32,815 nucleotides of DNA, taken from NCBI GenBank assembly GCA_039683525.1, contig JBDKRF010000016.1, positions 1-32,815 on the forward strand. Reading direction: 5' to 3'. Source of the DNA: Clostridiaceae bacterium. GTDB lineage: Bacteria; Bacillota; Clostridia; Christensenellales; CAG-138. The position numbers and the translations under genes are program-made. Below the pieces are notes generated by a model. That model saw nothing but the letters and a program-made list of their open reading frames with translations. It made no database searches and was not told where the DNA came from. Numbering within the stretch: position 1 is the first letter of the stretch; each line of letters opens with the position of its first letter. Shown piece after piece: positions 1 to 32,815 of the stretch.

Positions 1-1123
1 TCTGCGAAAAATCGAGCCGCGCTTCGCTCTTTTTGATCTCCTCCAGCTTCGGCCGCGTGACGGGATGCTGCGGCACGAACACGGTGCAGCAGTCCTCAAA
101 CGGCAGGATCGAGGTTTCATAGGAGCCGATCGCCTTCGCGCGGGTGACGATCTCCTCTTTGTCGAAGCCGATCAGCGGGCGGAAGACGGGCATGGTGACC
201 GCGTCGTTGGTGACGGTCAGGCTCTCGATGGTCTGGCTCGCCACCTGACCGATGGATTCGCCGGTGATCAGCGCCTGCGCGCCGCAGGTAAGCGCGATCT
301 TTTCCGCAATCTGCATCATCAGCCTACGCATGAGCACCGTGGTTTCGCTCTTGGGGCATTTTTCGTAGATTGCGAGCTGGATTTCGGTAAACGGAACGAG
401 ATACAGCCCGACCTCGCCCGCGTAGCTCGCGAGGATGTGCGTGAGGTCGACTACCTTTTCGCGCGCGCGTTCGCTGGTGTAGGGGTAGCTATAAAAGTGA
501 ACGGCGGAGATGCGTACGCCGCGCTTGGCAATCATGTGTCCCGCGACGGGGCTGTCGATACCGCCGGAGATCAGCAGCATGGCGTGTCCGTTTGTGCCGA
601 CCGGCATGCCGCCCGCGCCGAGTAACTCATCGGCGAAGATAAACGCCTGATCCTGACGCACCTCGACGCCGACGTAGAAGTCGGGGGTGTGTACGTCCAC
701 GCGCAGCGCGGGAAACGCATCCAGCAACAGCCCGCCTAACACGCGGCAGATGTCCATGGAGCGCATGGCAAAGCGCTTGTCCGCGCGGCGGGCAATTACC
801 TTAAAGCTCGCCTGCGGGATGCCTTCCATACGGCGGGCGACGAGTGCTATGGAAGCCTCCACTATCGCGTCCCAGTCCTTCTCCACCGCCAGTGCGGGGC
901 TGACGGAGTGGATGCCGAAGACGCGCGTGAGTTTGTTTGCCGCCCCATCCATCGACTCCGCCGGGATGCCGAAGACGAACACGCGCCCTTGCTCGCGGAC
1001 GACCTTGACCGAGAGCGGACGGAGGGCGAGCGAGATACGCTTCATAAGACTGCGCTCAAAATAGGGGCGGTTTAAACCCTTGAGGTGGATTTCTGCGTAG
1101 CGAACGAGCATGACTGCTTCCAT
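1..1123 (-). CDS. thiI: tRNA 4-thiouridine synthase / sulfurtransferase ThiI (3' end cut by window edge)
   Basis: Absent from the ORF track because it runs off the window. The reverse complement from ATG 1123..1121 (GGAGA 7 nt upstream) reads MEAVMLVRYAEIHLKGLNRPYFE (THUMP-type N-terminus). Further on it reads GTNGHAMLLISGGIDSPVAGHMIAKRG (PP-loop SGGxDS, in frame). The frame stays open to base 1. Confidence 0.9.
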   Translation of the reverse strand, partial: MEAVMLVRYAEIHLKGLNRPYFERSLMKRISLALRPLSVKVVREQGRVFVFGIPAESMDGAANKLTRVFGIHSVSPALAVEKDWDAIVEASIALVARRMEGIPQASFKVIARRADKRFAMRSMDICRVLGGLLLDAFPALRVDVHTPDFYVGVEVRQDQAFIFADELLGAGGMPVGTNGHAMLLISGGIDSPVAGHMIAKRGVRISAVHFYSYPYTSERAREKVVDLTHILASYAGEVGLYLVPFTEIQLAIYEKCPKSETTVLMRRLMMQIAEKIALTCGAQALITGESIGQVASQTIESLTVTNDAVTMPVFRPLIGFDKEEIVTRAKAIGSYETSILPFEDCCTVFVPQHPVTRPKLEEIKKSEARLDFSQ

Positions 1124-1182
1124 GTGATTCTCCAAATTCGTATGTTTCTGTTGAGGAAATGAGATCCGCTTACAACCGATCG

Positions 1183-2328
1183 TTATCTGCGCTGAAAGCG
1201 GCGTAAAAACGCAACCTGTTCGACGAGTGCTTGCGAAGCCGTGTCCATTTCTTCCAGTGTGCTAAAGGGACACAGGCTGAAGCGGAGCGCGCCTTCCGCG
1301 CGGGCACCGGTGATGCCCATCGCGGCGTGAATCCGGTTTTGCCCCTTCTTATGCGTGGAGCAGGCACTGCCGGTGGAGACGAAAATCTCCCGCTCGGAGA
1401 GCGCGTTGGCCAGCACCTCGCCGCGTACGCCGGGGAAAGAGATGTTGAGAATGTGTGCAGCTCCCTCTTCCGGCACGGGGCCGTTGAGGCACACATCCGC
1501 AATCGTGCTCAGGTTTTGCCAGAGTCGGAGCTTGCAATCTCGCATGTTCGCAATCCACTTCGCCTGATGCGACTGATATTGCTCCAGCGCGGCGTCAAGG
1601 CCTAGGATACCGGGCACATTCAGTGTGCCGGAACGAAGATTTTTCTCCTGACCTCCGCCGATCTGCCCGCCCGTGAATTTGACACCGTTTTTGACATACA
1701 GCGCGCCGATGCCCTTTGGCGCATGAAACTTATGCGCGCTGATGCTGTAAAGATCGACCGGTAGCTTTGCGTAGAGGAGCTTGCAGAACGCCTGCACCCC
1801 GTCCGAATGCAGCAGCGCGGCCGGAGCATGCTTTTTGATCAGCGCGGAGATGGCGGTAAGGTCGTTGATCGCGCCAACCTCGTTATTGACTTGCATGACG
1901 CTCACCAGCGCGGTGTCCTCGGTCAGCTCCCGTTCCAGCTTCGATAGATTGACTGTGCCATTCGCGTGGAGCCCCACAAAGACGACCTCGGTATCAGCCG
2001 CTGCTTCCAGCGAGCGGAAAACTTCGTAGACTGAGGGATGCTCACCTGCGGTGGTGATGATTCGCTTCTTCCCGCGCATGGATTTCAGCGCACCCAGAAT
2101 TGCCATGTTGTTGGACTCCGTCCCGCCGGAGGTATACAGAAGCTCGCCGGGAGCGCTGTACAGCGCGGCGGAAAGGCGAGCGCGCGCGGACTCCACCGCT
2201 TTTTCGGTGGCTACGGCGGGCTTATATGCGCTGGCCGGGTTATAAAAAAGCTCGGTCATCGCGCGAAAAGCAGCGTCCGCCGATTCCGGCAGAACGCGCG
2301 TGGTGGCACTGTTGTCGAGATAGATCAT
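1183..2328 (-). CDS. cysteine desulfurase, class V aminotransferase (NifS/IscS/NifZ type)
   Basis: 381-aa ORF with PLP-lysine motif SAHKFHAPKGIGALY and active-site Cys loop STGSACS. It lies 59 nt upstream of thiI on the same strand, the Firmicute nifZ-thiI arrangement. Confidence 0.9.
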   Translation of the reverse strand: MIYLDNSATTRVLPESADAAFRAMTELFYNPASAYKPAVATEKAVESARARLSAALYSAPGELLYTSGGTESNNMAILGALKSMRGKKRIITTAGEHPSVYEVFRSLEAAADTEVVFVGLHANGTVNLSKLERELTEDTALVSVMQVNNEVGAINDLTAISALIKKHAPAALLHSDGVQAFCKLLYAKLPVDLYSISAHKFHAPKGIGALYVKNGVKFTGGQIGGGQEKNLRSGTLNVPGILGLDAALEQYQSHQAKWIANMRDCKLRLWQNLSTIADVCLNGPVPEEGAAHILNISFPGVRGEVLANALSEREIFVSTGSACSTHKKGQNRIHAAMGITGARAEGALRFSLCPFSTLEEMDTASQALVEQVAFLRRFQRR

Positions 2329-2438
2329 TTACGCTCACTCCGATGATAGGATCGCTTCGCGCACAGTAAAAAGCGCGCATTGGCAGTATAGCACAAAAAC
2401 GCGCGCTTTGCTCGGTTTTTCAGTTTTAGAAGCGGTTG

Positions 2439-3407
2439 TCAGCCTTTGAACTTGTCCTTCAGATATCCATACCCCTGCGTATCCAGCTCGTCAAACGGCA
2501 CAAAGCGCAAGGAAGTGCCGTTGATGCAGTATCGAATGCCATTGGGGGACTCCGCGTCTCCTTCAAACAGGTGACCCAAATGCGAGTCACCCGCGCGGGA
2601 GCGAACCTCCACGCGGCGCATGCAATGGCTGCTGTCCGTGCGCTCGACTACGACGGAAGGCTCGACCGGCTTGGTGAACGAAGGCCAGCCGCAGGAGGAA
2701 TGGTACATGTCGTCCGAGGTGAACAGCGGTTCACCTGTGACGACGTCCACATACAGCCCGCGCGTTTTGCTGCCGTAAAACTCACTGGTAAACGGGCTCT
2801 CCGTCGCGCTCTGCTGGGTCACGGCGAACTGCTCTGGCGTGAGGGAGGCGCGAATCTGTGATTCATCCGGCTTGCGATAGCGTCCCGCGTCGATGGTGCC
2901 CTTGGAAAGGCGCGCAATCTCTGCAAACGGAATATGGCAGTAGCCGTTGGGGTTCTTATCCAGATAGTCCTGATGATATTCCTCCGCGGGAAAGAAGTTG
3001 ACGAGCGGGCCAATCTCCACCGAAAAGCGAGGCGTACGCGCGCGTTCGATGGCGGCGACATGCTCCACGACCGCCTGCGACTCCGCGTCGGCATAATAGA
3101 TGCCCGCCTGATACTGCGTGCCGGTGTCGTGCCCCTGACGATTGACCGCTGTGGGGTCGACGACCTCGAAATAGGCAAACAGCAGCTGATCGAGGCTCAC
3201 ACGATTGGGGTCATAGGTGACCTTGACCGTCTCGCGAAATCCTGTTTTGCCGGTGCATACGGTTTTATAATCTGCATCCCGCTCGCCGGTTCCATTGGCA
3301 TAGCCGCTTTCGGCGTCCAGCACGCCGGGGATGGACTGCATGAGTTTCTCCATGCCCCAGAAGCACCCGCCCGCGAGATAGATGACGCGTTTCTCATTCT
3401 GTTCCAT
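2439..3407 (-). CDS. msrAB: bifunctional peptide-methionine sulfoxide reductase MsrA/MsrB
   Basis: 322-aa ORF with the N-terminal MsrA motif GGCFWG and the C-terminal MsrB motif GIRYCINGTSLRF. GGAGA lies upstream of the ATG. Confidence 0.93.
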   Translation of the reverse strand: MEQNEKRVIYLAGGCFWGMEKLMQSIPGVLDAESGYANGTGERDADYKTVCTGKTGFRETVKVTYDPNRVSLDQLLFAYFEVVDPTAVNRQGHDTGTQYQAGIYYADAESQAVVEHVAAIERARTPRFSVEIGPLVNFFPAEEYHQDYLDKNPNGYCHIPFAEIARLSKGTIDAGRYRKPDESQIRASLTPEQFAVTQQSATESPFTSEFYGSKTRGLYVDVVTGEPLFTSDDMYHSSCGWPSFTKPVEPSVVVERTDSSHCMRRVEVRSRAGDSHLGHLFEGDAESPNGIRYCINGTSLRFVPFDELDTQGYGYLKDKFKG

Positions 3408-3508
3408 AGTATGATCTCCTTTGTGAGCAAATCTGCTTACACTTGAATGTTAGCATCTACAAAACGCTCTGTCGAGAGACGAGGTCACACAATGATGCCT
3501 TTAACTGT

Positions 3509-3534
3509 ATAAAAAAGCCCGCATAAAGCGGGCG
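3509..3534 (-). terminator. intrinsic terminator after membrane-protein gene 3541..4164
   Basis: On the minus strand, GCCCGC-TTTAT-GCGGGC is followed by TTTTTTAT. Confidence 0.7.
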
Positions 3535-3540
3535 ATTGGG

Positions 3541-4164
3541 TTAAGCCGGGGTTTTCTTCGCCGGACGCTTCGGGAGCAAGCGAACCAGCATCAGCACAGA
3601 GAAGACGCAAAGCACGATCATACACAATAGGATAAGGCTTGCGAGTACGATTGCAAGAAGCGGGTTCTTCAAACTTTGGAAATCAAACTCAAACGACCTG
3701 ATATTCTTTGAATAGATCACAGAAGAACCGATTTGCAGCACGAGAAGCTCAAGAGATACTAAGATGACGGGTTTCCTCATGTAGTTCGCTGCTCGCGATG
3801 ATAGATACAACAGAAGGCTCCCGACATTGGACAAAGGGATGCCGAGCAAAGGAACGGCAAGAAACACGATTAAGGTTGGATCGCCTACTAGGATGAGGCC
3901 AAAAGCGCTCATGTTGACTGCGAATAGAAACGGCGCAAAAACAAGCATTGCTGCGGCAATCGCGAGGCCGTACGGCTTCCGCTTGCGCGGCGGATGCGGC
4001 TCAACCTGCTCGGACGGCGGAGTCGGATCGAGCGTTTGTAACGGCGCGCTCTCCGGCAAATCGGAAAGCGCAACAGAAGTCTCTTCTGCGGGTAGTTCCT
4101 GCGACTTTTGTTCGAGACGTTTGCCACGCATATTCACGTGGCGGATGACGATCGGGCTGTGCAA
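3541..4164 (-). CDS. hypothetical membrane protein, paralogue 1 (Pro-rich N-terminus plus about 4 TM helices)
   Basis: 207-aa ORF with a TTG start 6 nt after GAAGGAAGG. It shares blocks with 4245..4877: PPRKRKP / PRKRNP, LLLYLSSRAANYMRKPV / LILYFAARAAQYLRKTI and LLCMIVLCVFSVLMLVR / LLCMIALCVFSVLMLFR. I recognise no family. Confidence 0.7.
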   Translation of the reverse strand: MHSPIVIRHVNMRGKRLEQKSQELPAEETSVALSDLPESAPLQTLDPTPPSEQVEPHPPRKRKPYGLAIAAAMLVFAPFLFAVNMSAFGLILVGDPTLIVFLAVPLLGIPLSNVGSLLLYLSSRAANYMRKPVILVSLELLVLQIGSSVIYSKNIRSFEFDFQSLKNPLLAIVLASLILLCMIVLCVFSVLMLVRLLPKRPAKKTPA

Positions 4165-4244
4165 GTGCGGCCTTCCTTCTCTTAACGAAATTGAAACGGT
4201 TTCCTCTCAACGCTTACTCTTCTATGAGGATTATTCTGTCCGGC

Positions 4245-4877
4245 TTATGTCGCGGGGCTTTCAGTTTTTCTAAATACGCGAAACAGCATCAGCACGCTAA
4301 ACACGCACAGCGCGATCATGCAAAGCAGTGAGATCGCGACACAGATCAACGCGATCCAGCCTGCGACCGGGCTGAGGCCTGCGCTTGTCGCATCGACTGC
4401 GGCGAGCGGTTTTGCATATATGAAGGAGCTGACAATCGGCAGCAACACCGCGGCGAGTGTGGTGAAGCCGATGGTTTTCCGCAGATACTGCGCGGCACGA
4501 GCTGCGAAATACAGAATCAGACCGCCGATGTAGGAGGAGAACCGTACGATCAGCATGATCATCGGAAACATCAAGACCGGAAGTGGCTGACCGGTCAACG
4601 CGCCGTGGAAAAAATAAACCGCTGCGAACAGAACCGGCAGATAGATGAAAACCGTTCCGATGATGGAGATCACCTTCGGGTTTCTCTTGCGCGGCGTGCG
4701 CGGCGGAGTCGCCGAAGCCGGCGTGTGCGCCGGCAACGGAGAGAGCGGAGGAAGCGGCATATCCTCCGGAGGCACGGAGAGTGCGGAGATAATATTGTCC
4801 GTCACGCTATTTTCTTCCGCGAGATTTGGGCGTTTGCCGATCATCTTTTTCGGGTCGGTGTTGATTTTATATTGCAT
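4245..4877 (-). CDS. hypothetical membrane protein, paralogue 2
   Basis: 210-aa ORF with GGAG 7 nt upstream of the ATG. It has the same architecture and conserved blocks as 3541..4164. Confidence 0.72.
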   Translation of the reverse strand: MQYKINTDPKKMIGKRPNLAEENSVTDNIISALSVPPEDMPLPPLSPLPAHTPASATPPRTPRKRNPKVISIIGTVFIYLPVLFAAVYFFHGALTGQPLPVLMFPMIMLIVRFSSYIGGLILYFAARAAQYLRKTIGFTTLAAVLLPIVSSFIYAKPLAAVDATSAGLSPVAGWIALICVAISLLCMIALCVFSVLMLFRVFRKTESPAT

Positions 4878-4921
4878 ATACGAGCTCCATTTCAGATAGG
4901 CTTACTCAGATCAGCGATCAG

Positions 4922-5380
4922 TTACTCTTCCACGAGCACTTGCGACGGCTGCTTTGCAAAGAGCCTCCGGATCAGCAGGATGCCGAGGATCGCGAGAGCA
5001 ACCACGATGAAATTATATACAACGATCGCGGCGATGACCACGCCGAAGACCGCGCCGTTTTCCGCCAGTGCACCGGAAGCCAGACCCGACACGCTGGCGA
5101 AGATCTGCCCGCTGGTCAAAGCGACAAGCGCCGCCACGCTGCCCCAGCCGAACCACTTGCGAAACGTCTTACACAACAGACTCGCAAGTACAAGTAGCAC
5201 CAGACCCAGCGCGACAATCGGGAATAGTTCCGCGAGCATGAGATAATCAAACAGCAGGGCTTTGCCCAGTATGCTGCCAATGATCGCAGTCACAAACATA
5301 AACAGGATCGGCGCCCAGAGCAGGAGCGTTCCCGCGATGGCGAAAATCTTGGTGAGCACGGATTTTTGTTTTGGATTCAT
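4922..5380 (-). CDS. hypothetical 4-TM membrane protein (shorter, distant paralogue 3)
   Basis: The track ORF runs to 5554, but GGAGG sits 7 nt upstream of the internal ATG at 5380 (MNPKQKSVLTKIF...). The product is 152 aa and hydrophobic throughout. Its C-terminal block ILGILLIRRLFAKQP resembles the tails of the two upstream proteins. Confidence 0.6.
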   Translation of the reverse strand: MNPKQKSVLTKIFAIAGTLLLWAPILFMFVTAIIGSILGKALLFDYLMLAELFPIVALGLVLLVLASLLCKTFRKWFGWGSVAALVALTSGQIFASVSGLASGALAENGAVFGVVIAAIVVYNFIVVALAILGILLIRRLFAKQPSQVLVEE

Positions 5381-5600
5381 TTGAGTGCCTCCGATCAAAG
5401 TTTGAAGGGTTCGGGAATCGCATCGATCCGATAAACAGGAAATAGAAGTAGGTTTCTGTTGCTTCAAATTATATCGGAAAACTTCATTAGTGAACAGACC
5501 AAACCATGAACCGAGTTTCTCCGTTTTGCCAACCATTTTTACTTGTCTTCGCATAGGAAATGTGTATACTTGAAACAGATCATATGGGGGAGAGAATCAT

Positions 5601-6110
5601 ATGCATGCAACCGACTTTTCCTCCGAATGGGACGCGCGGGACGACCTGGTCGAGCAACTGAAACGAGAGAACTGCCTGCCAAAGCGCGTGCTATATGTAC
5701 GAAAAAACGACGGCAGCACGCTCGCGCTGGGGCTCTTGCCCGATCATGCGGGGCTCACGCTGATCGACTGGCAGGGGGAGCGTTACACGCTTAGCGTGCT
5801 GCGGGAGCCGAAGCTCGTTGCAGAACCGTTTGAGCAGAAGTCGGACGGATTCGGCTGCGTATTCGGTTTTGGCGAAAAGGGTGGAAACGGCTGGCAGCTC
5901 GACGTTTACGAAAAAGATGTGTTGCTTGCCGAGGCGACGCTGTTACCGACCATTACCGCGTTTGCGGATTTGCTTACGCCGGACGATCGCTTTCTTTACG
6001 GCAGACGAAAACCGCGCCAGATTCCGCTCTGGCAGCTCAAGCCGGAAGAGCGCTCACTTTGTGAAGCGGTGGTTTCGCTCTGGGCACGCCTGGCGCGCGA
6101 AGGGGCTTAA
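5601..6110 (+). CDS. hypothetical protein
   Basis: 169-aa ORF with GGGGGAGAG upstream of the ATG and coding-like composition. I recognise no motif. Confidence 0.55.
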   Translation: MHATDFSSEWDARDDLVEQLKRENCLPKRVLYVRKNDGSTLALGLLPDHAGLTLIDWQGERYTLSVLREPKLVAEPFEQKSDGFGCVFGFGEKGGNGWQLDVYEKDVLLAEATLLPTITAFADLLTPDDRFLYGRRKPRQIPLWQLKPEERSLCEAVVSLWARLAREGA

Positions 6111-6128
6111 GCGCAAGATGCGCCGTCG

Positions 6129-6650
6129 CTATTCGTCTGTTTCGTTATACGCGTACCAGTCGGATTCGTCCAGATCGTGCGCCCGTAGGATGCCGTTGCA
6201 GTAGCCGACGTTATACATGATGTGCCGCGTCTGCGAAAAAATCGCGTCCAATAGCGTGACATCCGGCTCCTGCAAAAAGGCTGGACGGGCAAGATCGGAA
6301 TCCGTGCGTGCGGCAAAGATGCGCACAAGCTTTTGCCGGATCAGGCGCAGATAGAGACGCATGATCTCGCGCGAAAGATAAGCATCCTGCGGAACCGCCC
6401 ACTCGAACTCCGGCGGAATGCGCGGGTCGAAGCGCAGGCTGGGAAAGCTTGCACTCAAGCGGTCTTCGCGAAACCAGTAATCGACAAAATACGCCGTGTG
6501 ATACACCTGATACCAAAACGGCACTTCGCCGTATACGCTCTGCCATATCTCGTCCGGGCAGACGTCGACCAGCGTCTCCAGCATTTGATAGCTGGAGAAG
6601 ATCTGTCCTCTGGCGGATGCAAGCAGTGGATTTTGAACATCGGATTCCAT
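6129..6650 (-). CDS. hypothetical protein, possibly DinB/YfiT-like helical bundle
   Basis: The track ORF is trimmed to the internal ATG at 6650, which is preceded by GAGGAA (MESDVQNPLL...). His-containing helices (WYQVYHTAYFVDYW, SQTRHIMYNVGY) are reminiscent of the DinB superfamily, but the family call is weak. Confidence 0.45.
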   Translation of the reverse strand: MESDVQNPLLASARGQIFSSYQMLETLVDVCPDEIWQSVYGEVPFWYQVYHTAYFVDYWFREDRLSASFPSLRFDPRIPPEFEWAVPQDAYLSREIMRLYLRLIRQKLVRIFAARTDSDLARPAFLQEPDVTLLDAIFSQTRHIMYNVGYCNGILRAHDLDESDWYAYNETDE

Positions 6651-6864
6651 CGGTTTCCTCACACTGTAGAATAACATTAGTAGATTTTGCGCTCGGTTGG
6701 AGCGCTTTTTTGATGCGACAACACTCGCTTGTATGAGTGTATCACAACTGCCGCGCACAATACAGAGCGTAAGATTGCTTCCTCTATTATGGATTATTTG
6801 GGAGAATAACAAACGGACTGCCCGATCAGAGGCAGCCCGGTTTTTACTTGAACGCGATTCCGAC

Positions 6865-7563
6865 TTAGTTGATGCTTTGGAAATAGGCAAGCGCATCATC
6901 AGTGGAGTTGCCAGCCATATCTGTGATCGTAATCGTCGAAAGATAGGACCCTTTGAGAATCAGGAATATGCGCTCGCCCAGCGAAACGCCCTGATACTCT
7001 GCCGATACAAAGGTCGCCGCGTGCTCTTTGCCCAGAACGGTGACTGTCTCGTTGGTGTAGGTGATGTTCTTTGCGCCCATATTCTCCAACCCGGCGCTCA
7101 GCAGCGGGATGGAAGCCTCCAGAAGCTGTTTCTCCGTGAGGAAGCGCTGAAGGAGCGTCCCTTTGCCCAGAACGATGTTGATTGTCTGCGTGCCGCTGCC
7201 AGAAACCGCATAAAAGTCCATGGTTGACGTGCCGTCGTCGAGCGATTTCTTGATGACGTCGCTCGCGTCGCCTTCGCCCATCGCGTCTCTGGCCGTGCCT
7301 ATCACCTGATCGACCTCATCCGCGTTGAGCACATACCACTCGTCCGAAAGATTGCAGGTGAAGTTAAAATACTCGTTGCGGTAGACTTCGCCTGCGGCTA
7401 TCGCGTCGTCACTCTGCGCCGCGCTGCCACCGGACGCGGTATCCAACGGCGTGGTCGGGTAGGTGACGCCAAGTACATCGGCGCTGCTGCCAGTGGCGCA
7501 CGCGGTCATGGTAAAACACAGAGTAGCGAGCAGTAGGACTGCGATCATTCGTTTCGCTTTCAT
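6865..7563 (-). CDS. putative lipoprotein
   Basis: The internal ATG at 7563 follows GGAGGG. The N-terminus MKAKRMIAVLLLATLCFTMTAC looks like a signal peptide with a lipobox-like Cys. The upstream extension of the track ORF looks non-coding. Confidence 0.6.
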   Translation of the reverse strand: MKAKRMIAVLLLATLCFTMTACATGSSADVLGVTYPTTPLDTASGGSAAQSDDAIAAGEVYRNEYFNFTCNLSDEWYVLNADEVDQVIGTARDAMGEGDASDVIKKSLDDGTSTMDFYAVSGSGTQTINIVLGKGTLLQRFLTEKQLLEASIPLLSAGLENMGAKNITYTNETVTVLGKEHAATFVSAEYQGVSLGERIFLILKGSYLSTITITDMAGNSTDDALAYFQSIN

Positions 7564-7649
7564 AGACCCTCCAATGTTGTATTGCATTTTCCAATCATAA
7601 CACAATGGAACGATAATCGCACCGATGTGAAATGTGAAATATTCGATCT

Positions 7650-7692
7650 TTACGTAAAACAAAGGCACTCGCCCGATTGGATGAGTGCCTTG
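7650..7692 (-). terminator. intrinsic terminator after the topoisomerase A-subunit gene
   Basis: On the minus strand, AAGGCACTC-12 nt-GAGTGCCTT is followed by TGTTTTAC. Confidence 0.6.
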
Positions 7693-7717
7693 TTGTATGA
7701 GTGGTTTTCGTGAGGAG

Positions 7718-10114
7718 TTATTCGATCCCGATCACGTCGTCGTCCAGCACGACCGCGACGAGCATATTGCCCTTGCCCGCGCGGGGCTCGATGCGCACCT
7801 CTGCCGTGTGGATCGCGGTTTTTGCGCCATGCCGTTGCACGAGGGTAACGGTCTTGGGCTCGGAGAGGACCACAACCGCAGCGACGCAGGTGCCGTTGGA
7901 ACCGTTCTTCTTGAGGTCGAATGTCTTGAGACCCTTTCCGTTTCTGCCCTGCAGGTCGTAGTCAAACATCGGCGAACGCTTGCCGAATCCCTTGTCGGTG
8001 ATGGTCAAAACCTCCGCCTCGTCCGGCACGAGGGCTGCATAGAGTACCTCGTCGCCCTTTTCGAGCTTGATACACTTCACGCCACCGGAGACGCGACCCA
8101 TCGCGGGAATCGTATCCGCAGCAAAGCGGATGCTCATGCCGAGCTTCGTGACCATGAGGATGGATCTGGGCTCGTATTTCTCGATGAATAGCACGCGGTC
8201 TTTGTCCCGGAGCGCGACCGCAGCCGTACGCTTGACGCGGACGCGATATTCGGCAGCCGATGTGCGCTTGATGTTGCCATCGCGCAGGTAGAAGAGATAG
8301 TCGCCTTCCTCATCATCGGAGTAAAGCGCGATGATCTTCTCGTTTTTCTCAAACGGCAGGAGCGAGGCGAGGTTTGCTGCTCTCGTCGTCGCGCGGGTCT
8401 CCGGAAGCTCCTCTACCGCGAGGGACAAGAGCGCACCCTGATCCGTAAATAGCCGGATGCGCTGGTTGGAGCGGGTTTCGAGCACGAACAGAGGCTTATC
8501 CTCCGAAATCGCCGCGAGTGAGAACACCTTCGTCGGCATGCGGCGCACCTTCAGCCCTTCGCAGATGCAGACGGTGACATCCTCGACCACGGTGAAATCC
8601 TCCGCTTCGTCGATTGGCGTTTCGTCGCAGGCGACAAACGTCGTTCTGCGGGAGACGGCGAGCTGCTCGCGAATCTCGACAAGTTCCTTTTTAATCAAAG
8701 CGAGCAGCTTCTTCTCGCTGGCGAGGATGCTGCGGAGCTCTTCGATCAAACGCACCACCTCGGCGTATTCGCGCTTGATGGTGACGAGTTCCATGTTGGT
8801 CAGGCGCTGCAAACGCAGATCGAGAATCGCCTGCGCCTGCACTTCGGAGAGGGCGAACGTCTTCATCAGGCCTTCGCGCGCTTCCTTGGGCGATTTGCTC
8901 GCGCGGATCAATGCAATAACCGCGTCGAGATTGTCCACCGCGATCATGAGACCTGCTAAGATGTGCTCACGCCTAAGCGCCGCGTCCAGCTCAAACTGTG
9001 TGCGGCGGGTGACCACATCCCGCTGATGGCGAATGTAGTGCGCGATGATCTGCTTGAGGTTCAACTGCTGGGGCTTGCCGCCCGCGATGGCGACCATGTT
9101 GACGCCAAACGTCATCTGCAGATCGGAATACTTGAAGAGATATTGCAGAATGCGCTCCGGGTCTCCATCCTTTTTGATCTCGATGACGGCGCGCATGCCT
9201 GTGCGGTCGCTTTCGTCGCGAATATCCGCAATGCCGGAGAACATCGCCTTTTTTTCCTGACTGACGGCGAGAATTTTCTCGAGCATGTTCGCTTTGTTGA
9301 CCTGAAAGGGCAGCTCGGTGATGACGATAAAGGTCTTGCCGTTTTTCTGCTCTTCAAAATGGGTCTTCGCGCGCATATAGATCTTGCCGCGTCCGGTGCG
9401 GTAGGCTTGCTCGACCTCGGAGGATTCGAGGATGAATCCTCCGGTGGGGAAGTCCGGCGCGGGGATGATGTGCATGAGTTCTTCGAGTGTGACGCGGGGG
9501 TTGTCCATCACCGCGATGACGGCGTTGATCGCCTCCACGGGATTATGCGGGGGAATGTTGGTGGCAAGACCCACTGCGATACCGCTGGCACCGTTGACCA
9601 GCAGGTTTGGAAAGCGCCCCGGCAATAAATCCGGCTCCTTGAGCGTATCGTCAAAGTTAAACGAGAAACTGACGGTGTCTTTCTCAATGTCGCGCAGAAG
9701 TTGCATGGCGGCTTCCGTCATGCGTGCCTCGGTATAGCGCATCGCAGCTGCGCTGTCGCCATCCACACTGCCGAAATTGCCGTGACCATCTACAAGCTGA
9801 ACGCACATGTTGTACGGCTGCGCCATGCGCACCATCGCGTCGTAGACGGAGGTGTCGCCGTGCGGATGGTATTTACCCAGACAATCGCCGACGATACGCG
9901 CGCTCTTGCGGTGCGGTTTGTCGGGGGTGAGGCTCAGCTCCAGCATGGTGTAGAGGATACGCCGTTGCACGGGCTTGAGTCCGTCCTCCACGCGCGGGAG
10001 CGCGCGCTCGAGAATGACGTGCTCGGCATACGGAATCATGGACTGGTGCATTACCTCGTCCATGTTTCGCTGGATGATCTTCTCCAGCTTGAGTTGTACG
10101 GGTTCTTTCGGCAT
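7718..10114 (-). CDS. parC: type IIA topoisomerase subunit A (GyrA/ParC family; ParC-like, no GyrA box seen)
   Basis: 798-aa ORF with [12 protein letters not shown] and the catalytic-Tyr motif [10 protein letters not shown]. Where GyrA carries Q(R/K)RGG(K/R)G, the first C-terminal blade reads [30 protein letters not shown]. The gyrase versus topo IV assignment is an inference. Confidence 0.85.
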
Positions 10115-10223
10115 ATCAAAAATTCCTTTATCGTCTATCGTCTCTCGAAACGTGCGTTTTTGTTACAGAATCGTAAGATTGCACCATAACTTACGCGCTC
10201 GGTTTTCATCTCCGGGCAGAGAT

Positions 10224-12179
10224 TTAGTCTTTCAGCTTCTCAAACATCTCGCTGTTGTTTTTGTTAAAGTCTGCGTTTTCGAAGATGTATTCTTTTCTCG
10301 ATTGCACTTTATCGCCCATGAGTACGGTTACGAGGTGCTCGACGTCCGCCGCGTCCTCTATATTCACGCGGATCAGCGCGCGCCCTTCGGGGTTCATCGT
10401 CGTTTCCCAGAGCTGCTCCGGGTTCATTTCACCAAGGCCTTTGTAGCGCTGAATCGTGTAGCCTTTGCCGACCGATTTTGTCGCGGCGCGGAGCTCTTCG
10501 TCGTCATAGCAATAGAGGCGCTTGCTATCCTTTTGCACCTTGTAGAGCGGCGAAAGCCCGATATATACGTGCCCTTCGGTGATGAGTTCCTTCATATAAC
10601 GGTAGAAGAAGGTCAACAGGATCGCGCGGATATGCGCGCCGTCCTGATCCGCGTCCGACAGGATGATGATCTTGTCGTAATTCAACGCGGAGATATCGAA
10701 GTCCTCACCGATGCCGGTGCCGACCGCGGTGATGATCGAGCGGAATTCTTCGTTTTGCAGCACCTGGTCGATGCGCTTTTTCTCGACGTTCAGGGGCTTA
10801 CCGCGCAGCGGCAGAATCGCCTGAAACTTCCGGTCGCGTCCCTGCTTGGCGGAACCGCCCGCGCTGTCTCCCTCGACGATGAATAGTTCGTTTCTGCTGT
10901 AGTCTCTGCCGGAGCAGCTACTGAGCTTGCCCACCAGCGGCGCGTTTTCGAGCTTATTCTTCTCGCGCGCGGTGGCCTTCGCTTTGCGCGCGGCTTCGCG
11001 CACCTTTGCGGCCTTGACCGCTTTTTCCGCGATGATGGTCGCGACTTCGCCGTGCTTGAGATCCTCTAAGTACGGCGTGAGTTGCTCGGTGACGACGCTC
11101 TCCACCGCGGGGCGCGCCTCCGTGTTGCCGAGCTTGGTCTTGGTCTGCCCCTCAAACTGGATCGTACGCATTTTGAGCGAGAGCACGGCGGTGATTCCCT
11201 CACGGAAGTCCTCGCCGGTGAGCGGCGCATCCTTGTCCTTGAGGTAGCCCATCTTGCGGCAATAGTCGTTAAGCACCTTTGTGAGCGCGGCCTTGAGACC
11301 CGTCTCGTGCGTGCCGCCCTCGGTGGTGGGGATGTTGTTGACATAGGAGAAGATGTTGTCCGCGTATCCGTCGTTGTGCTGGAGCGCGACTTCGACGATG
11401 ATGCCGCCAGAGGAACCGGAAAAGTGGATCGGCGGCTCGTAGAGCGGCGTCTTGTCGCCGTTGAGATAGCTCACAAAATCGCTTAAGCCACCGTTAAACT
11501 GATACTCGGTCTTCTTCTGATGCCCGATGCGTTCATCCAAAAGCGTCATTTTGGTGCCGCGGTTGAGGTAAGACAGCTCACGGATGCGCTTTACGATACT
11601 GTCATAGCTCATCTCCACGGTCTCAAACACTCTCGCGTCGGGCATGAACGTCACGCTCGTGCCCTGACGGCGCGTGCGGCCAATTTCTTCCAGGGGAGCG
11701 ACCGCTTTGCCGGAGATGATCTTGCCGGTCGCGTCCTCTTCGCTGGTGAAGCGCATTTTATAAAGCCTGCCGTCGGTCGCAACCTCGACCTCGACCCATT
11801 CGGACAGTGCGTTGACCACCGATGCGCCGACGCCGTGGAGCCCGCCGGAATAGCCGTAGGAATCGTTGCCGAATTTGCCGCCCGCGTGCAGCTGGGTAAA
11901 GACGACCTCCACGCCGGAGACGCCCATCTTTTCGTGAATCTGCACGGGAATGCCGCGGCCGTTGTCCACGACCGTGACGGAGTTATCCTTATGGATCGTC
12001 ACCGCGATCTCGTTGGCGTAGCCGTTTGCAGCCTCGTCGATCGAGTTATCGATGATTTCCCAGAGAAGGTGGTGGAGACCACGCTGACCCGTCGAGCCGA
12101 TGTACATGCCCGGGCGCATGCGAACGGCGTCCAATCCTTCCATGATTTTGATTTTGTCTACTGTATAATCCGATGCCAT
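10224..12179 (-). CDS. parE: type IIA topoisomerase subunit B (GyrB/ParE family; ParE-like by pairing)
   Basis: The start is set at ATG 12179, 5 nt after AGGAG (MASDYTVDKIKIMEGLDAVRMRPGMYIGST). Motifs present: GHKL EIIDNSIDEA and GLHGVG, QTKTKLGN, and TOPRIM EGDSAGGSAKQGRDRKFQAILPLRGKPLNVEK with SDADQDGAHI. Confidence 0.88.
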   Translation of the reverse strand: MASDYTVDKIKIMEGLDAVRMRPGMYIGSTGQRGLHHLLWEIIDNSIDEAANGYANEIAVTIHKDNSVTVVDNGRGIPVQIHEKMGVSGVEVVFTQLHAGGKFGNDSYGYSGGLHGVGASVVNALSEWVEVEVATDGRLYKMRFTSEEDATGKIISGKAVAPLEEIGRTRRQGTSVTFMPDARVFETVEMSYDSIVKRIRELSYLNRGTKMTLLDERIGHQKKTEYQFNGGLSDFVSYLNGDKTPLYEPPIHFSGSSGGIIVEVALQHNDGYADNIFSYVNNIPTTEGGTHETGLKAALTKVLNDYCRKMGYLKDKDAPLTGEDFREGITAVLSLKMRTIQFEGQTKTKLGNTEARPAVESVVTEQLTPYLEDLKHGEVATIIAEKAVKAAKVREAARKAKATAREKNKLENAPLVGKLSSCSGRDYSRNELFIVEGDSAGGSAKQGRDRKFQAILPLRGKPLNVEKKRIDQVLQNEEFRSIITAVGTGIGEDFDISALNYDKIIILSDADQDGAHIRAILLTFFYRYMKELITEGHVYIGLSPLYKVQKDSKRLYCYDDEELRAATKSVGKGYTIQRYKGLGEMNPEQLWETTMNPEGRALIRVNIEDAADVEHLVTVLMGDKVQSRKEYIFENADFNKNNSEMFEKLKD

Positions 12180-12262
12180 AAAGACTCCTGTTCTCAAGCC
12201 GAAATAGCGATAATAATTTTGATTTTATCTACTGAGTCATCCGATGCCGTAAAGACTCCTGT
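12145..12262 (-). repeat. 47-nt direct duplication of the parE-like ribosome-binding site and first ~12 codons
   Basis: 12145..12191 and 12216..12262 match at 42 of 47 positions, offset 71 bp. The upstream copy keeps AGGAG but has ACG in place of ATG, and an in-frame TGA replaces TAT. Confidence 0.85.
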
Positions 12263-12511
12263 CCCGAACAAAAAGAATGTTCGAAAGCAAATCGGCGGGG
12301 AACCGCCGAAAAAAACAAAGAACTCCTGCAAAAACGAAGAAATCCGCTGTTTCTGCGGGTTTTGCAGGTGGTTTGAATGTGCCTTACACCATATCTGGCA
12401 CGAAGATAAACACAGTATACCATAGTTTGTGTCGCACCGGAACCCATCCGGGACCCTGCCGACAGGCTCAAACATGCAAACGAACGTTTATTTTCAAAAA
12501 ATTCAAAAAAA

Positions 12512-12564
12512 GTGGGCAAAAAATACATGAAAGTGGTGACAAATGGGGGATTGTGGTGTATACT
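12512..12564 (+). promoter_or_regulatory. dcw promoter overlapped by MraZ-box-like GTGG(G/T) direct repeats
   Basis: -35 GTGACA (12536..12541), a 17-nt spacer, then -10 TATACT (12559..12564). GTGGG is at 12512, GTGGT at 12533, TGGGG at 12544 and GTGGT at 12553; the last three have roughly 10-bp phasing. Confidence 0.55.
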
Positions 12565-12629
12565 CATCGTAAGTCTGGGGGAAGTATATCCTTATTAAAT
12601 AGTATTTACTTGCCGGAGGAGGGAAACGC

Positions 12630-13076
12630 GTGCTGATCGGTTCTTTCGAACATATGCTGGATGCTAAAGGCCGCGTATTTATCCCGGCGAAGTGGCGGGA
12701 AAGCGTGGGAGATACGCTTGTCATCACCCTTGGCTTATTGGAGTCCACGAGTGCCGCATGCCTCACCGGCAGATCGCTGGAAGAGTGGGAACGCTTTTCG
12801 CAGAAGCTCTCCGCGCTTGCGGTGAGCGACACGCAGGGTCAGGCGATCCGCAGAAAGCTCTATTCCATGGCGGCGGCCTGCGAAATCGACAAGCAGGGTC
12901 GCATCCTCATCCCCGCGCAGCTGCGCGAACTCACGGGCTTAAACAAGGACGCAACGCTGATTGGCGTTGGCGAACGTGTAGAGATTTGGAATCCGGAAGC
13001 GCTGGCTGCCTATAACGCAGCAAGCGAGGAGAACTATAGCGAGGCGCTGGCACATCTGGCGACACTCGGCATATGA
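12630..13076 (+). CDS. mraZ: division/cell wall cluster transcriptional regulator MraZ
   Basis: 148 aa with a GTG start after GGAGGAGGG. Both DxxxR-type half-domain motifs are present (LDAKGRVFIP and IDKQGRILIP). Confidence 0.93.
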   Translation: MLIGSFEHMLDAKGRVFIPAKWRESVGDTLVITLGLLESTSAACLTGRSLEEWERFSQKLSALAVSDTQGQAIRRKLYSMAAACEIDKQGRILIPAQLRELTGLNKDATLIGVGERVEIWNPEALAAYNAASEENYSEALAHLATLGI

Positions 13077-14014
13077 GCGAGCAATTTACACACATTCCGG
13101 TGCTGCTGAACGAAACGCTGGCGCTGCTTGCGCCGGAGCGCGGCGGCATCTTTGTAGACGGAACACTCGGTGGCGGCGGCCATGCCGAGGCGGTATTATC
13201 TATTCTGCCGCAGACCGGCAGACTCATTGGAATTGACAGGGACTGGGAAGCCGTGCACGCGGCGGGGGACCGGCTATCTTCGTTTGGAAGCCGATTTACC
13301 GCGTTGCACGGCAACTTTTTTGATATGAAGGCGTTGCTGACCGCGGCGGGTATCGCGGAGGTCAACGGAATCCTGCTCGATCTCGGCGTATCGTCTCACC
13401 AGCTGGATACGCAGGAGCGCGGATTTTCCTATAAGACGGATGCACCGCTGGACATGCGCATGGACCAGGGCGCACGCCTTTCTGCAAAGGACATCATCAA
13501 CACTTACTCCGAAGCGGAGCTCACGCGCATCTTTTTTGCTTACGGAGAAGAGCGTTTCAGCCGTAGAATTGCGGACAAGATTTGTCACGCACGTGAACAA
13601 TATCCCATCGAGACCACCCTTCAGCTGGCGCAGATCGTGCGCGACGCCATCCCGGGCAAGTACCGCAATGAGCCGCAACACCCCGCGCGCAGGACGTTTC
13701 AGGCGCTAAGAATCGAGGTAAACGGCGAGTTGAGCGGGCTGGACCAGGCGGTGGAGCAGGCCTGCGATCTGTTGCAAAAAGGCGGAAGACTGTGTATAAT
13801 TACATTTCATTCACTGGAGGATCGTATTGTCAAGCAGGCATTCCGACGTTTTGAGAACCCCTGCACGTGTCCGCCTTCCGCGCCGATCTGCATCTGCGGT
13901 AAGCAACCGAAGGCGAAGATCCTCACCAAGAAACCGCTGACCGCCTCCGCTGAAGAGGAAGCGCAGAACTCCCGCTCGACCAGTGCAAAACTCCGCTGCA
14001 TCGAAAAGATCTAG
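13073..14014 (+). CDS. rsmH: 16S rRNA (cytosine1402-N4)-methyltransferase RsmH
   Basis: 313 aa with HIPVLLNE, GTLGGGGHA, DLGVSSHQLD..RGFS and ITFHSLEDRIVK. Its start overlaps the mraZ stop in ATGA. Confidence 0.95.
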   Translation: MSEQFTHIPVLLNETLALLAPERGGIFVDGTLGGGGHAEAVLSILPQTGRLIGIDRDWEAVHAAGDRLSSFGSRFTALHGNFFDMKALLTAAGIAEVNGILLDLGVSSHQLDTQERGFSYKTDAPLDMRMDQGARLSAKDIINTYSEAELTRIFFAYGEERFSRRIADKICHAREQYPIETTLQLAQIVRDAIPGKYRNEPQHPARRTFQALRIEVNGELSGLDQAVEQACDLLQKGGRLCIITFHSLEDRIVKQAFRRFENPCTCPPSAPICICGKQPKAKILTKKPLTASAEEEAQNSRSTSAKLRCIEKI

Positions 14015-14065
14015 CGAACGATTGCGATCGGGCGGTTATGCCGCGCCGGTGAGCGGAATTTTCGC

Positions 14066-14659
14066 TTGATTGGAAGGGAATTTTCATTGGATATCCGCTT
14101 CGAAGACGATCGCAAAAAAGGTCGTTCACCAACGACCAGACTCTATATGCCAACGAAGGAAGAGCAAGAGGCGTATGAGGCGCGTGCAGCGCGTCCGCAC
14201 AAGGGATCGAGAACCGCCCCGGAGCCCGGTGTTCGCGTCAATAAACCGGAGATGTCTTCGCTCGGGCGCGTCGGCTTGATCATCAGCGGTTTCCTTTTTG
14301 CGGGCATGGTGCTCTTTACGCTCTCCGGCTATGAGCGCATTTCGCGCGCTTATGCGGACATCAACGCGCTCAACAACGAGAGTGACACGACAGACCTGCG
14401 CATCAACGAGCTGGAAGTACAAATCGAGTGCGCGGTGACCATTCAGGATGCGCAGAAGGTTGCGGAAGCATACGGCATGCGCTATCCCGAAAAGAACCAG
14501 TACGTGCGGATCGGAGATCCGCTTCCGTTTGATAATACTACGCCCGCGCCAACCACGATACCGGAAGGCGGGGCGACCACAGCGCCGGAAACGACGCCGG
14601 AACCGACCTCTACTTCAGGCACTTCGGGCGGGGGGGAACAGCCGCCCGCGGGCGGTTGA
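14066..14659 (+). CDS. ftsL: FtsL-like cell-division protein (single TM plus coiled coil, P/T-rich tail)
   Basis: It holds the expected position between rsmH and the PBP. One TM helix (VGLIISGFLFAGMVLFTL) is followed by INALNNESDTTDLRINELEVQIE...AEAYGMRYP. The start is uncertain: TTG 14066, TTG 14087 (8 nt after GGAAGGG) or ATG 14147. Confidence 0.65.
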   Translation: MIGREFSLDIRFEDDRKKGRSPTTRLYMPTKEEQEAYEARAARPHKGSRTAPEPGVRVNKPEMSSLGRVGLIISGFLFAGMVLFTLSGYERISRAYADINALNNESDTTDLRINELEVQIECAVTIQDAQKVAEAYGMRYPEKNQYVRIGDPLPFDNTTPAPTTIPEGGATTAPETTPEPTSTSGTSGGGEQPPAGG

Positions 14660-14682
14660 TCTTACGAAAGGACGATTGACCA

Positions 14683-16908
14683 ATGGCTAAAACAGCGGCC
14701 CCCGCGCCGAAGATTAAACAAAAACTCGTTCTATTAATGGTATTCGCAGGCTTGCTGATGCTGTTGCTTGCGCTTCGCCTCACACAGGTTATGATTATCC
14801 AGGGACCTGAGTTGAAAGCAAAGGCAGAGGTGCAGTGGACGCGTAGGCAGAATTTAGCTGCCCAGCGCGGCAAGATAGTCGACCGAAACGGCCTGGTTCT
14901 CGCGCAGAGCGGAACGGCCTACCGCGTACTCGCCAACCCGCCCGCGATTGCGGCGGATGATCGTGTTCGCGTTGCCACCGAGGTTTCCGAGGTGCTCGGC
15001 CTCAACTATGATTATGTGATGGAGCGCATCTCACCCGATCCGGAAACCGGCAAACTCAGGTTGCAGGTGCAGCTCAAGCGCCAGGTGGAGAGCTCGGTCA
15101 TCGACCAGCTCGAAGCGTTGCAGCTCGGCAACGGTATCTCTTATACCACGGACATGAAGCGCTACTATCCCTTTGGACAGCTTTTTACGCAGCTGATCGG
15201 GTTTACCGGCATCGAGACGGAAGGGCAGACGGGACTGGAAGCGGAATACAACTCCTACCTCGCGGGTACAGCGGGACGCCTCGTTATCGAAGTCGACCGA
15301 AAGAACAATCCGCTTTCCTATGGTGAGCAGGATTACATCGCGGCGATCGAAGGTTATAATATGACGATCACGGCGGATTCCGTAACCCAGAGCTATCTGG
15401 AAAAGTATCTCCAGCAGTGCTACGAGCTAAACCGTGCAACCAGCGTATCGGGACTCATCATGAACCCAAACACAGGCGAGATATTGGCGGTTGGCTCCTA
15501 TCCATCCTTTGACCTCAACAACCCGCCGCGTGATATGGTAACCGAGCTCATGTCGATGTCCCGTGTGCGCTCTGTGACGGATACTTACGAAGCCGGCTCC
15601 ATGTTTGACGTGATCACCGCAGCGGCTGCGTTGGATTCCGGCTCTACGACGGAGGCCAGCAGCTATAAATGCGAAGGGTTTAAGATCTTCCGACTGGAGC
15701 GCGTGCCCTGCTGGAATACAAAAGGACACGGAAGCGAAACACTCTCTGAAGCACTGAATAACTCCTGCAACCTCGCGATGTCGGATATGGCGCTTGCGAC
15801 CGGAATCAACAAGTTCTACGACTACATCTATAACTTCGGCTTCGGTACGGAGACGAACGTCGGCATCCCTAGTGAAGACACCGGCGAAGTCATCCATCGC
15901 AAATACATTCGCGAAAGCGATTTATCCAAGATCGCGTTTGGCGAAAACATCACCACGACCGGAATTCAAATGGCAAATGCGTTTTGTGCGATCATCAACG
16001 GCGGAACGCTCATGCAGCCGTATGTGGTGGATAACATCACCTCGACGGACGGTACCATCATCGTGAAGAACGAGCCGACCATTCTGCGCAGAGTCAACCG
16101 CGCTAGCACTTCCGCAACCATGCGCTCCCTACTGCAAAAAGTAGCGGAGAAGGGTAACGCCAGCAACTCGCAGGTCATCAACTATCCGGTTGGCGGGTTC
16201 AGCGGGGTTTCGCGCAAGTTTGCGGAGGACGGGGTAACGCCCGATCGCATGCGCGTAGTTGCCTCATACATCGGCTTCTTACCGGTCAATGATCCCCAGC
16301 TTGTCTGCATGCTCATCATAGACGAGCCGCAGGTGCCCTATATGGAAGCGAGCAGCATTGCAGGCTATTGGGCATCCAAGATCCTGACCGATCTCGTGCA
16401 GTATTACGGCATTCTGCCGGATCTGGACACCAAGACGAAGACTTCCACCGTGCCAAACGTGACGGGTATGACGGCAAGAGATGCGGTTTATGCGCTCAAG
16501 CAAGAGGGATTTCAGGCGTACACCGTTCCGAGCGAGGATGCAGCAGGCGTTGTTGCACAATATCCTGCCGGAAATACGGAAGCGCCCTCCGGCTCCATCG
16601 TGATACTCTATACATCCATGACGACGTTTAACGATGACCAGCTCTACAAAGAACAAGTCGTCGTGCCGAACCTCGTCGAACGCCGCAGACAGGATGCATT
16701 TGACACACTCGCGAAACTCGGGTTGGTCCTGAGCTTTGATAAGACCCAATGCACCGGACAGATCGATACCCAGTCCATCGAGGCGGGCACAAAGGTTGAT
16801 CCGGGAACGGTGATCTACGTGACGTTCCCCAAACCTTCTCCTTCGCCTTCGACATCTCCGGACGCGAACGCGACGCCAGCCGCGCCGACACCGCTGCCGG
16901 AAGGATGA
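14683..16908 (+). CDS. class B penicillin-binding protein homologue (FtsI/PBP2B/SpoVD family, two PASTA domains) with degenerate catalytic motifs
   Basis: 741 aa with an N-terminal TM anchor and RGKIVDRNG. The transpeptidase fold aligns well with SpoVD-type sequences, and two PASTA repeats follow (VPNVTGMTARDA..., VPNLVERRRQDA...). The motifs read S306-M-F-D309, S361-C-N and F506-S-G. Confidence 0.9.
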   Translation: MAKTAAPAPKIKQKLVLLMVFAGLLMLLLALRLTQVMIIQGPELKAKAEVQWTRRQNLAAQRGKIVDRNGLVLAQSGTAYRVLANPPAIAADDRVRVATEVSEVLGLNYDYVMERISPDPETGKLRLQVQLKRQVESSVIDQLEALQLGNGISYTTDMKRYYPFGQLFTQLIGFTGIETEGQTGLEAEYNSYLAGTAGRLVIEVDRKNNPLSYGEQDYIAAIEGYNMTITADSVTQSYLEKYLQQCYELNRATSVSGLIMNPNTGEILAVGSYPSFDLNNPPRDMVTELMSMSRVRSVTDTYEAGSMFDVITAAAALDSGSTTEASSYKCEGFKIFRLERVPCWNTKGHGSETLSEALNNSCNLAMSDMALATGINKFYDYIYNFGFGTETNVGIPSEDTGEVIHRKYIRESDLSKIAFGENITTTGIQMANAFCAIINGGTLMQPYVVDNITSTDGTIIVKNEPTILRRVNRASTSATMRSLLQKVAEKGNASNSQVINYPVGGFSGVSRKFAEDGVTPDRMRVVASYIGFLPVNDPQLVCMLIIDEPQVPYMEASSIAGYWASKILTDLVQYYGILPDLDTKTKTSTVPNVTGMTARDAVYALKQEGFQAYTVPSEDAAGVVAQYPAGNTEAPSGSIVILYTSMTTFNDDQLYKEQVVVPNLVERRRQDAFDTLAKLGLVLSFDKTQCTGQIDTQSIEAGTKVDPGTVIYVTFPKPSPSPSTSPDANATPAAPTPLPEG

Positions 16909-17025
16909 CGCGCGGTACAGGGCTATGATGATTGTTCCGCCGGACGGTGTACCCGCACGGTGAATGATATACCGATTTCTATTTTCAAAGGGCGCGGAAG
17001 GTTCCGCGCGACGGGAGGTAACGAC

Positions 17026-18459
17026 ATGCTGCTTTCGGAACTGGCAATGGCATCCGGCCTGCGCTATGAAGGCGAAGATACGGATATCGTCTCCATTGAA
17101 TACGACTCAAGAAAAGTGAAAAAAGGCAGCCTGTTTTGCTGCATCGTGGGTTCGCTGCTCGACGGGCATACGTTTGCCGAGGGTGCGATTCAAAACGGTG
17201 CAACGGCACTGTTGGTTGAGCGGGAGCTTCCGGTTCCCGTGCCGCAGCTCGTGGTCAAAAACGCGCGCAAAGCGATGGCCGAAATGGCTGCCGCGTTCTA
17301 TGGATATCCCCAGCGTGAGATGATGATGTTGGGCGTCACCGGCACGAACGGCAAGACCACCACGACCTATATGGTCAAGGCGATTGCCGAGCAGGCGGGC
17401 AAGAAGGTCGGCGTCATCGGCACAATCCGCAACCTCATCGGCAACGAAAGCATCCACACAGACCGCACCACGCCGGAATCGGTCGATCTCTTCCGCATCC
17501 TGCGCATGATGGCGGATGCGCATGTTGACCTCGTCGTGATGGAGACAAGCTCCCACGCGTTGGAGCAATTCCGCGTTCACGGCATTAAGTTTGATGTAGG
17601 TCTGTTTACCAACCTCACACAAGACCATTTGGATTATCATAAATCGTTTGACAACTATCTTGCCGCGAAGAAGATTCTCTTCCTCAACAGCAAAAAGGCT
17701 GTCGTCAACGTGGACGATCCCTACTCCGCGCGCATCATGGAAGGCTTAACGATTCCGATTCTTACCTTCGGCGTGCGCGACCGCGCGGATATCTCCGCGA
17801 CGGATATCGACATCACGACCGACGGCGTCCGCTTTGATCTGCATACGCCGGAGGGCGAGGTGCTCATGAATCTTGCGATTCCCGGGCTGTTCTCCGTGTT
17901 TAACGCGATGGGTGCCGCCGGTATGGCGCTTGCGGTCGGCATGAAGCTCAGCGCGATCAAAGCCGGACTGGAATCGCTGACCAGTGTCTCCGGCAGGCTG
18001 GAGCCTGTGAAGACAAACAGGGGATTTTCGGTATTTGTCGACTATGCGCATACGCCCGACGCGTTGGAAAACGTGCTCAAGACCGTGCAGCAGTTTGCAA
18101 AAGGCCGCGTCATCTGCGTCTTTGGCTGCGGCGGAGACAGAGACCGCGCCAAGCGCCCCATCATGGGCGAAATCGCGGGCAGGTTCTCCGAGTTTGCGGT
18201 CATCACGAGCGACAATCCGCGTACGGAAGAACCAATGTCAATCATCGAGTCGATCGAAGAGGGAATGAAGCGAAGCGGAACGAAATACACCGTCATCGAG
18301 AACCGCAAAGAGGCGATCCGCTATGCATTAGCCGCCGCGCAAAACGACGACGTGATCATGATCGCGGGCAAAGGCCACGAGAACTATCAGGAGATCAACG
18401 GCACAAAGTATCACTTTGACGACAAAGAGATTGTCGAGGAGCTGCTCGGCGAGCTGTAA
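17026..18459 (+). CDS. murE: UDP-N-acetylmuramoyl-L-alanyl-D-glutamate--2,6-diaminopimelate ligase
   Basis: The start is set at ATG 17026 after GGGAGG. Motifs present: GVTGTNGKTTT, TTPE, ETSSHAL, FTNLTQDHLDYH, VDYAHTPDALE, GCGGDRDRAKRP and the meso-DAP-type DNPR motif (SDNPRTE). Confidence 0.93.
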   Translation: MLLSELAMASGLRYEGEDTDIVSIEYDSRKVKKGSLFCCIVGSLLDGHTFAEGAIQNGATALLVERELPVPVPQLVVKNARKAMAEMAAAFYGYPQREMMMLGVTGTNGKTTTTYMVKAIAEQAGKKVGVIGTIRNLIGNESIHTDRTTPESVDLFRILRMMADAHVDLVVMETSSHALEQFRVHGIKFDVGLFTNLTQDHLDYHKSFDNYLAAKKILFLNSKKAVVNVDDPYSARIMEGLTIPILTFGVRDRADISATDIDITTDGVRFDLHTPEGEVLMNLAIPGLFSVFNAMGAAGMALAVGMKLSAIKAGLESLTSVSGRLEPVKTNRGFSVFVDYAHTPDALENVLKTVQQFAKGRVICVFGCGGDRDRAKRPIMGEIAGRFSEFAVITSDNPRTEEPMSIIESIEEGMKRSGTKYTVIENRKEAIRYALAAAQNDDVIMIAGKGHENYQEINGTKYHFDDKEIVEELLGEL

Positions 18460-18480
18460 TTCAAACGAAAATAACAAACA

Positions 18481-18596
18481 ACCGCAAGTAACGCTTGAAC
18501 ATACAGGCTGCTTGCGGTATTTGTTTGCCGCGCAGGCGGCAAACAAACATCCCGCCGTTTTGGGGATTGTCCCAAGCGTATTTTCGGGGGTATAAT
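18481..18596 (+). promoter_or_regulatory. murE-mraY spacer: two strong hairpins followed by a promoter-like element abutting the mraY start
   Basis: Hairpin 1 is ACCGCAAG / CTTGCGGT (18481..18518). Hairpin 2 is a 12-bp stem TTTGTTTGCCGC-GCAG-GCGGCAAACAAA (18520..18547). Then come TTGTCC (18567..18572), an 18-nt spacer and TATAAT (18591..18596), 6 nt before ATG 18603. Confidence 0.4.
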
Positions 18597-18602
18597 ACCG
18601 AT

Positions 18603-19640
18603 ATGCTGCAAATACTCATGACCGCGTTGACGGCGTTTGTGATCGTTTGGCTGCTTGGCCCGCTGCTGATTCCCGTGCTGGCGCGGCTGAAACCAACCAG
18701 ACCGGAGCCGGAAGACTCCCCCGAACCACCGCCGCAACCATCCTCAAAAAAAAAGCAGGCGCCGCCGCCGAAACCGCCCGTGCCAACCATGGGCGGTGTG
18801 CTGGTGTTGCTTGCAGCTTCGATTGCGACGCTCATCTTCGGCATGGACGGGATGGAGTTTGCGCTACCCGCGCTGGTCGCGATGCTTGCATTCGGTGTGC
18901 TGGGATTCATCGATGATTTTATTCGCGTACGCGACCCGGACGGAATCGGCCTTCGCGCCAGCGTGATGATCGGTGCTGAGTTGGTCTTTGCCGCGATCAT
19001 TGCGATCTGGGCGTATCGCTCCCCGCTGATTGGCTCCTCTCTGCATCTGCCGATCTCCGGCGGAGAATGGCAGATCGGATTCTGGTATGTGCCGCTGGTG
19101 ATCATGACCGTGATGCTTGAAGCCAACGCCGCGCACCTGAGTGAGGGAATGGATGGGCTTGTTACGAGCGTTAGCACAGTGTATGCGCTGGCGATGATTG
19201 CGATATTTGCAGCGATGGCGTCGACAGCCAATCAGCAGGGCGAACTGCTACAGGGGCATAACCTCGTCGGCAGCGCGATCTTTGCCGCGGCGGTAGGCGG
19301 CGCTGGCGTCGGTTTTTTGCGCTACAACACCTATCCCGCGCGCATCCAACCCGGCTCGAGCGGATCGCTTGCGCTCGGCGGAGCGGTCGCGATGCTGGCC
19401 ATTCTCAGCCGGACTATCATCCTTTTACCGCTCATGAGCGCATGCCTGCTGGTCAGTTTCGCATCCATCCTGCTGCAATCGTTCAGCAAAACGCGCGAAG
19501 GCGGCAAGAAGCTCTTTCGCGCCGTACCGCTGCATCGACACTTTGAGCTAAGAGGGCACCCGGCATCCCAGATTTCAACGATGTATGCCATTCTCACGGC
19601 GGCAATTTGCGCATTCTGTCTGCTGCCATATTTTCGATAA
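18603..19640 (+). CDS. mraY: MraY-family (PNPT superfamily) membrane protein; phospho-MurNAc-pentapeptide translocase homologue with non-canonical conserved residues
   Basis: The start is set at ATG 18603 (MLQILMTALTAF...). PTMGG, GFIDDF, GMDGL and GSLALGG place it in the MraY family, in the canonical slot between murE and murD. Several invariant positions are substituted (see findings). Confidence 0.85.
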   Translation: MLQILMTALTAFVIVWLLGPLLIPVLARLKPTRPEPEDSPEPPPQPSSKKKQAPPPKPPVPTMGGVLVLLAASIATLIFGMDGMEFALPALVAMLAFGVLGFIDDFIRVRDPDGIGLRASVMIGAELVFAAIIAIWAYRSPLIGSSLHLPISGGEWQIGFWYVPLVIMTVMLEANAAHLSEGMDGLVTSVSTVYALAMIAIFAAMASTANQQGELLQGHNLVGSAIFAAAVGGAGVGFLRYNTYPARIQPGSSGSLALGGAVAMLAILSRTIILLPLMSACLLVSFASILLQSFSKTREGGKKLFRAVPLHRHFELRGHPASQISTMYAILTAAICAFCLLPYFR

Positions 19641-19691
19641 CGCATCGCCCGAATGTTCTCGCGGGCTATTTTTTTGGAGGCAATAAACGAA

Positions 19692-21044
19692 ATGGAACAA
19701 CACAAGAAGGCGCTGATCGTCGGCATGGCAAAAAGCGGCGTCGGCGCGGCAAAATTGCTCAAAAGCACCGGCTGGGACGTGGTCATCAACGACAAGAAGA
19801 CCGAGATACCGGGGCTGGCGGAAGCGCTGAGCGGCGTGGACGTCGTCTGGCGGCTTGGCGAAGACCCGCAGGCGCTGTTTGACGGCGTTACGCTCATCGT
19901 GATCAGCCCGATCATCCCCATGACGGTTCCGTTTGTACGCGAGGCGCAGGCACGCGGCATAGAGGTCATCAGCGAGATCGAGCTTGGATATCGCTATAGC
20001 CACGCAGAGTTCGTCTGCATCACCGGAACAAACGGAAAGACCACCTGTACCGCGCTGACCGGAGAGATCTTCAAAAACGGCGGCAGGCACACGTTTGTGC
20101 TCGGCAATATCGGGGTCGCGATCACCGAGCACGCGCTCGATACGCGCGAAGGTGACGTCGTCGTCGCCGAGACCGCGGGTTTGCAGCTCGAGGGAAACGT
20201 ACACTTCCACGCGCGGGCTGCGGGCGTTTGCAACATCACGGAGGACCACCTCGACCACTTCGGCTCGATGGAGAACTACATCGCCGCCAAGTGCAAGATA
20301 TTTGATCATCAGACGGCGGAGGATATTGCTGTATTGAACTACGACGACGCGGTCGTGCGCGACATGGCGCGGCTGACTCCCGCGCGTGTCTATTATTTCT
20401 CGCGCAAGGGCGAGGTACCGCGCGGGCTGTTTTTGCGCGGGTATACGGTCGTCTACCGAGACGAAAACGGCGAATACGACCTCATTCGCGCGGAAGAGAT
20501 CAAGATTCCCGGCGGACACAATCTGGAGAACGCGATGCTGAGCTCGCTGCTTGCGCTCGGCATGGGCATATCCGCCGATGCGGTGCGAGAGACGCTCAGG
20601 AGCTTCCCCGGTGTGGAGCACCGCATTGAGTTTGTGCGCGAGTTTGACGGCGTGCGGTACATCAACGACTCCAAGGGCACCAACCCGGATTCGACCATCA
20701 AGGCGATTCAGGCGATGACCAGACCTACCGTGCTGATCCTGGGCGGTTACGATAAGCACAGCGATTTTCATGAGCTGTTTGAGAACTTCCGCGGCAGCCA
20801 GCTGAAATCCATCGTCGTGCTTGGCGAAACCAAGCAAAAGATTCTCGATACCGCGCGGGACACGGGCTACCTTGGCTACTGCCACGCAACGGGAACGTTT
20901 GAAGACGCGGTCTCCTGCGCGCGCGTACTGGCCGCCTCCGGCGACGCGGTGCTGCTTTCGCCCGCCTGCGCAAGCTGGGATATGTTCGATAACTTCGAGC
21001 AGCGGGGCAGGGTATTCAAGGAGATCGTGAATCGGTTCGCGTAA
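19692..21044 (+). CDS. murD: UDP-N-acetylmuramoylalanine--D-glutamate ligase
   Basis: The start is set at ATG 19692 after GGAGG (MEQHKKALIVGMAKSG). Motifs present: ITGTNGKTT, NITEDHLDHF, AAKCKIF, GGHNLENA, FPGVEHRIEFV..YINDSKGTNPDS and LLSPACASWDMF. Confidence 0.92.
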   Translation: MEQHKKALIVGMAKSGVGAAKLLKSTGWDVVINDKKTEIPGLAEALSGVDVVWRLGEDPQALFDGVTLIVISPIIPMTVPFVREAQARGIEVISEIELGYRYSHAEFVCITGTNGKTTCTALTGEIFKNGGRHTFVLGNIGVAITEHALDTREGDVVVAETAGLQLEGNVHFHARAAGVCNITEDHLDHFGSMENYIAAKCKIFDHQTAEDIAVLNYDDAVVRDMARLTPARVYYFSRKGEVPRGLFLRGYTVVYRDENGEYDLIRAEEIKIPGGHNLENAMLSSLLALGMGISADAVRETLRSFPGVEHRIEFVREFDGVRYINDSKGTNPDSTIKAIQAMTRPTVLILGGYDKHSDFHELFENFRGSQLKSIVVLGETKQKILDTARDTGYLGYCHATGTFEDAVSCARVLAASGDAVLLSPACASWDMFDNFEQRGRVFKEIVNRFA

Positions 21045-21101
21045 TATTGTACCTACTCCCTTAGCAGGGGAGCACCTTGTAAAACAAGAATGAGCAGAAA
21101 T

Positions 21102-21130
21102 AAAAAAACGCCCCGTAGGGCGTTTTTATT
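21102..21130. terminator. bidirectional intrinsic terminator between murD and the convergent hydrolase gene
   Basis: AAAAACGCCC-CGTA-GGGCGTTTTT is flanked by an A-run and a T-run. Confidence 0.85.
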
Positions 21131-21144
21131 TTAGTTTCGCTAAA

Positions 21145-21705
21145 TTACTCGTTCACGATGTCGATGTGGCAGGCTTTCATCGCGGTGAGCGCGGTCTTAT
21201 GCCCTTCGGGCGTTGCGCCAGCGCAGGCTGCGGCGTCTACCGTGATGGTCGATTCGGGATAAAACGCCTTGAGGAGTAGTGCGTTACTGATCACGCAGAT
21301 ATCCGTGCAGAGGCCGACAAGATCGATCTCCTCCGGCTCGACGCCCTCCAGCATCTCATGGATGCGCATGGGCAGGCTCACGCCACCAAAGGTGTCCTTC
21401 GCGATCATGTGCTGCTCGTCCGCCACGTTTTTGTGCATCAGCGCCATCCAGATGGCGGAATTCGGCGCCCAGCCGTTGGTGCCCGCGATGCAGTGCGGAA
21501 CTGGCAGCTTTTGCCCTTCTTTCGTGTTGAGGTAATCCTCGGTGTGCGTATCGAGCGTGTAGAGAATCAGCCCGTCAAAGTCGAGAATGCGCTTCACGAC
21601 GGGCTCGACTACCGCCTGCGCTTCCTTCGAGCCAAGCGAACCGGAGATAAAATCGTTTTGCATGTCTACCACGACGAGGACTTTTTTTGCGATTGTCTGT
21701 TCCAT
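21145..21705 (-). CDS. isochorismatase-family cysteine hydrolase, nicotinamidase (PncA)-like
   Basis: 186 aa with VLVVVDMQNDFISGSLG, LPVPHCIAGTNGW and the catalytic-Cys block VGLCTDICV. Confidence 0.8.
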   Translation of the reverse strand: MEQTIAKKVLVVVDMQNDFISGSLGSKEAQAVVEPVVKRILDFDGLILYTLDTHTEDYLNTKEGQKLPVPHCIAGTNGWAPNSAIWMALMHKNVADEQHMIAKDTFGGVSLPMRIHEMLEGVEPEEIDLVGLCTDICVISNALLLKAFYPESTITVDAAACAGATPEGHKTALTAMKACHIDIVNE

Positions 21706-21750
21706 ATGATGATTTCCTTTCGGATGATTCAGTACGAGCTTTTAGGATGC

Positions 21751-22500
21751 TCAGCGGGGCATTGCCTCGGAGACGACGTAGAGCAGCACGCCAGCCGCGA
21801 CGGAGGCGTTGAGCGATTCCGCGCGCCCGCGCATAGTGAGGCAAAAGCGCTCACACTGCTCGGCGACCGCTTCGCTTACTCCGCTGCCTTCGCTGCCGAT
21901 GACAAGCGCGACGTTGCTTGAGAGTGCGGGTAGGTCTTCGCTGCCTTTCAGATCGCCGCAGAGCGCTGTAAAGCTCTGCTGACGCAGCTTTGCGATCTCC
22001 GGCAGAAGTTCGCCCTGCCAAACGGAGAGATGATACGTGGAGCCCATCGCGGCGCGGAGCGTCTTTGGCGCGTAAGCGTCCGCGCAGGCGGGGGAAAGCA
22101 GAAGGCCTGCGGCACCAAACGCGTCCGCCGAGCGGAGAATGGCACCAACGTTGCCGGGGTCCTGCACACCGTCCAGCACGACGACAAGTCCATCGGGATA
22201 ACGCTCCGGCGGGGTGAGGGAGGGCGTTTTGACCACGGCAACGACGCCCTGCGGCGTCTGACTCTCGCAGAGGGATTCCAGCACCGCGCGGGTAACGACG
22301 TAGGTGATCGCGCTCTCCGGCGGCGTAAATGCGAAGCCATCCTCCACAAAGCAGGAGACGATGACGGCTCCGGAAGAAACGGCTTCCCGCACGAGTTTGT
22401 CACCCTCGATGAGGTGCAGTCCGCTGTCTTTGCGTTCCTTGCGGGTTAGAAGCTTTCTCGCTTCTTTGACGCGCTCATTGGCGCGGCTCTCGATGATCAT
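21751..22500 (-). CDS. TrmH/SpoU-family RNA 2'-O-methyltransferase (RlmB-like)
   Basis: Trimmed to ATG 22500 (MIIESRANERVKEARKL). SPOUT motifs are present: VVVLDGVQDPGNVGAILRSADAFG, LVIGSEGSGVS and ESLNASVAAGVLLY. Confidence 0.85.
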   Translation of the reverse strand: MIIESRANERVKEARKLLTRKERKDSGLHLIEGDKLVREAVSSGAVIVSCFVEDGFAFTPPESAITYVVTRAVLESLCESQTPQGVVAVVKTPSLTPPERYPDGLVVVLDGVQDPGNVGAILRSADAFGAAGLLLSPACADAYAPKTLRAAMGSTYHLSVWQGELLPEIAKLRQQSFTALCGDLKGSEDLPALSSNVALVIGSEGSGVSEAVAEQCERFCLTMRGRAESLNASVAAGVLLYVVSEAMPR

Positions 22501-22549
22501 TGTGCGCGAAGCTCCTTTCGTGATAGAAACGCTCTGTGTAAGCCGTGGC

Positions 22550-23092
22550 TTAAGCCTGCGATTGCCGCAACCATTCATCCCGGGTCAAAGAATACACTGC
22601 CTCGTCAAAGATCGCGCCGTCGTAGCGCAGAAACGTTTGCCGCAGTGTGCCTTCGTAGATGAAGCCGCATTTTTCGATCACGCGGCGGGAGCGATCGTTA
22701 AAGGTGTAGTGCGATATGCTCATGAGCCGGAGATTGAGCTGCTCAAAGCCGTAGCGCTGCACGCGCCTGACCGCCTCGCTCATGTAGCCGTTGCCCCAGC
22801 AGTCCTGCGCGAGCACATAACCGATCATGCGTACATCCGGCAGGTTGCGCCATTTATCGTGGTGCAGGCCGATGGAGCCGATCATGCGGTGATCGCTCTT
22901 GCGTTCGATGGCAAACACGTTGTCATCTGCGATAAACATCTCAACGATGGAAAGCGACTCCTCCCGGCTCTCGTGCGGCTTCCAGCCTGCGCGCGGGCCG
23001 ACATCGGAATCGACCGCATACCGATAGAGGTCGTCCGTGTCCCGCTCGGTAAAACCGCGCAGGATCAGGCGCTCGGATTCCAATCGCTCCAT
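22550..23092 (-). CDS. GNAT-family N-acetyltransferase (RimJ/RimL-like)
   Basis: ESERLILRGFTERDTDDLYRY... and a GNAT core (WGNGYMSEAVRRVQRYGFEQL). AGGAG lies 10 nt before ATG 23092; the track start at 23110 has no SD sequence. Confidence 0.8.
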   Translation of the reverse strand: MERLESERLILRGFTERDTDDLYRYAVDSDVGPRAGWKPHESREESLSIVEMFIADDNVFAIERKSDHRMIGSIGLHHDKWRNLPDVRMIGYVLAQDCWGNGYMSEAVRRVQRYGFEQLNLRLMSISHYTFNDRSRRVIEKCGFIYEGTLRQTFLRYDGAIFDEAVYSLTRDEWLRQSQA

Positions 23093-23193
23093 AACAGCAT
23101 GACTCCTCATTTTTCTGTATAGTATAACATACCCGACGTTGTGAGTCAGCGAGGCTCGTGCAATTCCTTGAGAAATAGGCGATCTCTTCGTTG

Positions 23194-24450
23194 TTACGTG
23201 CCTTCTAGACCGTCGTCGATGGCGTTGGCTACGGCTGTGTCGTCCTCGGTGGATGGCAGGGGCGGTTCAGCCGAGACCCGCTTGCGCAGCAGGGCAACAG
23301 CGGCGCAAACTAGGATCAGGCAGACGCCAGCAATCAGCCACATATTCTGATAGCGGGAATAGGTGCTGATGAAAAACCCGCCGACCGACGCAAGTACGCC
23401 GCCGATTTGCAGCACCAGCGAAAACAGCGAGAGGATACTCGCGCGGTGACTCGAGGGCGCAATTCGATTCAAGAGGGTGCTTTCTACCACGCTGCTGCTG
23501 CCGATGAGCAAATAGAGGCCAAGGTAGAGGCCGATCAGCGAATACTCGCTCCCGGAGAACGAGAACAGGATCAAACCTAGACCAAGCGGCGCTTTGAGCA
23601 GAAGCAGGAGCTGCACGCCCGCGTTCGGATACCGTTGCAACAGGCGCTCCGCAACCCAGCAGCCGAGCATGACAAACGCAAACCCGGCGAACGTCACCGC
23701 GCCAAACAGCCAGTAGACCGGCTGATACGTTTCCAGCGCGGGCTGCCAGTAAATCTCGATCACACTCAGCGATAACCCTGTCAGCAGGCAGAAGATCAGC
23801 AGAATCCGCACGGTTCCGCGCATTTTCGCAAAGGACAGGCTCTCCTTGATCTGCTTGGTGAATCGTTGCAGGTGAGAGGTTGCGACATGCTGCTCATGCA
23901 CGCGCGGGGTTTCGTGAAGAAACAACACGGTGAGCAGGATGATGACTACGGTAATGACGATATTCACACCAAGGTTGAAGGAAAATCGCTCTCCGACCTC
24001 CGCCAGAACGCCGCCGATCAGCGCGCCGCCGCCAAGGCCAGCACTCTCCAGAATGGAAAGCCGTGCGGTGACCCGCTCTAGCGGAACCTGCATTTCGCCC
24101 GCCTGATCGATCATGAGCGCCTCAATACTGCCGGAGGAAAAGGCGCGGCTTAAGCCGTTGATGACCATGGCGACGAGCAGAACCGCCGCGGAGCGGGAGA
24201 AAAAGAACATGCAATAGCTGATGAGATAGAGGATGCAGGAGAGCAGAAAAGAGGTTTTTCTGCCGTAAAGATCGGCAAACACACCGCTGGGAAACTCCGC
24301 CGCAATCACGGTAACGGAATACAGCCCGATAACCAGCGAAATGGTCTCTATCGTGGCGCCGCGCGCGAGCAGCATCAGCGACAAGATCGGTACGATGGTG
24401 CCACTTGCGAAAAACTTCAGAAAATAAATCAGCTGAATCGGCTTACTCAT
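23194..24450 (-). CDS. MFS transporter
   Basis: The start at ATG 24450 overlaps the stop of the upstream regulator (ATGAGTAA). The 418-aa product is polytopic, with MFS-like loop motifs (FADLYGRK). Confidence 0.85.
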   Translation of the reverse strand: MSKPIQLIYFLKFFASGTIVPILSLMLLARGATIETISLVIGLYSVTVIAAEFPSGVFADLYGRKTSFLLSCILYLISYCMFFFSRSAAVLLVAMVINGLSRAFSSGSIEALMIDQAGEMQVPLERVTARLSILESAGLGGGALIGGVLAEVGERFSFNLGVNIVITVVIILLTVLFLHETPRVHEQHVATSHLQRFTKQIKESLSFAKMRGTVRILLIFCLLTGLSLSVIEIYWQPALETYQPVYWLFGAVTFAGFAFVMLGCWVAERLLQRYPNAGVQLLLLLKAPLGLGLILFSFSGSEYSLIGLYLGLYLLIGSSSVVESTLLNRIAPSSHRASILSLFSLVLQIGGVLASVGGFFISTYSRYQNMWLIAGVCLILVCAAVALLRKRVSAEPPLPSTEDDTAVANAIDDGLEGT

Positions 24451-25003
24451 GCGTTTCGTGCTCCGCGGGATAAGCGATGATCGCAAATTCCCAGGCTTCA
24501 TTGTCTTGATTCCGCTGTTCATGCGCGTCTAAAAACGATCGAATCATCTGATAGAGCTCCTTTGCTTCTGCTGGTGTTAGGTGCGTGATGCCGCTGATCA
24601 TGTCCCCATATTGCGTATCGTCGCTGATTCGAACGCCAAGCGCTTCGCAATACGCCAAAAAGCCGGCAAAGCGCTGCGAGATATCCGCCTGCATGAGCGC
24701 TATGCGCTGGTTGTTCTCCCCGTCGTCCTTCAGCCCGCCGATGCGCACGTTTCTCGGCAGTACGCGAAAATACGTCGCTGTGATGCCGTGAATCTGCTCG
24801 GTATGGCTCTGCTCCACAATGCCCAGCTCACGCAGCAGGCGGATATGGCGTTGCACGGAGGAGGAGGAGATGCCGACGCGGTCGGCAACCTGCTTTGCGG
24901 TCATGGGGACACCCGCGATCTGCATGCAGCGCAGAATGTTCTGCCGCTGCGGATTGACATAGATATCCAGTTCCTTTTTGCCGGTTAACACGATAGGTTC
25001 CAT
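24443..25003 (-). CDS. ArsR-type winged-helix transcriptional regulator
   Basis: 186 aa with AGGAGG 6 nt upstream of the ATG. The HTH reads NPQRQNILRCMQIAGVPMTAKQVADRVGISSSSVQRHIRLLRELGIVEQ. It is translationally coupled to the MFS gene. Confidence 0.8.
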   Translation of the reverse strand: MEPIVLTGKKELDIYVNPQRQNILRCMQIAGVPMTAKQVADRVGISSSSVQRHIRLLRELGIVEQSHTEQIHGITATYFRVLPRNVRIGGLKDDGENNQRIALMQADISQRFAGFLAYCEALGVRISDDTQYGDMISGITHLTPAEAKELYQMIRSFLDAHEQRNQDNEAWEFAIIAYPAEHETHE

Positions 25004-25030
25004 GGGCTGCCTCCTGACGTTACAATTATA

Positions 25031-25117
25031 ATAACGATATCAATGATATAACGTCAAGAGCACGTAACATAAAAGTTTGCATAACGACTTAAACAATGAT
25101 AAAACGTTAAGAGCACA
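25031..25117. promoter_or_regulatory. imperfect direct repeat upstream of the ArsR-MFS operon (candidate operator or duplicated promoter)
   Basis: CAATGATATAACGTCAAGAGCAC (25041..25063) and CAATGATAAAACGTTAAGAGCAC (25093..25115) match at 21 of 23 positions. Each is preceded by ATAACGA, and on the minus strand each contains a TTGACG or TTAACG -35-like hexamer. Confidence 0.45.
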
Positions 25118-25118
25118 C

Positions 25119-25159
25119 AAAAAAAGAACCGCCGAATACTCGACGGTTCTGATTTTTTT
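25119..25159 (-). terminator. intrinsic terminator after rplT (A/T-flanked, usable in both directions)
   Basis: The stem GAACCGCCG / CGACGGTTC is flanked by A7 and T7 runs. Confidence 0.8.
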
Positions 25160-25171
25160 AACTTGCGCTAC

Positions 25172-25528
25172 TTACGCTCTGGCCTTCATGGCGATATCGA
25201 CGAGCTCTTTAAAAGCTGCCATATCGGTGATGGCGAGGTCGGCGAGCACTTTGCGGTTGATGTTCACATCCGCAAGCTTGAGCCCGTTGATCAGGCGGCT
25301 GTAGGTGGTGCCGCAGATGCGCGCGCCAGCGTTGATACGGGCAATCCAGAGACGGCGATATTCGCGCTTCTTCAGCTTGCGGCCGACATACGCGTACGCC
25401 ATGGACTTCATTACCTGCTGGGTTGCTGCGCGATACTGCTTGCTCTTTGCGCCATAGTAACCTTTGGCAAGCCGCAGAACTTTGCGGCGTTTCTTAACTG
25501 CACTAACTGCTCTCTTAATTCTAGCCAT
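25172..25528 (-). CDS. rplT: 50S ribosomal protein L20
   Basis: 118 aa: MARIKRAVSAVKKRRKVLRLAKGYYGAKSK...RRLWIARINA. Confidence 0.97.
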   Translation of the reverse strand: MARIKRAVSAVKKRRKVLRLAKGYYGAKSKQYRAATQQVMKSMAYAYVGRKLKKREYRRLWIARINAGARICGTTYSRLINGLKLADVNINRKVLADLAITDMAAFKELVDIAMKARA

Positions 25529-25542
25529 TCTTCTTTTCCTCC

Positions 25543-25740
25543 TTACGCGTACGGCAACAGCTTGCGGATTTTCTTTGCCTCTACATCGGAGATGTAGGCG
25601 GTCTTACGCAAACCACGCAGGCGCTTGGTGGACTTCTTGGTCAGGATATGGCGCTTGTAGGCCTTGCTACGCTTGATCTTGCCCGATTTCGTGAGGGAGA
25701 AGCGCTTTGCCGCTCCGCGATGGGTCTTTAACTTTGGCAT
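25543..25740 (-). CDS. rpmI: 50S ribosomal protein L35
   Basis: 65 aa: [14 protein letters not shown]..., with GGAGGAAC upstream. Confidence 0.96.
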
Positions 25741-25781
25741 TGGTCGGTTCCTCCTGGTTATTTCTTACTACAATATTTTTG

Positions 25782-25859
25782 GTCGCTCCCTTGAGCGAAG
25801 CTGGTTACCAATTGAGTTGACCTGTTTCTTGTCGCTTCCTTGAGCGAAGCAGCTCAATC
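25782..25859 (-). repeat. duplicated 20-nt hairpin in the infC-rpmI spacer
   Basis: GTCGCTCCCTTGAGCGAAGC (25782..25801) and GTCGCTTCCTTGAGCGAAGC (25831..25850) each fold as TCGCT(C/T) / GAGCGA. The second copy is nested inside an ATTGAGTTG / CAGCTCAAT helix. Confidence 0.7.
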
Positions 25860-25862
25860 CGG

Positions 25863-26393
25863 TTATGTCGGGGTTTTCTTCTCAGCCTTGGGAGCGAGAA
25901 TCATGAACAGGCTTCTGCCTTCCATCTTTGGCTCGCGCTCTTTGATCGCGCTGTCGCCAAGCATCTCGTAGAAACGGGTCATGACGTCCATGCCGATCTC
26001 GCCGTGTGTGATCTGGCGGCCGCGGAAGCGGATGGATACCTTGACTTTGTCGCCGTCCGCAAGGAATCTGATGGTCTGCTTGGCTTTGATCTCCATGTCG
26101 CGAACGTCAATGGTTGCGGAAAGGCGCGTTTCTTTGAGCTCGATGATCTTCTGATTCTTTCGCTGTTCCTTCTCGCGCTTACCCATTTCAAAACGGTACT
26201 TGCCGTAATCCATGAGCTTGCAGACGGGCGGAGTGCTGTTGGGTGCGATCTTGACCAGATCCAGTTCACGTTCATCGGCCATCTTTTGCGCCGCGCGGAC
26301 ATCTACGATGCCGAGCTGGTCGCCATTTTCGCCGATTAAGCGGACCTGTGGGTCACGGATCTCTTCATTGATCATCAATTCCGTGATAGCGAT
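25863..26393 (-). CDS. infC: translation initiation factor IF-3, probable non-canonical ATC start
   Basis: INEEIRDPQVRLIGENGDQLGIV... is typical IF-3. GGAGG (26407..26403) lies 9 nt before the in-frame ATC at 26393, but 24 and 27 nt before the TTG 26378 and ATG 26375 used by the track. Confidence 0.9.
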   Translation of the reverse strand: MAITELMINEEIRDPQVRLIGENGDQLGIVDVRAAQKMADERELDLVKIAPNSTPPVCKLMDYGKYRFEMGKREKEQRKNQKIIELKETRLSATIDVRDMEIKAKQTIRFLADGDKVKVSIRFRGRQITHGEIGMDVMTRFYEMLGDSAIKEREPKMEGRSLFMILAPKAEKKTPT

Positions 26394-26571
26394 GGCAGTA
26401 CACCTCCATAATAAAATAAAAATAGTGGGCGCAAATCAGATTGCACCCACTATGAACAAACCATCCGTTAAGAAAGAGTGTTGCTACCGTGCCTGACAAT
26501 CGTCGGCAGGTGAGAAGCGGGCGCTTCTGCTTGAACATGCTTATTATATGGATAAGCGCGTGCCATGTCAA
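26394..26571 (-). promoter_or_regulatory. consensus promoter plus L20-leader-type attenuator upstream of infC-rpmI-rplT
   Basis: On the minus strand, TTGACA (26571..26566), a 17-nt spacer, then TATAAT (26548..26543). A leader of about 140 nt follows. It ends in a 12-bp hairpin (26422..26453, one mismatch) followed by TTTTTATTTTATT, immediately before the infC SD sequence. Confidence 0.7.
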
Positions 26572-26618
26572 GCAAAAAGATGTAAAATGCGCCCGAAATC
26601 TCTGGAAATATGCCGGTT

Positions 26619-27932
26619 TTAGTCTTCCGCGCCCTGCAGGGCTTCCAGCTTGGACTGCGGTTTGCCAGGTTTGCTATCGCCGTACTTTGTGAGCGAAATC
26701 GGGATGATCGCAAGCGCGATGAAAAACGCAGCATAGGGGAAGAGCGTGTCGTAACCAACATATTGCAGCAAGTAGCCGGAGATGATGGGCGTTACGACCT
26801 GCGCCGCCATGGAGCAGGTGTAGTAAAAGCCCGTGTATTTACCGACGTTGCCGAAGCGCGAGATCTCCCATACCATCGGGAAGGTGTTGACTGTAACGGC
26901 AGCCTGCGCAAAGCCGATTGCCGCGAACATCACATAGAGTAGCGGCGAGAAGGTGCGCGCACCAACCGCGCCGAAGATGAAGCACGCAAGCGCCACGATG
27001 AGGCCGATGATGATGGTCTTTTTGCGCCCGATGCGAGCGGAAAGAAAACCGATGGGGAGATACGAGATAATCGCAGCGCCCGTTGCCACAAGAAGGCAGG
27101 TTGAGGCGCCGCCCAGCCCGGCAGCCCACATCTTGGTTGCATACTTGCTAAAGGCAGTTGTGACCGCGTTATAGCCTAAGAACCAGAGCGTGATGGTCGC
27201 AAGAATGAGGATGAGGCTTCGCATGACTTCCGGCGGGAGCTTCTGCTTGCCGTCTACGTCGATGGACTTGCTCTGGTCTTCCGTCTCGGAAACGCCGTAG
27301 TTGATGTCCTTCATCTGCTGGACAAGCTTTCTTTCCGGAACGAAGAAGAAGACCGTCAGCGCCGCGAGAACCATGAGGATACCCACCGCGAGGAAGAGCG
27401 TGAAGTAATCGGATCGACCGGCAGCGTTGGTCGTGATGAGCATTTTCATGACGACGAGCGTAAACGCGCCGCCGACCGCGCCCATGAGGTTGATGATCGC
27501 GTTGCCCTTGCTTCGCACGGGCTTTGGCGTGACATCCGGCATCAGCGCGACGGCGGGGGAGCGATAGGTACCCATCGTGAGCAGCAGCGCGCCGAGCACG
27601 ACGATGAACACGATCAGAGAAGTGGATGGTGCCCAGGTGCCATAGGAATTATCGAGCACGGGGAGGAGCATCATCAACACCACCGCGGTAAACGTGCCCG
27701 CGACGATGAAGGGAATGCGTCTGCCGACCTTGTCGCTCAGCGCGCCGAACAGCGGCAGCAAAAAGAGCGCCACGATGTTATCGAGGCTCATGATGATGCC
27801 CGCGGCACCGTCGCCCATTTGATATGTATCGCGCAGAATCAGGGGGATAATGGTGTCGTACATCTGCCAAAATGCGCTGATCGAGAGAAACGCAAAGCCG
27901 ACAAGGAACGTGCGCTTGTAATTTAGTTTCAT
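26619..27932 (-). CDS. MFS transporter
   Basis: 437 aa with about 12 predicted TM segments (MKLNYKRTFLVGFAFLSISAFWQMYDTIIPLIL...). The substrate is unknown. Confidence 0.85.
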   Translation of the reverse strand: MKLNYKRTFLVGFAFLSISAFWQMYDTIIPLILRDTYQMGDGAAGIIMSLDNIVALFLLPLFGALSDKVGRRIPFIVAGTFTAVVLMMLLPVLDNSYGTWAPSTSLIVFIVVLGALLLTMGTYRSPAVALMPDVTPKPVRSKGNAIINLMGAVGGAFTLVVMKMLITTNAAGRSDYFTLFLAVGILMVLAALTVFFFVPERKLVQQMKDINYGVSETEDQSKSIDVDGKQKLPPEVMRSLILILATITLWFLGYNAVTTAFSKYATKMWAAGLGGASTCLLVATGAAIISYLPIGFLSARIGRKKTIIIGLIVALACFIFGAVGARTFSPLLYVMFAAIGFAQAAVTVNTFPMVWEISRFGNVGKYTGFYYTCSMAAQVVTPIISGYLLQYVGYDTLFPYAAFFIALAIIPISLTKYGDSKPGKPQSKLEALQGAED

Positions 27933-28070
27933 GTGTTTTTCTCCGATTTTTTAAGATGAGTTCAATTGGAATCGCTTGGATCGCCTACCGCTGTGTTATA
28001 TACATGGTAGCGCAATTATCGTATAATAACAACAAAAATCGACGTAAAAATCAACCGGAGGATGAATAAA

Positions 28071-28904
28071 ATGTGGATCACGATTGCAGTACTGCTCGTG
28101 CTGATCACGCTTTGGCTCGCCCTGATCATGCCCGCAAGGAGCACGAAAGTGCAGCGCACGCCGTTTTCCGGGCGAACGTTTGCCCACCGCGGACTGTTTT
28201 CAGCCGATCAGAGTGTTCCCGAGAACTCGCTTGCCGCTTTCCGTGCGGCGGTGGAGGCGGGATACGGCGTGGAGCTGGATGTGCAGCTGACGCGTGACAA
28301 GCAGGTTGTGGTGTTTCACGACGACGACCTCAAGCGGGTTTGCGGCGTGGACGCGCGCGTGGACGCGTATACGCTAGAAGAGCTCAAGCAGATGCCGCTC
28401 TGCGGCACTTCGGAACGCATGCCTCTGTTTACCGAGGTTCTTGCCACGATCGATGGCAAGATTCCAATGATCGTGGAGCTCAAGAGCGGCGGGGACTGGA
28501 AGACGCTCTGCCCGAAGACGCTGGAACTGCTCACCGCATACAAAGGCAACTATTGCGTGGAGAGCTTTCATCCGCTACTCGTACGCTGGTTTTACTTAAA
28601 CGCGCCGCAGATTCTCCGCGGGCAGCTTTCGGAAGCTGCGCGGTATTCGAAGGAAGGCTTGCCGTTGTATCAGGCGATCATGATGAGCAGGCTGTTCACC
28701 AATATCCTCACGCACCCGCATTTCATCGCCTATCGCGTGGGACCAAAGTGCCTATCGGTTCGCATCTGCGAAGGCTTAGGCGCGATGCGCGTCTGCTGGA
28801 CCGCGCGGCCGACCGACGACCACGCGAAGCTCACGCGCAAGAACGACGCGATCATCTTTGAGCACTATCTGCCGGAGACGCACTTTTCCGCCAAGCGGGA
28901 CTAG
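28071..28904 (+). CDS. membrane-anchored glycerophosphodiester phosphodiesterase (GDPD) family protein
   Basis: FAHRGLF...VPENSLAAFRAAVEAGYGVELDVQLTRDKQVVVFHDDDL, preceded by an N-terminal TM helix. ATG 28071 lies 9 nt after GGAGG, whereas the track start at 28062 abuts the SD sequence. Confidence 0.85.
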   Translation: MWITIAVLLVLITLWLALIMPARSTKVQRTPFSGRTFAHRGLFSADQSVPENSLAAFRAAVEAGYGVELDVQLTRDKQVVVFHDDDLKRVCGVDARVDAYTLEELKQMPLCGTSERMPLFTEVLATIDGKIPMIVELKSGGDWKTLCPKTLELLTAYKGNYCVESFHPLLVRWFYLNAPQILRGQLSEAARYSKEGLPLYQAIMMSRLFTNILTHPHFIAYRVGPKCLSVRICEGLGAMRVCWTARPTDDHAKLTRKNDAIIFEHYLPETHFSAKRD

Positions 28905-28940
28905 GATTTTCCTGCGGATGATTGTTGCTGGAGGTGAAGT

Positions 28941-29566
28941 ATGAAAGAGATCTTATTGATCGCTTACGGGTTTCTGAGCACGATATTGCCTGCGCTGCTA
29001 TGCTACGGCGCGCTGCACTTGGTTTATCGATCAAAGGGAATCCGCGAGCCGCGGCTTCGTTTGTTGATGATTCTGTATCGGTCTATGTCGCGGGCGTTTT
29101 CTTTTTCACAGGAGCGGGAACGGTGTACGACATACGCCAGTATGGCCTGGACGCGATGGCGACGCAGGCAAACCTGATCCCGTTTTCCGACAAATCGATC
29201 GACGTCGTGGCCTATCTGCTCAACGTGGTCCTGTTTCTGCCGCTTGGCTTTCTGCTGCCGCTGCTTTGGCCGAAACAGGCCAAGCTCTGGAAGATATTGC
29301 TTGCGGGGGTTGCGTTTTCGCTGCTCATTGAACTGAGCCAGCTGCTGAACATCCGCAATTCGGACATCGACGATCTGCTGCTCAATACGCTTGGCGCAGT
29401 GGTCGGGTTTGCGCTGTATCGGGGTTGCGCCGTGTTGACGAAGCGGGAGAAACGCATCGAAACGGGATTTCGCGCGGAGGCGCTGCTCTATTTTCTCGTG
29501 ATGTTCCTGGGCCGCTTCCTGCTGTTTCATGAGCTTGGATTCGCAAAAATCCTGTACGGGTTTTAA
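28941..29566 (+). pseudogene. VanZ-family membrane protein split across two reading frames
   Basis: A strong SD (GGAGGTGAAGT) precedes ATG 28941, and the TM-like N-terminus MKEILLIAYGFLSTILPALLCYGALHLVYRSKG is in one frame. The VanZ core (SVYVAGVFFFTGAG, NLIPF, NVVLFLPLGFLLP, SLLIELSQL..DIDDLLLNTLGAVVG) is in the -1 frame through 29566. The frames switch near 29050..29060. Confidence 0.6.
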
Positions 29567-29585
29567 TCAGCTCAAATAGAGAAAG

Positions 29586-29615
29586 AAAACCTGACAGACA
29601 TTGTCAGGTTTTTTG
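29586..29615 (+). terminator. intrinsic terminator after the VanZ gene
   Basis: AAAACCTGACA-GACAT-TGTCAGGTTTTTT. Confidence 0.85.
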
Positions 29616-29650
29616 CTTTATAGTGGAGTTATAAGAGCAAAGGAGAGACG

Positions 29651-30292
29651 ATGATGGAACAGCAGTTTGAGTTTCTGAAGGAATACAAAGAGCTTTATCA
29701 ACCGAAATCGACGCCTGCGATCATCGATGTGCCGGAGATGACGTTTTTCGCCGTGGACGGCAAAGGGAACCCGAACGAGGAGAACGGAGAATACGGCAAA
29801 GCGGTCGGGCTTCTTTACGCGCTGAGCTACACGATCAAGATGAGCGACAAAGGTGGCACAAAGCTTGCGGGGTTTTTCCCGTATAAGGTCGCTCCCTTGG
29901 AAGGCTTCTGGCAGATGGCGGATGGCAAACCCGGCGTGGATTACAACAGTAAGGACGCCTTTGAGTGGACGAGCCTGATCCGCCAACCGGAGTTTGTGGA
30001 TGCGGCGGCGTTTGACTGGGCCTGCGAGCAGGTGCGCAAGAAGAAGGGGCTGGACACATCCTGCGCGCGGTTGATGCAGTTTCGGGAAGGACTTTGCGTG
30101 CAGATGATGCACATCGGCCCGTACGACGCGGAGCCTGCGAGCGTGGAGCAGATGGACGCGTTCGTGCTGGCAAACGGTTATCGCAACGACCTCGGCATCC
30201 GCCGCCACCATGAGATCTATCTCGGTGATCCATCCAAATCCGCAACGGAAAAACTGAAAACGGTGCTAAGGCATCCGGTCGTGAAAGCTTAA
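29651..30292 (+). CDS. GyrI-like small-molecule-binding domain protein
   Basis: 213 aa with GGAGAG upstream. PEMTFFAVDGKGNPN...GFWQMADG...MHIGPYD...HHEIYLGDPSKSATEKLKTVLRHPV matches the GyrI-like/SOUL-type family as I recall it. Confidence 0.7.
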   Translation: MMEQQFEFLKEYKELYQPKSTPAIIDVPEMTFFAVDGKGNPNEENGEYGKAVGLLYALSYTIKMSDKGGTKLAGFFPYKVAPLEGFWQMADGKPGVDYNSKDAFEWTSLIRQPEFVDAAAFDWACEQVRKKKGLDTSCARLMQFREGLCVQMMHIGPYDAEPASVEQMDAFVLANGYRNDLGIRRHHEIYLGDPSKSATEKLKTVLRHPVVKA

Positions 30293-30297
30293 AACAA

Positions 30298-30560
30298 CCA
30301 AAAATCAAAAGCGCCAAATGATATGCGGGAGTGCTTTTCTACAGAAAAGCCTCCCCCTAAACTCTAACTCCACCAAAAATCAAAAGCCCCAAATGATCTG
30401 CGGGAGAACTTTTCTACAGAAAAGCCACACCTAAACTTAACATCACCAAAAATCAAAAGCGCCAAATGATCTGTGGGAGAGCTTTTCTACAGAAAAGCCT
30501 CCCCCTAAACTCTAACTCCACCAAAAATCAAAAGCCCCCGCATTGCTGCGGAGGCTTTTG
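30298..30560 (+). repeat. 73-75 bp tandem repeat, 3 full copies plus a 4th copy that forms a terminator-like hairpin
   Basis: Units start at 30298, 30373, 30446 and 30521, each with CCAAAAATCAAAAGC. Units 1 and 3 are nearly identical and unit 2 is more diverged. Each full unit contains GGGAG.GCTTTTC-TACA-GAAAAGCCTCCC. Unit 4 reads AATCAAAAGCCCCCGCA-TTGC-TGCGGAGGCTTTTGATT. Confidence 0.9.
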
Positions 30561-30883
30561 ATTGGGATGGGATGGGAGGTAATATTGGGGGTTTGTCAGT
30601 CTATGTCCTTGCTCTGGTGATAATGTACTACCCGCTTATGGAATAGCAATGTATAAAAAGTGAACTTCCTGTTACACACAAAGTTGCTCCAAAACAACCG
30701 ATTTTCGACTGTAAGACACAGAGAATAACAGAGAAACAACAGGTCAAATTTGCACAGAAACACGCGAAATTACGAAGAATTTACAAGAATCGGATGCAAT
30801 CGTCTCAACTGTTAAGCGGCAGACAGGGTAGGATGCCAAAATACGCTATGGTGATTTCCACACGAAAATGAGAAAAAAACGTC

Positions 30884-30911
30884 TTGCAATTTCATCTTCC
30901 TTGTGTATAAT
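30884..30911 (+). promoter_or_regulatory. sigma-A-type promoter of the tRNA operon
   Basis: TTGCAA (30884..30889), a 16-nt spacer, then TATAAT (30906..30911), about 14 nt before the tRNA-Val 5' end. Confidence 0.6.
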
Positions 30912-30924
30912 AATATTTGCACTC

Positions 30925-31001
30925 GGGGTTATAGCTCAGCTGGTCAGAGCGCTACGTTGACATCGTAGAGGTCGTTGGTTCGATCCCAATTAACCCCACC
31001 A
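30925..31001 (+). tRNA. tRNA-Val (anticodon GAC), CCA encoded
   Basis: Cloverleaf read by hand: acceptor GGGGTTA / TAACCCC, D arm GCTC..GAGC, anticodon arm CTACG-TTGACAT-CGTAG, T arm GTTGG-TTCGATC-CCAAT, discriminator A, CCA. Confidence 0.92.
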
Positions 31002-31010
31002 CCTTCAAAA

Positions 31011-31194
31011 TTGAATATCCTGCGGTGTGCGTTACGTCTTCCGTTTATAAACCCACAAAGTAACTTCGGGAGCGTTTCGTTGAGAAGACAAGATCAGGCC
31101 CGTTACGGATGGGAAGATCGCGGCAATCACGGCGTACCCACCTGCCGAGAGGCGGGTGTTATAAAGAGGGCGAACGGCACTTCGGGATACTCAA
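31011..31194 (+). ncRNA. candidate structured RNA of unknown class within the tRNA-Val/tRNA-Gln spacer
   Basis: The 5' strand 31011..31050 pairs with the 3' strand 31159..31194 for about 33 bp in five helical segments separated by 1-2 nt bulges. An 8-bp hairpin with a GAGA tetraloop (31139..31158) abuts this rod. No terminator or promoter separates it from the flanking tRNAs. Confidence 0.5.
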
Positions 31195-31204
31195 CAGACC
31201 GCAT

Positions 31205-31278
31205 TGCGGAATTGTGTAATGGTAGCACCTACGACTCTGACTCGTATTGTCTAGGTTCGAGTCCTAGTTCCGCAGCCA
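31205..31278 (+). tRNA. tRNA-Gln (anticodon CTG), CCA encoded
   Basis: Acceptor TGCGGAA / TTCCGCA (U1-A72, typical of bacterial tRNA-Gln), anticodon arm TACGA-CTCTGAC-TCGTA, T arm CTAGG-TTCGAGT-CCTAG, discriminator G, CCA. Confidence 0.9.
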
Positions 31279-31309
31279 AGAAAAAGCCCAACAACGGGGC
31301 TTTTTTTGC
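31279..31309 (+). terminator. intrinsic terminator of the tRNA operon
   Basis: AAAAAGCCC-AACAACG-GGGCTTTTTTT. Confidence 0.85.
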
Positions 31310-31435
31310 TTTTTGGCATCGTACAATAACGTAGGGGAATAAATCGTTTCATGCCAGATTCTTGCTGGGGCTGAGGGCGATATTTTACCTTTTTGGAATT
31401 GTTTTCTACTAGATTAACAAACAAAGGATATGCAG

Positions 31436-31467
31436 TACAATAAAAAATAGGCTCTCGAGAGAGCCTA
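31436..31467 (-). terminator. intrinsic terminator ending the minus-strand unit that comes from the zinc-ribbon gene
   Basis: On the minus strand, an 8-bp stem TAGGCTCT / AGAGCCTA with a 4-nt loop is followed by TTTTTTATT. Confidence 0.8.
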
Positions 31468-31523
31468 TGTGGAGGGATGGGTGGGCATGACCCCCGGGTG
31501 CGTATGCAGACAACCCTGTTGCG

Positions 31524-31598
31524 TTACTCGAATCCTACTGCGCCCAATAGCTTTCGCTCCATCCCAAACACACCCATGCGACAAGTATTATTTGTCAT
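31524..31598 (-). CDS. candidate 24-codon small ORF (MTNNTCRMGVFGMERKLLGAVGFE)
   Basis: AAGGAGGT (31613..31606) lies 7 nt upstream of ATG 31598, and the stop is at 31526..31524. The terminator lies about 55 nt downstream. It is below the track's length cutoff, and I have no homology evidence. Confidence 0.3.
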   Translation of the reverse strand: MTNNTCRMGVFGMERKLLGAVGFE

Positions 31599-31816
31599 CC
31601 GCGATACCTCCTTGATGAACTCCAGAAACAAAGTTGCTAAAGCCGTAAAGAAGGATAGAACTCCGACTGGGACGCCGCAAAGAAACGCGACAAGCAAGGT
31701 TGTTATTGCCTAATAAAAGTGAAACCTGAATACATGAGAAAGTAAACTGAATGGTTTAGCGAAATTTGCTAGTGAAACTTACCTTACTTTGGCGAGTGAA
31801 CTGTTGAAGATCAGGC

Positions 31817-32392
31817 TTATTTCCCCCAGCCGCTTGGCGCAAACGCAAGTAAAAGTGCGCTGAGCGCCAGAATCACGCCGGAGGCAATCAGCGACCAGGT
31901 ACGGCGATTGTTCGTTTTAGCAAGGGCGAGACCGATCGCAAAAAAGATCAGCGCGGGCACGAGAAACGAAAGCCCCGGCAGCCCGATATCCTGAGAACAC
32001 CAATAGCCGATGAGGGAGAGTACAAGCGCGGTGATGCCGCAGCCGCTTTCCTTCTTTTTTTGCCGTTGTTGCACTTTGTCGAATTCGTCGGAAGTGTAAA
32101 CACCCTCACCCGCGTGCACGGAAAATGCTTCCAGCGGAATATCCGCGCGAATCGGGGCTACATCCCGCAGGGTGCGACCGCAATCCGGACAGTGCGTATC
32201 AAACGAATGCCGACCGCAGTTTGGGCAAACTTTCTCATGGCTCTCGTGCAGGACGCCGCATTGCGGGCAATGCGAGGTGGTGAAGCGCGTTGCGCAGTTT
32301 TCACAGACGTAGAGAAAAGAAGTGGAGCCGCACGCGAGGCATCGGCGAACGCCTTGACTGGCGAGTGATCCGCAGGAAGCACATGCTTTCAT
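31817..32392 (-). CDS. zinc-ribbon (multiple CxxC) membrane protein
   Basis: 191 aa with GGAAGGAA 7 nt upstream. Eight CxxC pairs lie in the first ~75 residues (CASCG, CLACG, CENC, CPQCG, CPNCG, CPDCG...), followed by 2-3 C-terminal TM helices. Confidence 0.75.
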   Translation of the reverse strand: MKACASCGSLASQGVRRCLACGSTSFLYVCENCATRFTTSHCPQCGVLHESHEKVCPNCGRHSFDTHCPDCGRTLRDVAPIRADIPLEAFSVHAGEGVYTSDEFDKVQQRQKKKESGCGITALVLSLIGYWCSQDIGLPGLSFLVPALIFFAIGLALAKTNNRRTWSLIASGVILALSALLLAFAPSGWGK

Positions 32393-32450
32393 AAGACGGT
32401 TCCTTCCGAAATTGAAAGTTGGATCAGGGACGCGTTACGGTAAGGACTTG

Positions 32451-32815
32451 CTACTTTTTATCCGGACCGTTGGCAGGTGTTTCAGCGGAGAATTCTTCCG
32501 GCAGGGTATCCGGCGCCCAGAGGCCGCGCGCCATGTACCAATCGATGGATTCGCGCAGAAACTCGACGCTGACGTTGAGCGTAAACGCAATCTCATAGAT
32601 GTCGTCGGTGTTGCGCGCCGCGGTGCGGATTGCGTCGGGCGATAGCAGGCGATCGTGCGCCCATTTGCGTGCCTTCGCTTCAGCGCGCCAGTCATCCGCA
32701 GCGTTGTAGTGCAGTCTGCGGTCTGACCCGGTATAATGATGTCCCAACTCCTCCGCCAGCCAGCAGGCGCGCTCCGCCTGTGTGCCGTCCATGCGGATGA
32801 TGATGTGTTCGCCGG
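32451..32815 (-). CDS. ImmA/IrrE-like (peptidase M78 / DUF955-type) protein, 5' end outside window, metal motif degenerate
   Basis: The frame stays open upstream of the track Met to the window edge (..GEHIIIRMDGTQAERACWLAEELGHHYTG..). The motif context resembles (F/W)xLAHELGH of ImmA/IrrE, but the first His is Glu. Confidence 0.55.
   Translation of the reverse strand, partial: GEHIIIRMDGTQAERACWLAEELGHHYTGSDRRLHYNAADDWRAEAKARKWAHDRLLSPDAIRTAARNTDDIYEIAFTLNVSVEFLRESIDWYMARGLWAPDTLPEEFSAETPANGPDKK

Follow-up and report, generated by a model that had tools for sequence, protein, structure and literature searches.

The dcw cluster and its class B PBP gene

The window, which is the whole stretch of 32,815 nucleotides analysed here, carries a dcw cluster made up of the following genes:

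12630-13076, + strand: mraZ, start of the dcw cluster (Pfam MraZ)
13073-14014, + strand: rsmH/mraW (Pfam Methyltransf_5)
14066..14659, + strand: gene for an FtsL-like small bitopic protein, directly upstream of the PBP gene (position and topology only)
14683..16908, + strand: class B PBP gene, apparently catalytically dead, 741 aa (ORF, Pfam, PDB match, AF2)
16960-18459, + strand: murE (Pfam)
18495-19640, + strand: mraY (Pfam)
19653-21044, + strand: murD, last gene of the dcw cluster (Pfam)

The gene order (mraZ, rsmH, ftsL-like, PBP, murE, mraY, murD) places the PBP gene in the slot of the divisome class B PBP, after ftsL and before murE. The FtsL-like product has no match in Pfam or NCBIfam, and in related loci the same slot is occupied by a gene of 166-205 aa without domain matches. 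The cluster of the window ends after murD and contains no SEDS gene, murG or ftsQAZ; the genes located 3' of murD are on the opposite strand and unrelated. tblastn searches found no tandem second class B PBP, with one such gene per locus over all 80+ loci compared.

The PBP, called here the dead PBP, displays the following features:

14713..14799, + strand: N-terminal transmembrane helix, about residues 11-39 (AF2 helix 11-39)
14857..15315, + strand: pedestal (PBP dimerisation domain), PF03717, residues 59-211 (Pfam, 82.1 bits, cut-off 24.4)
15454..16386, + strand: transpeptidase-fold domain with a degenerate active site, PF00905, residues 258-568 (Pfam)
15598..15609, + strand: motif 1, S306-M-F-D309 replacing SxxK, Lys to Asp (codons, phmmer, hmmalign)
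15670..15711, + strand: SpoVD-type Cys pair, Cys330 (15670-15672) and Cys343 (15709-15711) (codons)
15763..15771, + strand: motif 2, S361-C-N363 (SxN), kept, TCC TGC AAC (codons)
16198..16215, + strand: motif 3 region, F506-S-G-V-S-R511 replacing K-T-G-T-(A/S)-(Q/E) (codons, phmmer, hmmalign)
16447..16827, + strand: two PASTA domains, residues 589-645 and roughly 657-715, the bounds of the second being estimated from AF2 secondary structure (PF03793, two stretches, 75.9 bits)

The protein is thus ordered as a transmembrane anchor, a pedestal, a transpeptidase fold (PF00905: 185.6 bits, E 1.6e-54, cut-off 22.1), two PASTA domains and a Pro/Ser/Thr-rich tail. The anchor, pedestal and penicilloyl-serine transferase fold that define a class B PBP are all present according to Pfam, AF2 and Foldseek. 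The protein is best read as an orthologue of the PASTA-bearing dcw class B PBP of Clostridia (SpoVD/PBP2B/FtsI type). Its transmembrane helix, in which K14, L15-F21, G23, L25, L29, R32, L33 and Q35-M37 are invariant over 17 members of the clade described below, would be expected to contact a SEDS partner.

Both catalytic lysines are replaced

A reading made from the sequence alone had proposed that both catalytic lysines of this PBP are lost. Motif 1 contains Ser306 (TCC, 15598-15600) and Asp309 (GAC, 15607-15609), whereas F506-S-G508 is found at the place of the KTG motif (TTC AGC GGG, 16198-16206). In the phmmer alignment with C. difficile SpoVD (7rcz, E 6.9e-86), GSMFD lies under GSTFK and GGFSG under GGKTG. 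The hmmalign alignment, for which the HMM was built solely from 45 catalytically canonical ("live") relatives, gave an identical placement of the motifs with Lys in neither column. Since both columns hold Lys in all 45 live relatives, the replacement cannot be attributed to alignment noise or to chance. The proposed loss of both lysines is therefore borne out. The ORF and codon positions given in that reading proved exact, as did the SxN motif, the Cys pair and the two PASTA domains, and the conserved SF.GF block that it placed about 20 residues past FSG corresponds to SYIGF, which begins at residue 528.

As compared to an active DD-transpeptidase, the window protein retains SxN but neither SxxK nor the K(T/S)G of strand beta3. 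The changes extend beyond the motifs. The dead PBP retains 30/33 of the positions conserved in live relatives in the pedestal and 11/11 in the PASTA domains, but 44/71 in the transpeptidase domain. The approximately 27 altered transpeptidase positions include P304A, T509V, Q421E, G556A, A561G, P562Y and N295A, and residues conserved near all three motifs in active relatives are also replaced across the clade. The description of the gene as otherwise well kept must be qualified accordingly: it is full-length, intact and constrained, but about 27 of the 71 conserved transpeptidase positions have changed and the nucleophile position varies between S, T and D among orthologues. In the established mechanism of PBPs, acylation needs both lysines. 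The best reading of the sequence is that the dead PBP would no longer be able to be acylated or to form 4-3 cross-links.

The transpeptidase fold is nevertheless confidently predicted to be preserved, as expected if the gene is not decaying. The AF2 model has a mean pLDDT of 83.3 and a pTM of 0.73. When pLDDT was averaged over blocks of 10 residues, values of 90, 89 and 92 were obtained for motif 1, SxN and motif 3, respectively, and most blocks of the transpeptidase domain ranged from 84 to 97, with the exception of a low-confidence loop at about residues 389-402. The best Foldseek match was C. difficile SpoVD (7rcz, target TM 0.85), and the matches to SpoVD, PBP3 and PBP2x all had E values of 1e-40 or better.

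The lysine loss is fixed in an ancient clade

Both lysines are absent from about 80 protein clusters (66-100% identity) and from 36 GTDB species representatives, corresponding to 34 full-length and 2 truncated loci; these sequences are labelled as Christensenellaceae/Clostridia MAGs. The dead motifs occur in dozens of independent assemblies, among them seven complete chromosomes, and these identical substitutions exclude that the window sequence is a lone outlier. In a tree built by neighbor joining from Kimura distances, the dead sequences are monophyletic (100/100 bootstrap) and nested among relatives with canonical SxxK, SxN and KTG motifs, which indicates that the lysines were lost once. 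At the level of sequence, the tree thus shows a single ancient origin of the loss in this clade. At least three further independent inactivations were detected in close relatives: the independent dead lineages P0242, P0107 and P0257 hold the same dcw slot, and 12 of the 149 nearest clusters at 50% identity are also motif-dead.

We then considered whether the protein could still be an enzyme, performing transpeptidation, carboxypeptidation or another hydrolysis through substitute residues, for instance Ser306 together with a different general base. Ser306 and S361-x-N363 are indeed retained in the window protein. However, the nucleophile position 306 is itself variable across the clade, with S in 21 members, T in 10 and D in 3. 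In all 34 loci, I, V or F stands at position 506, so that a hydrophobic residue takes the place of the KTG lysine, and the Thr of KTGT is V or L in 34/34, with Val509 in 32 of them. SxN itself is lost (SSS or SNS) in the subclade formed by L024, L025, L026, L030 and L034, and one subclade lacks the Ser nucleophile in addition to SxN. Adding to this the requirement for both lysines, we regard a remaining enzymatic activity as very improbable, even if some pseudoenzymes have migrated catalytic residues, a general point made in PMC10211241.

All domains are under purifying selection

Median NG86 dN/dS values were 0.14 for the whole gene, 0.088 for the transmembrane helix and pedestal (residues 1-257), 0.143 for the transpeptidase domain and about 0.17 for the PASTA domains; NG86 is a crude estimator, and dS approaches saturation in many of the pairs. 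Restricting the comparison to unsaturated pairs (dS 0.17-0.75) gave a dN/dS of 0.03-0.16 for the transpeptidase domain. Strong purifying selection therefore acts on every domain, in line with the sequence-only reading of a gene that is kept rather than decaying.

Within the dead PBP, constraint is strongest on the pedestal. The ratio of transpeptidase to pedestal dN is 1.6 in the dead clade, versus about 0.9-1.0 in live relatives. Identity to a common outgroup falls from 72.8% in live sisters to 58.5% in the dead clade for the transpeptidase domain, and from 69.9% to 65.3% for the pedestal. Furthermore, residues 1-40 show a mean pairwise identity of 0.83 in the dead clade versus 0.63 in live sisters. 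This pattern of constraint fits a function centred on the pedestal.

These data bear on the explanation that the locus is an assembly artefact or a pseudogene on its way to loss. Apart from the unusual motifs, nothing speaks for it. The ORF is uninterrupted, the N-terminus is conserved, the same motifs recur in the independent assemblies and complete chromosomes mentioned above, the low dN/dS values are those of a maintained gene and the fold is predicted with confidence. The motifs of the orthologues, the tree and the dN/dS values refute this explanation, to which we attach a negligible probability. None of the observations that would have contradicted the sequence-only reading was made: neither profile column holds a Lys, and the orthologues carry the same replacements. 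By its loss of catalytic residues, its purifying selection and its preserved predicted fold, the dead PBP is a probable pseudoenzyme.

Constraint on an inert domain could also mean that the old active site was rebuilt as a ligand-binding or regulatory site. Such a pocket might respond to stem peptides that are not cross-linked, to lipid II or to a partner protein, perhaps with the help of the PASTA domains, and could gate FtsW or recruit the true cross-linker. The replacements are conserved and not random: position 309 is D in 30 of the 34 full-length loci (S in 2, E in 1 and N in 1), the hydrophobic residue at 506 and Val509 are conserved as described above, and S510 and R511 are invariant in 17 members (Arg511 17/17). 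In L025, L026 and L030, where position 309 is S or N, an acid is found at position 306, which suggests that the pocket keeps an acidic residue. In addition, the dN/dS values of the transpeptidase and PASTA domains remain low, at about 0.03-0.17. On the other hand, a few members (P0038, P0047, L037 and L039) have no acid at either 306 or 309 (S..G). Cys330 is invariant, but Cys343, present in 45/45 live relatives, is kept in 29/34 members of the dead clade, and the losses of SxN, Cys343 and the nucleophile in some subclades indicate that the pocket is not uniformly constrained. A neofunctionalised pocket is on balance quite unlikely.

FtsW is encoded next to FtsQ, away from the dcw cluster, on a dead-clade chromosome

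Genomes of the clade contain a highly conserved FtsW-FtsQ pair. On the chromosome OY762278, which belongs to the dead clade, FtsW adjoins FtsQ away from the dcw cluster, and this FtsW shares 82% identity with the one that a live sister encodes within its dcw cluster. The relocated ftsW-ftsQ arrangement recurs in 'Christensenella sp.' MAGs, whose tetranucleotide composition correlates with that of the window (r 0.96-0.97). The sequence motifs of FtsW are conserved. FtsW and the dead PBP are seen on one chromosome in the basal dead subclade only (OY762278); for the crown group to which the window belongs, the link with FtsW is drawn from synteny, composition and phylogeny and not from physical linkage.

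The position of the SEDS gene is relevant to another possibility, namely that the protein is a SpoVD orthologue used only for asymmetric septation or engulfment, a sporulation-specific relic and not the vegetative divisome PBP, in a role where catalysis would be partly dispensable. The closest family and structure matches are indeed to SpoVD (TIGR02214 as top NCBIfam model; 7rcz), the SpoVD-type Cys pair is kept, and the dcw class B PBP and SEDS protein of Clostridia have been proposed to be SpoVD and SpoVE (PMC10693644). In addition, asymmetric division still proceeds with the S311A form of C. difficile SpoVD, provided that SpoVE is there (PMC12713402). However, the TIGR02214 score of the dead PBP (475.5 bits) is below the equivalog cut-off of 688, as is that of the live sister L027 (609.1). 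The kinship with SpoVD/PBP2B-type proteins announced from the sequence thus holds for the best match, 7rcz, while the NCBIfam label SpoVD is not supported. Cortex synthesis in C. difficile needs SpoVD catalysis (PMC12713402), so that a dead SpoVD would block spore maturation unless replaced. As opposed to what is expected of SpoVD, no SpoVE is adjacent in the dcw cluster: tblastn over the 34 dead-clade loci detected no SEDS gene within 10 kb, and the window has none at that distance either. Shrestha et al. tie the absence of the SEDS gene from this cluster to loss of sporulation. Finally, the relocated SEDS gene adjoins ftsQ/divIB, which suggests a role in division. A purely sporulation-specific function is therefore quite unlikely.

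Discussion

The loss of catalytic residues in a gene that is kept under strong selection indicates that the dead PBP is most likely a non-enzymatic part of the division machinery. We consider it probable that this pseudo-transpeptidase serves FtsW as a scaffold or activator, while cross-linking is done by other enzymes. We propose that selection has preserved the protein for non-catalytic functions that the cell still requires. Its transmembrane helix and pedestal would bind FtsW, the SEDS polymerase, and activate it allosterically within a divisome of the FtsQ/FtsL type, and the folded but inert transpeptidase domain and the PASTA modules would be kept as structural or regulatory parts of the FtsW complex. 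Septal glycan cross-links would come from a class A PBP, another class B PBP or L,D-transpeptidases. We infer both the physical and functional pairing with FtsW and the identity of the cross-linking enzymes.

Staphylococcus aureus PBP1 has an essential role that does not depend on its transpeptidase activity, although this protein is catalytically competent in nature. Like the dead PBP, it is a PASTA-bearing class B PBP of the divisome, and its non-catalytic function is separable. A role as scaffold and SEDS activator may further be suggested by analogy with laboratory mutants of other species. With PBP3 as a backup, B. subtilis PBP2b (PbpB) carrying the S309A mutation is still able to sustain division (Sassine et al. 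2017, as cited in PMC12713402), and for both this mutant and C. difficile SpoVD S311A the authors favour allosteric activation of the SEDS protein (PMC12713402). PBP2b resembles the dead PBP as a dcw-encoded, PASTA-bearing divisome class B PBP; according to the account in PMC12713402, the protein is essential and its transpeptidase activity dispensable, presumably through allosteric activation of FtsW. In contrast, S309A was introduced by engineering and exchanges one Ser for Ala, the rest of the active site being intact and PBP3 standing in, whereas the dead PBP is natural, ancient and fixed in a clade, with both lysines and much of the active-site constellation altered.

C. difficile SpoVD (7rcz), the closest relative in sequence and among solved structures, has the same domain order and Cys pair. 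As opposed to the dead PBP, wild-type SpoVD keeps SxxK, SxN and KTG and needs catalysis for the cortex (PMC12713402; PMC10693644), while the dead PBP falls below the equivalog cut-off and has no adjacent SEDS gene. FtsI/PBP3 of the FtsWIQBL complex (P. aeruginosa, 8bh1) shares the fold (Foldseek rank 36, target TM 0.78) and the slot after ftsL. An FtsW-FtsQ pair is present in clade genomes and may form the corresponding complex. Unlike the dead PBP, FtsI/PBP3 catalyses transpeptidation, is targeted by beta-lactams and has no PASTA domains. Pseudogenised ftsI loci and pedestal-only proteins resembling class B PBPs have been catalogued across Bacteria (PMC12516126). They likewise depart from the canonical state in which one active class B PBP is paired with one SEDS protein, some of them through loss of catalytic capacity at conserved loci. 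However, these cases are frameshifted or truncated genes or have no transpeptidase domain, whereas the dead PBP keeps a full-length domain under selection. We found no published description of naturally motif-less class B PBPs in the open-access literature.

A purely scaffolding role gives no obvious reason why the transpeptidase and both PASTA domains remain at a dN/dS of about 0.1, nor one for the conservation of the replacements (Asp309, hydrophobic 506, Val509, Arg511). A rebuilt pocket overlaps with the scaffold and activator role that we prefer, and would let the transpeptidase domain itself contribute actively. One can go further and suppose that this clade and the other independently dead Clostridia possess a divisome without any DD-transpeptidase class B PBP. 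The inert protein would activate FtsW, its rebuilt pocket (Asp309, Arg511, hydrophobic 506) and PASTA domains would form a module for ligand sensing or partner recruitment, and all septal cross-links would be made by class A PBPs or L,D-transpeptidases. This scenario is unlikely. If true, it would mean that the ancestral, selectable function of divisome class B PBPs is regulatory and not enzymatic.

Divisome class B PBPs count as essential enzymes in textbooks, and they are the principal beta-lactam targets. From the point mutants of B. subtilis and C. difficile came a hint that these proteins may be indispensable for switching on their SEDS polymerases and not for cross-linking. The clade described here amounts to a natural experiment, in which an old, species-rich and uncultured lineage has fixed an apparently chemically dead divisome class B PBP under strong selection, and relatives have repeated the same loss independently several times. 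Automated labels such as 'penicillin-binding transpeptidase' or 'SpoVD' misname such proteins. The non-catalytic function of class B PBPs becomes directly testable in these organisms, through the constrained surfaces of the protein and the supplier of the cross-links. The finding also raises the question of whether their divisome may be intrinsically insensitive to beta-lactams at the class B PBP node.

The dcw class B PBP lacks both catalytic lysines

The class B PBP (bPBP) gene of the window is an intact open reading frame of 741 codons, with the active-site codons at the following positions.

14683-16908, + strand: PBP open reading frame
15598-15600, + strand: Ser306, codon TCC
15607-15609, + strand: Asp309, codon GAC
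15763-15771, + strand: S361-C-N363
16198-16206, + strand: F506-S-G508, codons TTC AGC GGG

By Pfam, residues 59-211 form the pedestal (the PBP dimerisation domain) and residues 258-568 the transpeptidase domain (185.6 bits), and PASTA is matched in two stretches. The nearest solved protein is SpoVD of C. difficile (PDB 7rcz, E 6.9e-86); in the pairwise alignment its GSTFK faces GSMFD of the PBP, and its GGKTG faces GGFSG. To avoid circularity, a Hidden Markov Model was built from 45 relatives that all carry canonical motifs, and the PBP was aligned onto it. Motif placement was identical, with Lys in neither of the two columns, both of which are 100% Lys across the 45 relatives. The loss of both catalytic lysines (S-M-F-D and F-S-G) proposed in the sequence-only reading was confirmed by these two alignments, the codons lie exactly where that reading had put them, and the Cys pair that it described (Cys330 and Cys343) is found in the ORF. 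The protein ends in a Pro/Ser/Thr-rich tail (16828-16905, PKPSPSPSTSPDANATPAAPTPLPEG), modelled with very low confidence, whose length differs between orthologues.

The dead motifs characterise a single clade

Among 5.8 billion protein clusters searched, about 80 cluster representatives share 66-100% identity with the PBP. All of them carry (S/T/D)-x-F-(D/G/S/E) and G-(F/I/V)-(S/T/G)-G-(V/L)-S-R, and matches below about 66% identity change over to FEPGSIFK, NSCN and GGKTGTAQ. Scanning of GTDB species representatives recovered the dead motifs in 34 full-length and 2 truncated loci, 7 of them complete chromosomes. Every locus comes from an uncultured MAG that NCBI, whose labels are loose, lists under Christensenellaceae, Christensenella sp., Clostridia or Eubacteriales. 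Neighbour joining groups the dead sequences in a single clade (100/100 bootstrap) nested inside canonical sisters, and the protein-cluster sequence set gave the same single nested clade. The motifs were therefore lost a single time, in the common ancestor of a lineage of considerable size, and the comparison of orthologues that the sequence-only reading had suggested identifies the dead motifs as a clade character.

Erosion of the active site extends beyond the two lysines

In live relatives, that is, those with canonical motifs, 116 positions show conservation of 90% or more. The dead clade retains 86 of them: 30 of 33 in the transmembrane (TM) segment and pedestal, 11 of 11 in PASTA and 44 of 71 in the transpeptidase domain. 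The lost positions are ones that active relatives conserve around the three catalytic motifs.

Positions lost in the dead clade
N295, P304A, K309D, C343, C362/N363, Q421E, T507, T509V, S528/F529, G556A, A561G, P562Y

Position 306 is occupied by S in 21 sequences, T in 10 and D in 3, and K506 is replaced by I, V or F across the clade. In one subclade of five loci (L024, L025, L026, L030 and L034, with the PBP gene at about 10001-12220 in each), the Ser nucleophile has become T or D, SxN has become SSS or SNS, and the SpoVD-type pair lacks its second Cys. In three of these (L025, L026 and L030), where residue 309 is S or N, position 306 is Asp, which looks like retention of an acid in the pocket. 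Given the established PBP mechanism, a variable nucleophile and a KTG lysine replaced by a hydrophobic residue together make residual acyl-enzyme chemistry very unlikely.

The protein is retained under selection and its fold is preserved

Pairwise Nei-Gojobori dN/dS, a simple estimator applied here to many pairs near dS saturation, gave medians in the dead clade of 0.14 overall, 0.088 for TM and pedestal, 0.143 for the transpeptidase domain and 0.17 for PASTA. Because of this saturation the calculation was repeated on the closest pairs (dS 0.17-0.75), where the transpeptidase domain gave 0.03-0.16. Purifying selection, a check raised in the sequence-only reading, is thus borne out by both sets of values. 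The ratio of transpeptidase to pedestal dN is 1.6 in the dead clade versus about 0.9-1.0 in live relatives. Relative rates were compared using one common outgroup (loci L035, L036 and L045) for both groups: transpeptidase identity to it is 72.8% for live sisters and 58.5% for the dead clade, and pedestal identity is 69.9% and 65.3%, respectively. The transpeptidase domain therefore underwent a burst of change followed by renewed constraint, whereas the pedestal and membrane anchor were under tight constraint throughout.

An AlphaFold2 model of the PBP (67-sequence alignment) reached a mean pLDDT of 83.3 and a pTM of 0.73, with 10-residue blocks averaging 90 at motif 1, 92 at motif 3 and 89 at SxN. 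In Foldseek its best matches, with target TM as high as 0.85, are SpoVD, P. aeruginosa PBP3 and PBP2x. The model indicates a folded protein with no decay.

Combined, the motif, clade, selection and fold data effectively exclude assembly error, a decaying pseudogene and residual catalytic activity.

The dcw cluster ends after murD, and in a dead-clade genome the FtsW-FtsQ genes lie elsewhere

The dcw cluster of the window runs mraZ, rsmH, FtsL-like, PBP, murE, mraY, murD.

7718-10114, - strand: GyrA/ParC-like gene
10224-12197, - strand: GyrB/ParE-like gene
12277-12636, + strand: 119-codon ORF just 5' of mraZ
12630-13076, + strand: mraZ, start of the dcw cluster
13073-14014, + strand: rsmH
14066-14659, + strand: FtsL-like ORF, without a family match
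18495-19640, + strand: MraY ORF
21045-21150: break after murD, the end of the cluster

Beyond murD, unrelated genes lie on the opposite strand (isochorismatase, SpoU methylase, GNAT, MFS transporter). No SEDS gene, murG, ftsQAZ or second PBP was found in the whole 32.8-kb window, and murF is absent from the murE-mraY interval.

Several neighbouring features were recorded. The type II topoisomerase pair (7718-12197), divergent from mraZ, is also kept in the clade (L001) and in an independently dead relative (L084). At the position of the 119-codon ORF, L001 has a called 121-aa gene (7571-7936) without a Pfam match. In MraY about 30 residues directly before the PTMGG motif are rich in proline (RPEPEDSPEPPPQPSSKKKQAPPPKPPVPT); the TTG start of this ORF is probably too far upstream, because orthologues have called lengths of about 344 aa. 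A fused MsrA-MsrB methionine sulfoxide reductase (2439-3407, - strand), a putative IF3-like ORF (25863-26378, - strand) named by synteny with L001 (IF3, L35, L20) and a VanZ-like membrane protein (28922-29566, + strand) were also annotated.

A SEDS gene follows murD in 32 outgroup loci; in L041 the full order is PBP, murE, mraY, murD, SEDS, ftsQ, ftsA, ftsZ. SEDS and ftsQ remain in the cluster of the basal live sisters L036 and L045. The dcw SEDS gene is absent in L027, the closest live sister with enough flank, and in all 34 dead loci. Since the live L027 already lacks it, the split of the cluster preceded the loss of catalysis.

A search with FtsW of L036 detected an 82%-identical orthologue on OY762278, the chromosome of a basal dead-clade genome, where its surroundings are new and run in the order rubredoxin, periplasmic binding protein, Hydrolase_4, FtsW, FtsQ, FeoB. 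At relocated ftsW-ftsQ sites (L082 10001-12667; L092 6001-8739) an Fe-dependent repressor lies between FtsQ and FeoB. FtsW is nearly invariant, including the GESDFIF and LPFISAGGSS stretches. A heavily sampled FtsW of 398-401 aa lies in the same neighbourhood in 'Christensenella sp.' MAGs, and these loci match the window in GC (0.55) with a tetranucleotide r of 0.96-0.97, compared with 0.98 for crown-group dcw loci and 0.82-0.86 for the basal subclade. Shared neighbourhood and composition provide good, though indirect, support for an FtsW-FtsQ pair in the window's own lineage.

Motif-dead bPBPs arose independently in other lineages

Three further lineages of the same narrow family, each nested among canonical sequences, lost the motifs independently.

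P0107 (cluster representative; L084 4770-6956): P..A and NTG; gyrB-mraZ-...-murD synteny as in the window
P0113: S..E and KNG
P0242 (L083 938-3151): T..G and KGG; full dcw cluster, then FtsW, FtsQ, FtsA

In a more distant dead case, P0257 (L095 442-2538), murE and mraY follow, and P0288 (L094 644-2728) is another independent, differently degenerate dcw-slot bPBP. An exhaustive HMMER search over 1.84 billion 50%-identity representatives showed that 12 of the 149 nearest clusters are full-length and without canonical residues at the Ser, Lys and Lys positions, as confirmed by hmmalign to the model of live relatives.

Discussion

By its fold the PBP is a member of the class B PBP family. It qualifies neither as an active transpeptidase nor as the SpoVD equivalog, and it can be classed as a pseudoenzyme. 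Its chemistry is lost, it is retained under selection, its fold is preserved and partner genes are present in clade genomes. The most parsimonious interpretation is a pseudo-transpeptidase, kept because a divisome bPBP has non-catalytic duties that stay essential. Its TM helix and pedestal would bind FtsW, it would relay activation coming from an FtsQ/FtsL-type subcomplex, and it would perhaps position the PASTA domains. We infer both the physical pairing with FtsW and which enzymes make the cross-links; class A PBPs or L,D-transpeptidases have been suggested as alternative cross-linkers (PMC12713402).

This reading agrees with laboratory results in two species. In B. subtilis a catalytically inactive PBP2b sustains division as long as PBP3 is present, and C. 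difficile SpoVD S311A allows asymmetric septation only with SpoVE present (PMC12713402). For the PBP2b and SpoVD mutants, allosteric activation of SEDS is the explanation favoured by the authors. A SpoVD relic acting in sporulation only is a possible reading that we do not favour: the PBP misses the SpoVD equivalog threshold (475 versus 688 bits), the SEDS gene is gone from the dcw cluster, a state tied to sporulation loss (PMC10693644), and cortex synthesis in C. difficile requires SpoVD catalysis (PMC12713402).

One feature is not obviously accounted for by scaffolding alone: conservation extends to the replacement residues, namely Asp309, Val509, Arg511 and a hydrophobic residue at 506. Together with the shift of the acid to 306 in three species, this would be compatible with a pocket rebuilt to bind a ligand or a partner.

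Earlier work in the open-access literature covers engineered catalytic mutants, as well as pseudogenised ftsI loci and proteins with a pedestal only (PMC12516126). In that literature we found no account of a dcw bPBP that is full-length, motif-dead by nature and conserved throughout a lineage. Motif-dead PASTA bPBPs seem to have arisen repeatedly in Clostridia, and catalysis by the dcw bPBP seems to be repeatedly expendable in this branch.

Follow-up and report, generated by a model that had tools for sequence, protein, structure and literature searches.

MraY is an essential and nearly universal enzyme and an antibiotic target, almost always encoded by a single-copy gene; its DD...D triad and its HHH motif are treated as invariant, and the DD pair is the proposed base for undecaprenyl phosphate. 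We know of no metal-independent PNPT and of no backup for MraY, whereas redundancy among PBPs is well established and a transpeptidase-dead mutant of Bacillus subtilis PBP2B is viable. When the Mg2+-coordinating Asp (D265 in Aquifex, D267 in E. coli and D231 in B. subtilis MraY; hereafter Aa, Ec and Bs numbering), K116, N171 or H290 is mutated singly, MraY activity is lost or greatly diminished (PMC6606608, PMC5039524). K116 is catalytically important, and the HHH loop of AaMraY is directed at the Mg2+ site (PMC5039524). Roles have also been assigned to the residues of the loop C pocket, and five classes of nucleoside inhibitors all contact the uridine, uridine-adjacent, Mg2+ and loop E hot spots (PMC6606608). 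MraY dimerisation is reported to be coupled to carrier-lipid binding (PMC9046198). Among other UDP-sugar enzymes, the bacterial GT6 glycosyltransferases have lost their acidic metal-binding motif (NXN for DXD) and keep their activity, with polypeptide contacts replacing the substrate-metal interactions (PMC3961637). Our literature searches on inactive MraY, on MraY paralogues and on MraY in Christensenella brought up no relevant work.

Here we analysed a window of 32,815 nucleotides (contig JBDKRF010000016.1, positions 1 to 32,815) from a Clostridiaceae bacterium of the order Christensenellales; all features given below lie on its forward strand. A first-pass annotation, made from the letters alone, had reported a 345-residue MraY homologue at 18603..19640 with substitutions at conserved positions, and translation reproduced this protein with every coordinate correct. 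The gene sits between murE and murD, in the slot that is typical of mraY, which in dcw clusters is flanked by murE or murF on one side and by murD on the other. The protein matches PF00953 (Glycos_transf_4) with 81.5 bits against a cutoff of 27, as a member of the PNPT superfamily does, whereas its score against the MraY equivalog TIGR00445 is 182.7 bits, below the cutoff of 192.05, and a Pfam profile search gave no match to PF10555, the MraY-specific loop A signature. An AlphaFold2 model reached a pLDDT of 81.6 and a pTM of 0.83, and the top 24 Foldseek matches to this model in the PDB were all MraY, with TM-scores of 0.67-0.89 (about 0.8). In this model, the ten-transmembrane fold of the canonical enzymes (PDB 4J72, 5JNQ and 8G01) is intact. 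The protein shares 55-59% identity with the canonical orthologues of its nearest relatives, and its residue pattern is common to 72 protein clusters, 63-97% identical, that form a clade of uncultured Christensenellales, hereafter the variant clade.

The residue columns were fixed by phmmer alignments to three MraY structures (C. bolteae 5jnq, Aquifex 4j72 and E. coli 8g01) and by two MAFFT alignments with 113 and 152 homologues. All five alignments place the residues identically, which rules out an alignment shift, named in the first-pass annotation as evidence against its reading, as the cause of the losses. In loop B, the DD pair (Aa D117/D118, Ec D115/D116) is kept as D104 and D105 in the motif DDFIR (18912..18926), read as GFIDDFIR, as well as in 72/72 clusters of the clade, and Ec K119 is Arg in 62/72. 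The catalytically important Lys (Ec K133 / Bs K116) is replaced by Met122 (18966..18968) in the stretch GIGLRASVMIG, the Arg of which is not specific to the variant, since canonical relatives also have it (GLRAYQK). This column holds Met in 45, Lys in 20 and Leu in 6 clusters, with Met in the crown and Lys still in the basal members. In place of the loop C motif NxxNxxDGxDGL, positions 19125..19160 encode NAAHLSEGMDGL, which keeps the first Asn and the last Asp (Aa D196, here Asp184), the second Asn being His (Aa N190, His178) and the first Asp being Glu (Aa D193, Glu181). The equivalent of Aa N190 (Ec N192) varies among His, Arg, Gln, Lys, Tyr and Leu across the clade.

Replacements also concern loops D and E. 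Loop D reads QPGS (19347..19358), where Gln249 stands for the uracil-stacking Phe (Aa F262 / Ec F264; Gln in 66 and Glu in 6 clusters) and Ser252 (TCG, 19356-19358) occupies the column of the Mg2+-coordinating Asp. In the clade, this column contains Ser in 62, Ala in 7, Asn in 2 and Tyr in 1 cluster, and Asp in 0/72. In loop E, the motif PxHHHxE reads PLHRHFE, with HRH encoded by CAT CGA CAC (19533..19541) and its Arg312 (CGA, 19536-19538) fixed in 72/72, and a new residue Arg298 (19494..19496) takes the place of Ec L313, as in 68/72. The first-pass annotation had thus correctly read the loop B and loop C changes, the absent Lys, the Ser and the HRH; beyond its list, we found the exchange of the uracil-stacking Phe, the replacement of the loop A His (Ec H65) by Ser/Thr and the new Arg at Ec 313. 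Still invariant, and shared with the canonical enzymes, are the DD pair, PTMGG, the Asp of DGxDGL, which binds uracil, and both outer His of HHH, and DD, D198, T73, G266, H325, H327 and E329 (Ec numbering) are retained at 83-100% in the clade. For comparison, all 14 tabulated sites match E. coli in 97 of 147 diverse MraY representatives, and about 137 of the 147 keep both the Mg2+-binding Asp and the middle His. Judged from these sequences, the residue pattern of the variant lies far beyond chance.

The loop between TM1 and TM2, loop A, is remodelled as well. Positions 18681-18797 encode ARLKPTRPEPEDSPEPPPQPSSKKKQAPPPKPPVPTMGG, in agreement with the loop replacement described before, and within them a Pro/Lys-rich stretch (18684..18785; 14 Pro and 5 Lys in 34 residues) makes the loop about 13 residues longer than the canonical one. 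The MraY-specific signature KxGQxxRxxGPxxHxxKxGTPTMGG is absent, with F53, G54, G61, H65, G70 and T71 (Ec numbering) of its KFGQ, GP..H and GTPTMGG segments lost. The insertion is predicted to be disordered (pLDDT < 50 for residues 32-57) and is conserved across the variant clade, to which it would be specific as a later addition.

By its residues, the protein shows one hallmark of a pseudoenzyme, the loss of catalytic residues: the equivalents of D265, N190, F262 and H325 (Aa numbering) and of K133 (Ec) are gone, among them several that are individually essential or important according to the literature (PMC6606608, PMC5039524). As the main rival to the reading that we favour below, and somewhat less probable than it, we may be dealing with a non-catalytic or nearly inactive membrane protein derived from MraY and kept for another role, in a lineage whose lipid I comes from the product of another locus, be it a further MraY or a different PNPT. 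Such a protein might bind undecaprenyl-(pyro)phosphate or lipid I via the newly acquired basic residues together with the DD pair, or serve as a divisome scaffold for the membrane steps of wall synthesis; the reported coupling of dimerisation to the carrier lipid (PMC9046198) would offer a plausible ligand.

We think it unlikely that the protein is instead a neofunctionalised enzyme, with its donor pocket rebuilt for another donor or for another reaction on a pyrophosphate-linked lipid, or altered under a different driver, namely evasion of MraY-directed nucleoside antibiotics or of phage lysis proteins. The polyprenyl-phosphate site and the fold are kept, the rebuilt parts being loop A, F262Q, N190H, D193E and H325R (Aa numbering), and the changed residues are exactly the hot spots of the nucleoside inhibitors (PMC6606608). 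In addition, several new cleft residues are fixed in the clade, including Gln/Glu at F264 and Arg at H326 (both 72/72), Ala at M321 and Glu at Q137 (both 71/72; Ec numbering), pointing to a new constraint rather than to an absent one. However, a precise new pocket would hardly fit the variability at Ec 192 and 267, the gene has kept its place between murE and murD, next to a canonical and highly constrained UDP-MurNAc-peptide pathway for which an acceptor step is required, and the window shows no evident pathway to another donor.

Two features might raise the suspicion of a pseudogene in decay, or of an error in sequencing or assembly: an A9 homopolymer in the gene, which encodes KKK, and the origin of the window from an uncultured lineage that is represented chiefly by MAGs. 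However, the ORF is intact with zero ambiguous bases, the KKK(K)Q stretch is also found in canonical relatives, and the gene evolves with a dN/dS of 0.21. Moreover, the 72 clusters come from NCBI, ENA, JGI and Logan assemblies, and four closed MAG chromosomes (OW818651.1, OY762962.1, OY776633.1 and OY762290.1) carry variant copies. Both suspicions are thereby effectively refuted and exceedingly improbable, including the assembly error that the first-pass annotation had allowed for. As far as the residues go, we also found the close relatives with the same substitutions that the annotation had thought would indicate a lineage variant. Altogether, across these sequences the variant is a conserved lineage state and not a one-off decay.

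Comparison with related genomes, which the first-pass annotation had suggested, revealed that the gene order gyrA-gyrB / mraZ-rsmH-ftsL-PBP-murE-mraY-murD / isochorismatase-SpoU is identical in 18 variant loci and in the loci L013 and L015, the nearest relatives, which have a fully canonical MraY and a MurE 91% identical to that of the window. Because the gene order matches these canonical loci, the variant is, on synteny, the positional orthologue of the canonical mraY and not a paralogue in its slot. A tblastn search of all loci found no tandem mraY copy in any of them, which together with the L013/L015 synteny rules out a slot paralogue or tandem duplicate.

A second copy elsewhere was likewise not seen: a GTDB scan, confined to chosen peptide patterns, returned one match per genome, and closed chromosomes of 3,395,507, 3,673,039 and 2,853,364 bp contained no canonical match of at least 43% identity, a search that detects close paralogues only. 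The candidate P0278 was rejected as a second copy in the organism of P0143, as it is an orthologue from a sister species; the matches of mraY in plasmid and phage collections (tblastn) were mislabelled chromosomes, chromids or contaminated records. The usual single-copy state of mraY also speaks against a second gene. Furthermore, the canonical sisters L013, L015, P0084 and P0278 keep the slot copy under strong constraint, which argues against an old order-wide backup, so that replacements would have been needed independently at least 3-5 times.

The neighbouring genes are a mixture of canonical and altered wall genes. As stated in the first-pass annotation, MurE and MurD look intact, both scoring above their NCBIfam equivalog cutoffs: murE (16960..18459) reaches 615 bits against NF001126 (cutoff 373) and is highly constrained (dN/dS 0.05), and murD (19653..21044) reaches 384.6 bits against TIGR01087 (cutoff 212; dN/dS 0.095). 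The dcw block stops at murD, with neither ftsW nor murG downstream. The degenerate PBP noticed two genes upstream of mraY is a class B, SpoVD/FtsI-like protein with PASTA domains (14683..16908; dN/dS 0.11), in which SxxK reads SMFD and KTG reads FSG, with SxN kept. This lineage thus keeps a catalytically dead dcw protein, a point in favour of the non-catalytic reading of MraY, and dead or dispensable class B PBPs of the divisome resemble the variant in being dcw-encoded wall proteins retained after loss of catalytic residues. Nevertheless, they belong to a different protein family, and one with established redundancy. The two degeneracies are not one event, because each occurs without the other: L013 and L015 combine a degenerate PBP with canonical MraY, and L082 a degenerate MraY with a canonical PBP. 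A coupled degeneracy was accordingly rejected, and the distribution among loci places the PBP change as older than and independent of that of MraY.

The spacer between murE and mraY (18460..18602) contains strongly folding hairpins (MFE -57.5, z -5.6) that are terminator-like in relatives, and a search of Rfam found no known RNA family in it. It also carries a conserved TTGTCC-N18-TATAAT that ends 6 nt before the mraY ATG, so that the mraY-murD transcript is probably leaderless. Although a conserved promoter of its own would suit a neofunctionalised mraY, the spacer elements are common to canonical relatives and hence predate the MraY change.

Selection on the variant is purifying, but, as far as these alignments tell, the catalytic loops have lost the added conservation that they normally show. 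The dN/dS in the clade is doubled relative to the 0.10 of the canonical pair, and the conservation of cytoplasmic loops A-D falls from 1.19-1.41 times the protein mean in canonical relatives to 0.92-1.02 times in the clade, both of which favour a non-catalytic protein. On the other hand, a redundant gene is usually deleted rather than preserved in many species as an intact gene with a dN/dS of 0.2-0.3. The loss of the Asp and the change of HHH to HRH co-occur in 75/75 sequences, compared to 0/39 canonical ones, and this combination arose at least two times. In the younger case, P0075 is 90% identical to the canonical P0084 and has independently acquired D to G, H to R and loop A changes at the same positions as the variant clade (F53 and G70). 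Its branch carries 24 changes versus 9, of which 12/24 fall in cytoplasmic loops, and its dN/dS is 0.10.

Further degenerate MraYs occupy the dcw slot in other Christensenellales lineages, including P0143/P0268, P0272/P0273/P0279, P0276, P0231 and P0243/P0251 and the loci L082, L088, L089 and L091; the NCBI record of P0143 is labelled "hypothetical protein". Like the variant, they have canonical sister species, have lost the Mg2+ Asp and the loop A signature, have gained Arg/Lys at the metal site, and are under purifying selection (dN/dS 0.30 for these most changed forms). They differ in being independent lineages, 32-36% identical to the window protein, without the Pro-rich insertion, often with the Asp replaced directly by Arg or Lys, and several lack HHH and the Asp residues of loop C as well. 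For instance, P0272 has AAVRRSVAPDGF as loop C and RKR for HHH, and P0243 has lost D198 and HHH. Their neighbouring PBP is canonical, and their cluster goes on with ftsW-murA-ftsQ.

The TIGR00445 scores accordingly form a falling gradient from 306 bits (canonical P0084) via 284, 221, 204 (basal clade member P0061) and 183 to 133-170 bits. This graded series towards near-complete motif loss, beside well-conserved MurD, FtsW and MurE (MurD dN/dS 0.05 and FtsW 0.06 in a parallel lineage) and a constrained PBP, is a further point for a non-catalytic protein. However, the changes recorded in these alignments are directional: parallel lineages have repeatedly gained Arg/Lys at the metal site. At seven metal/diphosphate-site positions in ten degenerate sequences, 22 of the 50 substituted cells (44%), which are not phylogenetically independent, hold Arg or Lys, compared to a background of 6.3% and to 0/6 in canonical sequences. 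Plain inactivation or relaxation does not predict that the same positions shift towards the same charge, although the gained Arg/Lys could equally stabilise the acidic pocket without metal.

Therefore, the suggestion of the first-pass annotation that the protein is inactive or uses altered chemistry or substrate stands in part: these options remain, narrowed by orthology, clade spread and directional changes. Among them, we tentatively favour the reading, drawn from sequence comparison, that the variant is still a lipid I synthase in which basic side chains take the place of Mg2+. It would be the lineage's own orthologous MraY, whose centre, again tentatively, may have shifted from an Mg2+-Asp to a cationic one free of metal ligands. 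We propose that guanidinium/ammonium groups assume the job of Mg2+ in neutralising and positioning the diphosphate of UDP-MurNAc-pentapeptide, with the fixed Arg of the HHH loop and the Arg at Ec 313 and 119 as candidate cations. The putative closeness of Arg312 to Ser252 follows from the published orientation of the HHH loop towards the Mg2+ site (PMC5039524). Phospho-MurNAc-pentapeptide would still be moved to undecaprenyl phosphate to give lipid I. The reaction would probably be less efficient and geometrically less demanding, and this relaxed geometry would let the loops tolerate more variation and the cation position differ between lineages.

In favour of an active enzyme, the strong constraint on MurE and MurD suggests that the pathway still needs lipid I. 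Positional orthology, purifying selection, the intact predicted fold and the retained catalytic and pocket residues point the same way, as does the finding that the GTDB scan, the three closed chromosomes and the loci, limited as these tests are, revealed no second mraY. The GT6 enzymes provide a precedent (PMC3961637), although they have an unrelated soluble GT-A fold, catalyse another reaction, and have experimentally established activity where that of the variant is inferred. Against an active enzyme stand the loss of individually essential or important residues (PMC6606608, PMC5039524), the vanished hyper-conservation of the loops, the drift of the former invariants N192 and D267 and the falling TIGR00445 gradient, and the changes in P0272 and P0243 are hard to reconcile with turnover of UDP-MurNAc-pentapeptide.

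Scores below the TIGR00445 cutoff and the label of P0143 imply that pathway reconstructions of such MAGs wrongly call MraY missing. In the variant clade and in several parallel lineages of the order, the orthologous gene has dropped the metal-binding Asp, and selection on the remaining peptidoglycan pathway has stayed strong. More broadly, though with greater reserve, a PNPT site that yields lipid I in the absence of the Mg2+-anchoring Asp may have arisen repeatedly in Christensenellales, with Arg/Lys doing the electrostatics of the metal. If true, such an enzyme would be the first MraY/PNPT to work independently of a metal ligand, and nucleoside antibiotics that compete with Mg2+ would probably fail to inhibit it. 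If false, a second lipid I route would be implied, with the MraY of the dcw slot repurposed as a phosphate-lipid-binding protein. Thus, either the catalytic requirements of PNPTs are not absolute, or these bacteria have an undiscovered route to lipid I and a non-catalytic role for MraY.

The dcw block of the window starts at mraZ (12630-13076), downstream of the divergent gyrB and gyrA, and continues through rsmH, ftsL, a class B PBP gene (14683-16908, plus strand), murE (16960-18459), the mraY variant (18603-19640, plus strand, translated into 345 residues) and murD (19653-21044). MurE and MurD, considered intact in the first-pass annotation, indeed score well above their equivalog cutoffs (615 vs 373 bits and 385 vs 212 bits, respectively). 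The block ends at murD; the genes beyond it (21045-25003) are convergent and encode an isochorismatase, a SpoU methylase, an MFS transporter and an HTH regulator. The window lacks ftsW, murG/murA and ftsQ, found after murD in the other Christensenellales loci L082, L085, L089 and L091. The variant product scores 81.5 bits against PF00953 and 182.7 bits against TIGR00445 (mraY), slightly below the curated cutoff of 192.05. Its AlphaFold2 model, derived from an alignment of 48 sequences (pLDDT 81.6, pTM 0.83), has exclusively MraY structures as top PDB matches, with a TM score of ~0.8. The fold, domain, genomic location and ancestry of the protein mark it as an MraY orthologue. It is not a standard member of the family, because it deviates in several defining sequence features: it scores under the TIGR00445 cutoff, has no PF10555 match, and lacks the Mg2+ Asp, loop C's second Asn, the HHH motif and the stacking Phe. 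No description of such MraYs was found in the searchable literature.

Residues were placed by phmmer alignments to the MraYs of C. bolteae, Aquifex and E. coli (Ec) in addition to two MAFFT alignments, and all coordinates were verified. These alignments agree with one another on the altered residues that the first-pass annotation had assigned to invariant columns. As it had described, the DD pair is retained, DDxxK has become DDFIR, the downstream lysine (Ec K133) is replaced by Met122, the loop C motif NAVNLTDGLDGL reads NAAHLSEGMDGL, and HHH has changed to HRH (19533-19541). The GDxGS motif reads GSSGS, in which Ser252 (TCG, 19356-19358) occupies the column of the Mg2+-coordinating Asp, again as first noticed. 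A further loss is the uracil-stacking Phe (F262 in Aquifex), in place of which sits Gln249. The proline-rich replacement of loop A was likewise borne out, with 14 Pro and 5 Lys in a 34-residue stretch, a gain of ~13 residues and the disappearance of F53, G54, G61, H65, G70 and T71; residues 32-57 are predicted to be disordered (pLDDT < 50). The KKK codons of loop A form an A9 homopolymer (18747-18755, plus strand) that is potentially slippage-prone, but the KKK(K)Q stretch is kept in variant and canonical relatives alike. In MraY, the uridine pocket is built from K70, G194-D196 and F262, the pocket next to it consists of T75, N190, D193 and G264, and four of five inhibitor classes contact H325 (PMC6606608). 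The HHH loop faces the Mg2+ site, and D98, D99, K116, N171, D174, D231, H289 and H290 of B. subtilis MraY are catalytically important (PMC5039524). That the donor has changed, or that the pocket has been rebuilt for inhibitor evasion, is improbable, and keeps a small share of our confidence because the affected residues are inhibitor hot spots.

A search of 5.8 billion proteins revealed 72 clusters with the shared pattern of changes, 63-97% identical to the window protein, and the next-closest relatives, at ≤59% identity, are canonical throughout. In a scan of GTDB genomes, this clade fell within environmental, uncultured Christensenellaceae/Christensenellales, four closed MAG chromosomes among them. 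An artefact or a pseudogene can be set aside with near certainty, given a lineage state conserved across 72 clusters with closed chromosomes among the carriers. The nearest loci with a canonical MraY, L013 and L015, encode a 334-residue protein 55-57% identical to the window protein, along with MurE and MurD 91% and 86% identical to those of the window. Gene order is the same across 18 variant loci, L013 and L015. This makes the variant mraY's positional orthologue, with the MraY change placed on the clade stem.

The PBP (14683-16908) is SpoVD/FtsI-like with two PASTA domains, and the suspected loss of its catalytic residues was confirmed: the SxxK Lys is lost (SMFD) and KTG has become FSG, with SxN kept. 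Every variant locus, as well as L013 and L015, has these degenerate motifs, whereas more distant Christensenellaceae PBPs possess STFK and KTG. Since the degeneracy is common to the clade and L013/L015 at a dN/dS of 0.11, it is older than the MraY change, and the product is probably a transpeptidase-dead divisome PBP. The 143-nt murE-mraY spacer (18460-18602, plus strand) has no match in Rfam and folds strongly into hairpins (-57.5 kcal/mol, z -5.6); the spacers of relatives contain a terminator-like GC hairpin and T-run. At its 3' end, 6 nt upstream of the ATG, lies a conserved GGGGATTGTCC-N18-GGGGTATAAT, kept in 16 variant loci and in the canonical L013, L015, L093 and L095, and hinting at a promoter of its own for a putative leaderless mraY-murD mRNA. 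Elsewhere in the window, Rfam detects tandem tRNA (30925-30998), 6S RNA (31014-31192) and tRNA (31205-31275) on the plus strand (30925-31275), and an L20 leader (26411-26538, minus strand) upstream of infC (IF3, 25863-26378, minus strand). Three tandem ~210-residue ORFs on the minus strand (3541-5554; 3541-4164, 4245-4877 and 4922-5554) are mutually paralogous (23-35% identity, BLASTP E values 1e-29 to 1e-5) and have no match in Pfam.

The mraY variant is maintained, yet it is the most relaxed gene of the cluster except ftsL. Within the clade its dN/dS by NG86 is 0.21 (median identity 68%), compared to 0.05 for MurE (93%), 0.095 for MurD (88%), 0.11 for PBP (82%) and 0.096 for the canonical MraY pair of L013 and L015 (80%). 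Among 96 reference columns, in which 39 canonical relatives show ≥97% conservation, 47 are kept in the clade, 29 partly kept and 20 lost. The kept residues include D115, D116, D198, PTMGG, G266, P323, H325, H327 and E329; newly fixed are H326R and F264Q/E (both 72/72), Q137E and M321A (both 71/72), L313R (68/72) and K119R (62/72), and N192 (H/R/Q/K/Y/L), D267 (S/A/N/Y) and K133 (M/K/L) vary. Cytoplasmic loops A-D are conserved at 1.19-1.41 times the protein mean in canonical relatives vs 0.92-1.02 times in the clade.

The change of MraY is stepwise, coupled and repeated. In the set used for a tree that left out the motif columns, Asp loss and H326R occur together in 75 of 75 sequences, and the Arg in none of 39 canonical ones. 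P0087 and P0091, which branch beside the clade, carry D->S and HRH without the loop insertion and with the loop A His still present. P0075 nests within canonical sequences and likewise occupies the dcw slot. It shares 90% identity with canonical P0084 but carries D241G, H301R and L168Q, in addition to F31S/L38P/S42P/G48S in loop A, under tight overall constraint (dN/dS 0.10). Polarized with L013 and L015, its branch has 24 changes vs nine on the canonical branch; the cytoplasmic loops, 30% of the protein, hold 12 of the 24 (binomial P = 0.03).

Similar cases exist elsewhere in Christensenellales. From an exhaustive search of 1.84 billion representatives, 14 catalytic or pocket positions were tabulated in 147 sequences: 97 match E. 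coli at all 14, ~137 retain both the Asp that binds Mg and the central His of HHH, and a few divergent lineages miss the Asp. P0143 and P0268 have D->R with HMH or HQH, P0231 has D->K with HRH, P0251 has D->E, HRQ and N192R, and P0276 has D->R; P0272 reads AAVRRSVAPDGF in loop C and RKR for HHH, and P0243 has lost D198 and HHH. The NCBI record of P0143 is titled 'hypothetical protein'. In the independent lineages L082, L088, L089 and L091, the dcw-slot MraY is changed beyond the window protein, with D->R or K, HHH replaced by HMH, RKR or WAI, and the loop C Asp residues gone. Wherever the contig is long enough, changed MraYs are flanked by murE and murD, then ftsW, murA and ftsQ. Their hosts are as near to the window's organism as canonical Christensenellaceae are (MurE 61-65%, MurD 65-67%, GyrB 75%), and the MraY that occupies this slot in their sister species is canonical (P0278 of L085; P0269-P0271). 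Between L082 and L091, dN/dS is 0.30 for MraY, compared to 0.05 for MurD, 0.06 for FtsW, 0.115 for MurE and 0.16 for PBP. Because these neighbors are constrained and the L082 PBP motifs (STFK, SCN, KTG) are intact, such lineages retain the peptidoglycan pathway.

Most of the data fit either a lipid I synthase or a non-catalytic derivative. The derivative, serving carrier-lipid binding or scaffolding while another gene supplies lipid I, is credible but rather doubtful: it best explains why several residues that are each essential are gone, why the loops are relaxed and why forms as extreme as P0272 and P0243 exist, but needs a backup enzyme, and none was seen in limited copy searches. As canonical sister lineages are strongly constrained, this backup would need to be either repeatedly acquired or only conditionally redundant.

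At seven metal/diphosphate-site positions (Ec 192, 193, 264, 267 and 325-327) in ten degenerate sequences, 22 of 50 substituted cells (44%) are Arg or Lys, vs none of six in canonical sequences and an Arg+Lys background of 6.3% (nominal binomial P = 7e-14, the cells not being phylogenetically independent). Every degenerate lineage has gained at least one Arg/Lys at the metal site. Random decay does not produce this pattern. As judged from these substitutions, a pocket that was acidic and held metal is becoming cationic. It is quite possible, if still short of probable, that the variant remains a lipid I synthase in which basic side chains replace Mg2+; bacterial GT6 enzymes, which lost the metal motif and kept activity, provide a precedent (PMC3961637). 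Electrostatic stabilization would be geometrically less strict than metal coordination, and lower per-site conservation could result. A synthase of this kind would explain the orthology, the apparent single copy, the purifying selection and the retained DD, D198, H325 and H327, together with the coupled and parallel Asp loss and His-to-Arg change, the cationic enrichment and the pathway's continuing demand for lipid I.

Follow-up and report, generated by a model that had tools for sequence, protein, structure and literature searches.

The 6S RNAs 6S-1 (bsrA) of Bacillus subtilis and SsrS of Escherichia coli are rods of ~180 nt, built of a closing stem, a central bubble and an apical arm. Both have the CCCACCUG and CGGC motifs, a 3′ bubble strand that forms a hairpin, and a 5′ bubble strand resembling a template for product RNA (pRNA). 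In B. subtilis, 6S-1 and 6S-2 are matured from their own transcripts by RNase J1 and RNase PH, the latter trimming the 3′ ends of the 6S RNAs (PMC10578484), and the C. difficile 6S RNA has its own sigma-A promoter (PMC3649979). An association with tRNA genes has been described for Streptococcus pneumoniae D39, where ssrS and tRNA-Lys1 were observed in a joint transcript and no start site separates them (PMC6212727). In a survey of lactic acid bacteria, several Streptococcaceae had tRNA-Lys as the gene immediately after 6S (PMC8414754). In the literature that we searched, the 6S-tRNA arrangement is described only in this one-sided form. Neither a Val-6S-Gln cassette nor a Christensenella 6S RNA was described in our full-text searches, which did not span Wehner et al. 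2014 and Barrick et al. 2005.

We analyzed a stretch of 32,815 nt from a Clostridiaceae bacterium (the window), in which tRNA-Val and tRNA-Gln, both on the plus strand according to ARAGORN and Rfam, are separated by a spacer of 203 nt (31002-31204). This spacer is a canonical 6S RNA, that is, a member of a known RNA class and not of a new one. It shares with 6S-1 and SsrS all of the features listed above, but it has no independent promoter or terminator and lies between two tRNA genes. This position inside a tRNA operon, conserved in a group of uncultured Clostridia, is the modestly unusual feature of the locus, and it implies that processing of a tRNA precursor would have to generate both ends of the RNA. 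We consider it highly probable that the 6S RNA originates from a tRNA-Val/6S/tRNA-Gln precursor, is released by processing and acts as a decoy for the sigma-A holoenzyme. The parts of the cassette are as follows.

30884..30911, +, promoter-like site of the sigma-A type (TTGCAA-16 nt-TATAAT, 10/12 consensus matches; putative promoter)
30925..31001, +, tRNA-Val(GAC) with encoded CCA (ARAGORN; Rfam tRNA, 70.1 bits; 3′ end ...CCCCACCA)
31002..31013, +, linker of ~9-12 nt between tRNA-Val and 6S, the last bases of which (31011-31013) pair with 31192-31194
31014..31192, +, 6S/SsrS RNA (limits of the RF00013 match)
31016..31039, +, 5′ strand of the closing stem, pairing with 31168-31189 (consensus helix 1)
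31043..31067, +, 5′ strand of the central bubble, together with the neighboring helix strand 31045-31050 (unpaired 5′ bubble in Rfam; putative pRNA template)
31068..31138, +, apical arm (helices 31072-31076/31132-31135, 31081-31083/31127-31129, 31092-31095/31116-31119 and 31100-31103/31109-31112)
31139..31158, +, 8-bp hairpin in the 3′ bubble strand (GAGA loop at 31147-31150; within the region of the universal CCCACCUG motif)
31159..31189, +, 3′ strands of the internal helix (31159-31164) and of the closing stem (31168-31189), including the conserved AACGGCAC
31193..31204, +, trailer of ~12 nt between 6S and tRNA-Gln, variable in sequence
31205..31278, +, tRNA-Gln(CTG) with encoded CCA (ARAGORN; Rfam, 58.7 bits)
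31279..31307, +, intrinsic terminator (11-bp stem followed by a T run)

Identity and fold of the spacer RNA

When the whole window was scanned against Rfam 15 at gathering thresholds, the 6S/SsrS family (RF00013) was matched at 31014-31192 on the plus strand over 179 nt, with a score of 62.6 bits against a gathering score of 46.4, an E value of 2.6e-10 and coverage of model positions 1-187 of 187. In the alignment, the closing stem and the apical arm are both present, the 5′ bubble strand is left unpaired over ~14 nt, and the universal CCCACCUG motif on the 3′ side and the CGGC motif in the closing stem sit on upper-case consensus positions of RF00013. A preliminary description of this DNA, made by eye, had left the class of the RNA open with a 6S-like RNA among the possibilities, and had named raiA, Clostridiales-1 and Y-RNA-like models as further candidates for an Rfam search; the 6S option is the one that the search returned. 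No competing family was found at 30850-31350 at an E value of up to 1, including raiA, Clostridiales-1, Y-RNA-like, signal recognition particle (SRP) and RNase P RNAs, and over 30200-31900 at an E value of up to 0.1 the only Rfam hits besides 6S were those of the two tRNAs and an artefact, an antisense tRNA match. ARAGORN detected no tmRNA. The earlier failure to recognize SRP RNA, tmRNA or RNase P RNA in the spacer is reproduced by Rfam and ARAGORN. With this the annotation is settled, and the long spacer between the tRNAs is the organism's gene for 6S RNA. Extension of the closing helix beyond the Rfam limits suggests that the mature RNA would span ~31011-31194.

We then re-examined the fold base by base. 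The five helices that had been paired by hand hold at 33 of 34 positions, with one A/C mismatch (31015/31190) and four G-U pairs, so that the one mismatch and one G-U pair originally reported are right for the first helix, to which they referred. The minimum-free-energy fold gave the same long rod together with the hairpin at 31139-31158, confirming the 8-bp GAGA hairpin proposed before. Rod shape, with closing stem, central bubble and apical stem-loop, was agreed on by the minimum-free-energy, centroid and consensus folds. The 5′ bubble strand was modeled in two ways, as unpaired by Rfam versus an invariant 3-bp CCC/GGG mini-helix by RNAalifold, and covariation favors neither. The calculated energies were −68.6 kcal/mol (z = −2.3) for 31002-31204 and −65.1 kcal/mol (z = −2.7) for 31014-31192, the latter being equaled by 1 of 200 shuffled sequences. 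The single-sequence fold thus beats chance only moderately, and the strong evidence comes from relatives. A z score of only −2.3 is also what speaks for the idea that the spacer is functionless, either structured or a chance rod, and is degraded after tRNA processing; the above-threshold Rfam match in the window and in its relatives already argues against this idea, and further evidence is given below.

Relatives, covariation and genomic context

Relatives were collected from the GTDB collection, with one genome per species, by scanning for the pattern ACCCACCTG N6-14 CRGGTG N5-35 AACGGCAC, which yielded 64 loci. The pattern derives from the 3′ half of the 6S element and fixes the 3′ hairpin and AACGGCAC; invariance of these two parts consequently carries no weight. 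In 30 loci, each in a different genome and all in Clostridia, 6S is followed by tRNA-Gln(CTG) on the same strand. These genomes are labeled Christensenellaceae, Christensenella sp., Feifaniaceae, "Oscillospiraceae", Eubacteriales, Clostridia or Bacillota. In 28 of the 30, 6S is immediately preceded by tRNA-Val(GAC), on the same strand and with spacers of 186-261 nt between the two tRNAs, while the remaining 2 have 6S and tRNA-Gln without tRNA-Val. The spacer has thus been kept together with both tRNAs in 28 species genomes, the very conservation on which the preliminary description had made its proposal depend. Nine further loci found with the pattern are 6S genes of the Clostridium type or of unplaced Bacillota metagenome-assembled genomes (MAGs) without Val/Gln flanks. 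Of the pattern loci outside Clostridia (Actinomycetes, Desulfobacterales, Akkermansia and others), 19 were scanned with Rfam; 0 of these 19 contain 6S, and they were rejected as chance matches, which makes them unusable as controls representing 6S genes elsewhere.

Among the species representatives, a Christensenellaceae MAG (L047) is closest to the window, with 85.5% identity across 8 kb. For a more distant group, alignment is confined to the tRNA-6S-tRNA cassette, at ~78-81%. The Rfam 6S threshold was reached by 8 of 9 tRNA-flanked relatives tested (54-83 bits), and the ninth (L010) falls below it. Linker length after the CCA of tRNA-Val shrinks to 0-3 nt in the distant group (group 2); in one locus (L019), the Rfam tRNA match ends at 4739, CCA occupies 4740-4742 and 6S begins at 4743.

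Covariation was analyzed on an alignment of 26 distinct spacers with a mean column identity of 59%, for which RNAalifold gave a consensus of 51 pairs in 8 helices. Standard pairs occupy 98.3% of cells, versus 36-48% when the 3′ partners were slid by 1-3 columns, the pairs being counted on a structure derived from the same alignment. None of 500 shuffles reached any of the observed pairing measures. Compensatory changes on both sides occur in 15 of the 51 consensus pairs. Most lie in the apical arm, where 11 of the 15 pairs in four helices are affected, and the remainder are in the closing stem (helix 1), whose 19 pairs are formed in 98.2% of cells and include 3 with a compensatory change. The compensatory substitutions anticipated for the proposed rod and apical helices are therefore present. 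Close-strain variants in metagenomes also preserve pairing, as C31038 to T gives U-G in place of C-G, and G31170 to A converts U-G into U-A. Furthermore, there are single-stranded segments that stay invariant between genomes with flanks too diverged to align. The 15 compensatory pairs, these invariant segments and the presence of the element in many RNA libraries (see below) stand against a functionless spacer, and that explanation is effectively refuted.

Among the other local features of the preliminary description, one held and two did not. Its hairpin at 31092..31119 is 99% paired across relatives, with compensatory changes. Its other hairpin, at 31064..31087, was rejected: it is missing from the consensus structure, with its outer pairs preserved in just 77% of cells. 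As had been pointed out, the 9-mer ACTTCGGGA occurs at both 31063 and 31179, but the repeat is lost in distant relatives. A role of ACTTCGGGA in alternative pairing was likewise rejected, as the repeat is confined to the close group and the two sites diverge differently in the distant group (CGTCGGGA versus CCACGGGA).

The window is ordinary chromosomal core. It carries aminotransferase and MsrAB genes, genes for the A and B subunits of a type II topoisomerase (DNA_topoisoIV and DNA_gyraseB domain families), a cell-wall cluster (mraW, PBP, murE, mraY and murD), infC-rpmI-rplT with an L20 leader, and genes for major facilitator superfamily (MFS) transporters, GDPD, VanZ and GyrI-like proteins; no sign of a mobile element around the cassette was seen among the window genes. 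DNA nearly identical to it was found only in wastewater, sludge and digester metagenomes. The best explanation for its source is an uncultured Christensenellaceae-like Clostridium of wastewater and digester communities.

Transcription of the tRNA-Val/6S/tRNA-Gln unit

The preliminary description had stated that neither a promoter nor a terminator lies between the two tRNAs. By consensus scan, none is present in the spacer, and in the window neither tRNA-Val nor the linker contains a promoter-like site; the nearest signals are those at 30884-30911 and 31279-31307. The promoter-like site at 30884-30911 is preceded by an A-rich tract, and transcription is predicted to start ~6-7 nt before tRNA-Val. 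With the exception of one relative (L021), every aligned locus has a CTTGC(A/T)-N17-TGTATAAT block, which can also be written as CTTGC(A/T)-N17-(T)GTATAAT, ahead of tRNA-Val, and an A-rich tract before this block is common to the close relatives of the window. At the other end, a stem with a T run follows just after tRNA-Gln in nearly all relatives. From sequence, the conserved unit thus reads as predicted promoter, tRNA-Val, 6S, tRNA-Gln and predicted terminator.

Evidence at the RNA level came from public sequencing libraries. Eighteen RNA or probable-RNA libraries contain 56-72% of the sampled 31-mers of the element; most are metatranscriptomes of wastewater, sludge, soil and sediment, with contig depths of 2-38. 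These runs were available as assembled contigs without strand, which give neither abundance nor true ends. Contigs from eight RNA runs that were placed on the locus cover ~30916-31293 only. The flanks are devoid of RNA contigs, whereas DNA runs cover 30700-30915. This pattern argues that the library signal is RNA bounded by the predicted promoter and terminator, although some DNA carry-over is possible. The junction of tRNA-Val and 6S is crossed by contigs at 30934-31187, 30985-31167 and 30972-31279, and that of 6S and tRNA-Gln by contigs at 31017-31224, 31025-31279 and 31095-31278. Contigs of this kind require reads from an unprocessed precursor and support co-transcription of tRNA, 6S and tRNA. 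One contig of 184 nt, from a run labeled with an organism name, consists of 31015-31189 plus a few bases and matches a discrete 6S-sized species. No consistent mature ends were obtained from the RNA contigs, several contig ends being adapter or read-length artefacts.

The proposal that the spacer RNA is co-transcribed with both tRNAs is accordingly upheld by an operon conserved in 28 genomes and by junction-crossing RNA contigs. The 6S gene is on the same strand as its neighbors, a predicted promoter and terminator flank the unit with none inside it, and RNA contigs span the junctions.

We also considered that 6S might merely sit between the tRNA genes and be made from a promoter of its own, giving separate transcripts, as there are precedents for this among the relatives. 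In L021, an insertion of 60 nt between tRNA-Val and 6S carries a promoter-like TTGACT-17-TGCTAAAAT, and tRNA-Glu(CTC) follows tRNA-Gln. In L060 and L032, the order is promoter, leader hairpin, 6S and tRNA-Gln, without tRNA-Val. In loci of the Clostridium akagii type, the 6S gene has a promoter to itself, and tRNA-Glu lies 62-64 nt further on without an intervening T run. Independent transcription of 6S, given the insertion in L021, is thus possible in at least some lineages. These variants show that the layout is flexible, and across those of the Val/Gln type tRNA-Gln is the constant downstream partner of 6S. For the window, however, the linker after the CCA is 9-12 nt long, with no promoter-like site in it or in tRNA-Val, and the linker of group 2 relatives is as short as 0-3 nt. 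RNA-library contigs cross the tRNA-Val/6S junction, and the stretch between 6S and tRNA-Gln is too short for tRNA-Gln to have its own promoter. Separate transcripts are therefore very unlikely here, and a common precursor is the reading that we retain.

The unit can be compared with that of S. pneumoniae. As in the case of ssrS-tRNA-Lys1, 6S and a downstream tRNA of the window would share one primary transcript and be separated by processing. In Streptococcus, however, 6S comes first, has its own promoter and is next to a tRNA on one side, whereas in the window it is internal, with tRNAs on both sides; unlike in Streptococcus, some relatives of the window have 6S starting immediately after the CCA of the preceding tRNA. 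It is the C. akagii-type loci (6S followed by tRNA-Glu) that resemble the streptococcal arrangement.

Proposed maturation and function

A single promoter upstream of tRNA-Val would give a Val/6S/Gln precursor of ~390 nt that ends at the terminator past tRNA-Gln. By analogy with general tRNA maturation, RNase P would cut at 30925 and 31205, and at the 5′ end of tRNA-Gln this cut can safely be assumed from what is known of tRNAs in general. The cut at 31205 would leave the 12-nt trailer (31193-31204) on 6S, to be trimmed to the closing helix by 3′ exonucleases. The 5′ side of 6S would be freed by another cut, located in the linker of 9-12 nt that follows the tRNA-Val CCA. Candidates for this cut are an RNase Y- or RNase J-type enzyme acting in the linker and RNase III acting on the extended rod, the latter because 31011-31016 pairs with 31189-31194 in the close relatives of the window. 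The preliminary description had attributed the release to RNase P and RNase Z. While the RNase P part is retained for tRNA-Gln as a probable step, that of RNase Z is doubtful because both tRNAs encode CCA, unless the enzyme of this clade cuts after CCA. The RNase Z of Bacillus subtilis processes CCA-less precursors, and that of Thermotoga is reported to cut after CCA.

By analogy with known 6S RNAs, the mature rod of ~180 nt would mimic an open promoter with its central bubble and thereby bind and sequester the sigma-A holoenzyme, which would be freed when the polymerase copies a short product RNA off the 5′ bubble strand. Positions 31045-31057 are invariant or nearly so in 26 species even though they are unpaired in the Rfam bubble model, as expected for a pRNA template and a site of polymerase contact. 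Templates for pRNA characteristically have an adenine beside the start site, which lies in the 5′ bubble, and specify GG at positions 4/5 of the pRNA (PMC8414754). A CC that templates GG at positions 5/6 is an accepted alternative. The window matches these with A31057, C31056 and CCC at 31052-31054. We predict that pRNA synthesis would start opposite C31056 and give the product 5′-GUGGGUUUAUAAAC.

A diverged function was also weighed, in which this 6S-like RNA would bind core polymerase as Ms1 does or serve as a scaffold for tRNA processing or folding. The promoters of model 6S genes are tuned to stationary phase, and the tRNA-type promoter of the cassette is unlike them, which would fit such a divergence. 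Nevertheless, the RF00013 model is covered in full, bubble geometry and the CCCACCUG and CGGC motifs included, the hallmarks of a pRNA template are found on the invariant 5′ bubble strand, and neither tRNA needs such a spacer in other bacteria. We regard a diverged function as most improbable, and a sigma-A holoenzyme decoy remains the preferred role.

More tentatively, 6S biogenesis in this clade might be tied obligatorily to tRNA processing, with no promoter of its own and synthesis driven by the tRNA-type promoter; this stricter claim we hold to be possible, though rather doubtful. If true, a single cut after CCA in the relatives with linkers of 0-3 nt would make both the 3′ end of the tRNA and the 5′ end of 6S, and a CCA-proximal endonuclease, such as an RNase Z cutting after CCA, would act on a non-tRNA product. 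The level of a polymerase-sequestering RNA would then be linked to the activity of stable-RNA promoters, possibly in a feedback loop. More broadly, a 6S RNA flanked by tRNAs on two sides in ~28 species-level genomes would mean that RNase P and a post-CCA cut mature a global transcription regulator. The layout would put 6S synthesis under a tRNA-type promoter and, given a cultured carrier, may offer a simple system for how levels of a promoterless 6S RNA are set.

Small RNAs from tRNA-operon spacers and the processing stalks of rRNA operons are other spacer-derived RNAs of stable-RNA operons. Like them, the 6S RNA of the window would come free as a side product when RNase P and other nucleases cut a polycistronic stable-RNA precursor. 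Unlike them, it is a full member of an independent and widespread family and not a spacer fragment. A further likeness is that the 5′ leader and 3′ trailer of 6S pair with each other in the clade of the window, the rod reaching 31011/31194.

Cassette junctions and tRNA partners in relatives

The spacing between 6S RNA and its tRNA neighbors was inspected in the more distant relatives, for which only the tRNA-6S-tRNA cassette aligns to the window (L010, L019, L020, L023, L038, L063, L064, and L068). At these loci, the closing helix of 6S RNA starts 0 to 3 nt past the CCA of tRNA-Val, and the trailer between 6S RNA and tRNA-Gln is U-rich (e.g., GGGATTATTTTTTT). This trailer resembles a weak terminator directly 3′ of 6S RNA; no such U run is present in the trailer of the window's group.

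Variant cassettes were found at three other loci:

L021:2098-2358, minus strand, variant cassette of Christensenella sp. UBA6094
L060, about 2350-2813, 6S-sense orientation, variant lacking tRNA-Val
L032, 1-320, 6S-sense orientation (the stored locus is the reverse complement), variant lacking tRNA-Val

In L021, the conserved promoter upstream of tRNA-Val is absent, and a 60-nt insertion between tRNA-Val and 6S RNA carries a strong promoter-like site (TTGACT-17-TGCTAAAAT); tRNA-Glu(CTC) lies directly 3′ of tRNA-Gln. In L060 and L032, a promoter is followed by a leader (~70 nt) that contains a GC hairpin, and then by 6S RNA and tRNA-Gln. Since these two loci keep tRNA-Gln without tRNA-Val, tRNA-Gln is the constant partner in this 6S lineage.

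Probable extended and alternative 6S-tRNA transcripts

In three metatranscriptome runs (X26, X28, and X39), loose contig ends from related organisms, past window position 31278-31279, read ...CTCCATGGTCAAGCGGTTAAGACGT, with the terminator replaced. By eye, this sequence immediately 3′ of tRNA-Gln is probably another tRNA, and such a putative gene in place of the terminator would make the operon longer in some relatives.

6S RNA loci were also identified in Clostridium akagii and a related metagenome-assembled genome:

L056:4934-5350, minus strand, 6S RNA locus
L070:7565-7979, minus strand, 6S RNA locus

At both loci, 6S RNA (62 to 66 bits) is preceded by a promoter of its own (TTGAAA-17-TGATATAAT) and followed by a hairpin without a T run and then by tRNA-Glu(CTC) 62 to 64 nt downstream, likely representing a further 6S-tRNA cotranscript.

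Surroundings of the cassette and other features of the contig

Intergenic stretches of ~500 to 600 nt lie on either side of the cassette, with two signals in the downstream one:

30293-30883, upstream stretch
31308-31816, downstream stretch
31414-31441, plus strand, promoter-like site
31468-31447, minus strand, terminator

Neither stretch contains an open reading frame of at least 100 amino acids or an Rfam match at an E value of ≤0.1.

Two further features were recorded elsewhere:

26411-26538, minus strand, ribosomal protein L20 leader (RF00558; 65.1 bits versus a gathering score of 58.7)
about 21045-21144, site of a strain-level indel (L001, 11447-12529; L002, 8032-9114)

The L20 leader lies upstream of infC (25863-26378), rpmI, and rplT (25172-25528) and is also present at the syntenic position in the relative L025. 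At the indel site, the window has only ~100 nt between the isochorismatase gene and murD; in metagenome contigs with ~96% identity to the window, this position holds a CAP12-PCTIR TIR-domain gene (360 amino acids), the domain being of a defense type.
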